From assembly GCF_006345805.1 (NCBI RefSeq), contig NC_043020.1:4154001-4218000 (forward strand): a stretch of 64,000 nt of DNA. The letters run 5' to 3'. The notes beneath the pieces were generated by a model. The model was not told where the DNA came from and did not search any database. It saw only the letters and a list, made by a program, of their open reading frames with translations. Source of the stretch: Octopus sinensis (lineage: Eukaryota). Below, in pieces: positions 1 to 64,000 of this stretch (positions are counted from its first letter, which is position 1; each line of letters begins with the position of its first letter). Made by a program: the position numbers and the translations under genes.

Positions 1-240
1 AGTGCTGCCTGACTGGCTCCCACGCCAGTGGCATGTAAAAAGTATCCACTACACTCTCGGAGTGGTTGGCATTAGGAAGGGCATCCAGCTGTAGAAACTT
101 TGCGAGATCAGACTGGAGCCTGGTGCAGCCCTCTGGCTTGCCAGTCCTCAGTCAAACCGTCCAACCCATGCCAGCATGGAAAATGGATGTTAAACAATGA
201 TGATGATGATAATCATCATCATCATCATCATCATCATGAT
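1..240 (+). mobile_element. Family-A repeat (RTE-3'-UTR-like / SINE), (TGA)n tail
   Basis: GGAAGGGCATCCAGCTGTAGAAAC...CCATGCCAGCATGGAA...GATGATGAT, recurring many times in the window. Confidence 0.85.
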
Positions 241-932
241 TTCAAGGCACTCAAACATTTGAATAGATTTTCAGAAGCTATAAATTATATTTTTATAATT
301 CATAGCACAACTTGTATTATCCTTGTGGCACCATCTTTCAGAACTCCTTTGGTTATCTTGTCCGCAGTTCCAGCTGGGAATTGAAACAAAGTTGCTAGCT
401 GAATTTACCGATTTTACTAGCATCACAGGACAAACATGAGGATTAATATAAGTAATTAACAATATAATGAGAGAAGAGAGATTATTAATTATTGTAGAAA
501 AAAAATGGTTGGATTTAATCTGCTTCGTCCTTGGCACTACTGCCCTCATAAATTCATATTTGTTTGTATAAGAAATTATTATTTTTATTATTAAATAGCA
601 ATAAAGAGAATTAATGAAAATTAGGGATTAATGCAGACGAACTCCCCACCTCACCGCCTTCTGTTTGTCCTCTAATATCCCCAGCAGTTGTTTACTTACA
701 ACTGACATAATATACCAGCACCCTGGGGACAGGGATTGGCTGATCCATTAGAGTACTGGACTTGCAGTATTTAGTGAGTTCCTTTTATATTCTGAGTTCA
801 AACCCCACTGAGATCAACTTGACTTTTATTCTTTAAAGGTCAATAAAATAAAGTATTAATCAAGAACTGAGGTCAGTTGTATTGACCAAAACTCCTCCCC
901 ATCAAAAATTGATGGTTTTATACCTAAATTAA

Positions 933-983
<51 letters not shown>

Positions 984-1010
984 TATTATTATTATTTATT
1001 ATTATTATTG
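933..1010. repeat. (ATT)n microsatellite
   Basis: Direct reading of the sequence. Confidence 0.95.
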
Positions 1011-1233
1011 AGGTGACAAGCCGGCAGAATCATTAGCATGGCAGCCAAAATGCTTAGCGATATTTCATCCATATTTACGTTCCGAGTTCAAATTCCACTG
1101 AGGTCAACTTTGCTTTTCATCCTTTCAGGGTTGATAAAATAAATATCAGTTGAGTATTGGAGTTGATGTAATTGACTATACCCCTCCCCACAAATTTCAG
1201 GCCTTGTGCCTCTAGCAGAAAGGATTATTATCA

Positions 1234-1289
<56 letters not shown>

Positions 1290-1290
1290 A
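1011..1290 (+). mobile_element. Family-C SINE with (ATT)n tail
   Basis: GGCAGAATC.TTAGCA...GAGTTCAAATTCC.CTGAGGTCAACTTTG (tRNA-like boxes) and ATT tail. Confidence 0.85.
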
Positions 1291-4289
1291 TTAAGGCAGT
1301 GACTGGCAGAATCATTAGCATGGCTTTACATTTTGCATTCAAAGTCCAGCAAAGTTGATTTTGCCTTTCATCCTTTTGGGGTCAATAAAATAGGTTTGAG
1401 TTGAATTTAGGGGCTGACTTAACCAACTTATCCCCTCCACCAAAATTGCTGGCCTTGAGCCAAAATTTGAAAACATTATTATTATTATTAGATTTTACCT
1501 TAACTGTCCATATTTTTTTTTCCAGTTTTTCATTGTTGCAGTTGCTAGTAAACTCCAAGAGTCAGATAACTTCAAGCAGATTAAAGGAGTTCTAGCCATG
1601 ACCATCACATTATCAAACGTAGTCTTCTAAAGCAAACAACACTGTCTGATATGTTATTGTTTTTTTCAAAACAACAACAGAGAGGAAAGAATTCATTGCA
1701 ACATTCGTTACAACTTTCAATGCTTTCATTCCAAATGCAGTTAAGGTCAGCTTTGCCCTTTCTGTTTAAGGGGTCAATAAAAAAGTACAAATACAAGGTG
1801 GTGGGTAAGCAGAACAGTTTCAGGGTCAAGTATCGCATGCTGGGGTTTCTGTTTTGGCATCACTGGTGCCAAGCTGTGTGACAGCTACACCTTTCCTTTG
1901 GAAGACGTTGAGCGTACTGAGAGAATGGTGTAAAGGCTCACCTGGTGACTCATCTGGTTTCAAGTTGTAATCCTCCTCACAACCACCAGCTTTTTAGGTT
2001 TGTTCCAAGCTTGTTTAACCCCAGGTCAACCATGATCCAGCAGGGCCATAGCCAAAACCATTCTAGTCATGTTTCGAAAAAGAGAATCTAATATAACTGT
2101 TTATAAGTTGAAATGAGAGGGTCCAATTTGAGGGATATTGAGCTGCTATTTAAGACAAGCCACTATTTACTGGCACAAAAGATGCAAAATAAAGTTCTTT
2201 AGCCATGGATCAGCATGTTTATCCTGTTCCAAAGGGGTTAAGGAGCAACTGCAGGGTCTTGTCTGCAACTCAACTCTGAAATTGTAGGGATCAAAATATA
2301 TTTCTTCTTTCAAGTTAAAAAAAAGGGTGGGTGGGGGGCATGATATATTTTCTATCTCTGCAGTCGTCTTTGAATGGGGAAAACAAGTGGTGCGGTGGTT
2401 GGGGTATTTAGATCAGAGTCATAAAGTCATGGGTTTTGTTTCTGAACTGAGTGATGTGTTGTGTCCTTAAAGTTCTGCTGGGTGAGTGTCCATATCTGCT
2501 CATGACTACTCAGGCCTCTAGAACAATAAATGAAAGCATGGTACATGGTCCCCTAACCCTAATCCATTCAGGAGTGATGGCTCCCAGTAGTGTACTGGAG
2601 TTGAGAAACTTTTGGTAGCCCTTCAACATTACAAACTCAACTATGACTTTCTTCTTAAGTAATAAATATTTTCAACCAATCACATCACCTGCCATCATTT
2701 ACTGCATATGTAAGAATAAAAGTTCAAAGAATCTCCAGTATTGTTTGTATTTGATCCTGCAGCAGAGACTTAGTGTTGGAGCATGATAGAATTGGTAAAA
2801 ACTGTTGAAGGCTTCTGCCCCAGCAGGGCTGCTTGCTGTCCAGGTATTTCGTTTTTGGATTTGGTTTGCAAGATTCTTTATATGATTTCGTGTGTTGAAG
2901 CATATTCTGTTGTGTCTGGGGAGAGTCATTTTCTTTTTGTGCCTTATAGTCAAAACTATTGAAAAGGTTGCAAGACGCAATGAAAATTTTAAGAAAATAA
3001 AAATAAGAAAAAAGTGGAAATTTTACCAGTGAGTGTGTTACATTATAAGGCACAGAAAGAAAATTACTCTCCCCAGACACAACAGAAAATACTCAGATGT
3101 ATGTGTGTATATGATGAGGAGGCAGATCCCTTAATCTGTTAGGCCATAGAGGCACCACTAAAGAACCTATTTTCATATCCTGGCAGAGAGGAAGAAGGTG
3201 AATCAGGTTGGTAGAAACCATCAGATATAATTTCCTCGGGGGGGGGTGGAGCTGAAATCAGAAATTCCCCACACTTCATAACAGAAAGCTATTAACATCC
3301 TATATCGGGTATACCATCACTGTGTATACCATCATCAGTGAATTGGTCATGCTGTGCAATACTAGCTTGTGACTAGGTTTGTCTGGTGCTGTCTAAGACT
3401 TAGCTATCTTAACCACAAATACAACACAATTATAATTGCCAAACTCCAGTTTAGTTTCCTGGTCTTCTGCTTATTTAGTTGTCAGTGGCACATGTGGGAT
3501 TGAAGAAAACCACTCTCTAACCCATACCATAATTTTGGATAGCTTCTTCAGGACACAAGCAATCCATAGCAGATGTGAAGCAGAGATAGAAATATTTTCA
3601 TTCCGCCTGGATACTCAAGTTCAGTGATATCATGGATTTAATTGCAGAGTTTTCATATCACAAACACACACGTGTGTGTGTACACAGTAAAAATAGTTTA
3701 ACTGTTCCATATCGAGTTATATTGAATATAGAAAGCAAAGAGGAAAATGCACAGAGATATATTAAATAAAATAGTTTTGCCTTAGTTCATCGTATAATAT
3801 CTCTGGTTTAATATCCACTGGTTTCGGTTCTCACTGAGGTATCAATGGTGAATGACAAATGACAGAAAGTGCTTTAAGTGTTTTTTTTATAGCAAACAGG
3901 CGTTATCCAAACTTGTGGTCAACATAAAAGTAACTAGTAATTACTTATTAATTGTTTAAGTGCAATTTCCCATTTTTTCATAAATTACTTCCTTTGTCAA
4001 TTCATTGGTGCCTCGTGGTTAAATCTGAATGTTTATATGTCAAGAATATCTAAAAATCAAATAAATTCATTTCTGCTACCTGTTGACTTAACGGAATTTG
4101 GATTACAGATACGTTCACTGCCATCAATTCACTGCAAGTGAAGTTTACCGAGTAAATATATCCAAAGTATCTCACCATTTACAGCGAAAAACTATTTTAT
4201 TGAAAAGAAAGAAAAATTTTAAACAGTGAATTGATTATGGTGAACTTTCCCTGTGGGGAATTGAGGACTGGACATACCAGACATATGGG

Positions 4290-5015
4290 ATTTATCTTGT
4301 ATTTTCTTAACACATCGCTAAAATTGCCAAGAAGGCTGAGGGTGTCTTGGTATCACTCACCAAGTCCTTTGTGAGCCGCTCTCCGGCTATCTATCTGCGG
4401 CTTTATATAGCTATAGTACGACCTCACCTGGAATTTGCATCACCGGTCTGGAACCCCTATCTTGCCCAGGATATTAATCATCTGGAAGCCGTTCAGCGAC
4501 GTGCAACCAAAAGAATACCCTCCATCAGGCATTTGCCATATCCTGAACGCCTTACTTCCCTGGGCATGGACACATTGAAACTCCGACGTCTGGCAGCTGA
4601 CTTGGCAGACACCCATAAAATTATCAACCATCGTCCAAACAATAACTCTGAGCACCTTTTCAAACTCCACCCATCTAACACCCGTGGACATATTTACAAA
4701 GTCAGAAAACAGCACAGCTCCCTTGACTTCAGGAAACATTTTTTCACGCTGAGAGTTGCTGAAGCATGGAACAAACTGCCGGCATCAGTTGTTATTTGTT
4801 GGAGCACTGCATCCTTCAAAACTTCCATGCTTTCTGAGATTCACCAACACTACACCTGATTTTCTCCCCTCCATACACACACAAGCATGTTTCTGACTCA
4901 TACACTGTTCACTTCCCAGACATTTGTACATTATTGCATATGCTTTATATGCACTTTTGACAAGTTGTGGTGCACCTGAGCACTGTAGACAATAATTTCA
5001 TAATTATCATTATTA
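4290..5015 (+). mobile_element. CR1-clade LINE 3' fragment
   Basis: ORF 4347-4859 has YIAIVRPHLEFASPVWNP, LEAVQRRATK and FFTLRVAEAWNKLP; followed by a 3' UTR and ATT-rich tail. Confidence 0.9.
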
Positions 5016-5808
5016 TTTAACTTATTTGCTGCCGGTGTAAAGTCTAACCTGTTGATAGATTAAATTGTGAGAATTACAGGTTTTTGGCTTTTACTGCAGT
5101 TGAGAGTCTGCGGTATCCAATCCATTTTCATGTTTTTATTCTGGGTTATCTAAATCACTGTGTTCATTTATTAATCTTGATTAAAAGTGGGATTTTTAAA
5201 AATCAAATTATCCATTGATTGCACATTGCTAACGAGTAGGTTGGGTTGTACTTGGTGAGTGTTGTTTCAACATGTAACTGATAATTGATACAAATGCAAC
5301 AATTTGTATTGCAAGGATGATAATTGATCCGCAGCTGGGCTTTGGATGGAAGGATGTATATGGCAAAAAAAGAATCCTCATAAAATGGAAAATGTAGATA
5401 AAAATATATAAAAAAAATGCTGAGTATATGTGCATTGATAAAGATATATGTAGATATCTGTTTGTATAGGTGAAAGCAAAAGTAAATCCATACGAATGCT
5501 CATCAGTACATATACATACATACATTACTACATATATATACATATACACAAACACACCCACAAATATATCATGGTAGTACTTGACCAGTTTATTGTGTTG
5601 ACAAGGATCCTTATCTCATTAACATTTTAGAATTTATCAAAATATTTTATTTATATCTAGCACTATCTATTTTAGTTTTTAATCTGTTTGTTTTCTCTCC
5701 TGCTATTTGTCAATGTACAAACTCTAGCAACTCCATAGCACCTGTTTCACTTACTAGAACACTAGAACATTAGTTGAAGTACATCTACTTCTCCTGCCTT
5801 CTTGTATG

Positions 5809-5856
<48 letters not shown>

Positions 5857-5867
5857 TATATAGAAGG

Positions 5868-5918
5868 AGCTTCTACAGGACTAGTACTGTTTCATTCAAG
5901 AGAAATCTTCAGGAAGCT
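5868..5918 (-). ncRNA. Minimal type I hammerhead ribozyme motif in the Penelope terminal repeat
   Basis: agcttc-CUGAAGA-uuuc ucuu gaau-GAAA-cag uacuaguc cug-UA-gaagcu: 6-bp stem I, both conserved boxes, stem III with palindromic ACUAGU loop, GUA cleavage triplet. Confidence 0.85.
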
Positions 5919-5954
5919 ATTTAACAAGAATTGTATTAGCATTTATACATTTAG

Positions 5955-7382
5955 GCAGGTTTACCAGATAAAAGCAACACCCGATTCCTACAACTGGATA
6001 TCGAGGATTACTACGCCTCTATATCGGAGAGCTTGCTGATCGATGCGATTAACTTCGCCAGGAGGTCCTCCACCATCACCGAGGCCGAGCAAGATGTGAT
6101 CCTCCACGCACGTAAGACTTTTCTTTTCTATGACGGATCCCACTGGATCAACAAAAAATCTGTGACCCCCTTCGACGTCAGCATGGGTGCTAACGACTCT
6201 GCTGAAATAAGTGACCTAGTGGGCCTTTTCATCCTCCATAGGCTGAAAACCCTATTCACAGGCCTCTCCGGTGGTCTTTACCGAGATGACGGCCTTTTCG
6301 CCCTCCACAATATAAACCCCAGGACCACGGATGGGTTCCGGAAAAACCTTCACACCTTCTTTAAAAACTTAGGCCTTAGGATTACCCTAGAATCCAACTT
6401 AACAAAGGCTAACTTCCTCGATGTCACCCTCGACCTAAAAACCTCACTTTATTACCCGTACCACAAACCAAATGAATCCCTTAGATATATAGATATCAAT
6501 TCCAACCACCCCAAAAATATATTAGATAACCTAGTAAAAAGTGTCTCAATTAGAATCTCTAGCCTGTCCGCCACGGAAGATATCTTTAAAGCCGCAGCCC
6601 CCTATTACAACGAGGCCCTGGCCCGCAGTGGTTTTAAAGATAAGATTACCTACACTAGTATAGCCCCACGCCAACCCAGGAAAAATAGACGAAGACACAT
6701 TAGCTGGTACAACCCCCCCTTCAACCGTGAGGTCGCTACACCTGTAGCTAAGATCTTTTTCACTCTCCTACAGAAACACTTCCCCACCCAACATAAGTAC
6801 TACACTATCCTAAATAAGAACACTATTAGACTCTCCTACTCTACCACGCCCAATCTAGCCAGGAACCTAGCCAACAACAATGTGAAAAAACTTAACATAT
6901 CTACTTTCTCCGGGGCCCATCCAACGTCCGATAGCAGTTGCAACTGCCATGATAAAACCACCTGCCCCCTCAACAACAACTGCCTACAGAGGGAACTAGT
7001 ATATAAATGCGAGGTAAGATCAGGCCTTGACGATAAAAGTAAATCCTACATTGGAATGACGTCAAACAGCTTTAAGACCCGCTGGTACGCACATACACAC
7101 TCGTTCCGGCGACAGGATAAATCCAACCAAACTACCCTCGCCGCCCACATCTGGTACCTTAAAAGGAACTCAATCCCCTTCAAGACCAAGTGGAAACTAC
7201 TACAGAAGGCGCGCTCGTACACAGGAGGACATACCTGCTGTGACCTATGCATATCAGAGAGCCTAGAGATCTTGTTCGCCAAAGGCCCTCTCCTTAACAA
7301 ATTTTCAGAACACTCCCCTAATTGCATGCATAAGAAGTATGCGAACTACAAGAACTATAGACCTACCCGGCAACCTGATTGA
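5955..7382 (+). CDS. Penelope-type reverse transcriptase / GIY-YIG endonuclease ORF (N-terminally truncated)
   Basis: Frame is open from 5955 and includes FLQLDIEDYYASI; further motifs GVSMGA-like DVSMGAND, YRDDG, NFLDVTLDL, SNHPKNI, KSYIGMTSNSFKTRWYAH, CDLCISE. Confidence 0.92.
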   Translation, partial: AGLPDKSNTRFLQLDIEDYYASISESLLIDAINFARRSSTITEAEQDVILHARKTFLFYDGSHWINKKSVTPFDVSMGANDSAEISDLVGLFILHRLKTLFTGLSGGLYRDDGLFALHNINPRTTDGFRKNLHTFFKNLGLRITLESNLTKANFLDVTLDLKTSLYYPYHKPNESLRYIDINSNHPKNILDNLVKSVSIRISSLSATEDIFKAAAPYYNEALARSGFKDKITYTSIAPRQPRKNRRRHISWYNPPFNREVATPVAKIFFTLLQKHFPTQHKYYTILNKNTIRLSYSTTPNLARNLANNNVKKLNISTFSGAHPTSDSSCNCHDKTTCPLNNNCLQRELVYKCEVRSGLDDKSKSYIGMTSNSFKTRWYAHTHSFRRQDKSNQTTLAAHIWYLKRNSIPFKTKWKLLQKARSYTGGHTCCDLCISESLEILFAKGPLLNKFSEHSPNCMHKKYANYKNYRPTRQPD

Positions 7383-7464
7383 TGACAACCCCCCCCCTAC
7401 AAACCCCCCCAACCCCACTGTTCCCCTAGCACCCCCGATTACCTTTTCTCCTAAGACCTTTCAC

Positions 7465-7619
7465 ATATTGTATGTGCACGCTTGTATATGTGTATCGTAT
7501 GTATGTATATATGTATAGAAATGCATGGGTACAGTAGGAATATACGCATGTATTATGTGTGTGTGTGTGTATGTATGCATGTAAAAAAATATATATATGT
7601 ATATATGTTTGCATATATG

Positions 7620-7650
<31 letters not shown>

Positions 7651-8150
7651 GCTTGTATGTGTGTGTGTGTGTGTATATATGTATATGTGTTTGTACGTAT
7701 ATGTGTATATATGTGTATATGTATGTGTGTGTGTGTATATATGTGTATGTATGTATAAAATATTATAAAATTAGGGCTTAGTAAAATAAAATAAATTACT
7801 TACTAAACTTTCTAGAAATAGCAGCCAATAAAGGTTTTTAGCCTCTTCCACTACTTAGAGAATTTTTTCCCTCTAACATTGTTTACTCAAAATAATAATG
7901 GTCCCTTTACATACTGAATTCTTGGTGAATTTGATTAATAACTAATTAACTTTACCCTCCCTTGTTGATATATATATATATGTGTATGTGTACATGTATG
8001 TATATATATGTGTGTGTGTGTATGTGTGTATGTATGTATTTGTATATGTGTGTGTGTATATGTATGTGCGCGCGTGTGTGTGTATGCATGTGTATGTATA
8101 TTTGTATATGTATGTGCATGTGTATGTATATGTGTATATATATGTATATG

Positions 8151-8191
<41 letters not shown>

Positions 8192-8360
8192 GTATGTATA
8201 TGTATGTATATATGTGTGTGTATATGTGTATTATGTATGTATTTATATAGATATGTAATTTTTTATATATATATGTATGTATATGCATCTGTCTGTGTGT
8301 GTGTATGTGTATATATGTGTATCATTATTGCGTATGTATACATGTATATGTGTATATGTA

Positions 8361-8401
<41 letters not shown>

Positions 8402-8420
8402 GTATATATGTGGGGGTATA

Positions 8421-8453
<33 letters not shown>

Positions 8454-8616
8454 ATATGTGTATGTGTGTGTATATATATATATATATATGTATGTGTGTA
8501 TGTGTATATATGTATGTATATGTGTATGTGTGTGTACATGTATATATATGTGTGTGTGTATATATATATATGTTTATATGTGAGTATGTAGAGATATAAG
8601 TATATGCATGTGTATA

Positions 8617-8666
<50 letters not shown>

Positions 8667-8887
8667 GGTATGTGTATCCGTGTATATATGTATGTGTGTG
8701 TGTATGTATATGTATGTATGTGTGTATATATGTATGTGTATATGTGTATGTGTGTGTATATATGTGTATATATATATATATATATTATATGTATGTATGT
8801 GTATGTGTATGTGTGTGTATGTGTGCATGTATGTGTATGTGTATATGTGTATATATATGTATGTGTATATGTATGTATATGTGTGTA

Positions 8888-8958
<71 letters not shown>

Positions 8959-9495
8959 GTATATATGTGTATGTGTGTATATATATATGTATATATGAGT
9001 GCGCGTGTGCGTATGTATGCATATATGTATGTATGCATGTATATGTGTATGTATATATGTGTGGAAGTGTGTGCATATATGTATATGTAAGTATGTGCGC
9101 GTGTATGAGTATGTATGTATGATTGCACACGTGTATATATATGTGTGCGTGTGTATATATATGGATGCGCGTGCGTGCGTGCACGTGTATGGGTACGCAT
9201 GTGTATATGTGTATGTGCGTGTATGTGTATGTATGCATATATGTATGTATGCATGTATATGTGTATGTATATATGTGTGTAAGTGTGTGCATATATGTAT
9301 ATGTAAGTATGTGTGCGTGTATGAGTATGTACGTATGCTTGCACACGTGTATATGTGTGTGTGTGTATACATATGGATGCATGTGCGTGTGGGCACGTGT
9401 ATGGGTACGCATGTATATGTGTATGTGCGTGTATGCGTATACGTGTATGTATGTTTGTATGTGTGGGCGTATATTTGTATATGTATGTGTGAGTG

Positions 9496-9550
<55 letters not shown>

Positions 9551-9774
9551 GATGGGGGTGTGTGTATGCGTATAAGTGCATGTAAGTATGGATGTATGGA
9601 TGTATGTATGTATGTTTACGTATGTATGTGTTTGTGTGTATATGTATGTAGGTGTGTGTATGTATGTGTGTATATATGTATATATATATATATGTGTGTA
9701 TATATGTTTGTGTATGTATATATATGTGTATGTATGTGTGTGTATATATATGGGTGTGTGTGTATGTATGTATG

Positions 9775-9812
<38 letters not shown>

Positions 9813-9944
9813 TGTATGTATATATATATATATATATGTACATGTATGTGTGGGTATATATATATATATATATATATAGGTATGTATCTGTATGTAGGAG
9901 TATATATATGTGGGTGTGTGTGTGTATGTGTATATGTGTATATA

Positions 9945-9983
<39 letters not shown>

Positions 9984-10319
9984 TTATTGGTGTATATATA
10001 TAGACTAGCCTCCTAAAGTGTAGACATGAATCTGTAGGTACGAGTACGTATGTGTATATACGTGAACGTATGTAGATGTTTGTATGTATGAATATAACGC
10101 GTGCGTACGTGTATGTGTATGAGTGTACGAATGGGTGTATGTACGTGCTAATGAGTGTGCGTGCGGGAACGAGTACTTGCCTTCTAGTAGACAGACAATT
10201 TGGACATGCTGCCATCGCCAGGATCCTTAGCTCTAGCGATCAAAGATAACAAAAGTAATAAATGAAGATAATAAAATTAAAATTAGGGAATGGGCCTGTA
10301 TTGGATTGTGTATATATAT

Positions 10320-10356
<37 letters not shown>

Positions 10357-10480
10357 GTGTATGTATATATATATATATGTGTGTATGTGTATGTGTGTAT
10401 GTGTAGGTATGTATAGGCACACATGTGTACGTATGTGTGTGTGTATGTATATGTGTTTATGTATGTATGTGCACACATTT
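7465..10480. repeat. Compound (GT)/(AT) microsatellite field inside the Penelope element
   Basis: About 2.5 kb of alternating purine-pyrimidine repeats with short unique interruptions. Confidence 0.95.
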
Positions 10481-10709
10481 TATTTTTTTATTTTTTATTT
10501 TTTTATTTTTTATTTTTTATTTTTTATTTTTTATTTTTTATTTTTTATTATTTTTTTATTTATCTATTCTTTCATCTAACTTACCACTGACTCCTTGACC
10601 ACTCCCCCAAGTATGATATTTTGCGCTATGCCTACCCCCAAAAAAATCCACCACCACCACTCCTTTAAACCTGCCTAATGTATAAATGCTAATACAATTC
10701 TTGTTAAAT

Positions 10710-10759
10710 AGCTTCCTGAAGATTTCTCTTGAATGAACAGTACTAGTCCTGTAGAAGCT
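10710..10759 (+). ncRNA. Second hammerhead copy with GAAA reduced to GAA
   Basis: Identical to 5868-5918 except for one missing A in the GAAA box. Confidence 0.65.
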
Positions 10760-10842
10760 CCTTCTATATAATAAATTAATTTTACTCTGCTATGTATTGA
10801 GTACCTTACTTACTGTGGTTAACCCCGGATCAACCCGGGACC

Positions 10843-10881
<39 letters not shown>

Positions 10882-10900
10882 TATATAATATATATATATA

Positions 10901-11155
10901 TACAGGGTGTAATGGGTAAATTGTCGCCATTTTATATTTTTTATTTCATGCATGCGCATAGTTTGTTTTTGATTTTGTCAACTACACAGTATAGTAGGGT
11001 CAGTTGGTCACCGTCTGCGAGAAAAACAGCACTATGATGCAATTCACTCTGCCAGAAATTTGGAAACGACATGCTGCACTGCTTGGCATTCACGCCAGAA
11101 GCTCCAATATGAACATTTCAGAGTGTTTGGGTGTCAATCTGAGGACAGTGCAATC
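10901..11155 (+). mobile_element. Tc1/mariner-superfamily (maT-like) 5' fragment
   Basis: TA|CAGGGTG terminus in an AT tract; ORF from 11034, MMQFTLPEIWKRHAALLGIHARSSNMNISECLGVNLRTVQ, ends in a helix-turn-helix-like segment. Confidence 0.65.
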
Positions 11156-11156
11156 T

Positions 11157-11428
11157 GTCGCTAAGAGTTGCTGAAGCATGGAACAAAGTGCCAGCATCAG
11201 TTGTTAGTTGTCGGAGAACTGCATCCTTCGGAACTTCCATACTTTCTGAGATTCACCAATACTACACCTGATTTTCTCCCCTCCATACACACGGAAGCAT
11301 GTATCTGACTCATACATTGTTCGCTTCCCAGACATTTGTACATTACTGCATACACTTTATATGCACTTTTGACAAGTTGTGGTGTACCTGAGCACTGTAT
11401 ACAATAATTTCATTATTATTATTATTTT
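11157..11428 (+). mobile_element. Second CR1 3' end
   Basis: Close copy of about 4750-5010, including the (ATT)n tail. Confidence 0.9.
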
Positions 11429-11429
11429 T

Positions 11430-12316
11430 AAGTGGAAGATTTGTGTTATCCGGATGATGCCACCTTAATGGTGCTGGATGCTGTCCTAAAGCAGTGACTG
11501 GAGCCAGCATCAACTGAGAAAAGTTGGTAGATTTGCAGTTTAGCAACTAGAGAAGCAGATCCCTGCCATCCAACAGCATCGTAGAGTGTTGTACTTGGGG
11601 TCTTTGTTTTGTTAAGATCTCCAAGTTGAGAACTGAGACGACATGTCAAGCAGGCTGACATGGGTCACACCTCAAAATGGGCTGATGGCAAGCTTTCCAT
11701 GAAAGGTCAGACACAAGTGGCAGATGTTTATATTGCCTGTCATATTATTGCCCTTGTTAACACCCAAATGGATTCAAGCAACTCCTCTGCTTTTTGTGGT
11801 GGGTTCAGGCACTCTATTTACTGTTAAGCCCTGCTGAGTGGAGGACTGAGTGTGCCATGGTTGCAAGGTAAAGACTTATGCTGAAGCTGTGACATCTCAA
11901 GCAATTCCTTGATGATGAAAATGTCTGATGTGGTCTACAGTCAGAGGAAGAAGGCTCCATAATGGCCTTTTCTAGAGGGTTAGTGGTGGTCAAAAGTGAC
12001 AATGTTCTTGGGGAAAAATGAGTGTCAATGAAAACCAACTGGCTGGTCTATTTCAGATTTTCAGGCAAGGACCCATGGATAATTTGAAGACATTCCTGGC
12101 CTGGCTGTGCTGCAGGGGAACATTGCCAGTACAAGATGTGAAAATGCTGTGAGCCAAGCCATTTCAAGATGCAAATGGGAAAACGAAACTGCTCCACATG
12201 CACTTGACAACAGATGATCATTGCTGTGAGTTCTTCTTGAATGCCTACTGTCACATGTAGGATGAATTCACAGCTATCAGCTGAGTCCATTGTCCCACCA
12301 TCTTCTTTTGGCAGCA
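11430..12316 (+). mobile_element. Degenerate L1/Tx1-clade LINE RT fragment
   Basis: Frameshifted remnants DLCYPDDA (YADD box), KLSMKGQTQVADVYIA and LLSGGLSVPWL (GGLG motif). Confidence 0.65.
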
Positions 12317-12829
12317 AAGTTCAAATCCCACTAAGGTGAATTTAACTTTTTATCATTTCAGGGTCAATAAAATAATGTACAAGTGTAAACATGAGACCAG
12401 CTGCAGTATTGGTGTATATTATAAAAAGTACAGAGGGGGGGGGGGTCATGGATGAGTGGTAACATGGGACCAGTGGTGGTGTCTCAGGTGGACTGGCAAC
12501 CAGGTTTCAGGGTTTGCTTAAGACAGATCCCTAACATAAAATAATGGGATCGGGTCATGGGTAAAATGACAACTCAGAAAAAGCACGAGTTTCAGTGCTA
12601 AATTTGCATTCATGCACGCACACACACACACATGTATGAGTGTGCATGTAACACACACATCTTTCATACCACATAGTAACTTAGGTTTTGGCCCAGCATC
12701 ACGTCTTAATAATACCACCTGTAGAAGTCTTTGGAATCAGAAGCCACTCAAGAAAGGGAATTATTTGAGATGTTGGTGCTTTGTCTGCTATACCTTGGAA
12801 GAATATGCCATCATTTAATATCCATTTTT

Positions 12830-13490
12830 CATGCTGGCATGGTTTGGACAGTTTGATAAGAGCTCCCTGGGTTCCATGTCTGGCTTGGCATGGTTTCTAC
12901 GGCTGGATGCCCTTTCTAGTGTCAACCACTTTACAGAGTGTACTGGGTACGTTTTACATGACACCAGCACCCATCATCCCACAGCTCAGCTGAAGAGGGA
13001 TGTAAGGGACATGGCTGTATGGAAGGATAATTCTAAATACCTTCATATGTCTTCTCATGCACAACAAACCACCAGAAGTCTCAGTTCCTTGTCATCCTCT
13101 CTGAAAATCTTTTCTCACTACTTCATCCCATGTCTGCCCCTTCCACTTGTTCTCTCCACAATTAGAGATTGGCCCTTCTTCATACAACCGTCCACATCCA
13201 TATGCAACACATAACACACTGACATTACCCATCCAGCAAAGCATACTGGCTTCATTTCTTTCAAGCCTTCACATGTCCTCTGTAGTCACAGCTTATGTTT
13301 CACTGCCATGTAGCACAGCTCTTCATACACAGGCATCAAACGATGTGCTTTTCATTCTGAGGGAGAACCCCTTTTTTACTAACACAGGTAGAAGCTCCCT
13401 GAACTTTGCCCAACAAGTTCTAATTCGAGCAGCTAGGCTTTCAGAACAGCCTCCACCACTGATAACTCAATCCTGTTATGGTGCCTTTCT
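12830..13490 (-). mobile_element. RTE-clade LINE 3' fragment running into its 3' UTR
   Basis: Minus-strand remnants LPLRMKS..FDACV, AVLHGSET and RLERNEASML; the 3' part is the family-A repeat. Confidence 0.8.
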
Positions 13491-14652
13491 TTTTTCCTTA
13501 GGAATATCGCTGAATCAGGCAGGACCATTTGAGGTAAAAAATAAAAGTTATCATGAAAATGTTATGCAATCGAGGGTTTATTTTTGAAGCGGGTTGGTGA
13601 GGGAGGATTTGTGAACTCGGTACCAGCATTGTTTGCTCAGAATTAAGAGGTGTTGTTTTCCACGTTACAAATGTTTTGCATAAATAAGCTAGAAGGTATT
13701 TTTAGCTCCATACCCTCACCACCAAACACAATTTCCCATCGACCAAAATAAATTTCTATGCAGTTGCCATGGTAACATCTCTAAATATTTCTGGTTAAAG
13801 AAACCCACCACCATCAAGTCCTAAGAAGCTCAAGGTAGTGATCAATCATGACTCTCATGATATTTTCTGATTTAAATAAAAACATATTTTCTCATGCCAT
13901 AACAACCACCACCACCACCACCACCGCCATCAATGAATGAGCCCTTAGCAAGGAAGAGCAGCTGGTTCTGCCAGAAACACCAGTTGAATATTCAACTACA
14001 CTGTTTCTCAAACACCCCTACCTACCCCCACATTAGTGAAATTTATTCCCCCCCCCACCCACCCACATCACCACCTTTATTAATTAGAAAAAAAAAAAAA
14101 TCAAAATAACTCTTCAGTCTTCTTCCCAGTGCTGGATGAATAATTTGCACCCCTTTCCAACCCTGGCAGCCCCCCTGTGTCCTACTGCCATTGTTATGTT
14201 GTTGGATAGAATGTCTTGTGGTATTTGTTCCGGGTTCAAATCCCCCAGAAGTCAACTTTGTTCTTCAGGATCAATAAAAAAAGTACAAACCCTAGGCAAT
14301 GGACTGACAGACCCATGCCAAATTTGAATTGGTCCCTTGCATTTTGACACTGACACCAACAATGACATACCTACCTCAAGTACCCTACACATGGTTGCCC
14401 TTCCTCTTACACCATTCTTGATTTTAAGAAAATTCATCCCACATCTTCAGATGTTGAACCAAAATACCTTGTGGTATTTACTCTGCCCGAGTTGTACTGA
14501 CACTCGCCTTTGTCGCTCACCTGTAGAAATACAGTGTACCAGTAATTACTGGTCCATGTAATTAACAGCAGTTCCAGAATTGAAGATAAATATTTAATTA
14601 AAGAAAAATATTAATGAATCAAGCAACAACAACACTGAGTGACTGAACTAAT

Positions 14653-14658
14653 TTTATT
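14653..14658 (-). terminator. Probable GPX4 polyadenylation signal AATAAA
   Basis: TTTATT on the plus strand about 70 nt downstream of the SECIS. Confidence 0.6.
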
Positions 14659-14726
14659 GCTTTAATTAAATAATAAAAAAAAAATTCATGAAGTGAAGGA
14701 GGGACAAACAGACAGACATCAAAACA

Positions 14727-14826
14727 GTGTTGACCAAAATGAGAGAAACCAGAGAAATCAGGGGTTTCCTACCAAGGAATGGTTTTAGGAAACTTCCTTC
14801 ATAAGTTACGTCAGAATGGTCAACAC
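14727..14826 (-). promoter_or_regulatory. SECIS element (type II) in the GPX4 3' UTR
   Basis: Minus strand reads AUGA-AGGAAGUUUCCU-AAA-ACCA-UUCCU-UGGU-AGGAAACCCC-UGAU: AUGA/UGAU quartet (14802-14799, 14760-14757), helix II GUUUCCU/AGGAAAC, unpaired AAA and apical mini-stem; begins about 35 nt after the stop codon. Confidence 0.9.
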
Positions 14827-14861
14827 CGTAGAATGTCAGTCTGAGAGAGTAAGGGGTTTGG

Positions 14862-14894
14862 TTACCAATAAATAGCCAAGTCTTTTTCTATTTC
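14862..14894 (-). CDS. GPX4: GPX4 exon 6, terminal (EIEKDLAIYW*)
   Basis: Polypyrimidine tract plus TTTCAG acceptor; 33 nt including TAA; IEKDL motif of GPX4 C-termini. Confidence 0.93.
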   Translation of the reverse strand, partial: EIEKDLAIYW

Positions 14895-14955
14895 CTGAAA
14901 AGACAAGAGACAGACAGGTAATTAGATAGATAGATTGATTGATATATATATATAG

Positions 14956-15025
<70 letters not shown>

Positions 15026-15850
15026 AAGAGATAGACAGACAGACAGATGTGCGAGAGAGAGAGCAGATATAGAAAGGTAGTCAGACGATGGAACCATTCC
15101 TACACTGGCAGAATGCTCAATGCTATTTCTTCTGCATCTTTGCATTCTGAGTTCAGATGCTGCCAAGACAGATTGCCTTTCATCCTTTCAGAAGTCATTA
15201 AAATAAGGAACAGTTGAGCACTGGACTCAATGTAATTGACTCCCGTCTCCCCTCAAAAAATAGCTGGCCCTGTGCCAAAACTAGAAATTATAACCTTTCT
15301 TCCTATTTACGGTGCAATCCTCTGGCTTGCCAGCTTCTGTCAAAGCATTCAACCCATACCAGCATGGAAGACATATGTTAAATGATGATGCTCTACCTAT
15401 CTCTATCTACACATATACACACACACACAGGAACGAGAGCTCCTCACACTAAGGGAGACAATGTGTACTTGACCTCTCTTACCATGAGTCTGCATATTTT
15501 ATAGTAACCTGACTCAACCATTGCAAATGGAATCGAATTCGAGTCTGACCTCATTTCATTCTGTCTCATAAGTTTGGAATTGCCTGACTGAAAACGAGCC
15601 AACCAGCTCAAAACTGAGTCAGTCGCGTGATCTTGTGGTCTGCTAGAGGATGATTCACTCCCCGCCCCCGCTAGCAATATATACTGTATAAATAAGGTGT
15701 ATTACCACACCGATAACCAGCTGGTGGAGGATCTGCCTGGGGTTAAACTAGTAGTAAAATGCAACAGCCACTTTGATTTGGCGATTAACTTTACTCTGAT
15801 CTCTTCTCGAAATTTTACAGCTGGCAATTTTGCTCATATAAATATACAAA

Positions 15851-16200
15851 GGCATAGGAGTGGCTGTGTGGTAAGTAGCTTGCTTACCAACCACATGGTT
15901 CTGGGTTCAGTCCTACTGCGTGGCACCTTGGGCAAGTGTCTTCTACCATAGCCTCGGGCCGACCAAAGCCTTGTGAGTGGATTTGGTAGATGGAAACTGA
16001 AAGAAGCCTGTCATATATATATGTATATGTATAGATATGTATGTGTGTGCCTATACGTTTGTGTGTCTGTGTTTGTCCCCCCCCAACATCACTTGACAAC
16101 CGATGCTGGTGTGTTACGTCCCCCGTAACTTACAAAGAATAAGTCCTGGGGTTGATTTGCTTGACTAAAGGTGGTGCTTCAGCATGGCCATAGTCAAGAA
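15851..16200 (+). mobile_element. Family-B tRNA-headed SINE
   Basis: GGCTGTGTGGTAAG (A-box-like), GGTTCAGTCCT (B-box-like), shared body GGCACCTTGGGCAAGTG...GATTTGGTAGA. Confidence 0.85.
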
Positions 16201-16253
16201 AAAGCGTAAAGCATATATATATATATGTGCATTTAAATGTGTATATATATAGA

Positions 16254-16618
16254 GATGCAGGAGAGGCTGTGAAGCTCGCTTCCTAACCACGTGGTCTTGT
16301 GTTCCGTCCCATTGCACAGCACCTTGGCAAAGTGTTTCCTACTGTAGACCCAAGTTGACCAAAGCTTTGTAAAGGGATTTGGTAAACAGAAACTGAAAGA
16401 AGCTTGGTGTGTGCATGTGAATACACACACGTGTTTGTCCCACATCACCACTTAACCAGTGTTGGTTTGTTTACATCCCCACAACATGGTCTGGGAGAAG
16501 ACACCAACAGAATAAGTAACAGATTTAAAAACATAAGTGCTCAATCAATTTGTTTGACTAAATCCTTTAAAGTAGTGCCCCAGCATGGTCGCTTTCAAAT
16601 GAATGAAACAAGTAAAAC
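16254..16618 (+). mobile_element. Family-B SINE, tandem to the previous copy
   Basis: Diverged copy of the same body. Confidence 0.75.
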
Positions 16619-16828
16619 ATGTACATACATATGTATATATGTAATATACATTTGTTAATGTGTATATATATATATATATATATGTGTATGTATATATATA
16701 TATACATAACCATTTACGTATCAAGGTACATACATCATTAATAGGCCAGTTACTGAAGTATTTGTCCTGAGATAACATTTCATGATTTGGGTTTTAAAAA
16801 CAATAACTGTTTCAACTGCATATACCAG

Positions 16829-16870
<42 letters not shown>

Positions 16871-17561
16871 CACTCACACACACACACACACACACACACT
16901 TAACCTCCACTTTTCCATTCCCACATTAGCGTGGCTGTTGTGGCAGGTTTTCCTACAGCTGGACACCCTCCTTGTTGCTATCTTCCCGTGACCAGAAAGA
17001 TCTCGGAAGAGACAAAGGACGCCGCTTGTCATGGCAGTGGCACTTGTTTACAAGATCCAGAAAAAAGGAGACATCAACACACGCATACAAACAGGCTTTG
17101 GTAGGCCCAGGGTTATAGCAGAAGACATTCCCAAGGTGCCATGAAGTGGGTATGAACCCAAAACCATGTGGGAAGCAAACCTCAACTACACAGCCACTCC
17201 TGTGCCCCCTTTTGTATATCAAAGAGCAAGTATGGTTTCATGGGGACAGAGTTTGCCTTATTACTGTTTGGTCTCAAGTCCTGACTGTCTGTGAATCCCC
17301 TTGGGTAAGTGACTTCTATTACTGCTGAGGGACAGCCAATGCTTCATGAGTGAAATTGGTAGGTGGAAACTGTTGAGAAGCCTGGCATTTATAAGTGTAC
17401 ATGAAGTGTTTGAATGTTTATAATCTGTATCTTGTAATGAGAGCATTGAGTTTAAAATTCAGTCAAGTTTCTTGTCAGAAAACAAAAAAAAAAACAAAAC
17501 AAATAAACTCAACCTTGAGATCAGCATTTTGAAAAATGAGTGGAAGAAATAATCTTTATTG

Positions 17562-17830
17562 AATCATCATCATCATCGTTTAACGTCCGTTTTCCATGCT
17601 AGCATGGGTTGGACGGTTCGACCAGGGTCTGGGAAGCCAGGAGGCTGCACCAGGCTCCAGTCAGATCTGGCAGTGTTTCTACAGCTGGATGCCTTTCCTA
17701 ATGCCAACCACTCCGTGAGTGTAGTGGGTGCTTTTTACGTGCCACCGGCACAGAAGCCAGTCAAGGCGGCGCTGGTATCGGCCACGTTCGGATGGTGCTT
17801 TTTACGTGCTACGGCACAGGGATCACAACT
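17562..17830 (-). mobile_element. Family-A repeat
   Basis: Reverse complement of the family-A core with a (TCA)n end. Confidence 0.85.
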
Positions 17831-18509
17831 ACAGTTTCCATTGATTTTTGATGTTGATGTACTTGACACAACAGGTCTCCTCAAGCACAGGGTCGAAACA
17901 GTGTTTCTTTACTTGTCACCTGCACAGGGGTCAGTCCAGCGGCACTGGCAACGGCCGGGTGCCAGTCATAGGATTTGAATAAAAGGGAAAAATTATACAA
18001 TGGATCGAATTATTGTTTTTGTCTTCGATCAGTAAATTGCTATTTCCTATTTGCTTCTATCTAGAAATCAAGGGAGATAACTATTCTCTTCAAACGTGGC
18101 TTTTGTGATATTTGGAAACTGACTTATTTTTCATTCCATTTCAAACAGATTCAGCAGAGAGTTGCTGAAACAAAAATATCATTATAGCAAATATTCTGTT
18201 GTCAGTTTGCTTGACATTAACCACTTGAGCATGTCCCCTGGTGGCTAACAATATGTGTATCTCTGATCACGAGCATCATAGAGATTTGCATAAATGTAAC
18301 AAAAGCAAAGTTTGAAGGAAATATTAGTAATTTCTCATACTGGGGTTAAGTAAATAGGGGGGAAAAAACAGTTGCTACCCAAGGACAAACACTGTGTTAT
18401 CAAGGGAAAGGCATCCAACTGTAAAACAATGCCTCAATATCATTTAAGAAACAAATAAAAGACCAGCTTAGCATTGTTAATGGCAGAAGAGGAAAGCGTC
18501 AAGAGTCAC

Positions 18510-18594
18510 CTTTGGGGCTGTTTTTGGACCATAACGTTTCACAGGAACACCTTCTTTGTTGATGAGGAATTTGGTCAAATTCCATTTGATGCCA
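18510..18594 (-). CDS. GPX4: GPX4 exon 5 ([29 protein letters not shown])
   Basis: TTGCAG acceptor and AAG|GTGACT donor; IKWNxTKFLI..G..VKRYGP motif. Confidence 0.95.
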
Positions 18595-18849
18595 CTGCAA
18601 CATGAAATACAAATAAATACACTTTAGTTTATTCTTTTAACAGTTTCAGTCAATGGACATCGACCATTCTGGAGCATTACCAGCAAGTATTTTAGTCAGT
18701 TATATCAATGCTGGTATTTAATCCTGGATTAAATGGCTGAGGAGTTAACCAGTTCACTTTGTAAACCTGAAGTCTTGAGTTCAATTTGACTGTGGAGCAA
18801 CTTGGGTGAATGCAAGTCACCAAAGAGAAACTGTGTGGAAACTTGGTGA

Positions 18850-20560
18850 ATGGAATGCAAAGCTGTGATTCAAAGTTGGGCCTGAGGACAAGAGAGGAAG
18901 ACCCAGTCAGAGGGAACTGGCATGTGCCCAAATTGGATAGCAGGACCGCATGGTGTGATGCTAGCAGCATTGCGATAGGAGTTGTGTTGGAAATTGGAGG
19001 TACCAAAGAGGAGGATGCTGCCTGGCTTCAAAAAGCAGACGACCACAACCACATCAATGTTGCTGAGTTGGATACAGTGCTGAAGGGAGTGAATTTGGCC
19101 GTGAAGGATCAGTAACCACTGACAAGAAGTGGGTGTGAACCAAAGGGGCCGCAGAAAAACAAGTGAAGTGCCACCTAGGGATTCTAGGGGAGCTGATTGG
19201 CAAGTTTGGCCTGAAGCTGAATGTGGTCTTTGTGCCTTCAGAGAGAAACAAGGCAGATGCTCTAACCAGGGTAAAAAAAGGCCTGGTTAGGGGAGCCAGA
19301 AGAATCAAAGCAAGGGGTAGCCATGGTGTGTCAGTTAAATGACCCCGAGCTGAGGAGACTGCATGCCATGCATATGGGCATGGATAAGACCCTGTATCTC
19401 GCCAGGAGGGTTGACGCCAACATTACCAGATGGAGCATCCAAAAGGTAGTCGGGAACTGTGACAGGTGTCAATCCATCGACTCTGCCTCGGATGTACTTT
19501 AGCAGGGAAACATCTTGGTAGAGCACAACTGGAGATGATTAGCAGTGGATGTAACACACTACTGGCAGGGGACGTATGCCTCGATGGTTGATTGTGGGCC
19601 AGGCCGGATGGCCATTTGGAGGGAATTGAGGACAGGTACTGTGGCCGAGATGGCACATATTCTAAACGAGGTATTCTTAGAGCATGGCCCTCTGGGTGAA
19701 TTGCTGATGGACAACAGCACAGCGTTTCATTCAGAGGTGCTGAAGAAGATGCTTGACAGGTGGAAAGGGCACTGCTTTTCCAGAGCAGCATAGAGGCCGA
19801 GTGGAAATGGGATCCTGGAGAGACATCATTGAATGATCAAGGCCATGGCAGAGAGGGGACATGTCCCACTGCTGGAAGTGATGTTCGGGTACAATGTCAC
19901 CCCGATCAGGACAGGCCGAAGAGTCTGTGCCACGTAGTGATAATCAAATATGAATGGCAGCATCCAAGTAAACCATAGAGATGCCCTGTAGAAGAGAGAG
20001 GGCCTGACTTCGTGGAGGTGGGAGATGAAGTCTGGGTGAAGCCACCAAAGGCACCCTGCACAATTCAGTTGAAGAGAGAAATAGTGACGGCTGTTAAGTC
20101 CCAAAACAATATCTCTGTGGATGGAATGCTGCGTCATCTCTTGGACGTTCATAGGATTGTCGCTTCCTTGGATGATGATTGTGGAGAAAAGGAAGAGAAT
20201 GAGGTTCCCAGTTTAAGAAGATCATGACATGCAAGGCGCCCACCCAGGTGGGTGGTAGATTTCGACATGGAGTAAAGTGAGGAAGTGATCTTTGAGATCA
20301 GGGGGGGGGGGGGATGAGCTGCAAGAAGAGGGCCACGACGTCAATGGTCAAGGGACAGACTGGAAGAGGAAGCATGAGAAGTGCCGGGGGAGACAGGATG
20401 AGGTTGGGCTCTTGTAGCTGGCCAAGGCATCGTGAACAGGTGTCAGGGGATTCAATCCTGGGTTGATCAGATAGCAGCAGATGACAGGGTAGGGTAGGAT
20501 CACTGGAGTGACCACTAGACAAGCAGAGCTGAGAGAAGGTAGGTGAACTTCTTTTCATTT
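18850..20560 (+). mobile_element. Degenerate Gypsy LTR retrotransposon (RNase H, integrase, PPT) in GPX4 intron 4, antisense to the gene
   Basis: WCDASSIAIGVVLEIGG..HINVAEL; integrase CDRCQSID, DVTHY, ELLMDNSTAF; G-run polypurine tract near 20300. Confidence 0.85.
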
Positions 20561-20654
20561 CCCACGCATGACAGACATATAAAAAAAAATCTGAAATTAG
20601 TAAATTGGTACTAAATTATTGAGGAAAATAATGAAGTTCAGAAAAGTTCCTTAC

Positions 20655-20803
20655 TCAGTGATAAATCCAGGCTGTTCTTTTTTCAAAAATGTCCACAAAG
20701 GGTGAGCTGACTTGCCATTCACATCGATTTTACTGAACATATCAAAGGAAACGTGATATTTTTTACTAACAAAATCTTTGATTTCTTCGTTAGTTCCAGG
20801 TTC
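20655..20803 (-). CDS. GPX4: GPX4 exon 4 ([49 protein letters not shown])
   Basis: TTTTAG acceptor and GA|GTAAGG donor; QEPG and [13 protein letters not shown] motifs. Confidence 0.97.
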
Positions 20804-21304
20804 CTAAAAGAAACAAAAACAATTTTTGATGCACAAAAATCTCCATCAATTCTAACAATTTCCTATTTTACTTCCAGACTAGAATCTGAGGTGCATTTCA
20901 GTGCTTGTACATAGTTGTTTTATCGGCTAGAAAGAGCAGAAAATCTCCCTCATCTTATACCCTACTATCTAATACAGAATACAGTAGCACCATGGACACA
21001 TCTACTGCTGCAGTAGAGGGTAACCTCACCAAAGAGAGGTTGTAAAAAAATGATTTTCTAATATAGAAAGAAGACCCCCAGTTTTAGGTGCAGGGAGCTG
21101 CTGATTAGATTTTCTCCAGTAGATGACAGGTATTTGGCTTGATAGACACAGCACTGTTGTGGGATGCTCTAACGATTCTGCCAATTGTCTTCCTTTAGGC
21201 ACATAGCAATTGTTAGTGGATGCGTTTAGTCAATTTGATTGATCCCACAACTTGACTGATACTTTATCAATCCCCAGAAGGATTGATAAGGAGGGGACTA
21301 GTCG

Positions 21305-21712
21305 AGTATATTGATCCCAGTGTTTCACTGGTACTTAGTTTATCGACCTCAAAAGGACGAAAAGCAAAGCTGACCTAGGCGAAATTTGAACTCAGAACGT
21401 TAGCAATGGGCAAAATACTGCTAAGCATTTTATCTGGCTTGCTAACAATTCTGCCAGCTCATCATCTAAATATTAATACTAATACTAATACTAATCCTTT
21501 CTACTATAAGCACAAAGATTGAAATTTGGTGGGGGTGGGTTGTTGATTACATTGACCCTAGGGTTTAACTGGTGCTTTATTTTATTGACCCTGAAAGGAT
21601 GAAATGCAAAGTCGACCTCGTCAGAATTTGAACTCTGAATGTAACAATGGGCGAAATTCCGCTAAGCATTTTGTCTGGCGCAGTAACAACTCACTCAGCT
21701 CGCTGCTGAATA
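21305..21712 (-). mobile_element. Two tandem family-C SINEs in GPX4 intron 3
   Basis: Two reverse-complement copies of the family-C body. Confidence 0.8.
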
Positions 21713-22271
21713 ATTTACAGTTCATCTTTGTGCAAAGGCCAGGCTAACTTCAGAAATTTAGATTATCGCTAATAAAATAATATTGAAAATTTAAAGCTGA
21801 TCGGACAAGAGTTGCCTCCCTTATATCACTGATTTAAAAAAAATTAGAATCACTCCGCTGGGGACAATAAGGGGACAACCGAGGGAGAAAGATCGATTTC
21901 AGATACAGGCTTGGCTCGAATATTCCTCAGAAAGTGGACATTAACTGCGACCTCTTTGAGTGGCATTTCATTTGTTACGGAGTCCTAGACGAAATGCCAC
22001 CCAAGGAGGTCAAAGTGAGATTTGAACTCAGAATTTACCAAAATCCCAGAATCCTGACCCCTTTTAAGACTAAACAAAAACAATTTTAGAAAAATAATAT
22101 TAAAAAAATATAATCATCTTTAAAATGTTTTTTGTTTCATGAGCTAAATTTTTAAAATTAAAAAAAAAACCCTTATCTTGTGAAACCCCTAAATTTTATC
22201 TCAGAATTTTGGGCATCCTGTGAAGAAACTTTGAGAAAATTTGTCTTAGAATAAAGAGTTAGAGAACTTAC

Positions 22272-22419
22272 CTGGGAAGCAAATTGGTTACATGGGAAGG
22301 CTAGAATACGAAGACCCTTAGACTCACCATACTTTTGATAAAGTTCTTCTAACTGTGTGTAGTTAGAGGTGGTTAAGCCTCATTTGCTTGCAACATTGAC
22401 AATTATGGCCACATGGCCC
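22272..22419 (-). CDS. GPX4: GPX4 exon 3 with selenocysteine codon ([49 protein letters not shown])
   Basis: TTTTAG acceptor and CAG|GTAAGT donor; in-frame TGA at 22382-22380 in the NVASxUG catalytic motif; ILAFPCNQF signature. Confidence 0.97.
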
Positions 22420-23540
22420 CTAAAATGGATAAAGGAAATCAGAAACAAAGATGTGAGATAACAGTATAACAAGTGAAAGGATCAAAACAAAAATTTAAAT
22501 AATAATTGCAAGTACCTCAGGTTTCAAACGGGGCCAGCATATCCCTGTGGTGACCAAAAGTGTAACAGCAAGGGCACCTGGCATAAAATACCGACTTAAA
22601 ATATCTAACCCTTACTGGCATGGAAAAGTGGACGTAAACTGACAATGGTTAGATGACCGGTCTTTTATTTTATCAACTCCCAGAAGATGAAAGGCAAAGT
22701 CGACTTTGACGTGATTTCAACTCAAAACATTTTGTTTGATGCCCAAACTCAGCCATCCACCACTAATAATAATTGCTTCTGATTTAGAAACAAGGCCAGC
22801 AATTTTGAGGAGAGGGTCTAGTCACTGCCATCCACTCGAGTCCGGATCTAGGATTTCATCTTTTAACTCCAGAAGGGATGAAAGGTTCTGCTTCACATTC
22901 TTAGGTTAACTCAGGCAATCTCATATTGAAAGGTCGACTACTAACACTCTGCTGAGAAGACAGATGGAATGGTCATTACTGGAATGATTTTCATGGATCA
23001 GCTAAATGAAGGCTGAGCCAAAGTTAAATAAGGCTTCCAAATTACTAGAAATAGCAAGCAAATCTCCTACAAATTATACCCAATATTTACAAAACATCGG
23101 TAAAGAGTTATAAGCATTGGTAACCGCATGGCACCAGGATCAATCCTAATGCACAGTTCCGTGGATAAGGGTCTTCTAGAAAGAATCTAATCCAACCGTT
23201 GAGGGTAAACTGGATTAATGGAAACACAGAATCTAATGCAACCTTTGAGGGTAAACTGGATTAATGGAAACACAGAAGTTTGTTGGATGAATTGAACCTG
23301 TCCTTCGGTGATCAATATAAACTGTGGCCTGGATTACTGCCACCACGTAACTGTTGCAAAGAGAAGGACTCTTAGTTTGACAATAACGAACAAGTGAATT
23401 TCTCCAGCCCCCCACCCACACTACCCCATTCATCACTTTCCTCTGTCTCAAAGACTCAGCAAACAGTTCATGGGCTAATTGAGTCTGGGAATAAGAATGG
23501 AAGTCCATGGCTGGAACCCTTTCGAAAACAAATCACTTAC

Positions 23541-23617
23541 CGGTATTTCTCCAGAGACACTTCTTGTCCATCAATAGTCTTAGCAGAAAAGTCGTAGATG
23601 GTTTTAGCTGTCAAAGG
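23541..23617 (-). CDS. GPX4: GPX4 exon 2 (PLTAKTIYDFSAKTIDGQEVSLEKYR)
   Basis: TTTCAG acceptor and CG|GTAAGT donor; matches the PHGPx IYDFSAKxIDG..VSLEKYRG motif. Confidence 0.95.
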
Positions 23618-24835
23618 CTGAAATAACAAACAAATCATTAAATAAGCCTTAATTAACTTGGGGCAATCTTTTGTCCAAATCAAAGGTCACGAACATCAAC
23701 TACGACATAGAAGGCATGGCAATGTGGTTCCACATTTGATCCCATTGTGCAATGGCCCAGACGAGTGTCTTCTACAAAAGCTGCAGATGGGTTAACATTT
23801 CAAGAGTGGAATTAGGTAAGTGGAAATTATACAGAAGCCCAGTAAACACACACATGTATAGCATTGTTTTTAACATTAACCTTTCCATTCTCGCATGCGC
23901 CAGAGGGAATTCACCAAGCCAAATCTTGTCTGATTTTGATGTCCATCTCATCAACCTTTGCTTCTTGCCAAACTAGGTGATATTCCCCACCCGTCAACAG
24001 GACCTTTTTTTTTTTCATGAAAGATTGCAAACGAACACAACTGCGTTTGTTTATGTGTGAGGACACTGGAATCTACACACCCTTTCTAAAATGTTGACTT
24101 ATTAGAATATGTATAATATATAAAGTCTTTTATATATCTAAACTTTTATAAATTATGGATTAAAAAAAACAACTTTCTGTTTGAAGTAAAGGGTACGAAA
24201 AAAAAAAAGATTTAAAAGAAATTACGACCAAAACGGAGAAAATCCAACATTGTCAGACAGCAATTCCGAAAGTCCAACTCTATTTTCCTTTCTCGGGTTC
24301 ATCATTAACTTATTAAAAATAGCGTTGAAGAAAATAAGAGATTTTACTAGGAATGAAGGAGACGCATTTGGAAAAGCAAAAATACGATTATTTGAGTGAA
24401 AATATAACCAGATGGAAACTTATTTGGTAATAAAGTCGTCAATTTACTTGGCATATATGAATGTAGATATAGATAAATGGGGACAAATGCAGTTTCGCCC
24501 GAGGGTTCAGGATGATCGCTTTTAAAATTAAAAGGTAACTGAAGGATTCAATACAAATGAAATATGATATTGTCAGGGACTTCGAAGGTCCGTCGAGTAA
24601 TGTGGCTTGTGCAGACAGAGTCAGAAAAACTTCGAAATCACTGTTACTAAAAGGATTCTAGAGAGGATCTTTCGGAAACGAAACTGAACACAGAGACCCG
24701 CGTGGGTGTATATTGACATCGGTCACAATTATTTCATTTATACACTCATGTAGGTTTCGTTTTGCAATGCGGAATAATAAAGGCAAAGGCCAAATAAATA
24801 ATTATGTCAACAAACAAGAAAATAGAATTCCTTAC

Positions 24836-24913
24836 GTTGCTTGATAAATTACAAGAAAGCGGTTTGGCCGCCAAAAAGCCGGTCAATAAGACCCGACCCA
24901 AGGAAGTCATCAT
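24836..24913 (-). CDS. GPX4: GPX4-type glutathione peroxidase exon 1 (putative mitochondrial targeting peptide MMTSLGRVLLTGFLAAKPLSCNLSSN)
   Basis: 78 nt from ATG to a phase-0 AAC|GTAAGG donor, matching the phase-0 acceptor of exon 2; no acidic residues and rich in R/K/L/S; same position and phase as vertebrate GPX4 exon 1a. Confidence 0.75.
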
Positions 24914-24963
24914 TTTTGCATCGACGGAGTTTGCAACAAAACAAGAAAACACCAGAACCGTTC

Positions 24964-25250
24964 TCTCTCTCTCTCTCTTCCCCCTCTCACACTATTCATA
25001 TATATATCTTCCTCTCTCTTCCCCCCTTTCACACTATTCATATATATCTTCCTCTCTCTTCCCCCCTCTCACACTATTCATATATATCTTCCTCTCTCTT
25101 CCCCCCTCTCACACTATTCATATATATCTTCCTCTCTCTTCCCCCCTCTCACACTATTCATATATATCTTCCTCTCTCTTCCCCCCTCTCACACTATTCA
25201 TATATATCTTCCTCTCTCTTCCCCCCTCTCACGCTATTCATATATACCTT
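24964..25250. repeat. 40-bp minisatellite, about 7 copies
   Basis: Unit cctctctcttcccccctctcacactattcatatatatctt repeated nearly perfectly. Confidence 0.95.
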
Positions 25251-26459
25251 CTTCTCTAACGCATTTTTATTACCTTCATACACTCTCTCTCTCTTTCTAC
25301 TCATACACAGACATGTATATATATGAGAGAGAAGGAGTTATTTATATATATATATATATATAACCCCCTCCCTCTGCCACTCATTTACACTCCTTCTCCA
25401 CACTTTTTTCTGTTCTTTCTTTCCTCCCTCTTCTACTCTCCTTCCTCTCTCTCTCTCTTATTCCCTCTTCTATTCTCTTTTCTTCTCATTTCCTCTCATT
25501 CACTCCCTCTCTCACTTTACTGTTTTCTTTATCAGAAATTTGAGAACCCATTCGCCCTTGTTTCTGTCAAGGTGATCCTACGTTTTGACCTGGATGTCCC
25601 GTATCACCGTTTGTTACAACATCCAACAAATTTCTTTGCATTATTTACTCCGGTTCCCTATGTTCAGGGTTCAAATCTTGCTGTGGGCATTTTTACCTTC
25701 AACCCAAAATTCGCCCCAAAATTCCTTGTCTTGTGCCTATGTTAAAGGATCTTTTCACTTTGACCGGCAGATTTTAAAAATAATTTCTTTGTAACTAAAC
25801 ACTTTTAAACTTCGTATACTGGTAGAATGTGTCAACATAAAACATCTTTTTCTCTTGGCTTTCTTGAGAAAATTCTGTAGTTTGTAAGCTATTTCTTGTT
25901 TAATTTCTTGCATTTCGGCAATTTCAACCAATCAGTGACGTCTATTGAGGTGAATACAATTTCTGCGGTTGTTTGTTAATGCAGTGTCATATCAGTTTGT
26001 CACTGTTATTTGACATATTTCATATGAGTTACGTTCGTATGAATAAAAGATTATCGTTATTAAACTTTCATTAAAAAAAAGGTAAAATCCCCGTCAAAAC
26101 GGAGAAATTCCAAATATGTGATCTTCCTGATCCGAAACTTCCCTCCCCACACCCCCAGAAAAAGTTTTTGTAATAAATTTCTTTAAAATCGTAATCTATG
26201 CCTTTTAAAGGGTATTTGTACAAACTTTCAAAAGACCCCCATTTTCCTGAAAGCTATGAGGGTCAAAATTCGGTTCGTGTGAATTTTCTGAAACTCTTCT
26301 TGCCAATAAATCCCTATTCTGAACCAACCGTGTCTGAGCGGAATTTGATGAAGATTTCGGTGGTGGCGATACACATCTGTAGCTATGTCGGGTTGGAAAG
26401 GTATTTTTTTCTGGCTCTTTAAGTTCAAATCCCGCTGACGTTAATTTTAAGAGGGCTAC

Positions 26460-26831
26460 TACTAGTGAACAGTGGTCCCGGTGCGCGCACTCGCGCAAGC
26501 TAGTCATGAGCAGTCGATTCTTACCTTGTATAACAAAAATTATTTATTTTGTGTTTTATTTACTTTGCTAGGATCGACTAGTCACGACTAGCTAGCGCGG
26601 ATGCACGAGTGCGCGCACCGGGACCACCGTTTTCAAGTTGTACCTCTATATGTATTTACTTTAGTTTTTACTCGTCAGAAATCTTCATTTAAGCAAGATT
26701 TTACGAAACTACGGCTGATTCGAAAACCGGAAGTCTTTATTTGCGACTCATTGCAGTTCCGGTTCCGGGGTCTGGTTTGGTTCATTTGAAATCGCAGAAA
26801 ATAGAAGAAATATTCCAGCGAATTCTTGGAG
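26460..26831. promoter_or_regulatory. CpG-rich POLR2E promoter / divergent promoter region with ETS motifs
   Basis: CpG density well above the flanks; CCGGAAGT at 26727-26734 and TTCCGG twice at 26757-26768; directly upstream of the POLR2E ATG. Confidence 0.6.
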
Positions 26832-26888
26832 ATGGATGACGAACAAGAAACTTATAAATTATGGCGTATTCGTAGGACTATAATGCAG
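26832..26888 (+). CDS. POLR2E: POLR2E/RPB5 exon 1 (MDDEQETYKLWRIRRTIMQ)
   Basis: ATG to CAG|GTAAAT; classic metazoan RPB5 N-terminus. Confidence 0.97.
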
Positions 26889-27260
26889 GTAAATGCTCAC
26901 TGCCGTTTCTTTTTAGTTGTTTCTTTACCAACGTATTATATATTATTTATTTAAGCACGAACCACGTTGTGTTTCTCTAATTGCTGACCGTCCGGCCATC
27001 GTCAGTCCTCGGACAATCATCGAAATGAAACGTGCCTCCAGTAATATTTTAAAATAAACTTTGCACTATCTTTCGAAGGAAAGACAAGGGAACCTCGAGG
27101 AACAATAAAAAAATAAAAACTTGGTTCAGTTTTTGTTCGAAGCTTCTGAAATATATTTCGTGGATCGAATTTCACAGACGAAATAAGTTTCGATATGACT
27201 ATTTATCCAAGTTCCTTAGCGGTACTCCCACTGTCGTATGTATGTATATATAAAATATGT

Positions 27261-27629
27261 GTAAGTAGCTTGCTTATCAACCACATGGTTCCGGGTTCAG
27301 TCCCACTGCGTGGCACCTTGGGTGTCTTCTGCTATAGCCTCGGGCCGACCAAAGCCTTCTGAGTGGATTTGGTAGACGGAAACTGTAAGAAGCTCGTCGT
27401 ATGTATATATATATGTGTGTGTTTAAGCTTGTGTGTCTGTGTTTGTCCCCCCAACATCGCTTGACAACCGATGCCGATGTGTTTACGTCCCTGTAACTTA
27501 GCGTTTCGGCAAAAGAGACCGATAGAATCAGTACTAGGCTTACAAAGAATAAGTCCTGCGGTCGATTTACTCGACTAAAGGCAGTGCTTCAGCATGGCCA
27601 CAGTCAAATGACTGAAACAAGTAAAAGAG
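27261..27629 (+). mobile_element. Family-B SINE in POLR2E intron 1 (CpG-rich, young-looking)
   Basis: Full body ending GACTGAAACAAGTAAAAGAG. Confidence 0.9.
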
Positions 27630-28639
27630 CAAAGAGTATGTATAAGCTACTTGTATTGTTGGTGTGTATGTAACTGCGTGGAAGTTCTTTGTGAAAGTTT
27701 GAAAATATTACCTAAAGCAATTTCTGATAATATTGTTTTGTTTTTGTTATGGGGGAGAAAAGGCTTCTTTTTCTCATATTTTCTGCCCGAGATGCAGGAA
27801 TAAATAGCGAGAGAGACTATGGATATCAAGAGATGAATGGACAGAGAAAGACTGACAAATAGAAGAAAATGGAGAAATAGGAAAAATCGGTAAATAGCGA
27901 GAAATAGCTTGACGTGTTGTGATGGTAACAGGAATTTTGACTTTGTTTGCTGAGACTACATTATTGCACGAAGTTGTAACCTGTAGACATTATTAGGTAG
28001 AATAAAGGCATTACACTCTGTATAGATGTTGACTGGATAGATGGACACTGTGAAGGAGATATTAAGTAAAGGTTGATTAGGTAAATAATTGGTTAAGCAA
28101 CTATGTAGTTCACAGATGGAGCATTCCTGTGTTGTGTTAGATTGAACTGAGTAGACTAATCGTTAGTCAAACAACACATCTACTTTGTCTGTCTGCCCCA
28201 GGACTGTGCACTGCTCATTTTAACATGTATTGTGTGACATTGATTAGTGTGGGACTTGGAGTGATGAGAAAAAAGAGTGGCAAGTTGGATGGGATGGAAT
28301 GATCCAGCCAGCTCTAAAGAGTAGAGGCCAAAATAGTAGCAGTACAAAAGCAGAGAGAGAAGACAGTGCAGCTTTAGGCCAGAGACTGAGGCATGTCTTC
28401 TGGTGTTGCTAAACAGTTGAGTGGCCCTTTCTGGATGCTACCTGTGAGTGCAGCTGTAACACCATCCCAAATATTAGAATAATACTCCATGTGAGCCTCA
28501 GCCAAGCTTTGGGAAGTGTTAATGATTGGTGAAGGCTAAAATCTCTTCTGGCTTGAAAAACAAGGGCTTGGCATTGGGTTGTAATGTTAACCCTTCAGCA
28601 TTCAGATTACTCTGTCAAACATAATAATTATTCACCGAG

Positions 28640-29106
<467 letters not shown>

Positions 29107-30389
29107 TAATGTAACCTCTCTGCTTCCCTCCTCTCTACATCTGTACTATTGTATCTGTATAACATCTCCTTCTCCTCTCCCCCTCTGTGCCAAGGTGGAA
29201 CCTCCTCCCATCGTCTATTGACACTCTTTACAACTCAGTATTATTACTTTAGACATTATTATTACTCCAGCCTTGGCAATTTTGCATAAACCTGGAATTC
29301 CATAATTCCAAATGTTATATTTTATTTGGCTTTCATGTAACATGGACATTCTGCAGTAATTTGGTTATCCCATAAGAGTGCTGCATAGAATATTTTGGTG
29401 TGTTTGATTCAGCTTTCTCTAATCTGAGTTCAAATCCAGCTGAGGTCAATTTTACTTTTTATCTTTTTGGAGTTTAAGAAAAAAAAAATACCAGACCTGT
29501 ACTGAGGTTAATTGTAGTACTCTCTCTCTCTCTCTCACCATTTCTCTTTTTTCTTGCTGCTTGAAATCTGCTGTATTCAAGCCTTGGAGCAGAATAAGAT
29601 CTGCTCAGTTTAAAATGCCAAAGATGTGCTATGTGTTCCCCAAAGATCTCCCTACAACTCTCTCAAGAGTTAAGGCTGCCCCATTCTTCTAACATGGATA
29701 TCACTGGAAAATAAGTTTTATATTATGAAATTTTGTGTTACAGCAAGATTTTCAGTAATTCTGTTTCCGTGATGCTGGAAAGGTGTATACCCTCAGTTTT
29801 TGTACCACTGCACAAAAAACTGTTGTATGTTGTCTGTGGTCAGGACCACTGTCATTCTCCTCTTCTCAGAGAAATTTTGCAGTATGGAACATTTTGAGGT
29901 GAGATGGGGGGCATCACCAGAATTTCAAGAGTGAAGAGACCCTTCCTTGGCTTTGCAGGTCCCATACCAATGCACTGACCAGTCCTGCATATTATAGACT
30001 CTACCTGTGGCCTTATTCAATGTCAACCAAAATTCATTGTTCAAACGAGTTTGATGACATCCTTGGTTCAGTTGTTTTGTAATAATGATGGATTCATTGA
30101 TAGGACTTTGTTACCATGAAGTTCTGGGTTTGATCTAGGATTCTCTTGACCCAAGATGCCACCCAACTTGGGCTAATGGATTATTTGACCTGTTAAAACT
30201 AGCAACTTAGTCTCCATTAAAACACCATCTTAAAAATGAAAAGGACACATTGCATAATGTATTCCTAGTTATATATGTATAAAAGAGAATCTTGATGTGT
30301 GGTTATTATTTCATTTCAATTAAAACACTGTTAATGATGATGAAGTTTACTCTTGTTAATGACAAATGTTCAATGTTTTCTCTTTATAG

Positions 30390-30451
30390 CGAACGTCGAC
30401 CAGCCCGCAGTGATTTGATTGTTTTAGTGGCCCACAACGATGACCCTACAG
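30390..30451 (+). CDS. POLR2E: POLR2E exon 3 ([21 protein letters not shown])
   Basis: TTATAG acceptor and G|GTGAGA donor; phases agree with exons 2 and 4. Confidence 0.96.
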
Positions 30452-30476
30452 GTGAGACAGAATTTTACTTACCTTG

Positions 30477-30517
<41 letters not shown>

Positions 30518-30728
30518 TAGACACAAAGTATTCATCACATTTTGTGGGAATATTATACTCATTATATTGGCACCAATGTTAAAACCCTTATTTTTTGTCA
30601 TTCCTCTTCTGTGTCACCTTTCCTCCCTCACTACTTCTCCATCAGGTCATGTATGGGTGTGTATACGTATGCATATACACACCCATACATAGATAATCTG
30701 GTTCTGTCAAGAAGTTTTTCTTTTAATG

Positions 30729-30772
<44 letters not shown>

Positions 30773-30868
30773 GTGTGCATTCACATACATATATAGGTAT
30801 ACAGTATCTTCTCCAAAAATCCATAGTTTTTCGACAGAGGTCTGTAGACCAAACCTCACATTTAGCAT

Positions 30869-33800
30869 TGTTATGAATTATAATATCCTATCATCAGTTT
30901 CTTTCTACAATAGTAAATAATGGGTAAAAATAAAGATATCTTATTTTGTATTGAATACAAAAATGTGGCCTGGTGTTGATAGATGGGTTCCGTCTTTACC
31001 TAATATAAACAAACGCGTCTTAATTGTTGGACATTCGTGATTAATGGATTAGACAGCAAGCAGAAATAAAGTTTGAATAAAAGCCTTTTTTGAACTGGTT
31101 TATGACAAATTTTATTCAAACTTGATTCTAAATGGATGCCAAAGTGTTCAAGATGATGCTACCAGACGACCCAACTGGGGAAGATTATATTTACTGGAAA
31201 TGGATGCAAAAGCAAAAATCCTCAGTGGAGCAAGAACCTACCCCATCATCAAAGGATCTGAAACCTTCCAGGCAGCAATAGAATGCCTGGACTCAAAGTT
31301 TATAAAGAAAGGTTCAAACATAATGAAGTGCTATTAGTTATGAACTCGAAAACAAAAGGAAAATGAGTCTATAGAAGAATTTATGTCAAGCCTTCAGGTG
31401 CTGGCCAAGAAGTGTGAAATCAAGCCCTAATGGCAGACCGTTTCCGAGAAATTCTAACTGGTGATGCCTTTGTAGCTGGGCTTCATTCACCATCATTCAG
31501 ACAAAGACTTTTTGAGTCATCAAATGACAGCTTAGAAACACTCTATAAGCTTGCTCAGACCATGGAGGTGGCCATTGAAGACACTCGCAACCTATTGCAA
31601 GGCTCAGCTGGTATCAATCAACTACCCCATCTCACAGCCGCTAAATCAGCATGCTTTTGGTATGGTGGAGACATCCATTTAAAAAAAAAATCAATGCCTG
31701 GCAAGAAATTCCACTTACAAAAGGTGTCAGAAGAAAGGTTACTGGGAGAAAGTTTGCCCCTCAAAAAAGCCACCAAAAACCAAACAAAACTTCCCTAAAA
31801 CAGCAGCTGTCACAGAACCTGAGAGTGACTCAGAGGAAAACAGTGATGGGACCTTATCATTCGTCATTTTAACAGTTACAAACAGTACAGTACAGCTCGT
31901 ACCTCTTACAATTAAGGGCAACAATACACAAGCCCTTCTTGACACGGGTTCTGACAGGACATTTATTGAAGCAAATCTTGTTGCAGTCTGGGGACTACAA
32001 TACGGTTGTACCTGCCCAGAAAAAGTAAACTTGGCCAATAACACAGCACTGGGAACTGAAGGCAAACTACAACTGGGAAATAACATGTAATGCTGATTTC
32101 CCTGTGGCTGACCACCTTGTAGCTCCAATCATCATCAGAATTGATATCCTCAGTCAACACTCAGCAGTTACAATTGACTTCAAGGGCACGCTCAAACCCG
32201 TGTCATTCTGCATGTCCATGTCAAGCCCAAAATGTTCCACATACGAACTACTTCCTGGCATATAAAGACCTCTAAGCTCAAACCAATTTCAACAACTTCA
32301 AGATGCAGTCCAAGAAACACAGAGTTTATTCAGCACAGAATAGACAGGTCACTTTCAGAGGACATAATTCGGGAAAGCCGTCGACCCTGGCGAGCTCAAT
32401 ACTTCGTGACATTTAATGGAAGGAAGAAAAGACTAGTGATTGATCACTCGAACACTATAAATATCTACACACAACTGGATGCCTACCCTACCCCACAGAT
32501 CAATGACCTTCTAATTGAAGTAGCAGCAAACAAGATTTTCAACAACGTAGGTATGACAGCTGCATATCACATCACCAGGTGGAACTCCTACCCAAAGACT
32601 ATAAACTGACAGCATTCAAAGCAGGGGGGAGATTGTATGACTTTATACACCTTGTTGCAGCAATTTTCCAGTGTGTCATGGATGAATTCATAAAAGGAAA
32701 CAATCTTCAAAAAACCGTTTCCAATCTAGATGACATCATCCTGAACATGATGATAACCTCAGGAGATTTATCCAGGCAGCTGAAACAGCTGGCATGAATA
32801 AGGACAAGAGTCAATTCTCTCAGGACATATTATTGGAAATTCAACAATAAAACCTGACCCTAAAAGGTATCAAGCTCTGCTAGATATGCCAGAACCAAGA
32901 ACATTGAGAGAACTAAATCAAATAATAGGAATTTTTGCAGACTCACCATTCCACTTTCAAGGGCCAGAGAGAATATCAACAAAACAGGACTGCCAGAAGA
33001 AGCAAAATCAGCAATTGCATCTTTCAAGACTGCATTGGTAAATTCCGCAGTTACCGTTCCACAACCTGGACTACCACTTACCAGTGAGACAAATGCTTCT
33101 GACCTAGTCTTGGGAAGGAAGGTCAGTGGCCTTCTATTCAAGGTCCCTTTCAAAAACAGAAAAACACCAATCCATTGTTGCAAGGGAAGCCTGTGCAATT
33201 GTAGAATGTTTCCACAAATGGCGCCACTTAATACATGTTTCCCCTTCCTGCAGCATCGTCACTGATCAACTTTCGGTAGGGATAACTTTTAATAAGCAAG
33301 GGACATCAAAAATGAAAAACTTATATGCTGGCACTTGGATCTCTCAGATCTTCTTTAGACCAGGAACCCAAAACAAAGCAGCAGACACACTATCAAGATG
33401 TGCAGTAACAAGAGACACTACAACACTAGTAACCCTTCACAAACAACTGCCACCTAGGAGTGACCCATCTACTTCACTACTGTAAAGTACAAAACCTGCT
33501 GTTCTCCCTTAACGAAATCCGTGAAATGACATTCGCTTGCTCTACATGCAACAAACTCAAACCCTGCTTCCACAAACCACTTATGGGTCAATTAATACAG
33601 GCATCGGGCTCTGGGAGTGCCTCTGCATTGGCTTTGTTGGTCTCCTACCATCAACCACACAATACCGTTATTTATTGGTAATAGTCGATGAGTACTCTAG
33701 TTACCCATTTGCAAAGACATGACTACCGAAACAGTAATTTTCCATCTGTTCAACCTCTTTTCATTGTTTGGATCACCAAGTTGTATCCACTCTGACACAG

Positions 33801-34760
33801 GAACCCAGTTTGATAACAAGAAGCCCTGGGACTTCCTTCATGTTAACAGGACAATGATAACTAGAACATCTCCCTATCAACCTCAAGGCAATGGCCAATG
33901 TGAAAGGACCAACTGTATCTTCATGAAGACCATAAATCTAGCACTTAGTTCACTACATCTAGATAAAAGACAATGGTTGACAGTCCTTCCCATGGCACTA
34001 TCAGCCATGAGAGCACTCCTCTGTACAGCTACCAACACAGCCCCCCCCCCCTCCATGAGCAAATGTTTAAATTTTCAATTAAATCATTGACAGTGGGAAA
34101 CATCCTACCTGAATTCCTCCAGAATATCGGAAGCACAATACTTCATCGTTGACATCTCAGAAATAAGGGGGATCCACTTGTAGAAAACATTAAATTGGAG
34201 ACGATTTCTCCCCACTTTGCATGCATACAATTTGGAAACGGATGAATAAATACAGTGTCCGCATGCCACCTCGTTCCAGCAGGACAATCTTTCAATCAAG
34301 GAAGCAAACACACAAAGAGAACCAGGGCTAACTACAAAAACAAGAGTTCAATATAGAACAACATAATCCACAAATAATAAATCGACAAGGAACCGACCCC
34401 AACAGTTCACCAATAGAAGGAATGGAGCTCACAGTCCGGCACCTGAAAACATGAGCAGATTAGCAACTGGAGAATACCTGAACGAGGATGATACTGGGAA
34501 CAAAACGCCAACTGTTCAAGGACAAAAACAGACGAGAAAACTGAGATCAGGACGAATTATTAAGACCCTTTTTTATATTAAGATTTATGTTTTGAATGCA
34601 CCGTGATTAACTTTTCATTCAGCAGGGAAGACTGTTATGTATTATAATATCCTATCATTAATTCCTTTCTACAGTAGTAAATGATAGATAAAAATATAGA
34701 ACTCTAATTTTGTATTGAGTACGAAGATGCAGCATAGTGTGAAATGACGTTGATAGATGG
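30869..34760 (+). mobile_element. Degenerate near-full-length Gypsy element in POLR2E intron 3
   Basis: LTR starts TGTTATG..ATAATATCCTATCAT at 30869 and 34633 (the second preceded by a purine tract); protease ALLDTGSD; RT RLVIDH/LDAYP/NLDDII; RNase H FYSRSL; integrase CSTC, VDEYS, IHSD, PQGNGQCER. Confidence 0.92.
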
Positions 34761-36230
34761 AGACTGTCTTTCTTAATTTCTCAATTTTTTGTGCGTCCTG
34801 TCATAAATTTATAATCCTTTGGCATTCTTCAGCCACTGCCTGTAAAGTCAGTGTTGAATCTTGTTCTGGCTTTGTCAATATCCGAGCCCATATCTTTGCA
34901 TCTTTACTTGCAGTTAATCCTTATACAATGATTAGGCATTTGAGCATGTCCCGAGTTGATACATTTAGTTTAAATTTTTCACATTCTCTGTTTACGAAAT
35001 CTTCAGTTTTTTTCTTTTTTTTTTTTTCAAATTCAAGCACTCCCTGCAAATATTAAATAGTGAACTTCTTTCACTGAATATTTTAAACAACCAAAACACC
35101 CCCTCCCTCCGTATAATGGAAGGTGCTGAGTTGTCAAACTTTTAAACCAAATTTTCTCAAAACAACTTGTCCAACTGTCCCATAGGCCTCCCCTTTGAGA
35201 AACACTGATTTAACCTAAATTTGAGACACCGGCAAAAGAAGAAATAAAGATAGACTTTTTTTCTATTCCAAAGAAAAACGATTTTATTCACACAAATATG
35301 CAACCAAAGAGTTTAGGGCTGTTGACAGGGAGAACACAAACATAGTTTAAACTGTAAGCCTGGCAGGAAAGAAACGTGTCTTTAAGCAGTACAAAAACAA
35401 CGAAAAATGGAAAGTGCAGTTATGTACAGGTTGATGGAAGAAAAGCAGGACAAAAACAGCTTTATCAATCGCATTCTCACCTGGAATCAATTTCTGTCAT
35501 TTTTTCAAGACTTATACACGTCCTGATACCGTCGATATCTACATATCAAATTTGAGCGCAATCGGATGGAGGATGCCCAAGATCCTAGAAGACACACACA
35601 CAGACAGACAGAACGGATTTTATATAATAGATAACAGGTTAATTGTAAAAATTTCGGATGGTTTTCTTGGCAGGATGTAATTCCAATAATTTTCATGTTC
35701 TGCGGGTGATAATTTCCTTAAAAGAAGTCGCACCTTCTTTTCATCCATCCAGTTTCTACATTCTTCTTTGAAAATGTCTTCATACCTTCTGAAGTATGCA
35801 GAAAACGTATTCCTTTCTTCTGGGTTATAAGTAAATTCTTGAATTGAATTAGCAAACCCCGTCTGCCGAAAATGAACCTGAAGTGTTTTTGGACTGCAAC
35901 AATAATTTCAACCACTGTTGTTCTTGTTGCTGTTGTAGTTGTCGTTGCAACTGTAGCATGGAAGCTAATAAGTCTTCCATGCTAAGAACATCCACAGAGA
36001 GCTTCAAATGTCTTGTTTCCATTCTTATATCTTTCTGTTTGGATATGGACTTCACTGTGACAGTGTTAGAACACTACAAAAACCAAATCAGTAACAAATA
36101 CATAACAAACTTATATCTCTTCTCAATGACTTCTGCAACTGCCTTCACAGATGCGACTGCACACACCACACTGTGCATTGCATTGTCAGTACGCATGCAT
36201 CTTTATATGGTTTAGGACAGTTCACTTGCT
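34760..36230 (-). mobile_element. Gypsy (Mag-like) gag remnant, interrupted by later insertions
   Basis: NSIQEFTYNPEE..FRRYEDIF..KKVRLLLRKL..NYILP (about 35650-35850) and VNRECEKFKL..KCLI..GLTA..LTLQAVAEECQRI (about 34790-35000). Confidence 0.8.
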
Positions 36231-36275
36231 ATCCCACTGGGTTGTCAGGATTTCACAACAACATACATATATATA

Positions 36276-36662
36276 CTAGCAGTATTGCCTGGCGTTACTC
36301 GGGTTTGTTTTGACCCTTTAGAATTGGAATGTTTGAAAAGTAAAAAAATTGCATTATGTAGCTTGTTATTCTCTTTAAGTGAACATTTTTCTGGTTGAAA
36401 TACACCGAAAAATGACGACACAGCAGTCAAAAAATCGTAAAAAATAGGGATTTTCATAGAAAAAAAGCACCTTTTTGATGTAAATAATTTTTGGTGTTTA
36501 CATGGTCCGATTTTAATTTTTTCTTCTATGGAATGAAGAGCAAGTCTTCTATCATACTCTCAATTTTGGTCAACTTGCGCTGCAGGGTCTCGGAGGAGAT
36601 AGTGTTAGTTGAAGGCTACTAAACCTGCCACACACAGACAACTTCTGCTTTATATATAAAGA
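36276..36662 (-). mobile_element. Non-autonomous Helitron
   Basis: 5' TC end, 3' hairpin CCCGAGTAACGCCAGG and CTAG end, inserted between A and T. Confidence 0.8.
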
Positions 36663-37142
36663 TACACACTCATATAGATATGTAGATAGATATATAGATG
36701 TGTGTGCGTATTGGCATTTTGCTACCATCTCTTTGTGTTACTCTGTCTGGGTTAGCCATGTCCCTCCTCCAAAGCAAGACACCTGTTTCTGTACCTCTGT
36801 CGCAGTTAAACCTCACATCACCTGGCACAAGTGACTTGGTGACCCCACTGGTGCCACATAAGAGGCACCCCACACACTGTGAAGTGGTTGGTGTTAGGAA
36901 GAACTCTGCCAACACAGGCAGTGAAGCTTGGTACAATCCTCTGGCTTGCCAGCTTCTGTCACACAATCCAACCGATGCCAGCATGAAAAATAGACATTAA
37001 ATGATGATCACACACACACACACACATGTAAACTTTCTTTCCATTATTATTTCCATATTTGTATCCATGGTGATTGAGTTATATTCAGTACTGTTTCCTA
37101 AATGTTAGTAAATCTTTTTTTTTTTTTTTTTTTTTTTTTTAA

Positions 37143-37397
<255 letters not shown>

Positions 37398-37604
37398 TAA
37401 GATGGAAATCTATCCACGTTTGTTTCTTATATTATGTGGAAACTGCACGAAGCCAAAACTTGTACTAGGCATTGATCCTTTTTCTTTTCCCCCTTCCACT
37501 TTGTGACAGGGCCATGGGTTTGCTTCATTGGATGCTCTTCTCAACACCAACCTTTATTTCATACATGTCACGGTGTTGTTGACTGGATCACACACACACA
37601 CACA

Positions 37605-37905
37605 CGTGTACCAGCGGTGGTTGTTACCAGCATCGCCTTACTGGCACTTGTGCAGGTGACACGTAAAAAAACATGATTTTTTCATGGTCATTGCCAGTAC
37701 TGCCTGACTGGCCCTTGTGCTGGTGGCATGTAAAAGCACCCACTACACTCTTAGAGTGGTTGGCGTTGAAGGGCATCCAGCTGTAGAAACTCTGCCAGAT
37801 CAAGATTGGAGCCTGGTGCAGCCATCTGGTTCACCACTCCTCAGTCAAATCGTCCAACCCATGCCAGCATGGAAAGCGGACGTTAAACAATGATGATGAT
37901 GATGA
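37605..37905 (+). mobile_element. Family-A repeat
   Basis: Family-A core and (TGA)n tail. Confidence 0.85.
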
Positions 37906-38759
37906 TATGTGTGTGTGTATCAAGGCACAGGCATAGCTGTGTGGTTTAGAAGCTTGCTTCCCAACCAAAATTTGACCTCTGGTTCAGTCCCTCTGTGAAG
38001 CACTTTTGGCCTGTGCACTTTACTATAGCCCCAAGCCAAGACTTGTGAGTGAGTGTATTTGGTAGATGGAAACTGAAAGAAGCCCATCATATTTGTATGC
38101 ATGTGTCTCTATGCTTATCCTGACATGATGCTGTAAATGAGCATCACTGCCATGCTAAGCAAATGATGGGGAGATTAGCAAGAGAGAACGAAGAGTTGGA
38201 GTGAGGATTTTATATGGGCAAATTAGGTGAGGGCCCTAATTGCGTTTATAGACATTATGCTTCCAGAGCCTCATTTTGCTGAGATAACCAGGTCTTGTGC
38301 ATCTTATGTCACCAGTCAGCCTTCTCCTTGGTTATCTCCTCCTTAAAATTCAAACTCCTGAGATTATGTATAAATATGTGTGTGTGTGTCCTCATTATCG
38401 TTTAGCATCCATTTTTCCATGATTGCATAGGCCGCTCAGAATATGTTGAGGCAGATTTTCTACAGCTGGATGCCCTTCCTGTTGCCAACCATCACTTGGT
38501 CAGACATATTTATTCCATGGAAGACTGGAAATGAAGACAGACATTAAAAGATGATGATGACACATAGTAGGCTTCCATTCAGTTTCCATCTGTTAAGTTT
38601 CACTCACATTCCATTAATTTTTGATCAGTGGTCTCCTCAAGCAGAACTGACCTAGGGTTATACAATAACAGTAGTTTGAGTGTTTTAGCACCTCCAGATC
38701 AGATCCTGCAAGTTTCATGTCTTTGAAATATATTTTATGTTGATGATGTATGGTATGTT

Positions 38760-38793
<34 letters not shown>

Positions 38794-38827
38794 CATTAAT
38801 TCATTATTTTGTTATATTCCTGAATAG

Positions 38828-38908
38828 GCTCTGGTAGACATGGCACCAAAATATATTCTGGAACAGTTCTTGGAAGCAGAATTATTGGTAAACATCACAT
38901 CACACATG
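38828..38908 (+). CDS. POLR2E: POLR2E exon 5 ([27 protein letters not shown])
   Basis: AATAG acceptor and ATG|GTAAGT donor; 81 nt. Confidence 0.96.
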
Positions 38909-39257
38909 GTAAGTCTGTTGTGACCATGTTTAGAGAGTTTGATTTCAAACTAACTCAGAATATTCATTCAAGATAATTCTTTTGATTAAGTCATTGAAAA
39001 TCCAAATGTTTGATGAGAGTTTTTCTGTTCAAATGATGAAAATTCTATTTATTTATTAATTGACAATTCTGTTGATTCGTCATTTTATGACTGATCTCCT
39101 TGGATGGCATCATCACAGTCTAACCTTCTCAAGGGGCCAAAGGATCCTGTCATGTCTCCACTACCAGTGGATGCCCTTCTCAACACCAATTACTTTCTAA
39201 GGTATACTGGGTACATTATACAAGGTGGACCAGGTACTGCACTGGAAAGGTTGTCAT

Positions 39258-39780
39258 GTCCATCATCATCATCGTTTAACGTCCGTTTTTCATGCTAGCA
39301 TGGGTTGGATGGTTTGACTGGGGTCTGGGAAGCCAGGAGGCTGCACCAGGCTCCAGTCTTATCTGGCAGTGTTTCTACAGCTGGATGCCCTTCCTAACGC
39401 CAACCACTCCATGAGTGTAGTGGGTGCTTTTTATGTGCCAGGCCAGGCTGGCAACGACCGCAATTGGTTGGTGCTTTTACGTGCCACCGGCACGGAGGCC
39501 AGTCGAGGTGGCGCTGGCAACAGCCACGTTCGGATGGTTCTTTATTACGTGCCACTGGCACTGGTATCACAACTACAATTTCCATTGATTTTTTGATCGA
39601 TTTCACTTGCCTTACCAAGTCTTCGCAAGCAGAGTTTTGTGTCCCAAGAAGGAAAGGTATGCATAAGTGGAATGGCTACATCCCAGGTAAAGGTCACGGG
39701 TTATGGTCTCACTTGTCCTGCCAGGTCTTTTCATGCACAGCATATTTCCAAAGGTCTCGGTCATTTAATTTTTTCTATGC
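39258..39780 (-). mobile_element. Family-A repeat with longer upstream (LINE-like) portion
   Basis: Reverse-complement family-A core extending into further repeat-like sequence. Confidence 0.8.
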
Positions 39781-40546
39781 TCATTTTCCAACTGATTGAT
39801 TGATTAATTAATTCATTCAGTTGATTAACTCGTTAACATTTTAGTTGGCCAAAATATTCTCCCTTGTTTTCTGTTCAAACCAGCCAGATCTGGCCTCTCA
39901 CACCTGCCATACAATGTCATTCTAAAATATGTAATAACATTATTGAAATCAAGATAAAACATAATTACTTGAAAACAGTGTGAATAAATAAGCACTACCT
40001 TTGACAGTTATCATCATCATCAAACATCTTCCTTCCATGGTGGGCATGGTTGGACAGTTTGACAAGAGGTGTTGGATGTGGTTTGATTTGTCAACAACCG
40101 AGGTCTTAGGAATTGCATTGTTAGGAATATTTTATATAGAAATATGGTATCAGAGTTCAAATTCAACCTGGCACTATATACACGTCCACAAATAAACCAT
40201 TACCTGATGATCAAAGATGAAATTATAAATGTAAATGTTGCAGATGCTGATGGTTCTAATGATGAGGTCAATACTATAGGAATATTGCAATCTTATTAAC
40301 GGACGTAATTAGTTTAGACATAAAGGTTTAAACTTCTAATAATACCTGGTATTGTATTTCTAGTTTATATATATATATATATATTATATTATATTTTGTG
40401 AAATTTGATTTAGTATTTCTAAATTGAATTTTTCCCTGTAAGTTAGGAATAATATTCCTAACTTAAGTTAGGAATAATATATATATAAACTTACAGATAT
40501 ATATATATATATATATGTAAGTTAGGAATATATATTATATATATAT

Positions 40547-40576
<30 letters not shown>

Positions 40577-40577
<1 letters not shown>

Positions 40578-40842
40578 TGCCAGCCTCGTCTGGCACCTGT
40601 GTCGGTGGCACATAAAAAACACCATCCGAGCGTGGCCGTCTGCCAGCCTCGTCTGGCACCTGTGTCGGTGGCACATAAAATTACCCACTACACTCTCGGA
40701 GTGGTTGGCGTTAGGAAGGGCATCCAGCTGTAGAAACACTGCCAGATCTGACTGGCCTGGTGCAGCCTTCGGGCTTGCCAGACCCCAGTTGAACCGTCCA
40801 ACCCATGCTAGCATGGAAAGCGGACGTTAAATGATGATGATA
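40577..40842 (+). mobile_element. Family-A repeat with duplicated 5' module
   Basis: GCCAGCCTCGTCTGGCACCTGTGTCGGTGGCACATAAAA occurs twice, then the core. Confidence 0.85.
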
Positions 40843-41113
40843 TAGATAGATAGATAGATATGCATGCATGTGTATGTGTGTATATATGTGTATATATGTG
40901 TGTGTGAATGTTTTTTATAAACAAACTTAGAAGCATCAAGCAGGTTGATATTTTACAGAGAATGAAGTAAATTTCTAGAGAGGGATAGCTGTGCAAACAG
41001 CCTAGAAAATTTGCTAGACACCTTCTATCTTCTAGGAGTATTTACCCAATTTTCTTGGGTGTTTTTATAGCTGTCCTGCATTTGAAATTTACTTTTTATG
41101 TAAAATATTTATA

Positions 41114-41492
41114 GGCGCAGGAGTGGCTGTGTGGTAAGTACCTTGCTTAGCAATAACATGGTTCTGAGTTCAGTCCCACTACGTGGCCCTTTGGGCAAGT
41201 GTTTTCTACTATAAGCCTTGGGCCAATCAAAGCCTTGTGAGTGGATTTGGTAAATGGAAACTGAAAGAAGCCCTTTTATATACATATATACATGTATATG
41301 TGTGTCTGTGTTTGTCCCCCTCAACATCACTTGACAACTGCTGCTGATGTGTTTACATCTCCGTAACTTGGTGGTTTGGTAAAAGAGACCGATAGAATAA
41401 GTACTAGGCTTATAAAGAATCAGTCCTGGGGTCGATTTGCTTGACTAAAGGTGGTGCTCCTGCATGGCCACAGTCAAATGACTGAAGTAAAA
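41114..41492 (+). mobile_element. Family-B SINE
   Basis: GGCGCAGGAGTGGCTGTGTGGTAAG head and full body. Confidence 0.9.
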
Positions 41493-41724
41493 GAATATAC
41501 ACATGCGCACACACACACGGATGTATGTATGAATGTGTGAATCGATATACTTAGTGAGATGCTGGCATGACTGGATGCAGCTTTTGCTTAGTAATCACGG
41601 GATTCTGGTTCAACCCTGCTCTATGATGTCTTGGGCAAGTGTCTGTTATGATAGCCTTGGGTTCAACAATGTTATGTGAGTGGAAATGGTTGGTACTATA
41701 TGGAAGCAAACCTTATATATATAC

Positions 41725-41792
<68 letters not shown>

Positions 41793-41847
41793 ATCCCTCT
41801 CTCTCTTTCGGAGAGGCACAAGCACCTACACACACACATACACACAC

Positions 41848-42003
41848 GGCAGTAACTTCCGTCCACCGAATTCAATCGCAAAGCTTCGGTCGGCTCGGGG
41901 CTATAGCAGAAGACACCTACCCAAAGTGCCACGCAGTGGGACTGAACCTGAAACCATATAGCTAGGAAGCAAGCTCCCTAACCACACAGCCATGCCCGCG
42001 CCT
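41848..42003 (-). mobile_element. Family-B SINE 5' half, inverted relative to the 41114 copy
   Basis: Reverse complement of the head and left body. Confidence 0.85.
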
Positions 42004-42308
42004 AATATATATATATGACTGGATTGCCTGTGTTCAGTCTACTGCAGGATGAAGGTCTCAGCACGTTCTCTCCACCAACCATGGTCTGATGTGGAGGTCA
42101 AGAATTTGAGGTTAAGATCCTACTGGTTTGATGAACCTTTGCTATTACACTGGCTTGACATGTCTTGGCAGAAGGATGCTGTCTTTTTCCTTGTTCTCTT
42201 ACCCAGGAGTAGTTAAGTCGATTACTTTGACCCATCCTGAAGTCGACCTCAGCGGAATTTGAACTCTGATTAAGAAATGTTGATTTTACTTCTTTTTATT
42301 ATTCACAG

Positions 42309-42367
42309 TTGGTTCCAGAACATGTTGTGATGACACCTGAAGAGAAGTCTGAACTCTTGCAGCGATA
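42309..42367 (+). CDS. POLR2E: POLR2E exon 6 (LVPEHVVMTPEEKSELLQRY)
   Basis: CACAG acceptor; followed by the U12-type donor GTATCCTTT. Confidence 0.96.
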
Positions 42368-43466
42368 GTATCCTTTAGACTGTGACTGCTGCTGTTGTTG
42401 TTGTTTTTTCTGTTTAAGCACATCTCCCTGCATGTGTGTGTGTGTGTGTGTGTGTATATATACACTCACACATGCTGTTTTGCTCTCTCTCCCTCCTCTC
42501 CCCCTTTCTACTTCCCTTGTGTATTTCTTTTTGTTATCATCTCTTCACTTTTCTCTCTCCCTCCTTTCCCTTCTATTTAAACCTGTTCTGTGATGATGGT
42601 AAAAGACATACTTCTTTAAATATGTATGCTTACACACACACACACACACACACACTCTCCTTTCATTCAAATGCACCCTTCCCCTTCACACATGAACCTG
42701 CACTCACACACACCTTCCCCATCTTCATCCCCTTCTGAATCCTGGAATGGGTGGGATTCTGTGTTGTCACTCACCCTGCCAGAAATACTAGCTAAACGTC
42801 CCTCGTCTGTTATCACTAACCACTGTAGCCTAAACTGTGGACACAAGTATGTTATCAGAAGGCTCACCATACAACTGCAAGGTTCCTGGCGGCACCATTC
42901 CTAGTTTCGGTCGTCTTGGGGTGTGGCAGTATTGATCCCGTAAACGACAAGGTACTGGTGGTCACTGATTCAGATATAAAGAGAACTAAATCAGTATTGC
43001 AGCTTGACCTGTTAGAAACAGCAACCAAATTTCTTTAAAATTATATTCTACCATCTTGGAAAAAAGAAAGGACACATGAGGCAATGTGGTGAAATGTAAA
43101 AAGACTGGATAGCCATCGTCGGAATGTCATATAGATCTGCTCAGTGTGGGATTGTCTGGGGCCAGACAACAATAAGTAAGCAAGCAAAAGTTGGGATGGC
43201 CATGGTTGAGAGGCTTCTGATCATAGATCTGTTCAAGCAGAACTGACCTAGGGCTAAACAACAGCATGATGCTCTCTTTCTTCCTCTTCATTCCACTTAA
43301 GAACTTTGTTTTCTCCTTAATTACTCTGTTGAGGTCAACTTTGCCTTTCATCCCTTTCAGGGTTGGTAAAATAAATACTTGTCATGTACTCAGTGGCGGG
43401 GGGGACATAATCGACCCCCGTCCCCCCCAAAAAAACCTTTATTTTCTCCTTAATTCTTGTCACCAG
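42368..43466 (+). other. U12-type (minor spliceosome) GT-AG intron, POLR2E intron 6
   Basis: 5' splice site GTATCCTTT (42368-42376); branch site TCCTTAAT (43447-43454) just upstream of the AG. Confidence 0.92.
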
Positions 43467-43545
43467 TAAGTTAAAGGAATCACAATTGCCCCGTGTCCAA
43501 CAAGGAGACCCTGTTGCCAGGTATTTTGGACTGAAGAGAGGTCAG
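43467..43545 (+). CDS. POLR2E: POLR2E exon 7 ([26 protein letters not shown])
   Basis: CACCAG acceptor and CAG|GTAGGC donor; [12 protein letters not shown] motif. Confidence 0.97.
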
Positions 43546-43759
43546 GTAGGCAGCTTTGTTATCTTTTTTTCTTTTTTCTTTTTGACTTCTCTCATTCATC
43601 CACAACTTTTCTTTGGACTGTATGGCCTGTCCTAGCTCTGTGGGATGGAGCATAGCTCTGTGAAACGTTATTTCATCTGGCTGTGTGTGGTTTAGCAGTG
43701 TATGGCTGGACCCAGTTGTGTATGTATAGTGCATCACTTACTACAGAGAACCCCTTCTA

Positions 43760-44510
43760 TTAGGTTAGTGCATAATTATTGCAGCTTTTTTTCAACAAAT
43801 TTTATTCAACAAAAACATCTTTAAATGACGGTCAACTTTTTTTTCATAAAAATGCGTATCAAAAATCAGATCCACGTTCGTCATTTTCTGCTCTACCACT
43901 TTGAGAAAGGTTGGAATGCAACACAGTAATTTCACGATCTCAATGAAGGTTTTGGTGAAGGAACACTCAGCAAAAGCCAAGTTGAAAGATGGTTCAGGAA
44001 GATCAAATCGGGTGATACAAACCTTGCAGATGAAAAAGGAAGGGGTTGACCATCAAATTTCAACGATCAGGCATTTTTGGCAGCTTTGGTAGTGGACGAA
44101 AGCTTGACAAGAAGAATGTTGGCTGAAGACTTCAATGTGGACCATTCAACCCTATTGTCTTCCACCATAATACGTGTCCACATGTTGAGCGTTGTGTCGT
44201 TGAATCTATTGCCAATAAGGGCTGGGAACTGCTTCTTCTTCCGCCATATTCTCCCACAAGCGCATACGGACTATCACATTAATCGCTGACAAATTGGCTC
44301 ACAAACAAAGTTTCCAACAACTTGGATGACTTGGTGGCCACTGTCAAAGAATGGATTGCCTCTAAAAACAGTAACTTCTTCGCCCGTGGAATCAACCGTT
44401 TGCCAAGCAAATGGGAAGCAATAATTGAAGTAGATGGTGAATATGCTCTAGAATAATCATTTAAAAATGTTTTTGTTGAAAAAAGCTGCAAGAATTATGC
44501 ACCAACCCAA
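43760..44510 (+). mobile_element. Internally deleted mariner (Hsmar1/cecropia-like TIRs)
   Basis: TIRs TTAGGTTAGTGCATAATTATTGCAGC and, reverse-complemented, TTGGGTTGGTGCATAATTCTTGCAGC; left TA; transposase remnants LAEDFNVDHST and FFARGINRLPSKWEAIIEVDGEY. Confidence 0.9.
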
Positions 44511-45563
44511 CATTTAAATGAATTTCCCCAAAACCTCAAACTTTGGAAACTTCTCTATGCTTTAAACTAATTTAACTAACAACAATCATTTTGTCAGTTT
44601 CCTTTTTCAAATATTTAATGTTATGTTACTAATTGTATTTTACACTAATTATCTCCATCATCATTTAACGTCCGTGTTCCATGCTAGAATTATATTAAAT
44701 TAAATTATTCGATGTAACTGAGGAGGCAGTCTTTTGTAATTTTGAGCACAGAACATGTAACTCACTTTTTCTAGGCTTGGTGGGTTGAACTGCTGGAAGT
44801 GTTGACTCTGTGTGTAATATTGAGGTTGAAGTGGTAACAGCAACAGCAGTTCTACTCCACCATCTCTCATTAAACAACTGGCCTCTGGTTAAAATGATTT
44901 TTGTATACCCCCACCTCAATGCTTATATTTAAGAGTGTGTATACCTTTATATGTTTGTAATAAGTATAATTTAAATACGTGTATATTGTTATGCTTTGCT
45001 CTATACAATAAGTTTACATTTTATATACTTTCTGGTCTCAATATAAGTGGGAATTGAGTAACACACACACAACGTTTTATTGACTGAATCAGATGAATTC
45101 TTATCCTTTAAACAACGTTCTTTCCACAATTTCTGACAATGAATCTCTTGTACAAGATTTTCACCTGTCATACGATGTGTTATTTTGGGAATATGATGTT
45201 TGTTTTTGTCAGATTTCATGGTGTTTGTGAAAAATTATGAAATGCTAATTTTCAAAGCAATATTGGACTAAATGAATCCAATTTCTAATTTGTATAATTG
45301 CAATAATTATACGTTATCAATAATAATAATTAGTTAACCTAACAGTTAACACTTGTATTTCACAACCAACGGAGATAGCTTTAGTAAGATTGGAGTTATC
45401 TCCCTTCGTATGTTACGATTTATTAATATGGATTAACGAAAGAGGCCGGTTTCTATAAAGACACACACGCGCGTTTTGTATTTATTTTGTAAGATGTTTG
45501 GTGTGGAATTTTGTGTTGAACCATTTAATGTATAAATAAATATATATATATATATACACACAT

Positions 45564-45614
<51 letters not shown>

Positions 45615-45740
45615 TATATTATATATACATATATATATTTTATATATACATATATATATATATATATTATATACATATATATATACATATATATATATAC
45701 ATATATATATATTATATACATATATATATACATATATATA

Positions 45741-46243
45741 TCTATATATATAAAACTCTAGTTGTGTGAGTGTCTGTCCCCTTCGATCTAGATTCCTAAC
45801 TCCTCCCACATTTTGCGGTGCAGTTTAACCAAATTCGGGTATCTTATAGTCGTGATTCATATCGAGCCCGTCGACTATTAGCGCGCGTCAACGATGAGTC
45901 TATCTACGATTTAAATAATTTAACATCATTTTTATTCCATTTTATGCATAAAATGCATCGTGTGTCGATGGCGGCGGAGTTGGCGTCCACGCTCACAGCT
46001 GCACCTGTTTGCTTCTCCCCCTTCCCTCCCTCGTGAAGCTGTGGGGAGGGAGTGTAAAGAAATCAACGTCGTAATGCGATGTGAAGGAAACCAGCGTTCT
46101 TTTAGAACAACGACTTCATGGCTTGAAGACACCAAAACAAAAATGGCTAAGAAAGCCCGAATTTATAAGGGAAGTAACTCTCTAAAAATGCTTATATAGT
46201 TATTTCCCTTACAAACCCGAGCAACGCCGGGCGATACTGCTAG
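45741..46243 (+). mobile_element. Non-autonomous Helitron
   Basis: A|TC...CCCGAGCAACGCCGGG...CTAG|T; shares its 3' end with the 36276 copy. Confidence 0.85.
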
Positions 46244-46394
46244 TATACATATATATATATATACTTATATATATACATATATACATATACATATATACTA
46301 TACATATGTATATATACATATACATATATACGTATATATATACACATATATATACATATATACGTATATATATAATATATAATTATATATTACG

Positions 46395-46434
<40 letters not shown>

Positions 46435-46435
46435 G

Positions 46436-46466
<31 letters not shown>

Positions 46467-46535
46467 ATATATACGTATATATATATATATATATATATAT
46501 ATACGTATATATAATATATACGTATATATAGATAT

Positions 46536-46566
<31 letters not shown>

Positions 46567-49143
46567 TATACGTATATATATAATATATATATATATATCC
46601 GTATATATATATATATGTATATATTTATATATAATGTATATATATATATATATATACGTATCTATATATATAGTATATATATATATATATATATACGTAT
46701 ATATATATATATGTATGTATATATACTATATCTATTATACGTATATATATATCTGTATATATATATATATATATATATACGTATAATATATATATATATA
46801 TACGTATATACGTAATATATATAGATATATATATACGTATATATATATATATATATATATATATAACGTATATATATATCTATATATAATATACGTATAT
46901 ATATATATATTATATTATATTATATATATATATAGATATATATATATTATAGTAAGATATATATATAGTATATTATATACGATATATATATATATATATA
47001 TATATATAGTCATATATATTATATATATATATATATAATATATATATATATATTATGTATATATATATCTATATATATATACGTATATATATCTATATAG
47101 ATATATATATCGTATATATATATATATCTATATATTATATACGTATATACATATATATGTATATCTACGTATATCAATATATTTATATACGTATATACAT
47201 ATATATGTATATATACGTATTACATATATATGTATATATACTATTACATATATATGTATATATACGTATATACATATAGATGTATATATACGTATATACA
47301 TATATATGTTATATACGTATTACATATATATGTATATATACGTATATACATATATATGTATATATATACGTATATATACATATATATGTATATATACGTA
47401 TATACATATATATGTATATATACGTATATACATATATATGTATATATACGTATATACATATATATGTATATATACGTATATACATATATATGTATATATA
47501 CGTATATACATATATATGTATATATACGTATATACATATATATGTATATATACGTATATACATATATATGTATATATACGTATATATGTATATATACGTA
47601 TATACATATATATGTATATATACGTATATATGTATATATACGTATATACATATATATGTATATATACGTATATACATATATATGTATATATACGTATATA
47701 CATATATATGTATATATACGTATATACATATATATGTATATATACGTATATACATATATATGTATATATACGTATATACGTATATATATGTATATTACGT
47801 TATACATATATATGTATATAGCGTATATACGTATATATATGTATATATACGTATATACATATATATGTATATATACGTATATACGTATATATATGTATTA
47901 TACGTATATACTATATATATGTTATATATACGTTCTATACGTATATATATGTATATATACGTATATACGTATATATATGTATATACGTATATACGTATAT
48001 ATATGTATATATACGTATATACGTATATATATGTATATATACGTATATACGTATATATATGTATATATACGTATATACGTATATATATGTATATATACGT
48101 ATATACGTATATATATGTATATATACGTATATACGTATATATATGTATATATACGTATATACGTATATATATGTAATATACGTATATACGTATATATTGT
48201 ATATATACGTATATACATATATATGTATATATACGTATATATATGTATATATACGTATATACGTATATATATGTATATATACGTATATACGTATATATAT
48301 GTATATATACGTATATACGTATATATATGTATATATACGTATATACATATATATGTATATATATATACGTATATATATGTATATATACATATATACGTAT
48401 ATATATGTATATATACGTATATATGTGTATATATACATATATACGTATATATATGTATATATACATATATACGTATATATATGTATATATACATATGTAC
48501 GTATATATATATGTATATATACATATGTACGTATATATATATGTATATATACATATGTACGTATATATATATATGTATATATACATATGTACGTATATAT
48601 ATATATGTATATATACATATGTACGTATATATATATATGTATATATATATATGTATATATACATATGTACGTATATATATATATATGTATATATACATAT
48701 GTACGTATATATATATATATGTATATATACATATGTACGTATATATATATATGTATATATACATATGTACGTATATATATATGTATATATACATATGTAC
48801 GTATATATATATGTATATATACATATGTACGTATATATATATATGTATATATACATATGTACGTATATATATATATGTATATCTACATATGTACGTATAT
48901 ATATATATGTATATCTACATATGTACGTATATATATATATGTATATATGCATATGTACGTATATATATATGTATATATGCATATGTACGTATATATATAT
49001 GTATATATGCATATGTACGTATATATATGTATATATGCATATGTACGTATATATATGTATATATGCATATGTACGTATATATATATATGTATATATGCAT
49101 ATGTACGTATATATATATATATATGTATATATGCATATGTACG

Positions 49144-49174
<31 letters not shown>

Positions 49175-49720
49175 GTACGTATATATATATATATATGTAT
49201 ATATGCATATGTACGTACATATATATATATGTATATATATATATGTACGTACATATATATATATGTATATATATATATGTACGTACATATATATATATGT
49301 ATATATACGTATATATATATATGTACGTACATATATATATATGTATATATACGTATATATACATATATACGTATATATATATATGTATATATACGTATAT
49401 ATATATATGTATATATACATATATACGTTATATATGTATATATACATATATACGTATATATATATATGTATATATACGTATATAATATATGTATATATAC
49501 ATATATATTATATGTATTATACGTCTATATATATATGTTATATACGTATATATATAGTTATATATACGTAATATATATATATGATATATACGTATATTAA
49601 TATATGTATATATACGTATATATATATATTATATATACGTTATATATATAATGTATATATACATATATACGTATATATATGTATATATACGTATATATAC
49701 ATACGTATATATATGGACGC
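46244..49720. repeat. About 3.5-kb (AT)-based satellite with higher-order units
   Basis: e.g. 26-bp unit cgtatatacatatatatgtatatata at about 47340-47760, changing along the array. Confidence 0.95.
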
Positions 49721-50219
49721 TAAATGATGATGATGATGATATATATAGTAGTATGTTACGAAAAGAAAATATAAAATACACGTGGAAATGTACGGGTAAA
49801 ATATGAAAAATCAACGAAAATGCATATTGCTAATAGAAAAAGGCTATTTATGACAGGTAGGGACAAATATATACATTTAGATTGACTGAGGTAGTAATAC
49901 GAGTCATAAAGGTCATTATTATGAGATGATAATAAAGTAAGAGAACAAAACGAACCATATATATATACATATATATATATATACGCATATACATATATAT
50001 ATATACATATATATATATACACACATATATATATATATATATATACATAGATATATATATATATATATATAATATATATATATGCATATATATATACACA
50101 CACATATATATATAAGGAATTGAAATGACATGGTAACAAGAACTTTTGCAATGAACACTTCATTAGCTTGCAGATGTATGTAACCCTGGGGTTGGGAACT
50201 GCCCACCCCCACACACATA

Positions 50220-50360
50220 TACAGGGTGCGGTGGATATATTGTCGTCTAAATTTTGCAAAAATGAAAATAACACTGACATCCCCTTTTAACCGTTATATT
50301 TACCAAAATTACATAAAAAATACCCAGGGAGTGAATCTTGTTGTCAATAATTTGTCTTTG
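50220..50360 (+). mobile_element. Probable Tc1/mariner terminus
   Basis: TA|CAGGGTG followed by ATTGTCG, similar to the 10901 terminus. Confidence 0.45.
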
Positions 50361-51596
50361 TTGAATTGTGTTGTGAATATTTTTCAAATTTCAAGCTTCA
50401 ACTCCCAGGTTATGTCAATTGATGAACCAGACACAAATACTGCTGGGGCTTGCACTTTCTCTGTCTCTTTGTGGCCCAGGCGACTTTTCACTTCTTTTTT
50501 CATGAGGTCTGCTTTGGTTATCCAAAGGTTTACCCTCTTCTCCTCTCCAGTGGTTTGTCTGGGTCAGAACAATGTACTGGTGGTGGGTGGGAAAGAATAG
50601 TTTTATAGAAAGGCTTCGTATAGACCTTGTAGTTCTTCTACCATTATTGGTCGGTCAAATGTGTTGACCAAACACTTTATTGTTGTTGAGTCCAGGATTA
50701 GTCTTAATCAGTCTTTCCAAACCTAATGTATGTTTATAGGGAGATGTGTGTGTGTGTGTATACCTCATAGAGATATCACCATCAAATCTGTGCTATCTTT
50801 TAAATTTGTTTACGGTAACATTAGGGGTTATGCAAATAAAGCCCCTATTTCATTATGCCAGTTACCGTCTAATGATACTGACTAGGGAGTCAGATTTTCA
50901 GGGCTGCATCGTGGTTACACTGATATAATGTAGGTTAAATATAATAGTAATAATAATAATAATAAATACCCTGATGCAGTTCGAGGCAGTGGCTCTCATG
51001 ACTTCTGATCTTAACTGATTGGAAGTGTTATCATGTACATTGTTTTGTCTTGGTATAAAAGATGGGCTACAGCAAATATTCTGCTCAATACCACAGATAT
51101 GCTTGTCAGTTGTTTCACCTTAACCAGTTGACCTTGTCCCTTAGTGGCTGACAATATGTGCATCTCTGACTACAAGCAGAAGTATATATACATATATATG
51201 CATGCCATCAAAGTGACACTGGGGTAAAATATACGAAGCCCAGTATACCAATCATGACTACCCATCTGATAAGGATACACCAGGTACATGCATCACAACC
51301 ATGAGTGCACGACATGGTGATCTCATATCAAGATAAACAGTGCATGACCTTGCAGGTGGGGCCCAGTTAGAATTTTCTTCTGGTTGAGTAACCTATCCCT
51401 CTCAAAAGGTCTTTGAATAAGGGTTGTTTAAGGACGTTGAACGAAACACCCATGTTTCCAGAGGTGAATTATTCAAACCCCAAAGAATCCCTCTCAACAC
51501 ATGGCTATGGTGCTCCCCCACTACTTCTGCTTGTGATCAGAGATGCACATATCATATTTCTTTATTGTCTACAAGGGGCTAAACATAGAGGGGACA

Positions 51597-51741
51597 ACTG
51601 GTACTTTATTTATCAACCCCCCCCCCCCCCGAAAGGATGAAAGGCAAAGTTGACCTCGGCAGAATTTGAACTCTGAATGTAACGACAGACGAAATACTGC
51701 TAAGCATTTCGCTCGGCGCGCTAACATGTCTGCCAGCTCGA
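51597..51741 (-). mobile_element. Family-C SINE
   Basis: GAAAGGATGAAAGGCAAAGTTGACCTCGGCAGAATTTGAACTC. Confidence 0.85.
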
Positions 51742-53497
51742 CATATATATATATATATAATATATATATATATGTATATGTATACACACACACACACACA
51801 CAACAAACACAGTTGTTCATTTTTAAATAGAACAAATATTGTTGTTGTTGTAATTACTTACCCCCAGATATCAGCTATAATCTAACAGATCCAAAGATCA
51901 AAGAGAGAGACATTCCAGCAAAGACCATCCTGACTATTGAAGGCAGTAAGAATTTGGTTGCTATTTCTGAATGATTGAGTAGTCATGTAGAAGCTTCATT
52001 ATCTGTTGTTATTGTTGGTGGTGGTGATAAAGAGGTTGAAAGATGAGGATCAGTTTGTTCACCTTTTAGAGGTTCTTCGGGGGGGGGCCAGAGACGAGGA
52101 AGGGGCAGCTGTCATTGTATCAACAATCCATTGTTGTGTAAATTAAAGCTAGGGTCTATAGACCTGGCATTGACATGTAGGGGGAGGCAGTTGACTTTGC
52201 TGTACACTGCCAAGTGGCTCCATCTGGTGAAGGCTGTTGTTGTCTGCTGTCCATTCACAACCTTCTTTCCTCCTCTTCCTCACCTTTCTTTTACCTGTGG
52301 TTGGAGTTAAGTATTGCTGTCACCTTTTCATTAGTGGTGATGATGATGATGGTGGTTGGTGTGTTCCTTCTGTTTCCATTTAATCAGACAACACACACAC
52401 ACATTACTGCCACCATCAGCACCACCACATCTCTCCTTACCTGGGTAGTGTGAAGGTTGGGTTCAGTAACCCTAATCGTACCCCATTGTCAACCCCATTT
52501 TTCATGATCCCAGCTGTTGTCAGCCCCCCAACCACTCCTCCCCATCCATCATTTTACCAGTCTGGAAGGTAGACAAGTGGATGGTGGCAGGGCAGGGGTG
52601 TTAAGAAACTAGGTTGGACATTCTTAAAAGTGGAAGAAGAGATCATCATCACTTTCCCTGAGGCCTATCTGCTCAGACACCATCAACCCTTAACTTAATC
52701 TTTCAGGCACAACCAAAAAAGAGAGGCTGGCTTCTGTGGACCCATTGGCAGAATTGTTTCATTCTTTGCATTCTGAGTTCAACTCTTGCTCATGTTTGCT
52801 TTTTCATTCTTCAAGAATCAATAAAGAAACTAGTTTTCAGTGGATGAACATCAGTTGTGATGCCTTGGTATATGTGCTCCAGGCCTTCTGAGTTCAAATC
52901 CCACCATGGCCTACCTGGATGGCACACTTGTAATCTAGTTTAACACTGCCAACTGACACTCTGGGTATCTTTAGTAGGGTCCATTCTGTTGTAAGCATTG
53001 AGGCCAGGTTCACCCCCCCCCCACATACATCACCACACTTGAAGGCCCTGAAGATCATCATAGGACTCATCATCATCAGCATCTCCTTTTCCTTGTTTGC
53101 ATGGGACAGAATGAATTCCTTGAGGCAGATTTTCTACAACTGGGTGCCCCTCCTGTCACCAACCTTCACCTCTTTCCAAAAAAGGTCATATTCCTCCATG
53201 GCCAGACATGTTTCTCATGCAAGATTGGAAATGAAGGCCACCACATGTATAACAATGGCACTCTCTCACAACTATCATTTGCTGTCAAGGCAAGGCTATG
53301 CCCGAACTCAAACACATGCATACACACACACACACATACATACATACATGGATGCAAATTTTCAAACCTAATACTTTTTGAATCTTGGCCTGAATTACAA
53401 CATGGAGGTCCTGAACGTTTTCTGCATGTCTGTCCCTTGTAATTTAGACTGTAATGAGACAAGTGTAACATAGAATTGAACATAACCCAATCTTTAT

Positions 53498-53532
<35 letters not shown>

Positions 53533-56500
53533 TAAATGGCAATTTCTGTCTGTCACCATCTTGCTGCCTCGACCAATGAACCAATCTTGACGAAACATTG
53601 CATACATGTTAAACTAACATCAAGTTCAGTTATAGGCTAATTTGATTCGAATAAAAATATATAATGGGCCTCCTAGTGGTGGTGGCTGGTGGGGGTACTA
53701 TATGATAAAATGAGTGTGGCTGATATCAGGGAAGGGGACAGCAGTTTTGTAAGCGACAAATATGGAGTGGCAGTGAAATGGTAACGTTAATATAGCAGTC
53801 GTTTATGGATACAACCATGCATGCTTTCAATCTTTCTTTCTCTCTTGCCCCCTCTCTTTCTCTCTCTCTCTCTTGTCCCCTCTCTTTCTCTCTTACACAC
53901 ACTCACAAATCTATAGAAAGGTATTTGACGTTTAAACCAAAATTATCCAGAAATAACCAAAGTATTCTATTTTCCCATTTATGAGCAGGTGATAAAGAAA
54001 TTATCACCTGCTAAATACTTGGATCACTTTTCTTTTCACAAAGACGTTTCAATTCAACATTGGAGTGGAGTACCACCTTATCAGTTGTCTTTTTTATTAT
54101 TTCCAAAATTATAATCACTCATTCATCTATCGCAGTTAGAAAGACAGATTTTTAAAGGGAAAATTGCTATCACTTGGTATCCTATCTCTTTTGGTGCTGT
54201 AACCAGACATTCTGATTCTGTTTTTAGAAATTGTAATTGCTTATCACTTTTCCGTCCTGCTTAATTTTAAAGTTATGTACAGTAACTAAATCTTCCTGAT
54301 TTCTTTTCCTTGAAGTATTTACTTCAAAACACAGGAGATTTTGATTCCACACAAAAATTAGGGTTAGCGTTGGGGGTTTAATATTAGGATTAATATTGTG
54401 GCCTAGATTTTAGAGATAAAATAAGGATTAGAATCTTGTTCTGAGGGTTTGCATTTAATGTTTCGTGTTAGCGCTTAGGATTGCAATTTTGGGTTAGGGT
54501 AAGGATTAGTTTAAGCAGAAATTGAAAAGGGATTCAAAAAGATTTGAATTTGTGTACAAATTTTTACAGAATTAAATTTCCATGTTTGGAATTTGGATAT
54601 CAAACAAAAATATATTCTTAAAAGAAGAAAAATAAAAAGGTCTACAAAGCAGTGTCCTTAGCCCGAAATTTCATTGAGTTTTTTTTCTTTTTTCAAAAAG
54701 ATTTACTAATTCTGCTAGTACATAAACATGCGCTCTACATGTGCACATTCCTACAGACAGTCCTGGGTGTGGGGGTTCAGAAGCTCACCGTCCAACCACA
54801 TGGTTTCGGGTTTGGTCCCACTGCATAGCACCTTGAGCAAGTGTTTTCTGCTACAGCCCCAGGCCAGCCAAAGCCCTGTGAGTGCAGGTATGCATAGAAA
54901 GGTAAATCGATCCTCCACCTCGTGCAGTGATGGCTAGTCAGGTGTTTGATCAACTGAACTTCTAGACTCATCGTGTAAGTGGTTGAATATACCGAAGATG
55001 TAGGATGTGTTTTAACAAATAAAACTCTTTCCATTCGACGTTTCCAGTTACCACAAATTGAGATTTCGTATCTGTTCAGTTATGTTGCATCCAGAATGTG
55101 GCTTCCTATACACACACGCACTCGCGCACAAGAGTTGAAATAATATTCTTAATTAAAATTCTTGGATTGTAATTATTGCAGTTGCAGTAATTGCTAGGTT
55201 GGGAAGTAGGTGTGGCGGGTGGTGAGTGTGGTATCACCCACCCAAACACCATCATTCCTACCACACAATATCGTCACCCCAACCTTATTGATGTGAATGG
55301 TACGAGTATTGTCTATCAAGGATTACATTTTCCCAATGTGGCCCCTTTTTTCAAGAAGACGAATTGCGAGTAAAGGGGGATTTGGTTGCTATTTCTAGAA
55401 GATGAAATTACCACGTGGAGTTTCTCATTTTCGCTCATGGCGGCGGCGGAGGTAACAGGATAATGAGTGAGATGATGGTGGCGGTGGTGTTGAGAGGAGG
55501 AGGAGGAAATGGTGGTAGTGGTGACAACAACAGCAGCCACGTGCTCTGTGAGACCCGCCCCTCCCTCTCTATTGTAACTCTTCCTTCTCTCTTAATTGTA
55601 AACCCCTCCTCCCCTTTTATTTCATGAATTCCTGCCGCCCCCCTCCCTTTTCGTAATTGATCTCTTTCACTTTGTCCATCTCCCTCTCTATCTGCTTTGT
55701 ATGTGTGTGTCGGTGCTTGCTCGTGTCTGTGTGTGTGTGTGTGTGTGTGTATACACACACACCCACGAGCAAGCACCGACACACAGACACACACGCACAT
55801 ATTTATAAATCACACGTATATTTGTGCGTGCCCGTCTCTGTTTAGATTTATAGACATACATGTCTCTCTCACACACACACACACAACCATGTACATTTTG
55901 TGTGTGTGTGTGTGTGTAGTCCTTTCGTCACTCCGTGTGTAATTAACGTGTCTGTGTGTGATGTAAGTAGAAACATTATCGTTAGAGATATTCGTGTTTA
56001 TGTTCTGCGTGAGTCTAAATGCTGAGAACGAGAGCAGAGACATCGCTTCAGCGTGTTTTGTGCTGGTGGTGGTGGTGGTGGTGTCTGTAGTAAGTGCGAT
56101 GTGTAAGCAGACTGACTGGGTCAATATATGGGTCAGGAGGTCGCGTGTGAGTGTGTGTATATATATATGTACGTACGTATGTATGTATGTATGTATGTAT
56201 ATATATATAGGTCAATATGTCACACCGATTCTGGTGAATAAATTGAAACGTAGGAAACGGTCTGGAGTGAAAGTTTTTTTGTATTAAATTTGTTTTTAGA
56301 TTTGTAAATCAGTTGCTGTACTTCCGTCTGTGTGTCAGCGAGTGAGAGAGAGAGAGGGAGAGGGGGAGAGAGATTTGATGTCAGCTGTGCGTGTGTGAAG
56401 CTGTTTCTCACTGGCTTTCTCTGTACACACCTCTTGTCAACTGTTTATTCTGGAGACGAGAGAGAGAGAGGGAGAGGATGTATGAATGAGATGCGGCAGA

Positions 56501-57087
56501 ATGGTGAGAACCTCGGGCTGGGGGGGGGGACAGGCAGGCAGGGCTGTGCAGCGAAAAGAGTTCGCCTTGCAATCACCTGGTTTCAAGTTCAGTCCCAGCA
56601 AGGGGCACCTTCGGGCAAGTGCCGCCCTGTGGTTGGTTTTGGTAGATGAAAACTGTACGGAAGCCCGTCGTGTCTATTTGTGTCAGTCGCTGCTCAGCAA
56701 CTGATGTTGGTTTGTTTTCATCCCTATAATTGTCGCTTCGTATACAAATCGGGTGTTGATTGCAAACATCTGCAGATAAGTTTTGCTGCTTGTTCTAATT
56801 TAAATTATTTGCCACAAGTTTTCAATTGAAAGGGATAAAAAAAAAAAACAAGAGTCTTTGCATGCCCACCCCTCCTCCCATCAATTAACGTAACTCTAAA
56901 ACTTTTCAGAAATTAACAATTGTAATAAATATTTGATTAACGATGATTAAATAGAAGCTTATAGATTATGGCAAATTAATTAGTTTGACTGGGGAAGAAG
57001 ACCTTATACGGATGACCCTGTATTTAGTAATTAGTAACAACAACAGCAAGAGTAATCAATACAGGGTGTATATTTATGGTACCTACC

Positions 57088-57150
<63 letters not shown>

Positions 57151-57152
<2 letters not shown>

Positions 57153-57352
57153 TATATTTGTGAAAAAGGCAAAAGTGTTAATAAATGTGGTCGGATTGAC
57201 CTGAAAATTTGCACACCTCTGTTAAAAATGGTGGGGAGTTTGCATGGCAACTTTGAGCTTGCTCAATTGAAAGGCGTTCCCTCTAGGGCAAAATTCCTCA
57301 TCTTTAAAATGTGGCCCGAGTAGACCCGAATGAAATCGGGTTTTAATACTAG
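57151..57352 (+). mobile_element. Short Helitron-like element
   Basis: 3' hairpin ACCCGA-atgaaa-TCGGGT followed by CTAG|T, in an AT tract; 5' TC not clear. Confidence 0.6.
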
Positions 57353-57551
57353 TGTATATATATATATGTATATATATATGTATATAAATATGTATATATA
57401 TATATATATATATAATATATATATATATATAGTGTGTGTGTGTATATATAGGGAGAGTTTACGAAAAAAACAAAAGACGAAGACAGGGGGTGTACAAAAC
57501 AAACAGATGTAATTAGTATAACGCTCAGGAATATTTTGTGTGCGTGTTTGC

Positions 57552-57591
<40 letters not shown>

Positions 57592-58164
57592 GCACACAAA
57601 ATAGGCACCTAGGTGCAAAACAAGATGGAAAAAGTAGTACTTGAATATTAAAGGTAAAGTAAAATACTATTTTATTAAAATCGACAAACTTTATAAATTT
57701 ATGCAAAAGATATCATGTCCTTGATGTCCTCTTAGTTGAAGGGTGTCTACATCTGCTCATGATGAACATAGACACCTGAAACAATAAAAGTGTTGCACAA
57801 ACTATCAAGTTATGTTCACCTGTGAGGAATGGCTAAGCTGCCTGCGTGCGTGTGTGTGAACTAAGAGACATAGCTGAGAGCGGTCAGTGGTTTGCACCTG
57901 AACAACAAAGGTATGTAGATCTAGGTGTGTTTTTATGTTGAGTCCCACTGGACAGCTCCCTGGGGCCTAGATTTAGACAGAAGTTTCCCTTTCACTTGTT
58001 TCAGTGATTAGACTGTGGCCATGCTGGGGCACCACCTTGAAGAATTTTAATCAAACAAATTAATCCCCGTACTTATTTCTATTTTTTAATCTTGGTACTT
58101 ATTCTAGCAATCTCTTTTGCCAAACTGCTAAGTCATGGAGACAGTGGGGAAAACATGCATACAC

Positions 58165-58310
58165 ACATGACAAACCTCTTTCAGTTTCCGTGCTGACCAA
58201 ATCCATTCACAAGGCTTTGGTCAGCCCTACGATATAGTAGAAGACATTTGCCCAAGGTGCTATGCAGTGAGACTGAACCCGGAACCATGTGGTTGGGAAG
58301 CAAACTTAAC
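58165..58310 (-). mobile_element. Family-B SINE fragment
   Basis: CCCAAGGTGC...GACTGAACCCGGAACCATGTGGTTGGGAAGC. Confidence 0.8.
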
Positions 58311-58644
58311 ATTGTGTGATTCTAGTAAAACCAAGCAGGACCATCTTGTATTTGTAGTGTTGTCCGTTTCCAATCTTGTGCGAAAACATTTTGGAAGCAG
58401 ATGAAGGTTGGCAATGGGAATAACGATTTGAAACTTGACCAATGCCAACACACCATATAAAGTGGCTGAGAGAAGAACATGGAAAAGCTGCCTTAAACCT
58501 GGAAAAGTAGTTGTTAAAATACAAGGACTGTTATTACTTTTCCAGAAGAGGGACCTGAGGTTGTGGTGATTTGCTGTAGTTGAGCTGACACATCAAACCA
58601 AGTAAGATTGCTGTCGTCCATAGAGACAAGCTTGTCCTTTACAG

Positions 58645-58836
58645 ATGCCAGTGCTGTGTAAATGCACCCAGCACACTCTGTAAAGTGGTTGGCATGTTAG
58701 GAAGGGCATCCAGCCTTAGAAAACATGCCACAACAGACAATTTGGCGTCTGGACATCTGTCCTGCTGGCCAGCTTCTTTCAAACCATCCACCCCATGCCA
58801 GTGTGGAAAACAGATGTTAAACAACTATGATGATGA
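58645..58836 (+). mobile_element. Diverged family-A repeat
   Basis: GGAAGGGCATCCAGCC...CCATGCCAGTGTGGAAAACAGATGTTAAA. Confidence 0.75.
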
Positions 58837-60193
58837 TAAGAGCCTGCTTCAGATGTGATTTGGATGAAGGTCCTTGTAGCAATGTGATGTGTTTGTGTTT
58901 TGGTAGCAAGTTCTACTTCATATTTAGAAAAGATAACTAAATGTGTCCAGTCAAGAGATTTTCACATTGACTCCATCTTGTCTCATTCCAGCTTTAATAT
59001 AAAATGAATTTTCTCTTTCAACTCATTTTGGTTGCAAAGTCAAATGTACTGGAAATGTTTTGTGATGTAAACGTAATTTCACTTGTACCTCAGTTAGCTG
59101 TTATAGGTACCTTGCTCTTACGTGTACCTCAGTCAGCTGTTATAGATACCAGCTTGTATTAATGTGTCTTAAAACCTGCTGAAGTTGGCTCTGCCTTTCA
59201 TCTTTTCAGGGTTAATGAAGCACTTATTAGGGAGCTGCAATTAGCAGGATTATTTAACTGTCAAATGAGATTTTGTTCCAGTTTTTCTCCCTTCTGAGAA
59301 CCTTGATCTATTCTGGAGTCAGTCTTCAGACATCAGTATGAGTAGGGTTGCAGTGAAGTGAAATTAAGCACTGGGGAATAAACTTAGTCTGGTGTCTTTC
59401 CTTGCCAGGAACATTTTTATTTCACATCCAAAGAAGAGGCACTTGATTGATTTGAAGTCTTTTCACCAACACTCTGTCTCCTCCCTCTGCTGTTTTTACC
59501 ACTACTACTACTGTAACCCCTGCTTTATTCCTCCACTCCCTTTCCACATTGTGTCCATTAATCCAGGGCCTCTATTAACCACTCTTCCTCCCCACAATAT
59601 CACCAATCTTTCCTCCCCACAATATCACCCCTCTGGAACTCCTCCTGCTGCTGTTCACTTGTAAGCGATCTGAGGTAGGGACTGCAATGGCAATGAATTA
59701 ACTCCACCACTTTGCTAGGATATTGCCGTATTTGAACTGAGATTGCAATGACCCACATCAGATATCCCATGACATCTTGCCTGGTATTCTCACAGTTGCA
59801 CCACCCAACTTTGGAGGTATAACCGACTTCAGTAGGATTTGAACTCACAACACTCAGAGATGGAATCATTTACTGCTAAGTAATCTGTCCAATACACTAA
59901 CCCCTCGGCTAATTGGTCTTGAGGTGTGTGTGTGTTTGTATTTATGACTGTACCCACCAGACTATCAGATGCTGTTATTAGACCAGGAGAGGCAGGCCAA
60001 CATTCCTGCTGAACAGAAAATCAGTCCCTCATAGGGCGACACGTTTATGGATGAGTCAGTCGGAGCAAATAGGAAATGAAGGGTTTTGCTCAAGAACACA
60101 TCAGCCTGGGAACTGAGACCCTGTGGTTATAATGCAACACACACACACACATACCAAAACACATTGTTTAGTGTGTGGATGTGTAATAAATAA

Positions 60194-60238
<45 letters not shown>

Positions 60239-61289
60239 TCTATTTATAGATTTTAGTGTTTTCAGCTTAGATCTGCTTCCAAACAGACATAAACATGCTT
60301 AATCTAAGCTGTAGACATTCACATACTCCACTAATATAATATTGACTAGAATATATATATATATATATATGTGTGTGTGCGTGTGTGTGTATAAATGTAC
60401 ACACACACACACATGCCTCCATACACACACTTCAGATTTCTTCACCAGGTCTGCTGCATCACTTTGGTGCCCAATTTTAGCCTGGAATGTTCTGAATTCT
60501 TTGTAAAGTCTTGGCCTAACCTCCATCCCTCTCTCCCTCTCTTTTTCTCTCTCTCTCTCTCACTCTCTCATGTTGTCTTCTCTCTTCTCTCCCCACCTCT
60601 TAACACCATTTTATTGGACAAATCATAAAATATTTTTACACCACTCCCTCCTCCCCTTCTGCAGCTTGTGTGTGTGTGTGTGTGCATGCAGTGTTGCAGT
60701 GGTGTGCTGTTGTATATTTGTGTGTGTGTGTGTGCATGCAGTGTTGCAGTGGTGTGCTGTTGTATATTTGTGTGTGTGTGTAGCTGGTTGCTGTTGCAGT
60801 GTTAACTTTCATGGGTGTTGGTCATAACTGCTCCCCAACACCCCCAAGTTAATATCCAAGGAAGAGTTGGGGGTGGTGAGTGAAGTCATTTCAGTGAGAT
60901 ATTCCAGGCATGACCATCCTGTGTGTTTTCAATGGCAGAGCTATGTTACCTAATATCAAACTTCAATTATTCATCACAGTAGGTTAGTTGCTATTTCTAG
61001 CAGGTCGAAAAACTATGGAGGAGGAGGGAGTGGGGAACATCCCTTGGTGGTTCAGAGTGGGTGTGGGGGTTGGCATGATTGTTTAGGGGGTGAATGTGGG
61101 TGGTGGACAGGTGTAAATGGTCTCAGGTGTTTGGTTGTGTGTGTGTGTGTGTGTGTGTATTAATATATACATGTATGACAGTGTTGGGGGCGGGGGCTGT
61201 ATTAGAGAAAGAAAGAAAGATTGTGTAAGGGTGCAGTGTTAATCCTTGACTGGCAAATCGCTATCCTCTGCTGTTGTTTCTTTCTACAG

Positions 61290-61355
61290 GTTGTGAAGAT
61301 AGTCCGGCCCAGTGAAACAGCTGGCCGATATGTAAGCTATCGCCTTGTGGTCTGA
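61290..61355 (+). CDS. POLR2E: POLR2E exon 8, terminal (VVKIVRPSETAGRYVSYRLVV*)
   Basis: TTTCTACAG acceptor; RPSETAGRY motif; the eight exons sum to 633 nt = 210 aa plus stop. Confidence 0.97.
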   Translation, partial: VVKIVRPSETAGRYVSYRLVV

Positions 61356-62599
61356 TGAAGAGAGGGGAGAGGCACTTTATTCACCATCACTCATCTCTAT
61401 CAACGCCAACTGACCAACCCAGTGGAAAGGGAAATGGCTTCTCTCCTCTTCACTGCTTTCAACAATATTGTATTGTGACCGGCAGAGGGACATTGGCCTT
61501 GGTCTCTACTTCAGTCTTCTTTCACTCACATCATCATCATCATCATCATCAATGTTAGGCAATAAATTTTCTTTAAAAAATTTTCTTAGTTGTTCTTTTT
61601 TTTTCTTTTTCTGTTATTTTTTTTTTCACTGTTTCAGACCCAAGGCAACAACCTTTGTAATTCTTCAGCTAATGTCTCTCATTCAGCCTGACAAGTGAGA
61701 ACAATTAACATTCATTGTGTATATTATTGGTCTCTTGAAATATATAACCTTGTATGTGTGTGTGTATCATGTAAACCTTGCATGTTGTCTCTCTAAATCT
61801 TATACTCTGTGTGTATGCATGTGTTTGTTTCTTTCTGCTAACAAGTTAGCTGGATGCTCTTCCTCTTACCAACCATTACCTCTTTTACAAATAAGAAATT
61901 TCTTTTTCATTCCACCATTTCAAGTGCTGAGTTATGTGATATAATGTTCACAGGGAATGTAAATATGACAACACCAGCTTTTGTCCAAATACTCTCATCC
62001 AAGAAGAGACCACTTTCTCGTACACACACGCTTCCATGCAATTTCTCCTAATTCCCCTCACAATGCATTGGCCAGATAAATTTAATGTAGTTGAACTATG
62101 GTTTTTGAACCCTCTACTATCAAAATTAAACAGATCTAAGCATATTTTGTTATACTCTTCTCACACTAATAGATGGAAATTATACCAACATTTCATGATT
62201 TGTCGATCACTTTTTAGATGATGAGTGTGTCCCCTTCTCTCTACTACCGATACAATCGCTATTTAAGTCAGTCACAAACCAGATCTTAACTGTAATGGCT
62301 GAAGTAATTTGTATACATGTATTCATCAACAGTGTGTATAAATATAGACACCAACATACATTATAAAATGGCAAGTTGTGATAGAATGTTTTAAAGTATT
62401 CATTTTGACTCTGCATTATAAGTTCAATTCCTGCCAAGATCATCTTAGCCTTTTATCCTATCGGGGTTGGGGAATTGCTGAGGTCGATTCTCCCCCGTGC
62501 CCTATCTCTTACACCAAGTAGGAAGTGGAAAATTGCAGAAAGGCTTACAAAAACGTAATCGGATTTAAGATCCAACAGTTCTGAGCAAATCATGATGGA

Positions 62600-63400
62600 G
62601 AGAGGGCATATCAAAAAGCCTTCACCATCACCCTCGCCATTGTTGCAGAGTAGAGTTTTCAGGAATAAATATTCTACCCGAAAGTCATAAAAGAGAATGT
62701 TTTAATGCTAGCCCTGACACCCAACCTGTAATTGACAACACACCATGGAATAAATTGGAGCAAGATCTTGACAGGGTTCTCGCAGCTATATTAGCTGGAC
62801 CAATCGAAAAGACAATCAAATGTTGGAACACTTTGGCTTTGAAGAGATGAAGGACTGAATAGGACCACCAGGAAATTAATCCAGTAGAAGAGAAATTAAG
62901 ACTCAATAAGCAATTTAAAAGAAATTTGTTGAAGGAAAAACATAAAAGATTTGACTGAAAACTTCGGTAACTGTAGCTGCTAAGAAGGGCATAGAGGTTG
63001 TCAGATTGAAGGAATTAGAAGACTAAGCGAACTCGGTTAAGAAATGGACCTACAGAAATTTACAAAAATGCTGCTGATAGTTTGACCAGCGCCAAGGGAC
63101 GTTATGGAAGAGTCCCTCAAAGTGATTTGAACTGAGACTCTTAGGGAGCAGATTTTAAGTGCACATTCGGAGGTTAGCAGAGATATTAAGGAATCAGCAA
63201 GACGTATAGAAAGCTTCATCAGCATCTGCCCCAGGACCACGTGCGACACCTTGCGAATCGTACAAAATATGCCTAATGCTACTCTGCAAACTGTAGAAAC
63301 TTTTGTGAAAGATGTAGACGGCACTAGACACCATCCCACCATGGCCCTTTTCTTGACAGTGGTAAGGACCTGTCTTTTTACCTCTTTACTAAAAATTTTG
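62600..63400 (+). mobile_element. Degenerate HERO/NeSL-like (R2-group) LINE fragment
   Basis: Remnants WNKLEQDLDRVLAAILAGPIE, KFTKMLL and KASSASAPGP..YKIC..LL..KL..IPPW across frames. Confidence 0.6.
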
Positions 63401-63599
63401 TCCCTTCTCATTTTATCTTGAAGCCTCTGAATTCTAGATTGTTCTTCGAAATCTGAAATTGTATTCGTTAAATCTTCTACAGAAGCATGTCATTAACTTA
63501 CGGACGATCTTAACTCTTCTGTTATAGCCTGAAGGACTAAATAGAGCGGGGTGGGGGGTGAGAACTGGGCCTTCTATATGCAAGTTAGATTCGTTATTC

Positions 63600-63805
63600 T
63601 CCGTACATTTACGGCTCTCACAAGTTATTCGTTTTCATCGGGTCCATTATCAACCACCAAATGGCAGAAGGTCGATGACCTACTCTCGGTCGATGACTGC
63701 TAGATACAGGGGCTTACTCATAGTATTTCTCTTGAAGTCGTCTCACTGGGAAGATGGCATTAGCAGACCTTTCTGCTACAAAGCCACTCTGTATCATCTT
63801 GGTTA
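63600..63805 (-). mobile_element. Degenerate RTE RT fragment
   Basis: GFVAERSANAIFPVRRLQEKY, then a frameshift to PLYLAVID. Confidence 0.65.
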
Positions 63806-64000
63806 ATTCTCTTCCAAATTAGTATTTGCTCATCAATAATGATGTGTCTGTTGTCTGTTGAATGCATTTCCTTTGTTCTTGTAGCACTTCACGATGATAC
63901 TTGTACATCAGACATTAGCTGTGACACATTCCTGCCCTCCCTGATTACAAGTAACACGCACGAGCCGTACATCCCGTCAACTCATTCTTCTTTGAACCTA

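What the first reader, a model, noticed from the sequence alone, without database searches (positions are those of the whole stretch)
14862..24913. Complete selenoprotein GPX4 gene not captured by the ORF track
Six exons splice in frame to a 189-aa PHGPx with UGA at the catalytic position (NVASK-U-GLT) and a matching SECIS downstream. Automated pipelines usually truncate or mis-splice such genes. Selenium GPX4 is the central ferroptosis suppressor, which is relevant to PUFA-rich cephalopod membranes (inference).
Basis: partly seen in the sequence, partly recalled or inferred. Interest (0 to 1): 0.75.

Follow-up and report, generated by a model that had tools for sequence, protein, structure and literature searches.

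The report
Octopus selenoprotein GPx4-type gene, already known

Summary
On the minus strand, six exons with canonical AG/GT borders (24913 down to 14862) join into a 570-nt reading frame. It encodes 189 residues, with one in-frame TGA (22380-22382, codon 65) at the catalytic NVASK-U-GLT position. A type II SECIS element starts 52 nt after the stop codon.

The protein matches Pfam GSHPx (E 2.5e-46) and solved GPX4 structures (E about 1e-58). It lacks both loops of the tetrameric GPx enzymes and keeps the Sec/Gln/Trp/Asn tetrad.

It is not new. It is 93.7% identical, with no indels, to ObimGPx04A (RefSeq XM_014922939.1) of Octopus bimaculoides. That protein is annotated with Sec and placed in the GPx04 class in a 2021 phylogeny (PMC8614756). 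dN/dS against it is 0.20.

Octopus has a second Sec GPx4-class paralogue (04B), so "the GPX4" overstates one-to-one orthology with the vertebrate gene.

The remark on pipelines holds in part. The UniProt model of the same O. bimaculoides gene skips the Sec segment, and several other invertebrate models are truncated or spliced around the TGA. RefSeq, however, modelled it correctly.

The ferroptosis/PUFA idea was not tested. No transcript from this species was available. Interest is low.

The parts
24836..24913 (-). Exon 1 (coding part). ATG at 24913-24911, with a second ATG directly after it. Encodes a 26-residue N-terminal leader, MMTSLGRVLLTGFLAAKPLSCNLSSN. Donor is GT, phase 0.
   Evidence: borders. 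20 of 26 residues are shared with ObimGPx04A, which has the same length. The leader evolves faster than the rest (dN/dS 0.43).
23541..23617 (-). Exon 2, 77 nt (PLTAKTIYDFSAKTIDGQEVSLEKYR). Start of the GSHPx domain.
   Evidence: ttcag|...|gtaagt. Pfam match starts at residue 33.
22272..22419 (-). Exon 3, 148 nt. Carries the Sec codon and the FPCNQF...Q motif (Gln101).
22380..22382 (-). In-frame TGA, codon 65 (Sec), in NVASK-U-GLT.
   Evidence: It aligns with U/C of all GPx homologues. TGA sits at the same codon in O. bimaculoides XM_014922939.1 and in transcript L001.
20655..20803 (-). Exon 4, 149 nt ([11 protein letters not shown]...FITD).
18510..18594 (-). Exon 5, 85 nt. Contains Trp155 and Asn156 (IKWNLTKF).
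14862..14894 (-). Exon 6, coding part (EIEKDLAIYW plus TAA stop at 14864-14862). The exon continues into the 3'UTR.
   Evidence: The C-terminus is identical to that of ObimGPx04A.
14725..14828 (-). Type II SECIS element with its extended basal stem, in the 3'UTR. Rfam match 14809-14745. Core AUGA at 14802-14799, opposite UGAU at 14760-14757. Unpaired UAAA at 14787-14784, 12 nt after the core. Mini-stem ACCA/UGGU at 14783-14771. Outer 12-bp stem 14828-14817 with 14736-14725.
   Evidence: The core fits the UGAN/KGAW consensus quoted in PMC3753652.
14653..14666 (-). Candidate poly(A) signals: ATTAAA at 14666-14661 and AATAAA at 14658-14653, about 90-100 nt past the SECIS. They imply a 3'UTR of roughly 220 nt.
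   Evidence: pattern only; the cleavage site was not observed.

Best explanation
This is a functional nuclear gene of an octopod, not O. bimaculoides itself, for a monomeric GPx4-class (PHGPx-type) selenoprotein. It is the orthologue of O. bimaculoides ObimGPx04A.

**Proposed mechanism.** The minus strand is transcribed and five introns are removed (1.1-3.6 kb, full of SINE-like and retroelement debris). Translation starts at the ATG at 24913.

At codon 65 the UGA is read as selenocysteine. The type II SECIS in the 3'UTR, about 440 nt downstream in the mRNA, recruits the SECIS-binding protein, the Sec-specific elongation factor and Sec-tRNA. This is the standard eukaryotic mechanism.

The product carries a 26-residue N-terminal targeting-like leader and a thioredoxin-fold peroxidase domain with the catalytic tetrad Sec65, Gln101, Trp155 and Asn156.

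It lacks the oligomerisation loop, so it should be monomeric. It also lacks the resolving cysteine of thioredoxin-dependent Cys-GPx enzymes. It should therefore reduce hydroperoxides, probably including lipid hydroperoxides, through a selenenic-acid cycle regenerated by glutathione or protein thiols.

**Shown here:** the gene structure, the homology, the conserved residues, the SECIS anatomy and purifying selection.

**Inferred:** transcription, splicing, Sec insertion, substrate range and where the leader sends the protein.
For: - **Gene structure.** Canonical splice sites and an exact frame.
- **Family.** Pfam GSHPx at E 2.5e-46. The best solved relatives are human and mouse GPX4 and S. mansoni GPx at about 1e-58, against 4e-35 for GPX7, 2e-32 for GPX8, 5e-29 for GPX1 and 2e-25 for GPX3.
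- **Monomeric type.** The alignment shows that both cGPx insertions (YVRPGGG and the roughly 20-residue oligomerisation loop) are absent. The tetrad is present, and there is no Cys in the '[10 protein letters not shown]' block where insect, bacterial and fungal GPx carry one.
- **Orthology.** 177 of 189 residues are identical to ObimGPx04A, with no indel and 100% bootstrap. That protein is listed as SeCys 'Yes' and as class GPx04 in PMC8614756 Table S1.
- **Selection.** Over the first 133 codons dN/dS is 0.20, and 0.11 outside the leader; dS is 0.17 and the TGA is conserved. Against the more distant transcript L001, dN is 0.17 while synonymous sites are saturated, and the TGA is again conserved.
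- **SECIS.**
Against: - No RNA evidence from this species. The exact protein, with W or X at the Sec position or as its two halves, is not in the 15-billion-protein collection.
- The SECIS score is below Rfam's curated cut-off (25.3 against 35). The yardstick transcripts score below it too.
- Support for a GPx4-type clade separate from GPx7/8 and fungal GPx was 100% in one NJ tree but 39% after more octopus sequences were added.
- The phospholipid-binding Lys next to Sec in human GPX4 (UGK) is Leu here (UGL), and the near-universal WNF is WNL. Substrate handling may therefore differ.
- Exon 2 has no in-frame ATG, so a leaderless cytosolic form like the mammalian one cannot arise from this exon set.
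Confidence: 0.93

Rival explanations
1. The locus is a recently inactivated or non-expressed copy (an unprocessed pseudogene) that merely looks intact. The working gene would lie elsewhere in the genome.
For: No transcript of this species was recovered. Introns are heavily invaded by repeats. A 40-bp x 7 minisatellite sits 58 nt upstream of the ATG.
Against: There are no frameshifts or extra stops, and all ten splice sites are canonical. dN/dS is 0.11-0.20 against the O. bimaculoides orthologue, and the TGA, the tetrad and the length are all conserved. The SECIS is intact.
Confidence: 0.04
2. The TGA is a true stop. The gene would make only a 64-residue peptide, or a downstream-initiated fragment, and the SECIS-like hairpin would be fortuitous.
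For: The SECIS_1 score is below the curated threshold. Generic gene callers treat the TGA as a stop, so the ORF is split in two in transcripts L002-L007.
Against: The frame stays open and strongly conserved for 124 codons after the TGA. The TGA occupies the catalytic Sec/Cys column. It is conserved in two other cephalopod sequences. The hairpin has every SECIS hallmark, lies at the usual distance from the stop, and scores like real GPx4 SECIS elements.
Confidence: 0.01
3. It is a GPx4-class enzyme but not the functional equivalent of vertebrate GPX4. The ferroptosis-guarding role, if there is one in octopus, would belong to the paralogue 04B, which RefSeq names 'PHGPx, mitochondrial-like'. 04A would then be a lineage-specific, organelle-targeted or secreted peroxidase with a different substrate or reductant.
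For: Octopus has two Sec GPx4-class paralogues. In my NJ tree 04B, not 04A, sits next to human GPX4, with weak support. 04A has Leu for the Lys next to Sec and WNL for WNF. Its leader is obligatory, because exon 2 has no internal ATG.
Against: Both paralogues are equally similar to human GPX4 (57-59% identity). The internal nodes have 10-40% bootstrap. 04A has the same tetrad as human GPX4 and also lacks a resolving Cys.
Confidence: 0.3

Closest known systems
Octopus bimaculoides ObimGPx04A (RefSeq XM_014922939.1, 'glutathione peroxidase-like', LOC106874999), in PMC8614756 Table S1
   Same: 189 residues with 177 identical and no indel. Same leader, same NVASKUGLT site and same C-terminus. TGA at the same codon. 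376 of the first 399 nt are identical.
   Different: 12 substitutions, six of them in the leader. dS of 0.17 shows a different species. The 3'UTR and SECIS of the O. bimaculoides mRNA were not available for comparison.
Human/mouse GPX4 (PHGPx; PDB 2obi, 6hn3, 5l71 and others)
   Same: 57.7% identity over 168 residues, E about 1e-58. Sec-based and monomeric type, lacking both cGPx loops. Same catalytic tetrad and no resolving Cys. Sec codon in the third coding exon and SECIS in the last exon (the mammalian layout is from my own knowledge). An N-terminal leader precedes the domain.
   Different: Lys next to Sec is Leu, and WNF is WNL. There is no second in-frame ATG for a cytosolic form. No nuclear alternative exon was identified. 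One-to-one orthology is unresolved because octopus has two paralogues.
Octopus bimaculoides ObimGPx04B (XM_014914499.1, 'PHGPx, mitochondrial-like')
   Same: Sec-containing monomeric GPx4-class paralogue from the same lineage, with NVASKUGLT.
   Different: Only 54% identical. It has a much longer N-terminal extension (about 60 residues, with a hydrophobic signal-like start) and FPSNQF instead of FPCNQF.
Schistosoma mansoni Sec-GPx (PDB 2v1m/2wgr)
   Same: Invertebrate Sec-GPx4-type enzyme. E 2e-58 over residues 25-185.
   Different: It has no N-terminal leader. It comes from a different phylum.

Membership tests
Glutathione peroxidase family (Pfam PF00255 GSHPx) | Full-length match to the family profile above the curated cut-off | tested here: met
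   156.2 bits against a cut-off of 27, E 2.5e-46, profile positions 1-108 of 108.
Glutathione peroxidase family (Pfam PF00255 GSHPx) | Catalytic tetrad: Sec/Cys, Gln, Trp, Asn | tested here: met
   Sec65, Gln101, Trp155 and Asn156 align with U46, Q81, W136 and N137 of human GPX4. The human numbering is from my own knowledge, applied to the sequence verified.
GPx4 / PHGPx class (monomeric GPx04) | Absence of the oligomerisation loop and of the YVRPGGG loop of tetrameric GPx1/2/3/5/6 | tested here: met
   Both insertions are gaps in the octopus row, as in human GPX4 (alignment).
GPx4 / PHGPx class (monomeric GPx04) | Groups with GPX4-type sequences rather than GPX1/2, GPX3/5/6 or GPX7/8 in a tree | tested here: met
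   It is separated from the classical GPx enzymes at 97-100% bootstrap. The split from GPx7/8 and fungal GPx has 100% support but only 39%. PDB bit scores are about 200 for GPX4, 125 for GPX7 and 104 for GPX1. Its 94%-identical orthologue is placed in GPx04 by the phylogeny of PMC8614756.
GPx4 / PHGPx class (monomeric GPx04) | One-to-one orthology with vertebrate GPX4 | tested here: inconclusive
   There are two octopus paralogues (04A and 04B). The internal nodes have 10-40% bootstrap. No synteny data were available.
GPx4 / PHGPx class (monomeric GPx04) | Reduces phospholipid hydroperoxides in membranes; protects against ferroptosis | not testable with these tools
   This needs an enzyme assay and a genetic test.
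Eukaryotic selenoprotein gene | In-frame UGA aligned with Sec or Cys of homologues, with conserved coding sequence downstream | tested here: met
Eukaryotic selenoprotein gene | SECIS element in the 3'UTR on the same strand | tested here: met
   It is the only SECIS_1 hit in 17 kb searched on both strands. It starts 52 nt after the stop. It scores 25.3 bits, within the 20.4-33.2 range of five real Sec-GPx4 transcripts, all of which fall below Rfam's cut-off of 35.
Eukaryotic selenoprotein gene | Sec is actually inserted at the UGA | not testable with these tools
   This needs 75Se labelling, mass spectrometry or ribosome profiling.
SECIS element, type II | Core UGAN/KGAW forming tandem G.A/A.G pairs; helix II; conserved unpaired A's 11-12 nt from the core; an extra apical mini-helix | tested here: met
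   UGAA/UGAU core. Helix II of 3+6 bp with a small internal loop. UAAA lies 12 nt after AUGA. A 4-bp mini-stem has a 5-nt loop. Helix I is followed by a 12-bp outer stem. The consensus is taken from PMC3753652. SECISearch3 itself was not available.

The most novel reading that the evidence does not exclude
The window's species may lack a correct public model of this gene. GPx04A may also be a cephalopod paralogue that has diverged in function from the canonical GPX4 role. Three features point that way: an obligatory N-terminal leader with no cytosolic start, Leu in place of the lipid-binding Lys next to Sec, and WNL in place of WNF. The protein would then be restricted to an organelle or secreted, with an altered substrate or reductant preference.
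Probability: 0.15. Interest if true: 0.3.

Novelty: already known. Interest (0 to 1): 0.12.

Why it matters
The practical value is in annotation. This is a clean, fully specified Sec-GPx gene model, with exons, Sec codon, SECIS and candidate poly(A) signals. It can correct or check the annotation of this octopus genome.

It also illustrates concretely how generic pipelines damage selenoprotein genes. The UniProt model of the sister species' gene is spliced around the TGA, while RefSeq's dedicated procedure modelled it correctly.

Biologically, it confirms that octopods keep Sec, not Cys, in a GPx4-class enzyme under purifying selection. That is expected for molluscs. It does not open a new question by itself.

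Whether either of the two octopus GPx4-class paralogues guards membranes against ferroptosis-like death remains an open, testable question of ordinary kind.

Tried and rejected
- **Exact-sequence look-up.** I looked up the 189-aa product with W or X at the Sec position, its N- and C-terminal halves, and a start at the second Met. None is in the collection.
- **Second homologue search.** A search with only the post-TGA 124 residues, meant to surface same-species transcript fragments, found none closer than the 95%-identical part of the O. bimaculoides model.
- **Transcript L001.** It is 75% identical with a TGA at the same codon, but it ends at its stop codon, so it gave no SECIS to compare. 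Synonymous sites against it are saturated, so no dN/dS ratio could be computed.
- **Whole-window Rfam runs.** Nothing reached the curated thresholds. The permissive run was useless as a SECIS control because 603 low-complexity 'miRNA' matches to TA/TG repeats filled the 150 listed rows. I used the 17-kb run instead, which had a single SECIS hit, together with the yardstick transcripts.
- **Pfam on retroelement-like frames.** The frames in intron 4 and several other ORFs gave no hit. An earlier call failed on stop codons.
- **tRNA scan.** No tRNA was found, and so no tRNA-Sec, in the window.
- **Pseudogene and 'true stop' readings.** Considered and rejected; see the rival explanations.
- **Structure prediction.** Not run. 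With 58% identity to solved GPX4 it would add nothing.


Full report
**1. What is in the sequence**

The window is eukaryotic, AT-rich and full of microsatellites and transposon debris. The finding lies on the minus strand.

Translating the six candidate segments and joining them gives these exons:
- Exon 1: 24836-24913
- Exon 2: 23541-23617
- Exon 3: 22272-22419
- Exon 4: 20655-20803
- Exon 5: 18510-18594
- Exon 6: 14862-14894

Every acceptor ends in AG after a pyrimidine-rich stretch. Four donors read gtaag and the fifth gtgac. The exons sum to 570 nt, which is 189 codons plus a TAA stop.

The only internal stop is TGA at 22380-22382 (codon 65), in the context NVASK-TGA-GLT.

A bacterial-style ORF list cannot show the gene. 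No minus-strand ORF of 100 aa or more touches an exon. At 40 aa, only fragments overlap exons 1, 2 and 6.

**2. What the protein is**

With Cys in place of Sec, the product matches Pfam GSHPx end to end (156 bits, E 2.5e-46).

Among solved structures, the best natural matches are human and mouse GPX4 and the S. mansoni Sec-GPx, at E about 1e-58 (about 200 bits). The other classes score far lower:

| Class | E-value |
|---|---|
| GPX7 | 4e-35 |
| GPX8 | 2e-32 |
| GPX1 | 5e-29 |
| GPX3 | 2e-25 |

I took reference sequences for human GPX1, 2, 5, 7 and 8, one GPX6 chain (7fc2) and bovine GPX1 from PDB alignments. I checked my recalled GPX1, GPX4 and GPX7 against the same alignments.

The multiple alignment shows four things:
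- The octopus protein lacks both insertions of the tetrameric enzymes: the YVRPGGG loop and the oligomerisation loop of about 20 residues.
- It keeps the catalytic tetrad (Sec65, Gln101, Trp155, Asn156).
- It has no cysteine in the block where thioredoxin-dependent Cys-GPx enzymes of insects, bacteria and fungi carry their resolving Cys.
- Two small departures from human GPX4 are visible: UGL instead of UGK next to Sec, and WNL instead of WNF.

Neighbour-joining trees separate it from classical GPx enzymes at 97-100% bootstrap. They place it among GPx4-type sequences. The node separating these from GPx7/8 and fungal GPx had 100% support in the first tree and 39% in the second.

**3. The SECIS**

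Rfam's SECIS_1 model gives one hit at 14745-14809 on the minus strand, starting 52 nt after the stop codon. It scores 25.3 bits and is the only SECIS hit in the 17 kb searched on both strands.

The score is below Rfam's curated cut-off of 35. The E-value is 0.013 for 601 nt searched against all 4227 families. By simple division, that is about 3e-6 for this one model.

To judge the low score, I fetched six transcript contigs of Sec-GPx4 relatives. In five of them the ORF is visibly split in two by the TGA; in the sixth only the post-TGA part was called. Five of the six have a SECIS_1 hit in the 3'UTR. These score 20.4-33.2 bits, all below the cut-off, and start 48-127 nt after the stop. The octopus element is therefore typical.

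Read directly, it has every hallmark of a type II SECIS:
- The core is UGAA opposite UGAU, which fits the UGAN/KGAW consensus quoted in PMC3753652.
- Helix II has 3+6 base pairs.
- An unpaired UAAA lies 12 nt from the core.
- A 4-bp mini-stem closes a 5-nt loop.
- Helix I is extended by a 12-bp outer stem.

The 106-nt region folds at -37 kcal/mol, 6.3 standard deviations below shuffled controls.

ATTAAA and AATAAA follow at 14666-14653. They would give a 3'UTR of roughly 220 nt.

**4. Relatives and what is already known**

The closest protein in the large collection is UniProt A0A0L8GSX8 of O. bimaculoides. Reading it shows a faulty model:
- The segment [22 protein letters not shown] is replaced by 38 unrelated residues.
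- The exon-5 donor is read through (…KVTLYTFLFCH).

Other public models fail in similar ways:
- Mytilus coruscus 'GPX4' and Magallana gigas skip the Sec segment.
- Protopolystoma is spliced around it.
- Ixodes, Solemya and Batillaria start just after it.
- A Logan transcript call translated the TGA as W.

This fits the published picture. [quoted passage not shown]

The decisive result came from Table S1 of 'Going Forward and Back: The Complex Evolutionary History of the GPx' (PMC8614756). It lists ObimGPx04A (RefSeq XM_014922939.1) with SeCys 'Yes' and 189 residues.

The window's protein is identical to it at 177 of 189 positions, with no indel. Six of the 12 differences lie in the leader.

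Over the first 399 nt given in that table:
- 376 nt are identical.
- dS is 0.17.
- dN/dS is 0.20 overall, 0.11 outside the leader and 0.43 within it.
- The TGA is at the same codon.

So the window comes from a related but different octopod, and the gene is under purifying selection.

The same table lists three further O. bimaculoides GPx genes:
- A second Sec GPx4-class paralogue, ObimGPx04B, 54% identical to the window protein.
- A Cys GPx07.
- A Cys classical-like GPx.

Both 04A and 04B are 57-59% identical to human GPX4. My trees do not resolve which one is the vertebrate gene's orthologue.

**5. How it most likely works**

The sequence of events is transcription, removal of five introns, and initiation at the ATG at 24913. 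The SECIS then directs recoding of UGA-65 to Sec.

The result is a monomeric selenoperoxidase with a 26-residue N-terminal leader. The leader has two basic and no acidic residues and a hydrophobic core, and it is conserved in O. bimaculoides. Where it sends the protein is unknown. From memory, its 'SLGR..LL' start resembles the mitochondrial leader of mammalian GPX4. That is a lead, not a test.

Exon 2 has no in-frame ATG. A leaderless form would therefore need another first exon.

The structure, homology, conservation and SECIS anatomy are shown here. Expression, Sec insertion, substrate and localisation are inferred.

**6. Verdict**

The gene is nonetheless an ordinary, expected orthologue of an already correctly annotated and published octopus selenoprotein. 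The ferroptosis/PUFA angle is speculation.

Novelty: already known. Interest: low.

Noticed in passing
window 24971-25257: A 40-bp minisatellite (7.2 copies, 96% matches; CTCTCTCTTCCCCCCTCTCACACTATTCATATATATCTTC on the + strand) ends 58 nt upstream of the GPx start codon. It therefore lies in the presumed 5'UTR or promoter region of the gene.
   Followed up: partly
window 24911-24922 (minus strand): A three-codon upstream ORF (ATG CAA AAA TGA) overlaps the main ATGATG start by four bases. Whether it is part of the transcript is unknown, and the O. bimaculoides CDS has a single ATG.
   Followed up: no
window 18810-20230 (+ strand, inside intron 4, antisense to the gene): Stop-ridden retroelement-like reading frames, with an integrase-like H..H..C..C stretch (LHAMHMG...CDRCQ) visible by eye. 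Pfam gave no hit at E <= 0.01.
   Followed up: partly
window 15860-15950, 16260-16360, 17560-17800 and similar copies at 39464-39799 and 40491-40814: Repeated SINE-like elements fill the GPx introns and the rest of the window. One family begins GGCTGTGTGGTAAGTAGCTTGCTTACC...; another begins CATCATCATCGTTTAACGTCCGTTTTCCATGCTAGCATGGGTTGGACGG....
   Followed up: no
window 33126-34090 (+): Remnant of an LTR retrotransposon: RT-associated RNase H (PF17917, E 3e-11) followed by a weak integrase-core match (PF00665, E 8e-4, below the cut-off).
   Followed up: partly
window 6033-7382 (+) and 4347-4859 (+): A 449-aa ORF ends in a GIY-YIG-like motif (SYIGMTSNSFKTRWYAHTHSF), suggesting a Penelope-like element. 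A 170-aa ORF looks like the C-terminal end of a LINE reverse transcriptase. Neither matched Pfam at E <= 0.01.
   Followed up: partly
window 7900-10600 and 46000-50000: Very long, AT-rich (GC 17-27%) TA/TG/CA microsatellite tracts. They produce hundreds of spurious sub-threshold 'miRNA' matches in Rfam (mir-297, mir-3149, mir-466, mir-1277) and long fake ORFs rich in Y, I, H, C and V.
   Followed up: yes
proteins P0001, P0129, P0153, P0161, P0126, P0135, P0188 (public databases, not the window): Public models of invertebrate Sec-GPx4 genes are spliced around the Sec codon or start just after it. They come from O. bimaculoides (UniProt), Magallana gigas, Mytilus coruscus, Protopolystoma, Ixodes, Solemya and Batillaria. 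The set could serve as a test for annotation pipelines.
   Followed up: partly
protein P0164 (Sulfurospirillum sp. 1307) and similar metagenome proteins: A bacterial Cys-GPx is 63% identical to the octopus enzyme and nests inside the animal GPx4-type group in the NJ trees. I did not examine whether this reflects strong conservation, gene transfer or contamination.
   Followed up: no
L001 1-466: The related cephalopod-like transcript (SRR29271460) has 466 nt of AT-rich sequence ending in ...TCCAG just before its ATG. This looks like a retained intron 1. In that species the ATG falls within the part corresponding to exon 2, where the window has TTG, so a leaderless form may exist there but not here.
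   Followed up: no
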